This document shows, in pieces, positions 1-32,000 of a stretch of 32,000 nucleotides of DNA. The position numbers and the translations under genes are program-made. Numbering within the stretch: the stretch's first letter is position 1; each line of letters starts with the position of its first letter. Below the pieces are notes generated by a model. It ran no database searches, was not told where the DNA came from, and saw nothing but the letters and a program-made list of their open reading frames with translations. The DNA is from Halogeometricum borinquense DSM 11551 (lineage in GTDB: Archaea > Halobacteriota > Halobacteria > Halobacteriales > Haloferacaceae): assembly GCF_000172995.2 (NCBI RefSeq), contig NC_014729.1:1680001-1712000 (forward strand). Direction: 5' to 3'.

Positions 1-580
1 GCGTAACGTTACCCGGACTCGCCTCGAAGTTCGTGAACAGAACGCCCTTTGTCCCGTCCTCGTTTGTCGGAACGAACTGGTTCATGTCCGGCGTGTAGCC
101 GAAATCGGAGTACCGAGTGCCGTCGAACTGCGAGATATTGACTCCGTCTGGCGTCGTCGGAATCCCGAGGTCTTCGTCGTCTCCGATGTTGTCGCCCTCC
201 TGTGCGAGGAGGACGTACTCGCCGTTGCCGACGCGAACTTTCGACTGCTTTTCTTTCGTGTTCGGAATACCAATCTCCTGTACGTCGTCGTCGTCCCCGA
301 ATGAGAATCCCTTCACGTAGCCGATTCCGCCGGTGTTGAACGGTGCCGGATTCTGTCTGCTCGGATGTTGGAGACTGAAGATGAGAGTGCCGCTTTGCGT
401 GACGAACGGCCCGGTCACCTCGGCACCGAACGCCGTCGTCGCAAACCGCGTCAGTTCGCCCTTCACCATCGGTGCGTGCGGCGTGTCGCCGTCTTCCGCC
501 GCCGCCGTTCCAGCAACGCTTGCCCCGAGTGCCGCAGCCACTGATGTCGCCATCAGTTTCCGTCGAGTGAATTCGACCAT
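1..580 (-). CDS. Tat-signal secreted protein, C-terminus cut by the window edge; resembles N-termini of haloarchaeal DUF839/PhoX-like phosphatases (family call tentative)
   Basis: Absent from the ORF track because it has no in-window stop. My own minus-strand translation from ATG (complement of 578-580) reads MVEFTRRKLMATSVAAALGASVAGTAAAAEDGDTPHAPMVKGELTRFATTAFGAEVTGPFVTQSGTLIFSLQHPSRQNPAPFNTGGIGYVKGF... and stays open to position 1. It has a twin-arginine motif, a hydrophobic stretch and an Ala-rich cleavage region, with acidic composition. The overlapping track ORF 9..671 is Arg-rich wrong-frame noise. Confidence 0.65.
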   Translation of the reverse strand, partial: MVEFTRRKLMATSVAAALGASVAGTAAAEDGDTPHAPMVKGELTRFATTAFGAEVTGPFVTQSGTLIFSLQHPSRQNPAPFNTGGIGYVKGFSFGDDDDVQEIGIPNTKEKQSKVRVGNGEYVLLAQEGDNIGDDEDLGIPTTPDGVNISQFDGTRYSDFGYTPDMNQFVPTNEDGTKGVLFTNFEASPGNVT

Positions 581-603
581 ACGGGGCGACAGACGACAGG
601 ACT

Positions 604-622
604 GTTAAAATAATTTTATAAT
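604..622 (-). promoter_or_regulatory. AT-rich TATA-like box upstream of the Tat-signal gene
   Basis: Minus strand reads TTATAAAATTATTTTAA about 25-40 nt upstream of the ATG at 580. It lies in an AT-rich intergenic block (600-720). Confidence 0.35.
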
Positions 623-832
623 GCTTTGACGTAAATAGTGTGTGAAAACAGTACTCTATAGTGCTAAACATAGATTAATTTCTCAAAATATGCGGTATTG
701 ATTTAGATATGTCTATACCTATGTGTCCCCAAATGGGTGGATGCGTTCGACCTCTCTCACAGCCGACTGGTCTCTCTTACGGCCGCTGGGTCTCTCTCGC
801 AGTCGCTCCGACGCCGTTACGCGGAGGCGATG

Positions 833-1288
833 TCACTCCAGCCCAGCATCACGCGCACCGGCACGAATTTCCGTTCCGCGCTGACGAACCCACTCTACGT
901 ACGTCTCGATTCGCTCCCGTTTCACGCCGAAGAACGACGCGACCCAGTCCGTGTCGATGCCGGGGCGGGTGAGAAAGTAGGCCGCGAGCGTGTCTCGACC
1001 AGCTTGAATGATCTCAGGTGGCACGCCTCGGTCCCCTGTTCCGGCTTCGTCGAATCCGTTCACATCGAAGTACACGTCAGCGTACAACTCTGCGAGTTCC
1101 GGGTCCTCGAACACTGCTCCGACGTGGTGCGGAGCCTCGAACCGGTATCTCGTCTCAGCGTCCCCGTCACGTACTGCTACGATTCGGACATCAAGAAGAT
1201 ACTCTCTGTGTACCGTTTCGCTCGCTTTTTCTGTCGAATCGGCGTCGCTGGATTGGGATTCGTCTGTTTGGGACATGCGTTGTGGCAC
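833..1288 (-). CDS. Conserved-looking acidic hypothetical protein (possible C-terminal HTH-like region)
   Basis: 151-aa ORF with halophile-type acidic composition (e.g. DESQSSDADSTE, FEDPELAELYADVYFDVNGFDEAG). Competing plus-strand ORFs here are Arg/Ser-rich. I recognise no family. Confidence 0.6.
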   Translation of the reverse strand: MPQRMSQTDESQSSDADSTEKASETVHREYLLDVRIVAVRDGDAETRYRFEAPHHVGAVFEDPELAELYADVYFDVNGFDEAGTGDRGVPPEIIQAGRDTLAAYFLTRPGIDTDWVASFFGVKRERIETYVEWVRQRGTEIRAGARDAGLE

Positions 1289-1538
1289 TCCGCAGTCTCA
1301 CGGACGTTCGGCGTACGGAGAGCGTCCGTGACACAGCATAGATGACACCGTCACCCGGTTCGGTGATAAAACTGACTCTAGTATGACATATTTTTGGCCA
1401 CTGTGTCCTATATAGACGCTCTGTACACACTGGCAAAGGGAATACTGGTGAGCGAGGTCTCTCTCCGTCCGACAGTTCGTGTCTTACTGGCAGAAAATAT
1501 CCGGTCCGTCGTCGTGACGGCGCAGTCGAGAGCGGACT

Positions 1539-1973
1539 TCACGCTTCTTCGTGGGACCGGACGGTGAGGACGGGGACATCCGAACTGCGAACGATTTTCT
1601 CAGTGACGCTCCCGAGGAGGTACCGGTCCAGTCCGCTCCGGCCGTGCGTTCCCATCACGACGAGATCACAGTCATTCTCCTCGGTGTAATTGAGGATATC
1701 TCTGTGTGCCGTTCCGTTCTGAACGCTCGTCGTTACCTCGACACCCGCGTCGTCGGCGGCCGACACCACTTGCTCGACGGCCTTTTCACCTTCCCCTCTG
1801 AGTGCTTCAGCGACGATGTTCGATCCCGCCTCCAGCGAGGAGTACGTCCCCGAATCGACGACGTAGAGCGCGTGGATGGTCGCGTCGTACTGTTTTGCGA
1901 TGTCGATTGCGTGTTTGATGGCTCCCTGGCTCGCTTTGCTCCCGTCTGTCGGCACAAGTATTCGTTCGTACAT
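1539..1973 (-). CDS. Universal stress protein (UspA family)
   Basis: MYERILVPTDGS...AIDIAKQYDATIHALYVVD...DLVVMGTHGRSGLDRYLLGSVTEKIVRSSDVPVLTV. This is the canonical Usp fold signature, including the G-2x-G-9x-G(S/T) ATP-binding motif. Confidence 0.92.
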   Translation of the reverse strand: MYERILVPTDGSKASQGAIKHAIDIAKQYDATIHALYVVDSGTYSSLEAGSNIVAEALRGEGEKAVEQVVSAADDAGVEVTTSVQNGTAHRDILNYTEENDCDLVVMGTHGRSGLDRYLLGSVTEKIVRSSDVPVLTVRSHEEA

Positions 1974-2021
1974 ACCAACTGCTACGGGCGGCAGCGATTA
2001 GAAACTGTTCACGAACCGAGG

Positions 2022-2315
2022 CTACTCGTCGTCGCTAACAGATTCGCCGCGGAAGGCGAGGATTGCCTCCTCACACGTCTGCAGACCGTCGATTCGCTCG
2101 TTATCCGACAGTGACACTGTCTCGACGACGCTCCACCCACCACCGTCCTCGTCGAAGACGAGGCCCTTCACCCACGAGTCGGTGGCCACGATGACGCCGC
2201 TTGCGTCTCCCTCCTCTTCGATAGGACTTGCAAGTTCGAGGGCGTCCGACCGATTCAGATCCATGAGTTCCTTCGCAGACAACGGCCGCGGTGGCAGCGA
2301 TTCCACGATTGTCAT
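2022..2315 (-). CDS. Small acidic hypothetical protein
   Basis: 97-aa ORF, strongly acidic, lying 48 nt downstream (same strand) of the Usp gene's neighbour position. No recognisable motif. Confidence 0.5.
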   Translation of the reverse strand: MTIVESLPPRPLSAKELMDLNRSDALELASPIEEEGDASGVIVATDSWVKGLVFDEDGGGWSVVETVSLSDNERIDGLQTCEEAILAFRGESVSDDE

Positions 2316-2437
2316 GTCGGGTCGTCGGCCGTCGCGGTGCTTGTGCCTTCCGAACCGCCTCGGTTCGTCTCGATGACAGCGTCGTGTGCAGGGACGCGAC
2401 CAAAAAGCTTCTACCCGATTACGCGGGAGTCTTTCTC

Positions 2438-4138
2438 ATGTCATCCGGAGATGCGTCAGACGACGCCTCGGTGGGGGTTTTCGGTCTCGAATTCCGGACC
2501 GACCGCGTGACCCTCGCCGTCGTCGCGCTCGCCGCTCTCGCCCTCCTCGCTCGTCTCGTTGGTCTCGGTAGCCGCCCGTTCCACTGGGATGAGGCCCGCG
2601 TCGGCTACTGGGCACTCCGCTATCTGGAGACTGGTGCGTTCGAGTACCGCCTAATCGCAGGCGGCCCCCTCCTCTACCACCTCGACAGACTCGTTTTCGC
2701 CGTCCTCGGCGTCTCCGACATGACGGCCCGCCTCCCTGTCGCCGTTCTCGGCGCGGCGCTTCCGCTTTGCGCTCTCCTCTTCCGGGACAGATTCGACGAC
2801 GCTGAGTCGCTCGTCTTCGCCGCTTTCCTCGCGTTCAACCCGCTTTTCGTCTACTACTCGCGATTCCTTCGCGGCGACGTACCGCTCGCGTTCTTCGCCC
2901 TCGCGTTCGCCGGATTCACGCTGCGCGCCTACGACCGGCGGAGCAGACGCGACGCCTACGCCGGCAGTATCGCGCTGGCGCTCGCTTTTGCCTCTTCGGG
3001 ATTCGCTGCCGCCTACGTACTGTGTGGGGTGGTCGTCGTCATCCTCCTCGTCGATCAACCGAGTGCCGTGGTCGATGGCGGAACGTCTGCGCGCCGACTC
3101 ATCGATTCAGTGCGGTCCCGCATCGCCGGACGAACGGTTCCTGCCGCCCGAGCGTTCCTGTTGTTCCTCGGAACGACGATACTCTGCTTTGCCCCGCGCG
3201 CCGGGCCACACGTCGATGTCGGCCTCACGAAACCTACGACGTGGCATCTCGTCCTCTACGAGGCCACCGTCGGCGCGCTCTGGTCGTTCTTCGGCGTCCG
3301 CGTCGCCCACCGCTGGCCGCACTGGACGCACGAACTGTTCCCGTACGTCGGTGACCTTGCCGGAACACTCGCTACTGCTGGGCTCCCGATAGTTGTCGCC
3401 GCCGTCGCCGTCTTTGGTTGGAACCGCTACGTCTCCTCGGAGCGCCGACCGCTACTCGATGCGTTCGCTTACTGGAGCGCTGCCGCGTTCGCCATCTTCC
3501 CCGTGGCGACGGAGGTGTCTGCGCCGTGGGTGGCAATTCACGTCGTCTTGCCGCTCTCGCCGCTCGCCGCCGTCGGCGGCGCGGCCCTTCTCCGACGCGC
3601 CGTCTCGCTTGCGGGCGGCGATGAACGCGACGCAACCACCGTCGCCGCCGTCATTCTCCTGCTTCTCGCCGTCGTTGCACAGGCTGGTGCCGTCACTGCC
3701 ACGGACGTGTACGGGCCCTCGGACCGGACGAACGAACTCGCGCAGTTTGCCCAACCCAGCGACGACATGACTGCTCTCGTTGAGAACGCGACTGCAATCG
3801 CGGACGACGACCCGACGACACCCGAAGTGCTGTACGTCGGGTCGAAGTACGCTACTGCGTGGGACCCCGGCAATGAGTTCCCGCCGGTCGTAGAGAGTTG
3901 GGGTAACAGGCTTCCGCTCCCGTGGTACTTCGAGCGCGCCGACGCCGACACCGTGAGTACGAAGAATCTGACGACGTTCGATGAACGCGCGGCCAACGAG
4001 TCTACGCCGCCGATAGTCGTGTCCGAACCCGGTTTGTCCGGCGGCGTCGGCGACAGACTCGGAGACGCGTACGGATCGAAGACGTACCACCTCGGCCTGT
4101 GGGACCGCGAGGTAGTCGTTTTCGTCCGGCAGGTGTGA
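2438..4138 (+). CDS. Polytopic membrane protein of the TIGR03663 / GT-C (PMT-like) type, Agl23-like
   Basis: Track ORF 2291..4138. I place the start at the in-frame ATG 2438 (MSSGDASDD...), because the upstream extension is Arg/Cys-rich. It has many TM segments. The N-terminal block RPFHWDEARVGYWALRYLETGAFEYRLIAGGPLLYH...TARLPVAVLG...YYSRFLRGD matches my memory of the archaeal TIGR03663 family, which is annotated as flippase activity-associated Agl23 in haloarchaea. Confidence 0.75.
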   Translation: MSSGDASDDASVGVFGLEFRTDRVTLAVVALAALALLARLVGLGSRPFHWDEARVGYWALRYLETGAFEYRLIAGGPLLYHLDRLVFAVLGVSDMTARLPVAVLGAALPLCALLFRDRFDDAESLVFAAFLAFNPLFVYYSRFLRGDVPLAFFALAFAGFTLRAYDRRSRRDAYAGSIALALAFASSGFAAAYVLCGVVVVILLVDQPSAVVDGGTSARRLIDSVRSRIAGRTVPAARAFLLFLGTTILCFAPRAGPHVDVGLTKPTTWHLVLYEATVGALWSFFGVRVAHRWPHWTHELFPYVGDLAGTLATAGLPIVVAAVAVFGWNRYVSSERRPLLDAFAYWSAAAFAIFPVATEVSAPWVAIHVVLPLSPLAAVGGAALLRRAVSLAGGDERDATTVAAVILLLLAVVAQAGAVTATDVYGPSDRTNELAQFAQPSDDMTALVENATAIADDDPTTPEVLYVGSKYATAWDPGNEFPPVVESWGNRLPLPWYFERADADTVSTKNLTTFDERAANESTPPIVVSEPGLSGGVGDRLGDAYGSKTYHLGLWDREVVVFVRQV

Positions 4139-4261
4139 CTCCTCACAAGATACCAGTCCATCGAATTCAACAGATTATCCCCATCCACATCAAATTCGAA
4201 CTGGAGGATCTCTATCTCCGATTCTGCCTAACAGTCCTGTTCTTACTGATTCTAGACTCTG

Positions 4262-4702
4262 CTATCTGTTGTTTTCTCTGTCGAACTCTTTCACCTCTGC
4301 TTGTTCAATCGAAACAGTCTCTAGTAGATCAAGGGCCTCTCTGGAGATAATTAAACGATTATTGTCTGAGATACCAAAATCGTCTTGTCCCGCATCTCCG
4401 ACAATCTGCATCCAGTAGAACTCGGGGAGTTCCATGTTTGGATGTAGTTCCTCGAACTGAGGCGATTTCGAGATCGTTACGTCGTCAATTTCATATCCTG
4501 ATAGGTCGCTTGACGAGAGAGTATTCTTCAACTCCTCACTGATTACGAAATTAGATACTGTAGTCAGGAGGTCATCACCTAACCAGCCGTGAAACTCGTA
4601 ATGGAGTTTCGTTACGTCTGGTGGGTGAACAGATCGGTCCATCTCGGTTTTTTCGCCAAACTGTCCAGCAACTTCGGGTTCGATGGTATAATACTCGGTC
4701 AT
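4262..4702 (-). CDS. Candidate immunity protein of the adjacent toxin (Imm11/DUF1629-like impression, unverified)
   Basis: 146-aa acidic ORF. Its ATG (4700-4702) lies 4 nt after the TGA (4707-4709) of the upstream toxin ORF on the same strand. It is AT-richer than the backbone (my hand count for 4441-4500 is 27/60 G+C). Confidence 0.7.
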   Translation of the reverse strand: MTEYYTIEPEVAGQFGEKTEMDRSVHPPDVTKLHYEFHGWLGDDLLTTVSNFVISEELKNTLSSSDLSGYEIDDVTISKSPQFEELHPNMELPEFYWMQIVGDAGQDDFGISDNNRLIISREALDLLETVSIEQAEVKEFDRENNR

Positions 4703-4706
4703 AGAT

Positions 4707-5963
4707 TCAGTCCCTCACAGAGGGTTCGAACATATCTCCATATTTATCGTCGATCTCGGTCGCTTTGTCTAGTAGTTGTTGTTTATCTGGACTTTTGTGT
4801 TTCAAATAAAAGTCATCCCATTCTTTCCTGATCTGGCTCAGGTGTATCTCTGCGTTCAGTTCTTTGGGGATGCCCCGTAAGTTCTCCAGCGAGTGCATCT
4901 CGGAGTCAGTTACCAACTCGGGCCACAGTTGCTGTACCTGTTGTTCTACCGCGTGGTGGATTACTACCTCTCCCTCAAGCCATGGATAAGCTTCGAAGAA
5001 ATTTGTTCGATAGTCGTTTGAGCTGGCTGTTCCGAATGTGGCACTCTGGTTTTTTATTGGATGTGGTGGATGATCCCTATCACTATCTGTGAAGCGTTCT
5101 AGACTACTTTGCTTATCGGGTATACGCTGGACATGTACGCTGGCTTTCCCCATCCGGAAGATACCGAGTTTCCCACCTCGCATCACGCGGTTTGCAGTCT
5201 CCTCAGCTTCGCGTTCCAGACGCTCGTCGGGATCGATTTCGATTTCGCCCGTCTGCGGAAGCATCGATACCGCGCCACCAGTTTGTTGGCGCACGTGCGC
5301 TAACTCGTGGGCGAGAATATGCTGGCCTTCCGCCGAACTCGGATCGTATTCGCCGTGGTTGAACGCGATGTGATTGCCGACAGTAAAGGCACGAGCGTTG
5401 ATGTCTTCACAGGCTTTCGCGGCCGATGGACCCGTGTGAATACGCACGTCACCGAGGGTGTCGCCCATCCGATCTTCCATCGCGCGCTGAATCGAGCTAT
5501 CGAGTTGCTTTCCGGGCGAGGAAATCACGTCCCGAACCGAATCAGGGACGTTCGCGTCACCAGCCTTTGACGCCTCATGATGCGCGCCACGACTGCGCTG
5601 GACAGATTTAGCGTTCCGTCGTTCGACATCCTTTGGGACTTCGGCAGGACGCTGTTTTTGCCGTTCACGGAACGCACGCATGTCTCGGGGTTTACCCATC
5701 GTATCGACGGTCATGCCTTCGTCGGCCCACTGCCGAACTTGATCTGCGCCGTGTTTCTTGGCCAGTCGCTGAATCTTCGTCTCCAGCCCGTCCATGTAGA
5801 TCTCTACCCCGAAGCGAGATTCACACTCTCGGGGCGTCAGCGAACCCCCACCGCCACCACGACTCCGATTCCGATTCGAGCCTCCCGTCAGCTCTTGAAT
5901 AGACGGAACGGACGAGGAATCTTTGCTCGGAGGCGTCCGCTCGTTCGCAGACCGAAATCCCAT
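4707..5963 (-). CDS. Polymorphic-toxin-like protein: DUF4157 (HExxH Zn-metallopeptidase-like) domain plus a C-terminal HNH/colicin-DNase-like domain
   Basis: Track ORF 4707..6026 begins with TTG. I prefer ATG 5963 ([10 protein letters not shown]...), which has the box AATTATATT (complement of 5990-5998) about 31 nt upstream. ATG 5987 is an alternative. The DUF4157 signature is [61 protein letters not shown] (about 5277-5534). The C-terminal [10 protein letters not shown]...(22 aa)...[19 protein letters not shown] (about 4797-4994) parallels the colicin E9-type HH...N(I/L)R..xPK....H beta-beta-alpha-Me motif. Confidence 0.85.
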
Positions 5964-6135
5964 TCGTACCGCGAACTTGATAGCCATCCAATATAATTGC
6001 TCGCTCCTTGATTGCAGCAGGCGCAATTTTGGAGATCATGTCAGAGCCCGCCCCGCACAGAACTAGCGATTCTCCGGAATCAGCGTTTGTAGAATCAAAG
6101 CTGATGTCAAGCCCTGCGAAACAATTCAGATATTC

Positions 6136-6158
6136 TCACTCTGAAACAGTCAGAGTGA
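6136..6158. other. Perfect 9-bp stem / 5-nt loop hairpin between tfb and the toxin gene
   Basis: TCACTCTGA-aacag-TCAGAGTGA read directly from the sequence. It lies in the 320-nt AT-rich spacer downstream of the tfb stop and upstream of the toxin gene start, both on the minus strand. Function (terminator or insulator) is inferred only. Confidence 0.4.
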
Positions 6159-6347
6159 TTCTAGGAATTCGAGTCTTCTTCAGACAGTTAATCTGAACAG
6201 TGCCATCTGGTTCTTCTGGGACTCGTGAGCATCGTAATCTGATTGTCTATACTAAGAGGACTGGCGATAACGGGGCTGTTCTTCGGTTTCTTGGACGTAA
6301 AGAACCGTTCTGATCGAGATACTGGGAGAAATCCCGTCGAACTGAAC

Positions 6348-7301
6348 CTAGCGGAAGCCCATCGCTTCGATCTGTTCTTGGTAGCGGTTCCGGATGGTGA
6401 CTTCCGTCACCTGCGCCACGTCGGCGACTTCGCGCTGGGTCTTCTTCTCGTTGCAGAGGAGCGAGGCAGCGTAGATAGCGGCGGCCGCAAAGCCGGTGGG
6501 CGACTTGCCGGATAGAAGGCCTTGTTCTGCGGACACGTCGATGATTTCGGTTGCTTTCGCCTGTACCTCCTCGGAGAGGCCGAGGGCCGAGGCAAAGCGC
6601 GGGACGAACTGCTTGGGATCGACGGGCTTCAGTTCGAGACCAAGTTCTTGGGAGATATAGCGGTACGTCCGACCGATTTCCTTCTGCGGGACGCGAGAGA
6701 CTTCAGCGACTTCGTCGAGTGAGCGCGGGATTCCTTCCTGTCGGCAGGCGGCATAGAGCGCGGATGTGGCGACACCCTCGATAGACCGACCGCGGATGAG
6801 GTCTTCGTTGAGCGCACGGCGGTAGATGACCGATGCGACCTCGCGGACGGAGCGCGGGACACCGAGCGCAGAGGCCATGCGGTCGATTTCGGAGAGCGCA
6901 AACTGGAGGTTACGCTCGCCGGCGTCCTTCGTTCGGATGCGCTCTTGCCACTTGCGGAGGCGGTGCATCTGCGAACGTTTCTCAGAGGAAAGCGAACGAC
7001 CGTAGGCGTCTTTGTCCTTCCAGTCGATTGTCGTCGTCAGACCGCGGTCGTGCATCGTCTCGGTGATCGGTGCGCCGACGCGGGACTTCGACTGCCGTTC
7101 AGAGTGGTTGAACGCACGCCACTCTGGACCGCGGTCTATCTGGCGCTCGTCTAAGACCAAGCCGCAGTCATCACAAACCAATTCGCCTTGGTCGGCGTCC
7201 GTGATGATATTGGTGGACTCACACTCCGGGCACGCGATGCGTTCGTCGGAATCCTGCTCCACTTCCTGCTCTCGCTGACGCTGGCGGCTCGGACGTTCCA
7301 T
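6348..7301 (-). CDS. tfb: Transcription initiation factor IIB (TFB)
   Basis: Start moved to ATG 7301 (MERPSRQRQ...). It has an N-terminal Zn ribbon ([26 protein letters not shown]), a B-reader/linker, and two cyclin-like repeats ([20 protein letters not shown]...; ...[18 protein letters not shown]...[20 protein letters not shown]). Confidence 0.96.
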
Positions 7302-7324
7302 TATAAGGTTTGTGGTGGAGCGCG

Positions 7325-7331
7325 TATTTAA
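7325..7331 (-). promoter_or_regulatory. TATA box of tfb (leaderless-type spacing)
   Basis: Minus strand reads TTAAATA centred about 27 nt upstream of the ATG at 7301. Confidence 0.5.
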
Positions 7332-7431
7332 CTCTTTGTGAAAAACCATCAAATTTGTTATGGTTTTTCCAGGTGGTATTGCCCGGTCATCAGCCGATCC
7401 AATTATCCCATTATCGGTCGAAATGGGGGGT

Positions 7432-8379
7432 ATGCGCACTGGAATTGCTCTTCTCTCTATTGCCCTTCTGGTTACGTCTGGTTGTCTCGGATTTGCACCA
7501 TCCGTGTCAGACGCGGGCGCGACGCCACAGGATGTCTCGAATCAGGACGGGCCGAGTGTTCGTGTTACCGTGACAGAAGTCGTGGACGGCGATACGATGA
7601 AAGTGAAATACACGAACGGGTCGCGTGATACTGTCCGTCTGTTAGGTGTCGATACGCCCGAAGTGTACGGTTCGAACACACCGGACGAGTTCGAGGGCGT
7701 GCCCGACACTGAAGCGGGAGCAGCGTGTCTTGAAACCGCCGGGGAAAACGCCTCAGCGTACGCAAAAGCGCGTCTCTCGGGCCAAGAAGTGAGTCTCGTA
7801 TTCGACGAAACAGCCGACAGGCGGGGCTACTACGGTCGCCTTCTCGGGTACGTCTACGTCGATGGCCAGTCGTTCAACTACGACCTGATCGAGACTGGTC
7901 ACGCTCGTGTGTATGATAGTACCTTTACCGAACGTGAACGGTACCAGACGGCTGAGAAAGACGCCCGTACAGCGGGCCGCGGTCTCTGGTCGTGCGCCGA
8001 GTCGGAGTCCGGCGGGACGATGACTTCTGACGGCGACAACGACGGCAACACCACCATCGAAATCGTTCGTGTCCACCCGGATGCTGACGGCAACGACAAC
8101 GAGAATCCAAACGGCGAGTACGTCGTCTTCCGGAACGAGGGCGAGCAGGTGATTGACCTCTCAGGATGGTCCGTCGCGGACGCTGCGGACAACGAGTATA
8201 CGTTCCCGTCCGGAACGACGCTCGAACCCGATGCAGAACTCACACTCAAGAGTGGAACAGGAACCGACCGGGAGGGAACAGTGTACTGGGGACGTAACTC
8301 GGCGGTGTGGAACAACGGTGGTGACACGATCACGCTCCGAGATGCCGATGGCACTGTCGTCCGCGAACGTCGCTACTAA
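7432..8379 (+). CDS. Secreted lipoprotein: thermonuclease (SNase/micrococcal nuclease) domain plus C-terminal lamin-tail domain (LTD)
   Basis: Start moved to ATG 7432 ([20 protein letters not shown], a signal peptide with a lipobox Cys). SNase motifs are VVDGDTMKV...[10 protein letters not shown]...[28 protein letters not shown]. The LTD is [65 protein letters not shown]...[18 protein letters not shown]. Confidence 0.9.
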
Positions 8380-8585
8380 CGAACTCGAAGGGGGGAAGGA
8401 TGGGGGGAATGGGGTGACGCAGAGCGTGTAACCCCGTGCAGGGCTAGCGTATGGAACCGCTTGAGTCTCTAGGACCGTTCACCGATAGCGCATAACTGAC
8501 CGCAGTCGGTCGATAATTCTGCGATAATATTACTATTGAGCATTCAACAAAGCTTTTGTATGATTGGTGGATATGTGATAGCAAC

Positions 8586-8987
8586 ATGAGTACCACCCCC
8601 ATCCAGCAGTCGTCCGCCGCGGAGGCAATCGACGCAGACGCCGTCACCGATGTGACGCCGATCTCGCTCTCGGCATCGAATCTTGATTCGACGGCCCCGG
8701 AGTACCTCCGCGACCTGAAGTCTGACCTCGCGGCTGACGGGTACCATCCGACGGTGCTGACCGTCGAGGTCTGCTTCGGTGAAGACTGTCCGTTCGCAAC
8801 GCAAACTGTCGCTGACGACCTGCGCGAGTTCGTCCGCGCGGCGTCGTTCCTCGGTGCGGCCCGCCTCGAACTCACGGTCACGGAGGTCGCAGACGAGGAC
8901 ACCGTTGAGACGGCTCTCCGTGCGCTCGATGAACGCGCCCACCGCGAGGGGGTTCACTTTTCGGTGTCCGGACCGATATCCGCCTGA
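8586..8987 (+). CDS. Acidic hypothetical protein, translationally coupled to the downstream methyltransferase
   Basis: Start placed at ATG 8586 (MSTTPIQQ...). Its stop TGA 8985-8987 overlaps the ATG 8987-8989 of the next gene (cTGATGg). I recognise no family. Confidence 0.6.
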   Translation: MSTTPIQQSSAAEAIDADAVTDVTPISLSASNLDSTAPEYLRDLKSDLAADGYHPTVLTVEVCFGEDCPFATQTVADDLREFVRAASFLGAARLELTVTEVADEDTVETALRALDERAHREGVHFSVSGPISA

Positions 8988-9610
8988 TGGCGACGAAGGC
9001 CGCCCTTGAAACGCAACTTTCCGTCGTCGCGGGATTCGAGAACCCCCGCGTCGAACTCGAACAGTATCCGACACCGCCGGGGCTCGCCGCGCACGTCGTT
9101 CACGTCGCCGACCTAAACGGTGACGTGGAGGGAAAGACCGTCGTAGATCTCGGTACGGGGACCGGGATGCTTGCCCTCGGGGCCGCTCTCCGCGGTCCCG
9201 CCCGCGTCGTCGGCGTCGATATCGATGCAGATGCACTCGACACCGCCCGCGAAAACCGTATCCGCGTCGGGACGACGACACCGATTCACTGGGTCCGCGC
9301 CGACGCGACACAGGCGCCGCTCTGTATCGACGAACCGACGACAGTGTTGATGAACCCGCCGTTCGGCGCACAACACGGCCACGAACACGCTGACCGCGCG
9401 TTTCTGCAGACGGCCGCATCGCTTTCGAATGTCTCGTACTCGGTCCACAACACCGGCTCACAGGAGTTCGTTGAAGCGTTCGCCGCCGACGAGGGGGGTG
9501 AGGTGACGCACGCCTTCCGCGCGACGTTCAGCCTCGACCGTCAGTTCGACTTCCACGACGAGGACTCGAAAGACATCGATACGGAAGTCTTCCGGATCGA
9601 GTGGAACTGA
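8987..9610 (+). CDS. METTL5-like / COG2263-type SAM-dependent N6-adenine (rRNA) methyltransferase
   Basis: LEQYPTPPGLAAHVV..., SAM motif I VVDLGTGTGMLALGAA, VVGVDID, and the catalytic motif IV VLMNPPFG. Confidence 0.85.
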   Translation: MATKAALETQLSVVAGFENPRVELEQYPTPPGLAAHVVHVADLNGDVEGKTVVDLGTGTGMLALGAALRGPARVVGVDIDADALDTARENRIRVGTTTPIHWVRADATQAPLCIDEPTTVLMNPPFGAQHGHEHADRAFLQTAASLSNVSYSVHNTGSQEFVEAFAADEGGEVTHAFRATFSLDRQFDFHDEDSKDIDTEVFRIEWN

Positions 9611-9652
9611 GGGCTCTCTTTTCGATTACGGTTCCTCGATGGCGGCCGCAAC

Positions 9653-11308
9653 TCACTGGTACTGCTCTCGCTTCGCTATCTTGACTCGCGTCTCGTCGTA
9701 TTCGACGAACAGATTCTGCTTTTCTCTGGCGAAGGTGAGTCCGTCCAGCGTTACTGTCTGATTGTTCTCGGGGAGGCGCGCCGCCACTGATTCGTTCCCC
9801 TGTTTGACGCGCAGGTAGAACCCCTGCGCGGCCGCCTCGATACTGATGTTCCGACCCCCGATGACTGGCCCGGCCGTCGCTGGCTCTGAGGTGTGGACGA
9901 CGCGCGCCGTGTTGTTGTGGCTCAAGAAGACTCGGTAAGCGGTGCCTCCCTGCGTCGTCACCCACCCGTCGCGGACAGTATACACCGTATCACGCCAGCC
10001 GAGCCCGCCGACACGGACGGCCGTCTGTCCGTCGAAAGCGAGTCGCCCCCTCGTAACCGCTGTCGTCCAGATACCGCGCTCTCGACTCCGGACGATGACG
10101 CCCGACGTTTTCACCGCCGTCGTCTCTCCGAGCGCCGACAACTCGAATGCGGCGGTCATCCCGTTCGTCACGTTCTCTGCGTACGTCACCTCGTAGTCTC
10201 CGACGCTGATTTCGTCGCCGGGTAAGTCGCCGTCAGTTGCGGTGTAGAGGTTGTACGGAACAGCAGGACCGGAGATAGCCGCCGCGACGAGGATGAGACA
10301 CGCCGCGCCGGTCTGCCACCGACGGACGGCGAATGCGCCGCCGAGCGTGTCACGCAGGATGTATCGATCCGAAGCGACGACCGTGACTGCGATGATGACG
10401 GCCACGGTGACAACGAGAGCGACACCGACCGCGCGGTAGAGCACGTACGTCTCGCCGCCACGGAACCAGTAGACCGCCCACATCGACTGCTGGATACCAA
10501 ACAGCAGGACTCCGGTCCACAGTTTGAGTGCCGATGGGCGCTCCGCAGACGGGCGGTTTCTGACGACGACGAGGCCGAGGAAGACGCCGATAAACAAACC
10601 GAGCGCGTGCCCTTGGATAGCGATATCGGCCCACCACGGTGTAATATACGCCGGATGCCCGCTCGCCGTGAGTTGCGGGGTCTGGAGCGCGTTGTAGACG
10701 ACCCGAGTGGCCCGACTCCCCACGAGGGCGATAACGGTCACCAACGGATAGTTGACGAGTGCGAACCCGGCAAAGGCGAAGACAGCACCCGAGAATCCGA
10801 TAATGGGGCCGAGAGCGAACGCGGCGGTGAGAATAGCGGCGACGAAGACGACGAGAGGAACGATGAGAAACGCGCGAACGTACGGGTTCGTCCGCCACGA
10901 TCCGAACGAGGTACTGCCCCGTTCGCGCGGGAAGTGTCCCCACGCATACTCGGCGACCGGTGCGAACATCGCTGTCGCCGTGAGGTTCCCGATGAGGTGC
11001 CCGGGACCGTTGTGTGAGAATGCGGCGGTGACAACCCCGAGCGGGTAGAAGTACGACCACGCCCGGAACGGAATTGTGAGCGGTCTGTTCCAGTGATGCA
11101 GTCCCCCTTGGACGAACAGATAAACGGCGAGAACGCCGACGAGAGTGATCAGCGACCCCCACGGGACGCCGAGGACGAAGCGTCGGCGGAGGGCAGTCCC
11201 CCACCGACCTGCGGGCCGATCTGTGAAGAAGACGACGACCAAAGCGAGAACGAACGCGGCGAGGAGGGCCGCGCGCTGAACTGTTAGCACCCCCGGAATT
11301 TCCATCAT
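9653..11308 (-). CDS. Rhomboid-family intramembrane serine protease with a large C-terminal extracytoplasmic domain (RhoII-like)
   Basis: Multi-TM N-terminal half with the rhomboid motifs FSHNGPGHLIGNL (HxxxxHxxxN) and the catalytic GFSGAVFA (GxSG), plus a later His (QGHALGLFIG). A soluble beta-rich tail of about 220 aa follows. Confidence 0.9.
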   Translation of the reverse strand: MMEIPGVLTVQRAALLAAFVLALVVVFFTDRPAGRWGTALRRRFVLGVPWGSLITLVGVLAVYLFVQGGLHHWNRPLTIPFRAWSYFYPLGVVTAAFSHNGPGHLIGNLTATAMFAPVAEYAWGHFPRERGSTSFGSWRTNPYVRAFLIVPLVVFVAAILTAAFALGPIIGFSGAVFAFAGFALVNYPLVTVIALVGSRATRVVYNALQTPQLTASGHPAYITPWWADIAIQGHALGLFIGVFLGLVVVRNRPSAERPSALKLWTGVLLFGIQQSMWAVYWFRGGETYVLYRAVGVALVVTVAVIIAVTVVASDRYILRDTLGGAFAVRRWQTGAACLILVAAAISGPAVPYNLYTATDGDLPGDEISVGDYEVTYAENVTNGMTAAFELSALGETTAVKTSGVIVRSRERGIWTTAVTRGRLAFDGQTAVRVGGLGWRDTVYTVRDGWVTTQGGTAYRVFLSHNNTARVVHTSEPATAGPVIGGRNISIEAAAQGFYLRVKQGNESVAARLPENNQTVTLDGLTFAREKQNLFVEYDETRVKIAKREQYQ

Positions 11309-11435
11309 GGGCGTAATTCGACGGCGCGGTTATGAATCCCTCGCCGTCTGCGAAAAGTCACTTCGCTGTCGGTTGCAGTCGCTACGCGTCGGATTCTGGT
11401 GTCGCCTCGTTCGGTCACAGCCGGAAAATCGACGG

Positions 11436-11714
11436 TTATAGCTTCGACTCGGCGTCTTTAGCGAGTTCTTCCATCCGCTTTCCGACGCGTCCAGCGTTGG
11501 AGAACTCGTCTTCGCTCATCGCCGCCGCGAGGGCGTTTCCGAGGACGAACACGGCGTGTTTGTGTTCGCTCTTGGATTTGTGGACGTGCGACGGATCCAC
11601 AGCGAGTTGCTCGTACGGTTCGAACAACTCACTGTTTACGTGTTCCTGCGACGCGAAGTAGTCTTTTATCGTCACCATCTGCTCGTGCAGTTCGAGGAGT
11701 TCGTCCTTGTGCAT
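11436..11714 (-). CDS. UPF0058 family protein (small archaeal His-rich helical protein)
   Basis: MHKDELLELHEQMVTIKDYF...HVHKSKSEHKHAVFVLGNALA matches my memory of the UPF0058 family. A TTAAAA-like box (complement of 11738-11746) lies about 28 nt upstream. Confidence 0.85.
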   Translation of the reverse strand: MHKDELLELHEQMVTIKDYFASQEHVNSELFEPYEQLAVDPSHVHKSKSEHKHAVFVLGNALAAAMSEDEFSNAGRVGKRMEELAKDAESKL

Positions 11715-11774
11715 GGCCGTGGGTACGTGAGAGGTCGTTTTAAGGGTTATTGGGTCTCGATGACACGCTCGTGG

Positions 11775-11984
11775 TCAGAAGACGTACTCGTCTTCGTGAC
11801 CCATCATGCCGTCGTCTTCGAATCGGTCATCTTCATCCATGGGTCCGCTCGTTTTGAACGCGCGGAGCCCTGTCGAGAGGAGTTCCTCGATGGCCTCTTC
11901 GCGACTGACGAACTCCCCTTGCTCTACGAGCTGTGCGATCTGCATCTCTAGGTGTTCCGGAACGCTGATGTTGACTTTGGGCAT
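11775..11984 (-). CDS. Ribbon-helix-helix (CopG/Arc-like) DNA-binding protein with an acidic tail
   Basis: MPKVNISVPEHLEMQIAQLVEQGEFVSREEAIEELL has the RHH pattern of a beta-strand followed by two helices. The C-terminal tail is acidic. Confidence 0.8.
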   Translation of the reverse strand: MPKVNISVPEHLEMQIAQLVEQGEFVSREEAIEELLSTGLRAFKTSGPMDEDDRFEDDGMMGHEDEYVF

Positions 11985-12010
11985 CTGACGCCCGGGGGTT
12001 TGAAGGCGGG

Positions 12011-12018
12011 TTATTTAA
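12011..12018 (-). promoter_or_regulatory. TATA box of the RHH gene
   Basis: Minus strand reads TTAAATAA about 27-34 nt upstream of the ATG at 11984. It has the same core as the tfb box. Confidence 0.4.
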
Positions 12019-12167
12019 CTCCTGCGCCCGACTTTTACTGTTGGACGAATGTCTTTCCCGTCGTTCGTTGAGATTCGTTTTCGTGTTACGAAACGATGTT
12101 TTCAGAGTCGATACTGACGGCTTCTGAAAGTCGTCACCGTTAGGTGTGCCGCGACGAACTACCGTGT

Positions 12168-12761
12168 ATGTCGAAAGACGTCACGGGACTCTACCGGGAG
12201 TTCGGCAGCGACAGACTCCCACCGGGACAGCGCGAGACGTCGCGCTTTCCGGTGCTGTCGAAGAGTGGAACGCCCTCGTGGGACCCGCAGTCGTGGGCGT
12301 TCGATGTTTGGGGTGCCGTCGAAGAGGAGCTGACGTTCTCGTACGAGGAGTTTCAGGATATTCCCGCCGAAACGCAACGACAGGACTTCCACTGCGTCAC
12401 TGGGTGGTCGAAGTTCGACTGCGAGTTCACCGGCGTTACGTTCCCGACGCTGGCGGAACTGGCGGGCGTCCGAGATGATGCCATTCACGTCATGTTCCAC
12501 GCGCTCGACGGGTACACGACCAACCTCCCCTTGGAGGACTGCATGCGCGAGGAAGTCATGTTCGTCTCCGAGTACGACGGCGAACCACTTCCGTCGGATC
12601 ACGGCGGCCCTCTCCGCGTTGTTACGCCCCACAAATACGCGTACAAAGGTGCCAAGTGGGTCTCGGGCGTCGAGTTTCTCACCGAACCCGAACGCGGGTA
12701 TTGGGAGAAGCGCGGCTACTCCAACACGGCCAACCCGTGGAACGAGGAGCGATATAGCTAA
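12168..12761 (+). CDS. Molybdopterin-dependent oxidoreductase, sulfite-oxidase fold (YedY/MsrP-like catalytic domain)
   Basis: Start moved to ATG 12168 (MSKDVTG...); the track start 12144 is GTG. Motifs: LPPGQRETSRFPVL, QDFHCVTGWSKFDCEFTGV (Moco-ligand Cys), HGGPLRVVTPHKYAYKGAKWV. Confidence 0.85.
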   Translation: MSKDVTGLYREFGSDRLPPGQRETSRFPVLSKSGTPSWDPQSWAFDVWGAVEEELTFSYEEFQDIPAETQRQDFHCVTGWSKFDCEFTGVTFPTLAELAGVRDDAIHVMFHALDGYTTNLPLEDCMREEVMFVSEYDGEPLPSDHGGPLRVVTPHKYAYKGAKWVSGVEFLTEPERGYWEKRGYSNTANPWNEERYS

Positions 12762-12850
12762 TTTTCGGCCGTTCGAGCCGAATACAGCCGTTTCAGCCCA
12801 TCGTCGCTGGATAGTCAGGTAAAAGGCTATGGCCTCCTGAGGTTCACGAA

Positions 12851-14197
12851 ATGGCATCGTTGCGGACTGGCGAGATGGAGATGCATCTCGTCAGCAGGTC
12901 GGTTCCCGTGTCGGCTCCGTCGTTTCGCGCCGTTCTTCGCGCCGCCGACGCACCGCGCACGGTCTGGTCGGCACCTGATAAGGCAACAGTCGTCGGAAGC
13001 GGCGCGGCCGCGACGGTGACTGCCGACGGGCCGGATCGGTTCGACCGGATCCGCGAGGCCGCAGAGGAACTGTTTTCGTCCGGTGACGTTCACGCTGGAA
13101 CCGAGGCCGCTCGTCCACGCCTGTTCGGCGGATTCGCGTTCCACGCCGACAGCACCGACGGGTCGCCGTGGGAGGATTTCCCCGGCGCGCGCTTTGTTTT
13201 CCCCCGCGTACAGGTAACGTACGCTGAAAACGGTACGTGGCTCACGGTCAACGCCGTCGGTCCCGACGCCAACGCCGAAGCCGTCGAAGAACGCCTCGCC
13301 CGCGAACGCGAGCGGATCGAGTCGCTTCCGGACCCCGGTCCCGTCTCGGACCCACCGGGCGTCGTACATCGACGGCGGACGACGGCGAAAGATGACTGGA
13401 ACGCGGGCGTTAACGCCGCTGTCGAGCGAATCAGCGCGGGCGACTTGCGGAAGGTCGTCCTCGCACAGGCGCTTGCGGCGGATCTCGCATCCGACCTCTC
13501 GGTGCCCGATATCCTGGACCGACTCGGCGATTCCTATCCCGACTGCTATCGCTTCCTCGTCGAACCCGAACCCGACGCGGACCGCCCGCAAGCGTCGTTC
13601 TTCGGCGCGACGCCGGAACGACTCGTGAGTCTCCGCGGCCGAACCGTCGAGACGGGCGCACTGGCCGGCACGACCGGTCGCGGCGAGACGCCCGCAGAAG
13701 ACGAGTGGTTGGCGCGGGAACTGCTGGACGACGAAAAGAACGTTCACGAGCACGAACTCGTCGCAGAAACCATCCGCGACCAACTGGCTCCGTTCGCCTC
13801 GTCGGTAAACACCGGAGACCGATGCGTGAAGCGACTCGCGACAGTTCAGCATCTCTGGACGCCCATCACGGCAACGTTAGCGACCAGCGAACACGTCCTC
13901 TCGCTGGTTGAGGCGCTTCATCCGACGCCCGCCGTTGGTGGCCTCCCGCCCGAGAAGGCTCTCGAAACCATCCGCGACACCGAACCGTTCGACCGCGGAT
14001 GGTACGCCGCGCCCGTCGGCTGGATCGACGCTGCGGGCTACGGGTCGTTTGCCGTCGCCCTCCGCTCTGCTGTCTCCCGCGACGACACGACGACGCTGTT
14101 CGCTGGCGTCGGCGTCGTCGAGGACTCCGACCCCGATAGAGAGTGGGACGAGGTCCAACTGAAGTACCGCGCCCTCCTTGACGAACTGGAACGCTGA
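12851..14197 (+). CDS. menF: Isochorismate synthase
   Basis: Chorismate-binding enzyme motifs are KVVLAQ...CYRFLV...SFFGATPERLV...LAGTTGRG...DEKNVHEHELV...LHPTPAVGGLP...FDRGWYAAPVGW...FAVALRSA...AGVGVVEDSDPDREWDE. It lies directly upstream of menD. The start could also be ATG 12875 or 12881. Confidence 0.9.
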   Translation: MASLRTGEMEMHLVSRSVPVSAPSFRAVLRAADAPRTVWSAPDKATVVGSGAAATVTADGPDRFDRIREAAEELFSSGDVHAGTEAARPRLFGGFAFHADSTDGSPWEDFPGARFVFPRVQVTYAENGTWLTVNAVGPDANAEAVEERLARERERIESLPDPGPVSDPPGVVHRRRTTAKDDWNAGVNAAVERISAGDLRKVVLAQALAADLASDLSVPDILDRLGDSYPDCYRFLVEPEPDADRPQASFFGATPERLVSLRGRTVETGALAGTTGRGETPAEDEWLARELLDDEKNVHEHELVAETIRDQLAPFASSVNTGDRCVKRLATVQHLWTPITATLATSEHVLSLVEALHPTPAVGGLPPEKALETIRDTEPFDRGWYAAPVGWIDAAGYGSFAVALRSAVSRDDTTTLFAGVGVVEDSDPDREWDEVQLKYRALLDELER

Positions 14198-14232
14198 GTA
14201 CCCTCCATTGAACTGACGCCGATTCTCTCACC

Positions 14233-15984
14233 ATGACCGCACCAAACCGAAACGTCCTCTGGGCTCGCACGCTCGTAGACGAACTCGCCAAAGCCGGTGT
14301 CGATGCCGTCTGCATCACGCCCGGCAGTCGTTCGACGCCGTTGACCGAAGCGTTCGACAGACACGACGACATACACGTCTTTTCGCACCTCGATGAACGC
14401 TCCTCGGCGTTTTTCGCACTCGGACGCGCTCGACGGACCGGTGATGTGACGCCGCTCGTCTGCACCTCCGGCACCGCGGCGGCGAACTACCATCCCGCGA
14501 TAATCGAGGCAGCACAATCGCGCGTCCCGATGCTCGTCCTCACCGCCGACCGCCCGCCGGAGATACGCGACTCCGGTGCGAACCAGACGATTGACCAAGA
14601 GAAACTGTACGGTGATGCGGTCCGCTGGTACAAAGACCTCGCCGAACCCGAGGCGACGCCGCGTAAACTTCGGTCGCTCCGGACGACGGCTGCCCGTGCT
14701 CTCACGAAGGCGACGGGGACGCCCGCGGGTCCGGTTCACCTGAACGTCCCGTTCCGCAAACCGCTGGAACCGGTCACGGTCGAGGGCGACGTCCCCGACG
14801 ATCTCCCGGAAATAGCCGCTGAAGGCCGCGAAGACGCCTTCGTGGGAACGACGACCGGCGTTCCCGAACTTGACGACGACGCGCTTCGTGACCTCGCAGA
14901 ACGCCTTTCGACGCCGCGGGGTCTCGTCGTCGCCGGTCCCGCCGATGCCCCCGGCATCGACAGTGAGGCGGTGGCAGCGTTCGCCCACGCGACCGGCTTT
15001 CCCATCCTCGCAGACCCGCTCTCGGGCGTCCGGTTCGGCGGCCACGTCCGCGTTGCGCCCGTCATCGGCGGTTACGACAGCTTCCTCGATGAGCAGGTGA
15101 CGCAATCGTGGCCCGACCCGGACATCGTGTTCCGGTTCGGTGCGTCGCCCACATCGAAACCGCTCCGGAAGTACCTCGCCCGCGTGGACGCCGAGCAACT
15201 GGTCGTTGACCCCGCCGCCGGGTGGCGAGAGGCGGAATTCACCGCGACAGACCTCGTCGTTGCCGACCCCTCGCGCCTGATGGTTCGCTTGTCACGTCTC
15301 CTTGCTGGACCGGGCGGCCCTGAGTGGCGCAAGCGATGGGAGAACGCCGATGCGACGCACGAGTCCGTTCTCGAAACGAGCGACGAGTTCTGTGAGGGGC
15401 GCGTCCTCGCGGACGTGGTCGAACTCGCCCCTGACCCTGCCACGATATTCGTCTCCAACTCGATGCCCGTCCGCGATGCGGACCGCTTCTGCCCGCCGGG
15501 AACGAAGAACCTGACCGTTCTCGGCAACCGTGGCGCGTCGGGTATCGACGGTATCGTTTCAACCGCGCTCGGTGCTGGGTCAGCCACGACAGACGATCTG
15601 ACGCTCGTCACCGGCGATCTGGCCTACTACCACGATATGAACGGCCTCCTCGCTATCGGCCGTTCGGACGTTGATGCGACCATCGTCGTCGTCAACAACG
15701 ACGGCGGCGGCATCTTCCATATGCTCCCCATCGAGCAGTTCGACCCGCCGTTTACCTCGCAGTTCAAGACGCCACACGGACTGGACCTTGAACCGAGCGC
15801 GGACCTGTATGGACTCTCCTTTGCCCGCGTTGAGGGCGGAGACAGCGATGGCTTCCGCAAAGCGTACGAAACGGCAACGCAGAGCGAAGGGACACACGTG
15901 ATTGAGGTCGTCACCGACGCAGAGACGAGTCATACCGCTCGCGAGTCGCTCCGCCGTCGCGTCGTAGACGAGTTGACCGACTGA
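14233..15984 (+). CDS. menD: SEPHCHC synthase (2-succinyl-5-enolpyruvyl-6-hydroxy-3-cyclohexene-1-carboxylate synthase), ThDP-dependent
   Basis: NRNVLWARTLVDELAKAGVDAVCITPGSRSTPL...CTSGTAAANYHPAIIEA...PMLVLTADRPPE...GANQTIDQ, plus the C-terminal ThDP motif GDLAYYHDMNGL...VVVNNDGGGIF. Confidence 0.95.
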   Translation: MTAPNRNVLWARTLVDELAKAGVDAVCITPGSRSTPLTEAFDRHDDIHVFSHLDERSSAFFALGRARRTGDVTPLVCTSGTAAANYHPAIIEAAQSRVPMLVLTADRPPEIRDSGANQTIDQEKLYGDAVRWYKDLAEPEATPRKLRSLRTTAARALTKATGTPAGPVHLNVPFRKPLEPVTVEGDVPDDLPEIAAEGREDAFVGTTTGVPELDDDALRDLAERLSTPRGLVVAGPADAPGIDSEAVAAFAHATGFPILADPLSGVRFGGHVRVAPVIGGYDSFLDEQVTQSWPDPDIVFRFGASPTSKPLRKYLARVDAEQLVVDPAAGWREAEFTATDLVVADPSRLMVRLSRLLAGPGGPEWRKRWENADATHESVLETSDEFCEGRVLADVVELAPDPATIFVSNSMPVRDADRFCPPGTKNLTVLGNRGASGIDGIVSTALGAGSATTDDLTLVTGDLAYYHDMNGLLAIGRSDVDATIVVVNNDGGGIFHMLPIEQFDPPFTSQFKTPHGLDLEPSADLYGLSFARVEGGDSDGFRKAYETATQSEGTHVIEVVTDAETSHTARESLRRRVVDELTD

Positions 15985-15998
15985 GTCGGTCCGTTTGC

Positions 15999-16079
15999 GG
16001 TTGTCTCGCGGTTCCCCGCGATTCCCCGCGGTTCCCCGCGATTGTCTCACGGTTGTCTCACGGGTTTTCGCGGTCCTCC
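15999..16079. repeat. Interleaved 10/11-bp tandem repeat array (two unit types, order A-B-B-B-A-A plus 2 degenerate units)
   Basis: Read directly: GGTTGTCTCGC | GGTTCCCCGC | GATTCCCCGC | GGTTCCCCGC | GATTGTCTCAC | GGTTGTCTCAC | GGGTTTTCGC | GGTCCTCCG. It starts 15 nt after the menD stop. Confidence 0.85.
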
Positions 16080-16537
16080 GAACGGACTTCGAGAAACCGG
16101 CTTTCCAGAGCAGAACCCTTTTTCACTGCGTTCCGAAGAGAGACAGTCGTGTCTTCACCCGCTCGAACGTTGCCAATCGGTCTGATGGCCACCTGACGCT
16201 TGTTTTGACCGGCGATGCGGCCTACGAGGCAGTCTTCGGCTACACGCCGGCGTCGGGGGGCGTTTCGGTCGAGGACGCACGTCTCCGGATGGTCGTCGAG
16301 ACAGAACGTGGCGTCGTTTCCGGCGGGAACGCGACGGTTCGAATGGCTGCGAACGCGACGAACCGAACCGTAACCCGACTCCAATACGACGTGCGCGTTG
16401 ACACGGCAGTCGAACGACCCGACGCACTCGGTTCCCCGACACGGTCCGAGTGGGTGTGGCGACTGTTCGCGTACTGACGGTGGGTGATCACCCACGGCCT
16501 GACACCGGGGACAGTGCTTTTGACCGCTCCCGTCCAC

Positions 16538-17017
16538 ATGACGGATATGTCTCGCGGTGCCACCGACCCCGAAACCGAGGCGCGGCAAGTTCGTCCCCAA
16601 GAGGAGAACGACGAACTCGGGCAGTGGTTAGAGGATCTGTTCGACGGCACCGCAGAAGCCACCGTGCTGGGGCTTCCGTCGCTCCTCATTGCCGTTTTCT
16701 CGGGCGAACTCGTCGCCTCGGCGGCGGCGCTCGGGGCAGCCGTCGCCCTCTCGTGGGGCGTCGCAGCCTACCGAAACGGCCGTCTCTCGCTCGGCCCCGA
16801 GTGGCCACCGGTTTCGGTGTTCTACGGCGGTATTCGATTGCTCTGGTACAACACCGTCTACCTTGCCGCCGTCTTCGGCGTTGTCACATCTGGACTGTTT
16901 CCGACGACGCCCTCGGGACTCGCGGCGGCTATCGTTGCTGGCGTCGGTGTCGCCACTGTCGGCGTTCTCACGTTCCCGTTCGTCGCTGCGGCCGCCGATT
17001 CGGTCCGTCGCGCCTGA
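16538..17017 (+). CDS. Hypothetical membrane protein (acidic N-terminus plus 3-4 TM segments)
   Basis: Track ORF 16484..17017 starts at GTG. I prefer ATG 16538 (or 16547). TM-like stretches include LGLPSLLIAVFSGELVASAAALGAAVALSWGVAAY, LLWYNTVYLAAVFGVVTSGLF and LAAAIVAGVGVATVGVLTFPFVAAAA. It sits between menD and menB. Confidence 0.6.
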   Translation: MTDMSRGATDPETEARQVRPQEENDELGQWLEDLFDGTAEATVLGLPSLLIAVFSGELVASAAALGAAVALSWGVAAYRNGRLSLGPEWPPVSVFYGGIRLLWYNTVYLAAVFGVVTSGLFPTTPSGLAAAIVAGVGVATVGVLTFPFVAAAADSVRRA

Positions 17018-17082
17018 CTATCTCTTCTCGATCCGTCACCCGGTAAGCGAATCTTTTTGCGCGGTCCGTCCGCCTCGTCGAT

Positions 17083-18000
17083 ATGGTCTCGGACATTTTC
17101 GACTCCGACCGCTGGGAACAAGTGGACGGCGCGGCGGAGTTCGACGACATCACCTACCACCGCGCGGTAGACGTTCCGGCGGTGCGAATCGCCTTTGACC
17201 GACCCGAAAAGCGCAACGCGTTCCGACCGGGAACGGTGGACGAACTGTACGCCGCACTCGATCACGCCCGCAAGCAGGCCGACGTTGGCTGTGTCCTTCT
17301 CACCGGCAACGGCCCCTCCGAAAAAGACGGCGGGTGGGCGTTCTGTGCCGGCGGTGACCAGTCCGTCCGCGGTGGCTCTGGCTACGAATACCGCGACGAC
17401 GACGAAGCCGACGACGCTGATGACCCACTCGTCCGCGAGGCGAAGGCTGGTCGCCTCCACATTCTCGAAGTCCAGCGTCTCATTCGCTTCATGCCGAAAC
17501 CCGTCGTCGCTGTCGTTCCCGGATGGGCCGTCGGCGGCGGCCACTCGCTTCACGTCGTCTGCGATCTGACGCTCGCGTCGGACGAACACGCAAAGTTCCT
17601 CCAGACCGATCCTGATGTGGCCTCCTTCGACGCCGGGTTCGGATCTGCCTACCTCGCAAAACAGGTCGGTCAGAAGAAAGCCCGCGAAGTGTTCTTCCGC
17701 GGGAAAACCTACTCCGCAGAAGAAGCCGTGGATATGGGGATGGCGAACGAGGCGATTCCGCACGAGAAGTTAGAGACGGTTGCCTTAGAGTGGGCCGACG
17801 AGATGACGAACAAGTCGCCGATGGCCATGCGGATGCTCAAGTACGCATTCAACATGACCGACGACGGACTCGTGGGGCAACAGGTGTTCGCCGGCGAGGC
17901 GACGCGTCTCGGTTACATGACCGACGAAGCACAGGAGGGTCGGGACGCGTTCTTAGAAAAGCGCGACCCGAACTTCTCGGACTATCCGTGGCACTACTGA
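17083..18000 (+). CDS. menB: 1,4-dihydroxy-2-naphthoyl-CoA synthase (crotonase superfamily)
   Basis: ITYHRAVDVPAVRIAFDRPEKRNAFRPGTVDEL...VLLTGNG......FCAGGDQ...LHILEVQRLIRFMPKPVVAVVPGWAVGGGHSLHVVCDLTLAS...FLQTDPDVASFDAGFGSAYLA...EGRDAFLEKRDPNFSDYPWHY. This is a typical MenB, including the C-terminal tail. Confidence 0.95.
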   Translation: MVSDIFDSDRWEQVDGAAEFDDITYHRAVDVPAVRIAFDRPEKRNAFRPGTVDELYAALDHARKQADVGCVLLTGNGPSEKDGGWAFCAGGDQSVRGGSGYEYRDDDEADDADDPLVREAKAGRLHILEVQRLIRFMPKPVVAVVPGWAVGGGHSLHVVCDLTLASDEHAKFLQTDPDVASFDAGFGSAYLAKQVGQKKAREVFFRGKTYSAEEAVDMGMANEAIPHEKLETVALEWADEMTNKSPMAMRMLKYAFNMTDDGLVGQQVFAGEATRLGYMTDEAQEGRDAFLEKRDPNFSDYPWHY

Positions 18001-18061
18001 GAGTCGGTTGAGCGCGCGGACGGCACAGCGATGCCACGGACGGCTGAATACTCCGCTGTCA

Positions 18062-20008
18062 TCACGCAAAGAGGACTGTGGGTCGGCGTGCGACCGCATC
18101 AACGGGGGTTTCGTCTTCGATTCCCGGAAGCCGAATCGTTGCGGTCGTCCCGTCACCTTGCTCTGTGGCCGAGATTCGGAATGAGCCACCGTAGCGGGTC
18201 ACTGCCCAGTTGACCAGCCACAGCCCGAGTCCGGAACTGTGTTGGAGTGGCGTTTCACCCCCTTCTGAGACGACTTTTGCCTCCATTTCGTCGATTCCGG
18301 GACCGTTGTCCGAAACGACGATATCAATCCACTCGCCGTTGTTGTTGACTTCGATTACGACGTGAGGATCATTCGAGAGATTGTGTTTGATCGCGTTCTC
18401 GATGAGTTCGGTTACCATCTGTTTGAGTTCCGATCCGGCACAGATGTCCCGATCTGTTTGGATTGCCAACTGAATCGTCGCGTTCGGCCACTGCTCGCGC
18501 TGTTCGTTGACGACGGCGGTGAGAAGCACAGTGGGATCGAGTCGCTCAGGGATTCGTTCGCGGCGAGCATACTGCTCTAGTTCGCGTGCTCGTTCGCTCA
18601 TCGATAACAGGTCCTGTGCGATGCGTTCGACCCGTCGCTCGGCGTCGGCGTTTCGGCTATCCGAGCCGTACAGGTGATTGTGCCATCCCAGAAGGGCGTT
18701 CATATCGTTTCGGAGATTGTGTCGGAGTACTCTGTTGAGAACCTGAATCAACTGCTCAGTTCGCTTTCGCTCGGTGACATCCTGTTGGAATCCCACATAG
18801 TGTGTGATTGCCCCGGTCTTGTCATCGACTGGGGCGAGGTAGATCTGGTTCCAGAACGGGGTTCCATCTCGTCGGTAGTTGATTAGCTCGACGACGACTG
18901 GCTCACCCGCGTCAATAGCAGTCTCAAGCCGCTGAGAACGCTCCGGATCGGTTTGTTCTCCTTGGAGGAAACAGAGGTTCCGCCCGAGCGTCTCCTCGGC
19001 GCTGTAGCCCGTTACGCGTTCGAATCCCTCGTTGACGTAGATGAGTGGTTCGTTCGGTTCCCGAATGTCGGAGATCGAGATGCCAACCTGTGCTTCGTCC
19101 ATCGCCCTGTTTTTGATGTGGAGTTCACGCTGTCGCTCCTTTCGATCCGTGACATCCCGCCCGACACCTTGGACGCCGACAACGTCACCGTCTTCGATGA
19201 CCGGCGTTGCGTTGACTTCGAGCACGACCACGGAACCGGTGTCGTCGAGAAAGTCGAGTTCCAGATTCTGCACGTTCTGGTTATCGAGTACTCGTGCGTA
19301 CGCTTCTGCCGCAACTTCGGCTGCCGCCTCTGTCGTGAAATCAGTGAACTGCTCGCCGGTCAGTTCTGCTGGGGAGTAGCCCAAGATGCGCTTGACGGCC
19401 GAGGACGCGTAAGTGAACTGCCCCGTAAGCCCGACGCGAAAGAGGATGTCGAAGCTCGTCTCGGCGATAGCCTCGAACCGTTGTTTTTCCCGCTTGAGAC
19501 GCTCATTACGCCCGCGAAGTTCCTGTTCGTGGGCCCGGCGTTCGAGTTCTCTGCTGACAAGTTTCCCGAGCAGTTCGAGAAACATCTCCTCTGAATCGGT
19601 AAAGGGAGTGCCCCGTTCGTCCGTATCGGCAAAACAAACCGTTCCGTAGGTCTCGTTCTGAACGACGATTTTGGTCCCGATATACGTCCCGAGGCCGAAC
19701 GTATCGATAGCCTGCTGGCTGATATCCGATGCCGCGGCATCCTGTACGGCGAGTGGACTGTCGAGTTCGACAGTGAGACGACAGTAGGCTGAATCAAGTG
19801 GACAGGTTTCGCCGGGTTGGATCAGTTCGTGACCGCCCGTCGATTGAACAATCTCTTGGATTCCGTCATCGATACGAGTAAGGAATCCGATAGGTAGGTC
19901 GAAGAATTCGGCTCCGAGATCGAGGGCCCGAGCGATCTTTGCTTCGGTATCCCGCTCCGGATCGGCAAAAATGTCGTATAGCCGATGTCGGGACGAGAGG
20001 GGTGTCAT
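18062..20008 (-). CDS. Cytoplasmic sensor histidine kinase: GAF - PAS - LOV-like PAS - HisKA-like H-box - HATPase_c
   Basis: Domains by residue: N-terminal GAF-like region (aa ~20-150), PAS (aa ~175-290), LOV-type PAS (aa ~300-415, IYVNEGFERVTGYSAEETLGRNLCFLQGEQTD...NYRRDGTPFWNQ...HYVGFQQDVTERK), H-box LNRVLRHNLRNDMNAL, and the ATPase N/G boxes ELIENAIKHN...VSDNGPGI...GLGLWLV. Confidence 0.92.
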   Translation of the reverse strand: MTPLSSRHRLYDIFADPERDTEAKIARALDLGAEFFDLPIGFLTRIDDGIQEIVQSTGGHELIQPGETCPLDSAYCRLTVELDSPLAVQDAAASDISQQAIDTFGLGTYIGTKIVVQNETYGTVCFADTDERGTPFTDSEEMFLELLGKLVSRELERRAHEQELRGRNERLKREKQRFEAIAETSFDILFRVGLTGQFTYASSAVKRILGYSPAELTGEQFTDFTTEAAAEVAAEAYARVLDNQNVQNLELDFLDDTGSVVVLEVNATPVIEDGDVVGVQGVGRDVTDRKERQRELHIKNRAMDEAQVGISISDIREPNEPLIYVNEGFERVTGYSAEETLGRNLCFLQGEQTDPERSQRLETAIDAGEPVVVELINYRRDGTPFWNQIYLAPVDDKTGAITHYVGFQQDVTERKRTEQLIQVLNRVLRHNLRNDMNALLGWHNHLYGSDSRNADAERRVERIAQDLLSMSERARELEQYARRERIPERLDPTVLLTAVVNEQREQWPNATIQLAIQTDRDICAGSELKQMVTELIENAIKHNLSNDPHVVIEVNNNGEWIDIVVSDNGPGIDEMEAKVVSEGGETPLQHSSGLGLWLVNWAVTRYGGSFRISATEQGDGTTATIRLPGIEDETPVDAVARRPTVLFA

Positions 20009-20269
20009 ATGGTCCCGTAGTTCGGAGAGTATGTAAAATTGTAGCTTCTTTGAAAACCTAACTCACGATTCAGACTTGGGTTTCGGGAGTCGCCGTTTAG
20101 CATCCCACTCAATAACCTATCATTCCTGTCATTACGGGTGAGTTCGAACGTGTTACGATGGCGCTTACTCGACAGCGATTATTGATGAGATACTGAGCGA
20201 CTCGACTACCAGTCAGCCTCCCGTCGGCAAACCGAACTTTGACGCTCGCGCCGTCCTGAACGTGAGCCA

Positions 20270-21220
20270 ATGAGTACGCAGGACATCTCACGGACGAAAG
20301 CGTGGGTAATGGCCGCGCGCCCGCAGACGCTTCCGGCCGCCGCCGCCCCCATCTTCGTCGGTGTCGGCTTAGCCGTCCACGATGGCGTGTTCGCTGCGCT
20401 TCCGGCGCTTGCGGCGTTCGTCGGCGCGGCCCTTATCCAGATCGGAACGAACTTCGCCAACGACTACTACGACGCTGTACAGGGTGCTGACACGGCAGAC
20501 CGCGAGGGGTTCACCCGCGTCACTGCGGGTGGCCTCATTGCCCCCAAATCGGTCAAGCGGGCGATGTATCTCACTTTCGCCGCCGCTATTCTCCTCGGAA
20601 CGTATCTCGTCTACGTCGGCGGCGTGCCCATTCTCGTCATCGGTCTTCTCTCGGTGGCGTCGGGTATCGCCTACACCGGTGGTCCGTTCCCACTCGGCTA
20701 TCACGGACTCGGCGACCTGTTCGTCTTCATTTTCTTCGGCGTCGTCGCCGTCACTGGCACGTATTACGTCCAAGCGGCGGCCGTCATCGCCGACCCGCTT
20801 TCGGTTGGTATCCCGCCGAACACGCTCCCGTTCGACGCGTTCGTCGCTTCGCTCGCCGTCGCCGCTCTCTCGACAAACATCCTCGTCGTCAACAACGTGC
20901 GCGACAAAGAGGAGGACGAGACAACCGGAAAGCGGACGCTCGCGGTTCGGTTCGGCTACACGTTCTCTCGCGGCGAGTATCTCGCTATGCTCGCTCTCGC
21001 GTACCTCGTACCGGTCTGGTTCGCCACTCGCCAGACGTTCGGTGGCGTCGTCTTCCTCCCGCTCGTGACGCTCCCGTACGCGATTTCGGTTGCTCGAACC
21101 GTCCTCACGAAAACGTCGGGAGAGGCGCTGAACCCGGCACTCGAACGGACCGGTAAACTGCTGGCGATACACTCCCTCCTGTTTGGGATCGGCCTCTCGT
21201 TCGGGGGTCTTCCCCTCTGA
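20270..21220 (+). CDS. menA: 1,4-dihydroxy-2-naphthoate polyprenyltransferase (UbiA family)
   Basis: AWVMAARPQTLPAA...IQIGTNFANDYYDAVQGADT (first Asp-rich motif)...NNVRDKEEDETTGKRTLAV (second motif). It has about 8-9 TM segments. Confidence 0.95.
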   Translation: MSTQDISRTKAWVMAARPQTLPAAAAPIFVGVGLAVHDGVFAALPALAAFVGAALIQIGTNFANDYYDAVQGADTADREGFTRVTAGGLIAPKSVKRAMYLTFAAAILLGTYLVYVGGVPILVIGLLSVASGIAYTGGPFPLGYHGLGDLFVFIFFGVVAVTGTYYVQAAAVIADPLSVGIPPNTLPFDAFVASLAVAALSTNILVVNNVRDKEEDETTGKRTLAVRFGYTFSRGEYLAMLALAYLVPVWFATRQTFGGVVFLPLVTLPYAISVARTVLTKTSGEALNPALERTGKLLAIHSLLFGIGLSFGGLPL

Positions 21221-22251
21221 TGCGCTTCGACCCGTTCTCGCTGTCGCTCACGCGACCGCTCGGAACCGCGAACGGTCCTATCGAGTCACGTGAGGGGTTT
21301 CTCGTCCGTGTCAGCGCCAACGATGACGGGGAACAGGTGACCGGATTGGGCGAAGCGACGCCGCTTCCGGGGTGGACCGAGTCGTTGGCGGACTGTCGGG
21401 CAGCGCTGGAGCGCGGTGACCCGGACGCGACGACGCCCGCCGCGAGACACGGGTACTCACTCGCACGTGCCGATGCTGAGGCGCGTGAGACAGATGTCCG
21501 CCTCTGCGCCCGTCTCGCGGCCGAACACGGTGTCGGACCGAGCGCGGACGCCGTCCCAGTCAACGCCACCGTTGGCGACGACACGCCCACTGAGACGGCC
21601 GATGCGGTCCGAGAGATGGTCGAATCGGGATTCGATGTGGTGAAGATCAAAGTCGGCGCGCGGGAACCGGAGGCCGATAGGGCGCGACTCCGGGCGGCCC
21701 GTGACGCGGCCCCCGACGCCGAACTCCGCGCCGACGCCAACGGCGCGTGGGGCCGCGAAACCGCGGCAGAGATGCTCGATGCGGCCGCCGAACTCGACTA
21801 CGCGTACGTCGAGCAACCGCTTCCGGCCGACGACCTGACTGGACTCGCCGAACTTCGCGGGTGCGGTGTCGGCGTCGCCGTAGACGAGACGTTGGCTTCA
21901 CACGCCGTTGCGGCCGTTCTCGACGCCGACGCCGCAGACGTACTCGTTCTCAAGCCGATGGCGTTGGGCGGACCGGACCGGACGCTGGACGCAGCGCAGA
22001 CGGCCCGAGACGCTGGCGTTGAGGCGATTGTGACGACGACGATAGACGGCGTAGTGGCCCGCCTCGGCGCGCTTCACGTTGCCGCTGCGATTCCTGACGT
22101 GCCCGCCTGTGGCCTCGCGACGGGGTCGCTTCTGGCCGACGATCTGGCTCCCGATCCGGCACCCATCAGGGAAGGGGCAATGTCGGTTCCTGACGGACCG
22201 GGACTGGCGGGTGACGCGTTGCAGGCGCTCTCTCATCCGGGCGACTCCTGA
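21220..22251 (+). CDS. menC: o-succinylbenzoate synthase (enolase superfamily, MR/MLE type)
   Basis: Its ATG overlaps the menA stop (cTGATGc at 21218-21222). Metal and acid-base residues appear in context at VVKIKVG...LRADANGAW...YVEQPL...VAVDETL...VLVLKPMALGG. Confidence 0.85.
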   Translation: MRFDPFSLSLTRPLGTANGPIESREGFLVRVSANDDGEQVTGLGEATPLPGWTESLADCRAALERGDPDATTPAARHGYSLARADAEARETDVRLCARLAAEHGVGPSADAVPVNATVGDDTPTETADAVREMVESGFDVVKIKVGAREPEADRARLRAARDAAPDAELRADANGAWGRETAAEMLDAAAELDYAYVEQPLPADDLTGLAELRGCGVGVAVDETLASHAVAAVLDADAADVLVLKPMALGGPDRTLDAAQTARDAGVEAIVTTTIDGVVARLGALHVAAAIPDVPACGLATGSLLADDLAPDPAPIREGAMSVPDGPGLAGDALQALSHPGDS

Positions 22252-22335
22252 CGCGGTTGGCCAGCGTTGCATGTGACGACGACGGACTGCACAGACGACC
22301 ATGAACTTTTGTATCGTGCATCCGTCGTACCTCGC

Positions 22336-23133
22336 ATGACGGAAGAAACTGACAACGCGGTTATTGTGTCTCAGGAGGGTGGCATCGCTACGCTGACGCT
22401 GAACCGGCCAGACGTGCGAAACGCGCTGACGACGGACGTGACCGCAGGCGTCCGCGATGCTCTCGATTCGCTCGATGACGATACTCGGTGCGTGATCCTC
22501 GAAGGCGCCGGCGGCGCGTTTTGTGCCGGTGGCGACGTGAACGCGATGCTCCAACTCCGTGCGGACGAGTGGACGACCGACGAAGCCGTCCGGCACGTCA
22601 TCAACGACACCGCGGACGTGGTGAAACGTGTCTACGACTGCGAGTACCCGACAGTTGCGAAAATCGACGGACCGGCTGTCGGCGCGGGCGGTGCCCTCGC
22701 GCTCGCTTGCGACGTTCGCGTCTTCTCCGCTGAGGGGCAAATCGGGTTTAACTTCGAGCAACTCGGCCTCGCTATCGATTCGGGCGTTTCGTATCTCCTC
22801 CCCCGCGAAGTCGGTGCGGGTGTGGCGAAGGAACTCGTCTACACCGGTGAGATTCTCGATGCCGAACGGGCGGCGGACGTTGGCCTCGCTAACCGCGTCT
22901 TCGAGGAGGACTTCGAAGCCGAATTCGACGCGTTCGTCGAAACCATCGCGTCCGGGCCGACGGCGGCCCTCCGAACCTCCAAACGACTCCTCCGGCGCGG
23001 CTTCGAAGTCTCGCTCGACACCGCTATCGAACACGAGGCGGCCGCACAGGGTGCGATGTTCGAGACGGACGACCACGAGGAGGGCATCGATGCCTTCCTC
23101 GAACACCGCGATCCCGAGTTCGGCGGTCGGTAG
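22336..23133 (+). CDS. Enoyl-CoA hydratase/isomerase (crotonase) family protein
   Basis: Start moved to ATG 22336 (MTEETDNAVIVSQEGGIATLTLNRPDVRNAL). Oxyanion-hole motifs are FCAGGDV...PTVAKIDGPAVGAGGALALACDVRV. The C-terminal ...EGIDAFLEHRDPEF is typical of the family. Confidence 0.9.
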   Translation: MTEETDNAVIVSQEGGIATLTLNRPDVRNALTTDVTAGVRDALDSLDDDTRCVILEGAGGAFCAGGDVNAMLQLRADEWTTDEAVRHVINDTADVVKRVYDCEYPTVAKIDGPAVGAGGALALACDVRVFSAEGQIGFNFEQLGLAIDSGVSYLLPREVGAGVAKELVYTGEILDAERAADVGLANRVFEEDFEAEFDAFVETIASGPTAALRTSKRLLRRGFEVSLDTAIEHEAAAQGAMFETDDHEEGIDAFLEHRDPEFGGR

Positions 23134-24207
23134 CTACGTCGCCAGCATACCGACGATGACCGCCGTGAGGAGCAGATTGACGAACGAGAGGACAAGTAGA
23201 CCCTTCCATCCGACTTCGATGAGTTGGTCGATTCGGAGTCGCGGCACCGCGGAACGCGCCCACTGCGTGAACAGAAACACCGCCCAAATCTTGACGAGGA
23301 ACCAGACGAAGCCGGGAAGCACCGGTCCGGCCGGGCCACCGAGGAAGACGGTGGCGAGTATCGCACCACCTAAAAAGAGGTGGATGAACTCGCCCATATA
23401 GATGAGCACCCAGTAGACGCTACTGTACTCTGTCTGGTATCCGGCGACGAGTTCGGTCGGCGCTTCGGGCGCGTCGAACGGATTCCGGCCGACCTCTGCG
23501 AGGTTCGCTATCAGGAACAGCACGAAGGCAAAGGGGTTGACGAACGCGTACCACGAGGGTATCGTCACGCCCATCACGGTGAGAAGTGGGTTTGTCTGCG
23601 TGGCGACGATTTCGCTCATCTGGAGGCTTCCAGTGAAAAGCACCACCGACGCGGCGGTGACGACGAGTGGAATCTCGTAGGCGAGGTTGGCCGCGATGGC
23701 GCGCAGGCCGCCGATGAGCGAGAACTTGTTGTTCGAAGCGTATCCGCACATCGTCAGTCCCAGCGTTGCTATCGAGGCGACGGCGAAGGCGTAGGCCAGA
23801 CCCGTCTCGGGGTCGGCCAACTGGAGTTCGATGCCGAAAATCGAACCCATCGGAATGACCGCAAACCCGAGAAGCGCCGAAAACGGGACGAGTATCGGAC
23901 CGATATCGTACGCTGGCCGATCCACGCCGTCGGGCACGATGAGCTCCTTGCTGAGAAGACGAAACACGTCGGTGACAATGACGAGAAGGCCGAACGGCCC
24001 GGTTCGGTTGGGTGCGATGCGGTCGGTGAACGCGGCCGTCACCTTCCGCTTTGCCCAGATGACGACGGCCGCACAGTTCAATGGGACGAGTGCGACGATG
24101 ACAGCGGCCACGAGCGCGGAGACGATTTGTTCTGGCAGAGATGGAGCACCACCGAACAGTACCCGAGCGATTGTTTCGGGGAGAAGCGTTGTCAGCGGAA
24201 CGTGCAT
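23134..24207 (-). CDS. nuoH: Complex I subunit 1 family protein (NuoH/ND1-like), monocistronic context
   Basis: Full-length NuoH-like sequence: RKVTAAFTDRIAPNRTGPFGLL...YASNNKFSLIGGLRAIAANLAYEIPL...NPFDAPEAPTELVAGYQTEYSS...GEFIHLF...RSAVPRLRIDQLIEVGWK. No other nuo genes are adjacent, so the symbol is by homology only. Confidence 0.88.
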   Translation of the reverse strand: MHVPLTTLLPETIARVLFGGAPSLPEQIVSALVAAVIVALVPLNCAAVVIWAKRKVTAAFTDRIAPNRTGPFGLLVIVTDVFRLLSKELIVPDGVDRPAYDIGPILVPFSALLGFAVIPMGSIFGIELQLADPETGLAYAFAVASIATLGLTMCGYASNNKFSLIGGLRAIAANLAYEIPLVVTAASVVLFTGSLQMSEIVATQTNPLLTVMGVTIPSWYAFVNPFAFVLFLIANLAEVGRNPFDAPEAPTELVAGYQTEYSSVYWVLIYMGEFIHLFLGGAILATVFLGGPAGPVLPGFVWFLVKIWAVFLFTQWARSAVPRLRIDQLIEVGWKGLLVLSFVNLLLTAVIVGMLAT

Positions 24208-24260
24208 ATCTGAGAATCGGTCCGCGTTCGGAGGTCGATTCTGCGGGAGATGTTCGGTAT

Positions 24261-24268
24261 TTTATAAG
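24261..24268 (+). promoter_or_regulatory. TATA box of the HTH regulator gene
   Basis: TTTATAAG ends 22 nt before the GTG at 24290, which fits leaderless-type spacing. Confidence 0.5.
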
Positions 24269-24289
24269 TGGCTGGTCGAACCGCGAACT

Positions 24290-24940
24290 GTGAAGTACCT
24301 TCGTCTGACTGTCGAACCGGCGGACCGGGAGATTCATCCGGTTCATACGATCATGACGGAGCGGCCGTTCGTCGAACAAGTTCAGATGCTGCACTGGAAC
24401 CTCTCGGACTTTGAGCTACCCGCCCTCCTGTTTTACGTCGTTGGAGATGCCACGAAAGTCGCGGACGGATTAGACGCGACACCCGAGATTGAGACGTTCG
24501 ACATCACGCGAATCGATGACGGCCGGTTCTACTGTTTCACGCTGGGTGAGACGACAGACATAGAGCGAACACTATACGCGACGTTCACCAGAGACAAACT
24601 CATCGTCCTCCCGCCGCTGACCTACGACGCGTCTGGCGGGGTGAACTTCGAGATAATGGGACGTCCCGAGATGCTTCGCGACACCTTACAGCGCGTGCCC
24701 GACGGAATTGATATCTCGGTCGAACGGGTTGGGGAATACGATACGGCGCGGCAGACAATCGACGCCGCCCTCACGTCCCGCCAACGCGAGGCCGTTCTCG
24801 CCGCGATGTCACTCGGATACTATGAGACGCCACGCAAGGCGACGATCGTGGACGTGGCGGCGGAACTGGACTGTGCGAGAAGTACGGCGGCCGAACATCT
24901 CCAGAAGGCGGAGGCGCGTATCATCCGAACAGTGCTGTGA
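24290..24940 (+). CDS. Bat-like HTH_10 (bacterio-opsin-activator-type) transcription regulator
   Basis: The track ORF (23831..24940) is an artefactual upstream extension antisense to nuoH. I start it at the in-frame GTG 24290, giving MKYLRLTVEPADREIHPVH..., which is a typical N-terminus for this haloarchaeal family. The C-terminal HTH_10 is LTSRQREAVLAAMSLGYYETPRKATIVDVAAELDCARSTAAEHLQKAEARI. Confidence 0.8.
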   Translation: MKYLRLTVEPADREIHPVHTIMTERPFVEQVQMLHWNLSDFELPALLFYVVGDATKVADGLDATPEIETFDITRIDDGRFYCFTLGETTDIERTLYATFTRDKLIVLPPLTYDASGGVNFEIMGRPEMLRDTLQRVPDGIDISVERVGEYDTARQTIDAALTSRQREAVLAAMSLGYYETPRKATIVDVAAELDCARSTAAEHLQKAEARIIRTVL

Positions 24941-24956
24941 ACGGAACGCTCTCTCC

Positions 24957-24972
24957 TAATTAAATTTAATTA
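24957..24972. repeat. 16-bp perfect all-AT palindrome
   Basis: TAATTAAATTTAATTA equals its own reverse complement. It begins 17 nt after the regulator's stop codon. Confidence 0.9.
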
Positions 24973-25088
24973 AATATTATGTGGTGCGCGTCAGTAGCTG
25001 CCGAGGAGCGATGTCCCCGACGATTTTGAGACCTCCCCTAGCGACGTACCGAACCGAGTCGAACGTTCGAGCAGGGGTGCGATAAACA

Positions 25089-25295
25089 ATGGAGACGCAC
25101 CGCCGGTCGATACTCAAGGCCGCCTCGTACCGACTGTTCGCCACGTCTCTCGTGTTCGGTATCGCCTTCGTGTACACCGGCCAGTTCGGATCAGCGGCGA
25201 AAATCGGTATCTCCGCCGCAGTTGCGAAGACGGCACTGTACTACTTCTGGGAACGACTCTGGGACAACATCGGCTGGGGACGAAAAGAGCAGTAA
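25089..25295 (+). CDS. DUF2061 family small membrane protein
   Basis: [31 protein letters not shown]...[19 protein letters not shown] is the characteristic DUF2061 pattern as I remember it. Confidence 0.8.
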
Positions 25296-25333
25296 ACGGT
25301 GACTACTTGACCGCCCTCCGTGTCGAACCCGAC

Positions 25334-32000: not shown

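Follow-up and report, generated by a model that had tools for sequence, protein, structure and literature searches.

The window that we analysed, 32,000 nucleotides in length, derives from the chromosome of Halogeometricum borinquense DSM 11551, and exact-sequence look-up identified its toxin ORF as Hbor_17540 (records ADQ67322.1 and WP_394295391.1, named 'eCIS core domain-containing protein'). The features of the locus are as follows, with residues numbered on the 439-aa form of the protein.

4707..5963, minus strand: toxin gene Hbor_17540, 418 aa from the ATG at 5963, with the stop TGA at 4709-4707.
5508..5963, minus strand: N-terminal region, aa 22-173, an S/G/R/N-rich stretch and then a conserved segment.
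5274..5507, minus strand: DUF4157 / eCIS_core / 'PVC-metallopeptidase' domain, aa 174-251, PF13699, with HELAH at 5295-5309.
5043..5273, minus strand: linker, aa 252-328, comprising the conserved module end (...VHVQR) and the pre-toxin junction.
4710..5042, minus strand: C-terminal toxin domain of the 'VHH' family, aa 329-439, a predicted His-Me/HNH-type nuclease.
4953..4958, minus strand: H357-H358, the invariant HH that closes strand 1, proposed metal ligand and general base.
4842..4883, minus strand: N382-L-R-G-I-P...N391...H395, strand 2 and the start of the helix, proposed Asn/metal-binding residues.
4703..4706, minus strand: spacer ATCT, the 4 nt that separate the toxin stop from the ATG of the immunity gene, read directly.
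4262..4702, minus strand: immunity gene, 146 aa from the ATG at 4702 (ADQ67321.1 / WP_006054864.1).
5547, no strand assigned: breakpoint relative to other strains, placed by blastn and sliding identity.
6027..6347, minus strand: upstream intergenic region, GC 0.46, where the promoter is presumed to lie, with a ~100-bp strain-specific segment at about 6031-6129.

GenBank chose a longer form of Hbor_17540, 439 aa from a TTG at 6026 (ORF 4707..6026, minus strand). The start at 5963 is supported because homologues from other genera align from its residue 1 (MGFRSANE) and because RefSeq WP_394295391.1 (418 aa) has the identical start. The gene structure and domain composition, both directly observed, bear out what the first-pass annotation had read at the locus: a large minus-strand DUF4157 ORF with HExxH at 5295-5309 (PF13699 at E 2.3e-31; HELAH running from 5309 to 5295), an acidic 146-aa ORF 4 nt past the toxin stop (pI 4.18), the residue numbers H357/H358 (VVIHH is aa 354-358 of the 439-aa form) and the motif series HH...NLR...PK...H (NLRGIPK at aa 382-388 and EIHLSQ at aa 393-398). 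In this series H358 and N382 are 24 positions apart, N382 and N391 nine, and N391 and H395 four. A sigma-70 promoter and terminator scan of the window was uninformative, that model not being applicable to archaea.

The Pfam match of PF13699 (eCIS_core, formerly DUF4157) to aa 174-251 scores 108.2 bits against a cut-off of 22 and spans profile positions 1-78 of 79, and the same search found no family for aa 22-173. The N-terminal region is host-like in GC content (0.59). Residues 22-300, the DUF4157 domain included, are common to 52 haloarchaeal loci at 49-89% identity, distributed over Haloferax, Natrinema, Halohasta, Haloarchaeobius and uncultured haloarchaeal genomes with 5-7 copies per genome; the linker of Hbor_17540 also occurs in the metagenomic haloarchaeal copies P0001 and P0006. 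The C-terminal domains of these 52 loci fall into 12 clusters, which include a GH-E HNH domain (E 4.4e-27) and a toxin deaminase. The distance from the toxin stop to the next gene downstream is between -7 and +12 nt in nearly all of the loci, and Ank, SUKH and Imm49 proteins are among the products of these downstream genes. DUF4157 is a marker of injection-system cargo (PMC8213781, PMC11297309), and after these two studies we infer that the N-terminal region is the loading or recognition part of a delivery module.

The C-terminal ~110 aa of the window toxin gave no family match in Pfam or NCBIfam. The domain has 179 homologues at 45-77% identity, and its family, observed directly as 1217 clusters (50% identity), occupies the C-terminus without exception. 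The proteins that carry it are 110-1842 aa long, and RHS, PAAR, prePAAR, T7SS_signal, WXG100_2, PT-HINT, PT-TG and eCIS_core are among its N-terminal partners. This widespread family is outside Pfam coverage. With 179 toxin-domain homologues, 1217 clusters and 2094 homologues of the 146-aa protein, the observation is far beyond chance.

Does this domain have the fold of a His-Me/HNH nuclease? Its residues Y, HH, H378, NLRGIP, N391, H395, W and F are invariant in 30 of 30 toxin-domain sequences, and HH is nearly invariant across 121 family members. The AF2 model (pLDDT 96.1) consists of a strand (VVIHH), two short helices, a second strand (LRGIP) and a long helix with N391 and H395, a beta-beta-alpha layout read from the secondary structure of the model and not from the 3-D geometry of a site. 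The elements of a His-Me core, that is, strand VVIHH, strand LRGIP and the helix with N391/H395, are accordingly present in the model with their residues conserved. Colicin E9/pyocin S-type DNases likewise have HH at a strand end, then N-x8-(H/N)-x3-H on strand 2 and the helix; the helical insert between the two strands, 24 residues in the model of the Hbor_17540 domain, is longer than in colicin DNases. By analogy with H102/H103 of colicin E9, whose catalytic roles we take to be equivalent, H357 and H358 may serve as metal ligand and general base.

Searches for nuclease relatives returned no significant match. In Pfam, no HNH-clan family matched the window toxin at E<=1, and none was among the 25 listed of the 54 families matched by 121 family members at E<=10. 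Sequence searches of the PDB with the toxin domain, as a single sequence and as a profile, were empty. Foldseek against the PDB produced six matches (best IscB, E 1.9; EndoG, E 9.5). Against BFVD the best match was an HNH endonuclease at E 0.22, and HNH, homing or DNA/RNA endonucleases made up 22 of the 33 named proteins within the top 50 matches, none of them individually significant. The toxin family profile was compared by hhalign with a genuine Haloferax GH-E domain (E 0.27, probability 0.1-0.2%) and with colicin E9 (E 0.48, probability 0.12%); the latter alignment set colicin E9 DNIRVTTPKRHIDIH against the N382...H395 segment in the expected register, without significance. The colicin E9 sequence used in this comparison matched the colicin E9 entry of the PDB from end to end (E 9.3e-89). 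With no match to colicin E9 in sequence or fold in the PDB and Foldseek searches, and 0.12% by hhalign, the domain could not be assigned to the colicin E9-type DNases.

The only curated model that aligned across the whole toxin domain of family members was that of the myxobacterial SitA6 proteins (TIGR02269 / DUF2380), toxins that are AHH nucleases (PMC8546572). It matches family member P0102 at E 4.9e-4, with residues 39-157 on profile positions 78-200 of 209, a match of 19.7 bits against a cut-off of 85.75 that was found after a scan of 30 proteins. Family member P0107 is matched at 0.06, the window toxin itself has no match to TIGR02269, and DUF2380 is weakly matched in Pfam by 6 of 121 family members. 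On these alignments the relation of the toxin domain to SitA6 is remote at most, and SitA6 has a lipoprotein escort domain and is delivered by outer-membrane exchange (PMC8546572), a route different from that proposed for Hbor_17540. We discounted an NCBIfam match to the T6SS DNase VPA1263 as a clue to the fold, since in P0014 it falls on the pre-toxin junction and not on the toxin domain.

From the sequence and the model, the domain is likely, though not certain, to have a His-Me/HNH nuclease fold, no single match being significant. The first-pass annotation had called the C-terminus an HNH-type DNase: the invariant HH/H/N/N/H residues and the beta-beta-alpha layout of the AF2 model uphold that reading, and the significant nuclease match is missing from it. 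It had also named profile and structure comparison with the nuclease clans as the way to decide the matter, and Pfam, PDB, hhalign and Foldseek gave sub-threshold matches at best, short of what it had asked for. Could the C-terminal domain of a delivered toxin-immunity module then be some other metal-dependent enzyme, or a non-enzymatic toxin in which HH...N...H occurs by chance? Such a domain would sit well with the lack of a significant HNH match by any method, with the inter-strand insert exceeding that of the colicin DNases, and with the weak Pfam matches of 18 of 121 family members to ARPP-2 (PF22549), a family on whose nature a literature search turned up nothing relevant. We nevertheless regard it as unlikely, since the invariant residues are those expected of a His-Me site, the sub-threshold match to the SitA6 AHH toxins covers the whole domain, and HNH endonucleases dominate the weak structural matches. 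The lineage of the immunity protein, described next, also counts against it.

The 146-aa protein has 32 D+E against 10 K+R. Its match to Imm11 (PF07791 / DUF1629) reaches 11.7 bits (E 0.17) against a gathering score of 22.1 bits. Among 126 of its relatives Imm11 is the only Pfam family at E<=0.01 (13/126, best E 4.4e-6), and one homologue carries a precomputed PF07791 annotation. The AF2 model (pLDDT 93.6) is mostly beta, in contrast with the four-helix Im immunity proteins of colicins, and Foldseek matched it to 6a4c, MXAN_0049 of Myxococcus xanthus, at E 4.3e-3 (prob 1.00, TM 0.65), the next match being at E 1.3. A profile search of the PDB with the 146-aa family was empty, and no sequence similarity to MXAN_0049 was detectable. 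The earlier guess of Imm11/DUF1629 thus holds at the family level, through the 13 of 126 relatives and the MXAN_0049 fold; the 146-aa protein itself is below the gathering threshold. Judged by its relatives and its predicted structure, the 146-aa ORF encodes a divergent Imm11 / MXAN_0049-like protein, the putative immunity protein.

The protein whose fold it resembles, MXAN_0049, neutralises the AHH nuclease MXAN_0050, an xHH-type enzyme that degrades genomic DNA and mediates kin discrimination (PMC12077131). The two systems differ in that MXAN_0050 is a bacterial PAAR/T6SS effector whereas Hbor_17540 is an archaeal protein with DUF4157 and, putatively, an injection system, and the window toxin has no Pfam AHH match. 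Imm11 has been listed with no toxins other than Tox-AHH, Tox-HNH and Tox-SHH (PMC3482391), and an Imm11/MXAN_0049 lineage reported only with HNH-fold toxins argues against a C-terminal domain other than a nuclease.

The association of the two genes is observed directly outside the archaea as well. In Photobacterium, Luteibacter and Actinokineospora, a homologous ORF of 139-146 aa lies 4-9 nt past the same toxin domain; these bacterial products are 38-45% identical to the 146-aa protein (hhalign E 6.9e-50), and the Photobacterium cassette is part of an orphan array downstream of a Pyocin_S gene. That the small ORF is the cognate immunity gene, as had been proposed, is supported by its homologue following the same toxin domain in these three genera, and because they are unrelated bacteria, both genes therefore move as a cassette.

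The cassette is polymorphic among strains of H. borinquense, again by direct observation. In the strains designated L001 and L003 it has lost its 5' end, though not its immunity gene, and follows as an orphan after another toxin with another immunity gene. From 5547 downstream the window matches this orphan copy at 96%; upstream of 5547 its sole counterpart in L001/L003 is the 5' part of their alternative full-length toxin, at about 85%. The alternative toxin of L003 has the same N-terminal module and a different C-terminal region of 380 aa, and its protein alignment with Hbor_17540 stops near aa 298 in the 418-aa numbering. We rejected the idea that an array like that of L003 gave rise to the window locus by a simple recent deletion: the 5' 480 nt of the toxin gene are only ~85% identical to the full-length gene of L003, whereas the flanks are 97-100% identical. 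Replacement of the locus in the L003 lineage by an incoming diverged cassette fits these comparisons better. Orphan cassettes were found in L001/L003, in L061, on the metagenome contig L062 and in the Photobacterium Pyocin_S array. Bacterial Rhs/CDI orphan cassettes likewise consist of a truncated toxin and an intact immunity gene downstream of a full-length toxin with common upstream homology; the recombination substrate is the DUF4157 module of an archaeal effector here, and Rhs or FHA repeats in the bacterial systems. The recurrence of the N-terminal module with different C-terminal toxin domains, and the orphan cassettes in other strains, support the initial classification as a polymorphic toxin. 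By the definition of polymorphic toxin systems (Zhang et al. 2012, PMC3482391), the locus shows alternative C-termini, an adjoining immunity gene, and varied scaffolds together with orphans.

In other strains and in metagenomes the cassette is mostly a 5'-truncated orphan, and the upstream region varies among strains. Both facts would suit a silent or decaying relic, kept mainly for immunity against neighbours with the same toxin. We consider this decidedly unlikely in view of the full-length Hbor_17540 ORF, with its complete in-frame N-terminal module, in DSM 11551 and CP050274 (L002), and of the conservation between strains, 96-97% for DNA and 97% for protein with no disruptions.

The GC content changes along the two genes, from 0.59 in the N-terminal region to 0.53 in the linker, 0.47 in the toxin domain and 0.45 in the immunity gene, with flanks at 0.62-0.66. 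No tRNA gene or repeat boundary was found at the edges of this islet. Between the toxin domain and its proteobacterial copies the identity is 55-66%, and from this value and the low GC we conclude that the toxin-immunity cassette was horizontally acquired. The pI of the domain is 4.8 against a family median of 8.9; the sequence fits a toxin domain that turned unusually acidic after acquisition, as would suit work in a high-salt cytoplasm, and on that ground the targets are probably other haloarchaea.

How would such a toxin leave the cell? A membrane-anchored contractile injection system that works like a type VI secretion system was shown in H. borinquense in 2024, and its gene cluster, Hbor_38640-38890, is on plasmid pHBOR03 (PMC11566945), outside the window. 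Five DUF4157 proteins of the species were secreted only with the sheath gene intact, and for two of the five both toxicity in Haloferax volcanii and its neutralisation by the gene downstream were demonstrated (PMC11566945). Two remarks of the first-pass annotation are out of date in this light: delivery, which it held to be unknown, has a precedent in the system-dependent secretion of DUF4157 toxins in the same species, and archaeal versions, which it held to be uncharacterised, include two DUF4157 toxins with demonstrated toxicity and rescue by the downstream gene (PMC11566945). H. elongans, which has 7 copies of the N-terminal module, also has a working injection system (PMC11566945).

Toxin-immunity pairs with DUF4157 are thus already known for the archaeal injection system. 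The published H. borinquense pairs (Hbor_02990, Hbor_38900, Hbor_38740 and others; PMC11566945) resemble the present one in the organism, the DUF4157 marker and the downstream protective gene, and Hbor_17540, being chromosomal and away from the injection-system cluster, is like two of the reported pairs in this respect too. They are likened by description; no activity was named for the published effectors, whereas for Hbor_17540 a nuclease fold and an Imm11-type partner are proposed. For the genes between the two injection-system gene blocks, bioinformatics gave no obvious toxin candidates (PMC11566945). The Hbor_17540 pair is not listed in the 2024 study: neither Hbor_17540 nor Hbor_17530 occurs in that paper, its supplements or the other literature searched. 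Nor does Hbor_17540 appear in the set of nine proteins, five of them with DUF4157, that were enriched in the secretome of the wild type (PMC11566945). Its absence from the system-dependent secreted proteins would again suit a relic; according to the authors, the secretome also missed proven toxins (PMC11566945). Most likely, Hbor_17540 joins the published effectors as a further cargo protein of the contractile injection system of H. borinquense, in its case a nuclease.

A pair of tightly coupled small genes in a low-GC islet, with a toxin in which we read no Sec or Tat signal, might also bring to mind a toxin-antitoxin or abortive-infection module that acts inside its producer and is not exported. 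Against this, the first gene of the pair is the toxin, and ~300 aa of its product form a module that is a marker of injection-system cargo; bacterial proteins join this C-terminal domain to export modules of the Rhs, PAAR and T7SS kinds; and exported toxins of polymorphic systems typically show such orphan arrays and N-terminal homologues. We judge an intracellular role to be very improbable.

In summary, we think it probable that Hbor_17540 and the 146-aa ORF are a modular, injected polymorphic nuclease toxin-immunity pair that arose from a horizontally acquired cassette and is subject to cassette displacement. The N-terminal module of ~280 aa would load Hbor_17540 onto the injection apparatus and perhaps release the toxin by proteolysis. 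The exchangeable last ~110 aa would be a His-Me finger metal-dependent nuclease (HNH/EndoVII-type, xHH clade, nearest AHH/LHH), with H357/H358 at the end of strand 1 and with H378, N382, N391 and H395 completing a putative metal site, and would degrade nucleic acid in the cytoplasm of the injected neighbour. The translationally coupled Imm11/MXAN_0049-like protein would bind the nuclease and block it in the producing cell and in kin cells. After entry of the cassette by horizontal transfer, the toxin domain would have been acid-shifted, and in other strains an incoming toxin-immunity unit would have taken the expressed position, leaving the old cassette 5'-truncated with its immunity gene intact. 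We lean slightly towards a more specific history, in which a cassette of a non-Pfam 'VHH' nuclease and an Imm11-like protein crossed from bacteria into an archaeal effector scaffold, was acid-shifted there, and has been shuffled between expressed and orphan states by recombination in the DUF4157 module.

If this is true, orphan-cassette displacement would be documented for the first time at an effector locus of archaea, and with Hbor_17540 a biochemical activity could for the first time be assigned to an injected archaeal effector. The archaeal injection system would gain a mechanism that can be tested by mutation, an H357/H358 His-Me nuclease with its matched immunity protein. Archaeal effectors would then share a common pool of toxin-immunity cassettes with the bacterial Rhs, PAAR and T7SS toxins. 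The definition of this toxin and immunity family, which is large and un-annotated in Pfam, would improve annotation in many bacteria. Within a single haloarchaeal species, the cassette that is 'armed' differs among strains, and such differences are raw material for kin discrimination.

Two minus-strand genes make up the locus on the chromosome of H. borinquense DSM 11551, Hbor_17540 (the putative toxin gene) and a small downstream gene (4262-4702, the putative immunity gene), and the relevant features are as follows.

4707..6026, minus strand: toxin ORF, 439 aa from TTG 6026 (ADQ67322.1, Hbor_17540)
5309-5295, minus strand: HELAH motif in the Hbor_17540 translation
Hbor_17540 motifs: VVIHH, aa 354-358; NLRGIPK, aa 382-388; EIHLSQ, aa 393-398
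4709-4707, minus strand: TGA stop of Hbor_17540, followed by ATCT and then by the immunity ATG at 4702
6348-7301, minus strand: TFB gene, upstream neighbour of the toxin gene
2291-4138, plus strand: Agl23/PMT_2-type glycosyltransferase gene, converging on the pair from the other side
7360-8379, plus strand: gene for a secreted-type SNase plus lamin-tail protein, beyond the TFB gene

By exact-sequence look-up, the 418-aa product that starts at ATG 5963 is WP_394295391.1, an "eCIS core domain-containing protein", and the 146-aa product, which is strongly acidic (pI 4.18), is ADQ67321.1 / WP_006054864.1. The HMM check of the DUF4157 assignment matched aa 174-251 of Hbor_17540 to Pfam PF13699 (eCIS_core, formerly DUF4157) with an E of 2.3e-31, and every sequence detail that the first-pass annotation had given for this locus (ORFs, motifs, 4-nt coupling, DUF4157 block) was borne out. 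The genes around the pair are ordinary. The SNase and lamin-tail gene, next to the TFB gene at the edge of the toxin locus, is kept in all strains; its product has a hydrophobic N-terminus and is probably a secreted nuclease.

The toxin domain, comprising the last ~110 residues of Hbor_17540, matches no family in Pfam or NCBIfam and lacks sequence relatives in the PDB. A word-indexed search returned 179 homologues (45-77% identity), mostly bacterial, from Rhizobium, Pseudomonas, Photobacterium, Chromobacterium, Dickeya, Luteibacter and several actinomycetes, and an exhaustive profile search, counted as clusters at 50% identity, returned 1217 at E≤1e-3 and 537 at E≤1e-30. Among the matches listed, the domain is the extreme C-terminus in 150 of 150 proteins, whose lengths range from 110 to 1842 aa. 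Its N-terminal partners in 58 of the longer family proteins are RHS repeats, PAAR, prePAAR, T7SS_signal, WXG100_2, PT-HINT, PT-TG, Tox-PAAR-like, DUF6861, LysM and, once, eCIS_core. Such variety is the hallmark of a putative toxin domain exchanged among polymorphic toxins.

In Photobacterium (L005), Luteibacter (L006) and Actinokineospora (L007), the toxin-domain gene is followed 4-9 nt later by an ORF of 139-146 aa that is 38-45% identical to the immunity protein of the window (hhalign E 6.9e-50), and the same pairing is present on the haloarchaeal metagenome contigs L061 and L062. The toxin domain and immunity gene thus travel together in bacteria and archaea; conservation of the small ORF independently of the toxin, which had been named as evidence against a toxin-immunity pair, was not what these loci revealed. 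On plasmid CP073579 of Photobacterium sp. GJ3 (L005 1-7040), the cassette lies as an orphan in a lengthy array that follows a Pyocin_S gene, together with a tandemly duplicated block (CdiI_5-like gene, 53-aa ORF, ankyrin gene) and Colicin_Pyocin and Imm31 immunity genes. On the ENA metagenome contig L060 (1985-2599), the toxin domain, the most acidic of the family (pI 4.62), and the first ~85 immunity residues form one 204-aa ORF, with additional immunity fragments in other frames; this cassette is fused or decaying.

The immunity protein has 12 close homologues, and 2094 by profile search, nearly all of them unannotated bacterial proteins of 138-148 aa. The sole Pfam family matched at E≤0.01 among 126 family members was Imm11 (PF07791/DUF1629), found in 13 of them (best E 4.4e-6), with the window protein itself scoring 11.7 bits only. 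Its confident AlphaFold2 model (pLDDT 93.6), mostly beta with three helices, had a single meaningful PDB match by Foldseek, 6a4c MXAN_0049 (E 4.3e-3, probability 1.00, TM 0.65; next match E 1.3). MXAN_0049 has been proven by experiment to give immunity to MXAN_0050, an AHH nuclease linked to PAAR and able to break down genomic DNA (PMC12077131), and the Imm11 partners reported by Zhang et al. are Tox-AHH, Tox-HNH and Tox-SHH only (PMC3482391). The initial guess of Imm11 for the 146-aa ORF was right at the level of the family, of which the window protein is a divergent relative.

The AlphaFold2 model of the toxin domain, built from 121 sequences, is very confident (pLDDT 96.1) and consists, in order, of a helix, strand VVIHH, two short helices, strand LRGIP, a long helix that begins at K388 and bears N391 and H395, and a final helix. 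This predicted layout is the beta-beta-alpha of His-Me finger nucleases, with the HH pair ending strand 1. N382 and N391 are nine positions apart, and N391 and H395 four, the same spacing as between N118, H127 and H131 in colicin E9. Residues Y339, H357, H358, H378, N382-L-R-G-I-P387, N391, H395, W403 and F406 (439-aa numbering) are invariant in 30 diverse members, and the xHH, E, H, H and W of the family resemble the Tox-LHH and Tox-AHH signatures of Zhang et al. (PMC3482391). NCBIfam TIGR02269 (SitA6 polymorphic toxin lipoprotein) spans the whole toxin domain of one family member, P0102, below the cut-off of the model (E 4.9e-4; E 0.06 for another, P0107), and SitA6 toxin domains are AHH nucleases (PMC8546572). 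HNH, homing, NUMOD4 or DNA/RNA endonucleases account for 22 of the 33 named proteins in the top 50 BFVD matches, the best of which had an E of 0.22 and was not significant. Nor did Foldseek find significant matches in the PDB (best E 1.9, IscB; EndoG E 9.5); the family profile had no match in the PDB; alignment with a true GH-E domain by hhalign was not significant; and hhalign recovered the predicted register with colicin E9, but at a probability of 0.12%. No match to a known nuclease was significant, and the indirect lines of support agree with one another. In the family alignment (homologues of 4710-5054), 18 of 121 members also gave weak matches (best E 0.0026) to Pfam PF22549 ARPP-2, a family for which no description was found in the literature searched. 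A His-Me nuclease fold has a strong likelihood in our judgment, and the biochemical assignment as a nuclease is probable, not proven.

The N-terminal 279 residues, from MGFRSANE, recur in 52 loci (49-89% identity, 5-7 copies per genome) of Haloferax larsenii, H. elongans, Haloferax sp. S1W, Natrinema, Halohasta, Haloarchaeobius and uncultured haloarchaeal genomes. Their C-terminal regions form 12 clusters, none belonging to the Hbor_17540 toxin-domain family, and include a GH-E HNH nuclease (E 4.4e-27) and a BURPS668_1122-type deaminase. The downstream gene lies -7 to +12 nt from the toxin stop in nearly all 52 loci, and ankyrin, SUKH and Imm49 proteins are among the products. Among these haloarchaeal paralogues (L008-L058), the commonest arrangement pairs a 150-230-aa C-terminal region with a closely coupled downstream gene of ~300-330 aa, both without a Pfam family; it looks to be the prevailing toxin-immunity type in haloarchaea, and one that is wholly uncharacterised.

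In three other H. borinquense assemblies the immunity protein differs from that of the window at a single residue. CP050274 (L002) has the arrangement of the window; CP048739 (L001) and JAXCMF010000021 (L003) have a four-gene array between the same TFB and Agl23 genes.

Gene 1: 666/675-aa toxin, N-terminal module as in the window, different ~380-aa C-terminal region
Gene 2: 274-aa Imm49-like protein, one nucleotide from the gene-1 toxin stop to its start codon
Gene 3: 5'-truncated orphan, a 257-aa ORF beginning within the DUF4157 domain and bearing the toxin domain of the window
Gene 4: 146-aa immunity gene

The flanks are 97-100% identical in DNA between strains. From 5547 downstream, the window is 96% identical to the orphan, and its 5' part (6030-5253) is only ~85% identical to the full-length gene of L003; in protein, the window toxin shares 97% identity with the orphan and, across its first ~300 aa, 82% with the full-length toxin of L003. 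Orphan homology starts right after a stop codon, ~35 codons before the orphan ATG. In the simplest history, recombination within the N-terminal module would have brought an incoming, diverged toxin-immunity unit into the L003 lineage and pushed the resident cassette to orphan status, and DSM 11551 would still hold this cassette in the expressed position. From these alignments, orphan-cassette displacement between strains seems clear. Metagenome contig L062 has an array of full-length toxin, 144-aa gene, family orphan, Imm11-like gene and one more orphan. A stretch of about 100 bp immediately before the toxin start (about 6031-6129) is absent from the three other assemblies, with an 83-bp partial duplicate of the toxin 5' end in its place in L002 (4567-4675); this promoter-proximal region is a recombination hot spot.

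GC content drops along the toxin gene, with flanking genes at 0.62-0.66.

N-terminal region of toxin gene: 0.59
DUF4157 domain: 0.585
Linker: 0.53
Toxin domain: 0.47
Immunity gene: 0.45

Together with the 55-66% identity of the toxin domain to proteobacterial copies, this gradient fits a cassette that was acquired horizontally and joined to a resident scaffold. With a pI of 4.83, the toxin domain ranks second in acidity among the 119 family sequences of sufficient length for scoring (median 8.9), from which we infer a possible adaptation to a high-salt cytoplasm and hence haloarchaeal targets.

Elsewhere in the window, a low-GC islet (26745-28999, plus strand; 0.43-0.52 vs 0.60 for the window) has adjacent ORFs of 415 and 334 aa, 2 nt apart, with no Pfam family and no PDB sequence relative, and could be another mobile or defence module. 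Positions 12851-22251, with MenF-like (chorismate-binding), MenD-like (TPP-dependent), MenB-like (enoyl-CoA hydratase), MenA-like (UbiA-type) and MenC-like (enolase-superfamily) genes, look like a menaquinone biosynthesis cluster, broken up by a PAS/GAF histidine kinase gene (18062-20008, minus strand).

The delivery route, at first called unknown, has a precedent in this organism. H. borinquense builds a membrane-anchored contractile injection system (Hbor_38640-38890 on plasmid pHBOR03) that kills H. volcanii by contact; the DUF4157 proteins Hbor_01880, 02990, 07690, 38720 and 38900 are secretome-enriched only with an intact sheath gene, and two of these, Hbor_02990 and Hbor_38900, show a toxicity in H. 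volcanii that their downstream genes neutralise (PMC11566945, Sci Adv 2024). A working system (PMC11566945) is also present in H. elongans, in which our scan found the N-terminal module seven times. DUF4157 generally marks injection-system cargo, with candidate roles in loading, chaperoning or release (PMC8213781, PMC11297309). Because Hbor_17540 is mentioned neither in PMC11566945 and its supplements nor in other literature searched, its delivery by this system is argued by analogy, and is likely.

In summary, the observation holds, and the interpretation given in the first-pass annotation was essentially right, its Imm11 guess included. Systems of this kind were predicted in 2012 (Zhang et al., PMC3482391) and demonstrated in H. 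borinquense in 2024 (PMC11566945). New here are a predicted activity for the putative effector Hbor_17540, a large toxin and immunity family pair without Pfam annotation, evidence for a cassette common to different domains of life, and a clear case, between strains, of a cassette displaced to orphan status.

Follow-up and report, generated by a model that had tools for sequence, protein, structure and literature searches.

A strain-variable predicted polymorphic toxin–immunity module with a G+C step at its trunk/cassette boundary in the archaeon Halogeometricum borinquense DSM 11551

In the 32,000-nucleotide stretch of the H. borinquense DSM 11551 genome analysed here (the window, to which all coordinates refer), the region 4133–6343 very probably represents a strain-variable module that consists of the polymorphic toxin gene Hbor_17540, with a trunk and an exchangeable C-terminal toxin domain (CT), and the cognate immunity gene Hbor_17530. 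A constant DUF4157 trunk of approximately 280 aa, common to many paralogues in the DSM 11551 genome and to other haloarchaea, would be followed directly after a VHVQR motif by an exchangeable CT of 138 aa. The CT and the immunity gene would form one cassette with movements of its own, separate from those of the trunk, from locus to locus, from species to species and across the divide between bacteria and archaea; recombination through the homologous trunk sequence that lies upstream of VHVQR may join it to a trunk or displace it from one. Inside the toxin gene, the G+C step would then correspond to the trunk/cassette boundary; in all hosts examined, the cassette is richer in A+T than the host. 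The features of the region are as follows.

4133–6343, no strand: accessory island with the toxin–immunity module, from blastn strain comparison; 2,211 bp, G+C 0.507
4139–4261, no strand: 3′ intergenic part of the island; G+C 0.439
4262–4702, minus strand: partner gene Hbor_17530; 146 aa, acidic, beginning 4 nt past the toxin stop; G+C 0.449
4707–5963, minus strand: toxin gene Hbor_17540; 418 aa from ATG 5963; ADQ67322.1, WP_394295391.1
4710–5123, minus strand: variable C-terminal toxin domain; 138 aa, G+C 0.460, of a family outside Pfam
4842–4958, minus strand: putative His-Me/HNH-like core, H56-H57 to H94 of the CT
5124–5138, minus strand: junction motif VHVQR, aa 297–301 of the 439-aa ORF; trunk end, G+C change-point and homology limit
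5124–5963, minus strand: conserved N-terminal trunk, aa 1–280 of the 418-aa form; G+C 0.588, GC3 0.607
5274–5507, minus strand: DUF4157/eCIS_core/PVC-metallopeptidase domain (PF13699); Pfam E=2.3e-31
5964–6343, no strand: 5′ intergenic part of the island, presumably holding the promoter; G+C 0.468, with 6130–6343 shared at 97.7% with strain L056

The initial annotation had proposed, from hand counts of 60-nt lines, a G+C breakpoint at the domain junction of the toxin ORF. All seven counts were exact on recount (37 G+C for 5221–5280 and 35 for 5641–5700 in the DUF4157-encoding part; 26 for 5041–5100, 26 for 4981–5040, 23 for 4741–4800 and 33 for 4861–4920 in the CT; 27 for 4441–4500 in the partner gene). 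The maximum-likelihood G+C change-point was located at nt 902 of the ORF (aa 301; window 5124), at the end of the VHVQR motif, and an equally strong step was obtained in only 0.1% of codon permutations (2000 shuffles; p=0.001). Segment values were 0.468 for the 5′ intergenic part (5964–6343), 0.588 for the trunk (5124–5963), 0.460 for the CT (4707–5123), 0.449 for the partner ORF (4262–4702) and 0.439 for the 3′ intergenic part (4139–4261), compared to a window mean of 0.595 and 0.62–0.66 in adjacent genes. The low G+C was thus shown to run on into the immunity gene and the spacers, as had been claimed. The description of the trunk as resembling the backbone needs one correction, since its GC3 was 0.607 compared to 0.721 expected under host codon usage (z=-4.4); for the CT and partner, GC3 fell under the host expectation with z=-7.2. 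A scan of GC3 only within the toxin ORF, an underpowered statistic, placed the change-point at aa 296 of the 439-aa ORF (0.61 to 0.48; p=0.17), so that the two change-points correspond to window positions 5124 and 5138. This non-significant scan was replaced by direct segment contrasts, in which GC3 differed between trunk and CT (0.607 vs 0.486; Fisher p=0.021) and between trunk and CT plus partner (Fisher p=0.004), and by a comparison of 45 related loci.

The G+C step was present in 45 of these 45 loci (trunk 0.634, flanks 0.627, CT 0.564, downstream ORF 0.541), and family-wide GC3 was 0.73 vs 0.60, with a drop in 44 loci. In three hosts, G+C of the cassette compared to that of the host was 0.46 vs 0.62, 0.45/0.39 vs 0.57 and 0.40/0.37 vs 0.47. 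Since the step is family-wide, it marks a standing trunk/cassette boundary, which neither dates any single event nor proves a recent local replacement.

Hbor_17540 encodes a DUF4157/PVC-metallopeptidase polymorphic toxin. Its true start is likely ATG 5963 (418 aa), with the start MGFRS conserved in paralogues, and not TTG 6026; the 439-aa form read from the latter is probably an over-extension, and nucleotide homology to paralogous genes starts only 30–50 nt upstream of 5963. At the protein level the trunk is 75–90% identical to paralogues from H. borinquense and Haloferax. The only Pfam family matched in it was PF13699 (aa 174–251; 108.2 bits compared to a cut-off of 22), which was also the sole match when toxin and partner were searched against Pfam, NCBIfam and PADLOC, and an intact HExxH motif (HELAH) was read from the translation at aa 240–244 of the 439-aa ORF (window 5295–5309). 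Neither RHS/YD repeats with PxxxxDPxGL nor an FHA/CdiA trunk with VENN was present in the trunk, and no Pfam families of contractile injection systems (CIS) were found on genes within approximately 8 kb on either side of Hbor_17540.

A protein search returned 1,199 homologues; the best of them, at 88–90% identity, aligned to only about 64% of the query. Alignment of 119 homologues showed 50–90% identity up to VHVQR and unrelated sequence beyond it, that is, a shared trunk with unrelated C-termini and not conservation from end to end. The identity drop predicted at aa 300–330 was found to be sharp, but it lies at aa 297–301, at the low end of that range. Best-HSP ends clustered at residues 280–285 on protein level, and on DNA level, where the comparison covered a single paralogue within DSM 11551 (L061) and extended to further strains and genera, homology stopped at window 5115–5170. 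The motif xH[VI]Q[RW] was found 57–58 aa downstream of HExxH in 103 of 120 homologues. Behind the common trunk, the CTs of 102 proteins fell into 21 clusters, representing at least 20 unrelated families, and the 17 H. borinquense proteins alone contained 10 clusters; GH-E, deaminase and colicin D were among the other Pfam families found at this position. Clusters of small downstream ORFs corresponded one-to-one to CT clusters, which agrees with the predicted pairing of each C-terminus with its own small ORF. However, a common family of approximately 320 aa lies downstream at 37 of 47 related loci regardless of CT cluster, so a strict rule of one CT and one immunity gene does not fit the whole family.

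The CT belongs to a family of more than 1,200 representative clusters for which there is no Pfam model. Two family searches returned 179 and 1,224 homologues, in which the domain was always C-terminal, behind trunks with RHS_repeat, T7SS_signal+RHS, DUF6443, LysM, PT-HINT or DUF4157/eCIS_core. The CT of Hbor_17540 showed 55–65% identity to bacterial copies and 51–63% to other haloarchaeal copies. Invariant residues were Y38, H56, H57, E60, N81–P86, N90, H94, W102 and F105, and an AF2 model (pLDDT 88.6) has strands E53–57 (..VIHH) and E82–86 (LRGIP) and a helix at 87–108 that carries N90 and H94, these residues belonging to the invariant set. In the numbering of the 439-aa ORF, H56, H57 and H94 are aa 357, 358 and 395. 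A Foldseek search with this model gave nothing significant (best E 1.3 in PDB and 0.18 for a viral model in BFVD), the named weak matches being mostly HNH endonucleases. The family profile matched no PDB sequence at E<=10. No HNH-clan Pfam family was matched at E<=1 by the CT of the window or by 38 family members, which gave only stray weak ARPP-2 matches in six cases (E>=0.003) and PT-HINT on one trunk. The motif, the predicted beta-beta-alpha layout, the run of weak HNH matches and the Imm11 link described below suggest that the CT is likely nuclease-like, of a putative His-Me/HNH type; with no significant Pfam, PDB or fold match, this is an assignment by inference.

The partner Hbor_17530 is predicted to be the cognate immunity protein, a divergent relative of Imm11. 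Its own match to Imm11 (PF07791) was below the cut-off (E 0.17; 11.7 bits compared to 22.1), and Imm11 was matched by three of 14 partner family members (best E 4.4e-6); one member, P0254, carries PF07791 in its precomputed annotation. The pair is conserved across domains of life, as shown by a Photobacterium pair in which the CT is 54% and the downstream partner ORF 44% identical to those of the window. Zhang et al. (2012; PMC3482391) list Imm11 as a partner for Tox-AHH and Tox-SHH, two toxins of the HNH fold, and the present CT resembles these in its pattern xHH ... N ... H ... Y/W, its predicted strand-strand-helix core, its weak structural matches and the link of its partner family to Imm11. 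It differs from them in the lack of any HNH-clan Pfam match at E<=1 and of a significant fold match, and its invariant HHAVEQ and NLRGIP blocks set the family apart.

The module is polymorphic between strains. At one chromosomal site we found three states: empty; toxin plus partner; and a new toxin plus Imm49 followed by a truncated orphan. In GCA_004150395.1 the site contains an unrelated 86-bp spacer (G+C 0.62) instead of the island, as seen in a blastn comparison of the window strain (L055) with L054, which showed flanks with 99.6–99.8% identity and the island missing. The island boundaries lie 4 nt beyond the stop codon of a TFB gene and within the last sense codon of an Agl23-like gene. 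In L056 and L053 the site contains a new toxin of 666 aa and an Imm49 gene (35.9 bits), followed by a 5′-truncated orphan of the toxin and partner of the window; in L056 a complete new toxin gene was brought in and the old gene lacks its 5′ 400 nt. The strains with two cassettes are GCA_040679015.1 and CP048739.1, whereas DSM 11551 has no Imm49. The CT and partner were 99–100% identical between strains (99% for Hbor_17530 compared to its copy in the L056/L053 orphan), whereas the attached trunk showed only 65–88% identity (82–88%, then 65–70%) and the chromosomal flanks of the window strain and L056 95–98%. The difference between cassette and trunk shows directly that the two have separate histories, as the initial annotation had held, and the contrast of cassette, trunk and flanks indicates that the trunk was recombined in place, at about window 5240–5280, in one of the two lineages or in both.

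The orphan cassettes that had been predicted were likewise found, although not in the window itself. Displaced cassettes with trunk homology occur at the same locus in L056 and L053 and also in L058, L059 and L057. In brine-metagenome contigs a relative of the pair (79%/71% identity) was present as an orphan behind another DUF4157 toxin, and this copy keeps the trunk end ...EETANRV...VHVQR.

At the ends of the island, the search for terminal direct or inverted repeats gave only chance-level matches of 12–17 nt. The island was therefore rejected as a transposon-like element.

Four other explanations of these data were weighed. The step could reflect protein function only: the CT and partner would require amino acids with AT-rich codons (K, N, I, F, Y, D, E), and their evolutionary history would be the same as that of the trunk. 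Host codon usage applied to the amino-acid sequences does give an expected G+C of 0.624 for the trunk and 0.558 for the CT, so that about half of the observed drop of 0.127 is due to amino-acid composition and about half to synonymous choice, and GC2 drops from about 0.45 to 0.2–0.3. However, GC3 falls as well, both in the window and family-wide, and separate histories are evident from the homology patterns and from the comparison of strains without any recourse to composition, which makes this explanation very improbable; a pure amino-acid-composition artefact was rejected on the GC3 drop and the strain identity contrast. Rather unlikely, but of more weight, is the explanation that the step is kept mainly by GC-biased gene conversion or homogenisation among trunk paralogues and does not result from the cassette having come from a foreign source of low G+C; cassettes present in single copy would drift toward an AT-biased mutational equilibrium. 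The trunks at host-flank G+C in the 45 loci (0.634 vs 0.627), the cassettes below host G+C in each of three very different hosts and the mosaic of the trunk between strains are consistent with it, while the 55–65% identity of the CT to bacterial copies argues for real lateral transfer. Biased conversion and lateral transfer are compatible, and both may contribute.

It is also unlikely, though conceivable, that the module arrived whole, the trunk–CT fusion and its step having formed elsewhere and the 2.2-kb island having entered as one piece. In that event the lineage of DSM 11551 would never have undergone a replacement here, and its step would be inherited and not a local scar. This would fit the absence of the island from one strain, its abrupt boundaries, the trunk GC3 that is itself below that of host genes (z=-4.4) and a step that predates any single locus, given that all 45 related loci have it; the identities between the window strain and L056 (99–100% for the cassette, 82–88% then 65–70% for the trunk, 95–98% for the flanks) and the displacement at the same site in L056 and L053 speak against it. 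The explanation departs from the favoured one only in the place of the event. Finally, there is hardly any likelihood that the genes form an intracellular toxin–antitoxin or abortive-infection pair instead of a secreted inter-cellular weapon. The tight two-gene operon (4-nt spacer) within an accessory island, the fact that no signal peptide was noticed, and the absence of the pair from the secreted proteins named in the accessible part of Zachs et al. (PMC11566945) could be read in that direction. Against this stand the DUF4157 trunk, which marks CIS cargo and is shared with five paralogues secreted CIS-dependently in DSM 11551 (PMC11566945), the presence of the CT family on secreted Rhs, T7SS-signal and PT-HINT trunks, the link of the partner to a polymorphic-toxin immunity family and the lack of a PADLOC match for the toxin. 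On these four grounds the toxin–antitoxin or defence reading was rejected.

According to the favoured explanation, an exchangeable cassette behind a constant trunk, the trunk may stay near host composition because of repeated recombination with paralogous trunks. The protein would be loaded via its DUF4157 trunk onto the T6SS-like CIS of H. borinquense and injected into neighbouring haloarchaea, where the CT would work as a His-Me-finger (HNH-like) nuclease, and sister cells would be spared through binding of the CT by the Imm11-like partner. Toxicity, neutralisation and cleavage at VHVQR are likewise inferred.

The closest resemblance in mechanism is to Rhs C-terminal displacement and to cdiA-CT/cdiI orphans of CDI systems (Jackson et al., 2009; PMC2935791). 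There too, a constant core carries a variable tip with an immunity gene, core and tip differ in G+C, a G+C peak having been used to delimit dissociated tips, and displaced tips survive downstream, still bearing a piece of sequence homologous to the core. The counterpart of the junction motifs PxxxxDPxGL or VENN in Hbor_17540 is VHVQR. Rhs proteins were even found to bear the same CT family (P0127, with WVDPLGL, P0277 and P0365). The resemblance lies in the mechanism (junction motif, displacement, orphans) and not in family membership. Unlike the Rhs and CDI proteins, Hbor_17540 has no RHS/YD repeats or CdiA/FHA trunk but a small metallopeptidase domain as its trunk, its presumed delivery system is an archaeal T6SS-like CIS, and, compared to a simple tip swap, L056 gained a complete new toxin gene while the old one lost its 5′ end.

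Taken together, the data allow the tentative proposal, for which we have somewhat less than even confidence, that haloarchaeal DUF4157 effectors diversify by an Rhs-like cycle of C-terminal displacement. Incoming toxin–immunity DNA would recombine via trunk homology, and the old tip would stay as a 5′-truncated orphan open to re-activation. The invariant xH[VI]QR, 58 aa past HExxH, would serve both as recombination boundary and as the DUF4157 self-cleavage site that releases the tip. The cassettes would come from a pool shared with bacteria, and biased conversion between trunk paralogues would sustain the family-wide step. If such a cycle exists, strain-level kin discrimination in haloarchaea could be studied by experiment in the natural H. 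borinquense strains, which have no, one or two cassettes at this site. It was not until 2024, and in H. borinquense, that contact-dependent antagonism was demonstrated in archaea, and the effector repertoire is barely charted; the locus adds the candidate effector/immunity pair Hbor_17540/17530, with a toxin domain from a large Pfam-less family common to bacterial Rhs and other toxins. The natural strains (empty; one cassette; displaced orphan plus new cassette) are ready material on effector-set turnover and strain compatibility in haloarchaea. The xH[VI]QR motif, combined with the G+C step, offers an easy way of telling trunk from cassette when such genes are annotated.

As a principle, such modularity has been published before (Zhang 2012; Zachs 2024). 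Zhang et al. (2012; PMC3482391) described PVC-metallopeptidase toxins of euryarchaea in which the N-terminus stays constant while the CTs recombine; the suggestion of the initial annotation that cassette exchange also operates in this archaeon is supported by the homology, strain and orphan data, all of its proposed checks having turned out as it predicted and neither of its refuting outcomes having appeared, but is not new. In the literature covered, the Makarova 2019 mBio survey excepted, no report was found of strain-level displacement with orphans, of the VHVQR boundary or of the family-wide step. The present gene shares with published DUF4157/eCIS core toxins (PMC3482391; Geller et al., 2021, PMC8213781; PMC11566945) the N-terminal HExxH domain, the variable CT, the downstream immunity gene and the euryarchaeal occurrence. 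It differs in that Hbor_17540/17530 are unnamed there, lie far from any CIS cluster and have a CT without Pfam model; likewise, the accessible text and supplements of the H. borinquense secretome and toxicity study (PMC11566945) contain neither gene. That study showed that DUF4157 proteins of DSM 11551 are secreted CIS-dependently and that several have a toxicity which the downstream gene neutralises (Zachs et al., 2024). The CIS cluster of this strain is Hbor_38xxx, and the products of the distant DUF4157 genes Hbor_01880, 02990 and 07690 are still secreted (PMC11566945). Hbor_17540 has the same trunk as the secreted, toxic Hbor_02990, Hbor_38900 and others of the same species (PMC11566945). 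One homologue, P0016, has a trunk identity of 78% and, to judge by a primer listed in the supplement of PMC11566945, is probably Hbor_02990.

The partner gene Hbor_17530 was found 4 nt downstream of the toxin gene Hbor_17540 of Halogeometricum borinquense DSM 11551. The only Pfam domain in Hbor_17540 was PF13699 (108 bits; DUF4157, renamed 'eCIS core domain'), in which the HELAH motif is intact. Position 5963 was taken as the start of the toxin gene because the beginning MGFRS... is kept among its paralogues and nucleotide homology with the paralogous genes starts just 30–50 nt upstream of it. Public records give this gene as 439 aa (TTG 6026), 418 aa (ATG 5963) or 362 aa. In the following, the C-terminal toxin domain (CT) and the partner are together called the cassette.

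Features of the toxin locus (window coordinates)
4139–4261, 3′ spacer, G+C 0.439
4262–4702, reverse strand, partner gene Hbor_17530 (ORF downstream of the toxin gene), G+C 0.449
4707–6026, reverse strand, ORF of toxin gene Hbor_17540 (ADQ67322.1, 439 aa; RefSeq form of 418 aa from ATG 5963)
4707–5123, reverse strand, CT, G+C 0.460
5124–5963, reverse strand, trunk (N-terminal part with DUF4157), G+C 0.588
5964–6343, 5′ spacer, G+C 0.468

The initial annotation had placed a G+C breakpoint inside the toxin ORF, and the seven 60-nt counts on which it was based were all exact on recount. The 500-nt G+C profile showed a trough of 0.45–0.50 at 4000–5250, compared to 0.59 for the window and 0.62–0.68 for neighbouring genes. 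By a likelihood method, a significant change-point was located at nt 902 of the ORF (aa 301, window 5124), with G+C of 0.582 before and 0.459 after it; an equally strong step occurred in 0.1% of 2000 codon shuffles. Low G+C was also confirmed for the partner gene (0.449) and the 3′ and 5′ spacers (0.439 and 0.468). The codon usage of 16 ordinary window genes was used to calculate expected G+C and GC3, which separates amino-acid content from synonymous choice. Trunk and CT had an expected G+C of 0.624 and 0.558, respectively, and therefore about half of the drop is due to amino-acid composition. Observed GC3 was 0.607 in the trunk (expected 0.721; z = −4.4) and 0.486 in both CT and partner (expected ~0.74; z = −7.2 each). 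The contrast was significant for trunk versus CT (Fisher, p = 0.021) and for trunk versus CT plus partner (p = 0.004), so the step also holds at synonymous sites. The proposed likeness of the trunk to the chromosomal backbone held only in part: its G+C is above that of the CT (0.588 vs. 0.460), but with GC3 somewhat below host usage the trunk is not quite backbone.

Searches with full-length Hbor_17540 gave 1,199 homologues, the best of which were paralogues from H. borinquense and Haloferax of 364 to 760 aa, with 75–90% identity across just ~64% of the query. Some homologues end in other toxin domains (GH-E, deaminase, colicin D). The predicted drop in identity at the junction was evident: among 119 homologues, the ends of the best alignments clustered at residues 280–285 of the 418-aa form, where the aligning fraction fell from 0.97 to 0.27 over 20 residues. 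The boundary is marked by the motif VHVQR, generally xH[VI]Q[RW], present in 103 of 120 homologues 57–58 aa past HExxH, and unrelated CTs lie behind it (21 clusters in 102 proteins; 10 in the 17 H. borinquense proteins). Nucleotide homology to six trunks from three genera stops at window 5115–5170, and the VHVQR codons (5124–5138) coincide with G+C change-points at 5124 and 5138.

All 45 related loci, from Haloferax, Natrinema, Halohasta and others, had a trunk of higher G+C than the CT; trunk GC3 was the higher in 44 of the 45 (means 0.727 vs. 0.599).

Mean G+C in related loci
Trunk, 0.634
Genomic flanks, 0.627
CT, 0.564
Downstream ORF, 0.541

Thus, the step is a standing mark of the trunk/cassette boundary rather than a dated scar. 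Both lateral origin of the cassettes and homogenisation of trunks among paralogues, possibly GC-biased, are compatible with the data as its cause. The cassette family of the window has G+C values (CT/partner) of 0.46/0.45 against ~0.62 for the host in H. borinquense, 0.45/0.39 against ~0.57 in a brine archaeon and 0.40/0.37 against ~0.47 in Photobacterium. The reading of a trunk with an exchangeable CT/immunity cassette was supported, with the qualification that the step is family-wide and half of it is amino-acid composition.

Behind 37 of 47 haloarchaeal DUF4157 toxin genes, with any CT cluster, one ORF family of mostly ~300–345 aa and with no Pfam match was present (e.g., L002:7509–8459; same position in 36 other loci among L002–L050). 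Many of the preceding CTs look like glycine-zipper membrane toxins (e.g., locus L007), and the family could confer general immunity or act as a loading adaptor.

The flanking TFB protein does not differ between strains and served to retrieve the syntenic region from four H. borinquense assemblies. In GCA_004150395.1 (L054) the TFB gene is directly followed by the Agl23-like gene, and an unrelated 86-bp spacer stands in place of the 2,211-bp island (window 4133–6343) that holds toxin and partner in the window strain. GCA_040679015.1 (L056) and CP048739.1 (L053) contain, in order, a different DUF4157 toxin of 666 aa (trunk identity 82.5% at nucleotide level), a true Imm49 gene (35.9 bits), a copy of the window toxin gene shortened by ~400 nt at its 5′ end (break at ~5565 of the window) and the 146-aa partner. 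The truncated toxin and its partner are a displaced orphan; a search for orphan cassettes had been suggested, and here it is the window's own pair that is displaced in both strains. The orphan CT and partner showed 99–100% identity to those of the window in 40-nt blocks (8 mismatches in ~860 nt). Identity of the trunks was 95–97% at 5162–5242, 82–88% at 5282–5442 and 65–82% at 5482–5562, and that of the chromosomal flanks 93–100%. Therefore, trunk and cassette differ in history even at one locus, and the breakpoint between these histories lies in the final portion of the trunk. No terminal repeats were found flanking the island.

The island edge (4133–4138) falls in the Agl23-like glycosyltransferase gene (2291–4138), within its final sense codon; this gene ends in ...RQV* in the window strain and ...RQS* in the empty-site strain. 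The empty-site spacer (L054:7959–8044) holds a tandem CGATTCTCCGCT repeat. In CP048739.1, neither the 666-aa toxin nor the orphan is annotated as a gene; the DNA is 99.7% identical to that of L056. Outside the island, adjoining the TFB gene, all four strains conserve a predicted protein (7360–8379) that combines staphylococcal-nuclease (PF00565) and lamin-tail (PF00932) domains.

For the CT alone, a word-indexed search found 179 homologues and an exhaustive profile search 1,224 representative clusters; these are mostly bacterial, and all lie at the extreme C-terminus of proteins of 121–1,842 aa. Among the trunks bearing this family are DUF6443, LysM, PT-HINT, DUF4157 and RHS repeats, the last in one case together with a T7SS signal domain. 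Homologue P0127 starts with the Rhs junction '...WVDPLGL', and P0126 and P0135 retain the haloarchaeal trunk end '...EETAxRV...VHVQR'. The CT is alike in identity to bacterial copies (55–65%) and to other DUF4157-linked haloarchaeal copies (51–63%). Only 12 homologues of Hbor_17530 were found. In Photobacterium sp. GJ3, the orphan array that lies behind an S-type pyocin contains a CT homologue (54% identity) and, after it, an ORF of 139 aa with 44% identity to Hbor_17530; therefore, the pair travels as one unit between domains of life. Two brine-metagenome contigs (L058, L059) carry a relative of the pair (79%/71%) as an orphan behind a 542-aa DUF4157 toxin with a partner of its own.

The long Photobacterium array (L060:697–9040, CP073579.1), behind the Pyocin_S gene, holds two identical-looking triplets (CdiI_5-like, 53-aa ORF, ankyrin protein); the CT homologue and partner follow, and then Colicin_Pyocin and Imm31-like immunity genes. 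Directly behind the brine orphans, overlapping the end of the partner gene, is an HVO_A0114-type winged-helix protein (PF25212, E 4e-26; L058:4612–5511, L059:3194–4096), which could be regulatory or belong to a mobile element.

No significant match of the CT to a Pfam model, PDB sequence or structure was found; named weak matches of its AF2 model (pLDDT 88.6, called confident) were mostly HNH or homing endonucleases. The family has invariant Y38, H56, H57, E60, N81-L-R-G-I-P86, N90, H94, W102, and F105. In the model, 'VVIHH' and 'LRGIP' occupy successive strands and N90/H94 the long helix that comes next, a predicted layout that is that of a beta-beta-alpha-metal (HNH/His-Me) site. Imm11, which a published list pairs with Tox-AHH and Tox-SHH, both HNH-fold toxins (Zhang 2012, PMC3482391), was matched by 3 of 14 partner-family members (best E 4.4e-6). 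The CT is predicted, with reasonable likelihood, to be a His-Me nuclease neutralised by an Imm11-like partner.

H. borinquense has a membrane-bound T6SS-like CIS, by which Haloferax volcanii is killed on contact; five DUF4157 proteins, three encoded away from the cluster, are secreted only with an intact sheath, and in H. volcanii several DUF4157 proteins show toxicity that the gene downstream of each neutralises (Zachs 2024, PMC11566945). Hbor_17540 has the same trunk and is 78% identical to P0016, which by primer sequence in the supplement is probably Hbor_02990. Hbor_17540 is not named in the accessible text or supplements of that study. We therefore infer from the common trunk that CIS delivery of Hbor_17540 is somewhat probable.

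PVC-metallopeptidase proteins were defined as polymorphic toxins in which the N-terminal peptidase is constant and the CTs vary, having 'evolved through a recombination process'; such proteins were noted in euryarchaea, with archaeal toxin/immunity domains nested within bacterial radiations (Zhang 2012, PMC3482391). DUF4157 was called the signature of polymorphic toxins in a discussion of archaeal genome islands (Makarova 2019) and was tied to CIS toxins (Geller 2021, PMC8213781). Displacement of Rhs C-termini is described, the dissociated tips retaining a core fragment and being recognisable by a G+C feature (Jackson 2009, PMC2935791). Thus, the design was known already, and our finding reads it correctly. 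New elements seem to be the predicted toxin/immunity pair Hbor_17540/Hbor_17530, a CT family that is large and lacks a Pfam model, the xH[VI]QR boundary, the 45/45 composition rule, and a comparison of strains that directly attests displacement and the formation of orphans in an archaeon.

A second low-G+C island (0.42–0.52) was observed at window 26500–29200, with two adjoining ORFs for which no Pfam or PADLOC match was found:

26745–27992, forward strand, ORF of 415 aa
27995–28999, forward strand, ORF of 334 aa

Both begin with Tat-like signals (SRRSVLKCLGATAL and SRRAVLALGGTVG, respectively), and their GC3 is 0.39 and 0.45 compared to ~0.74 expected (z = −16 and −12).
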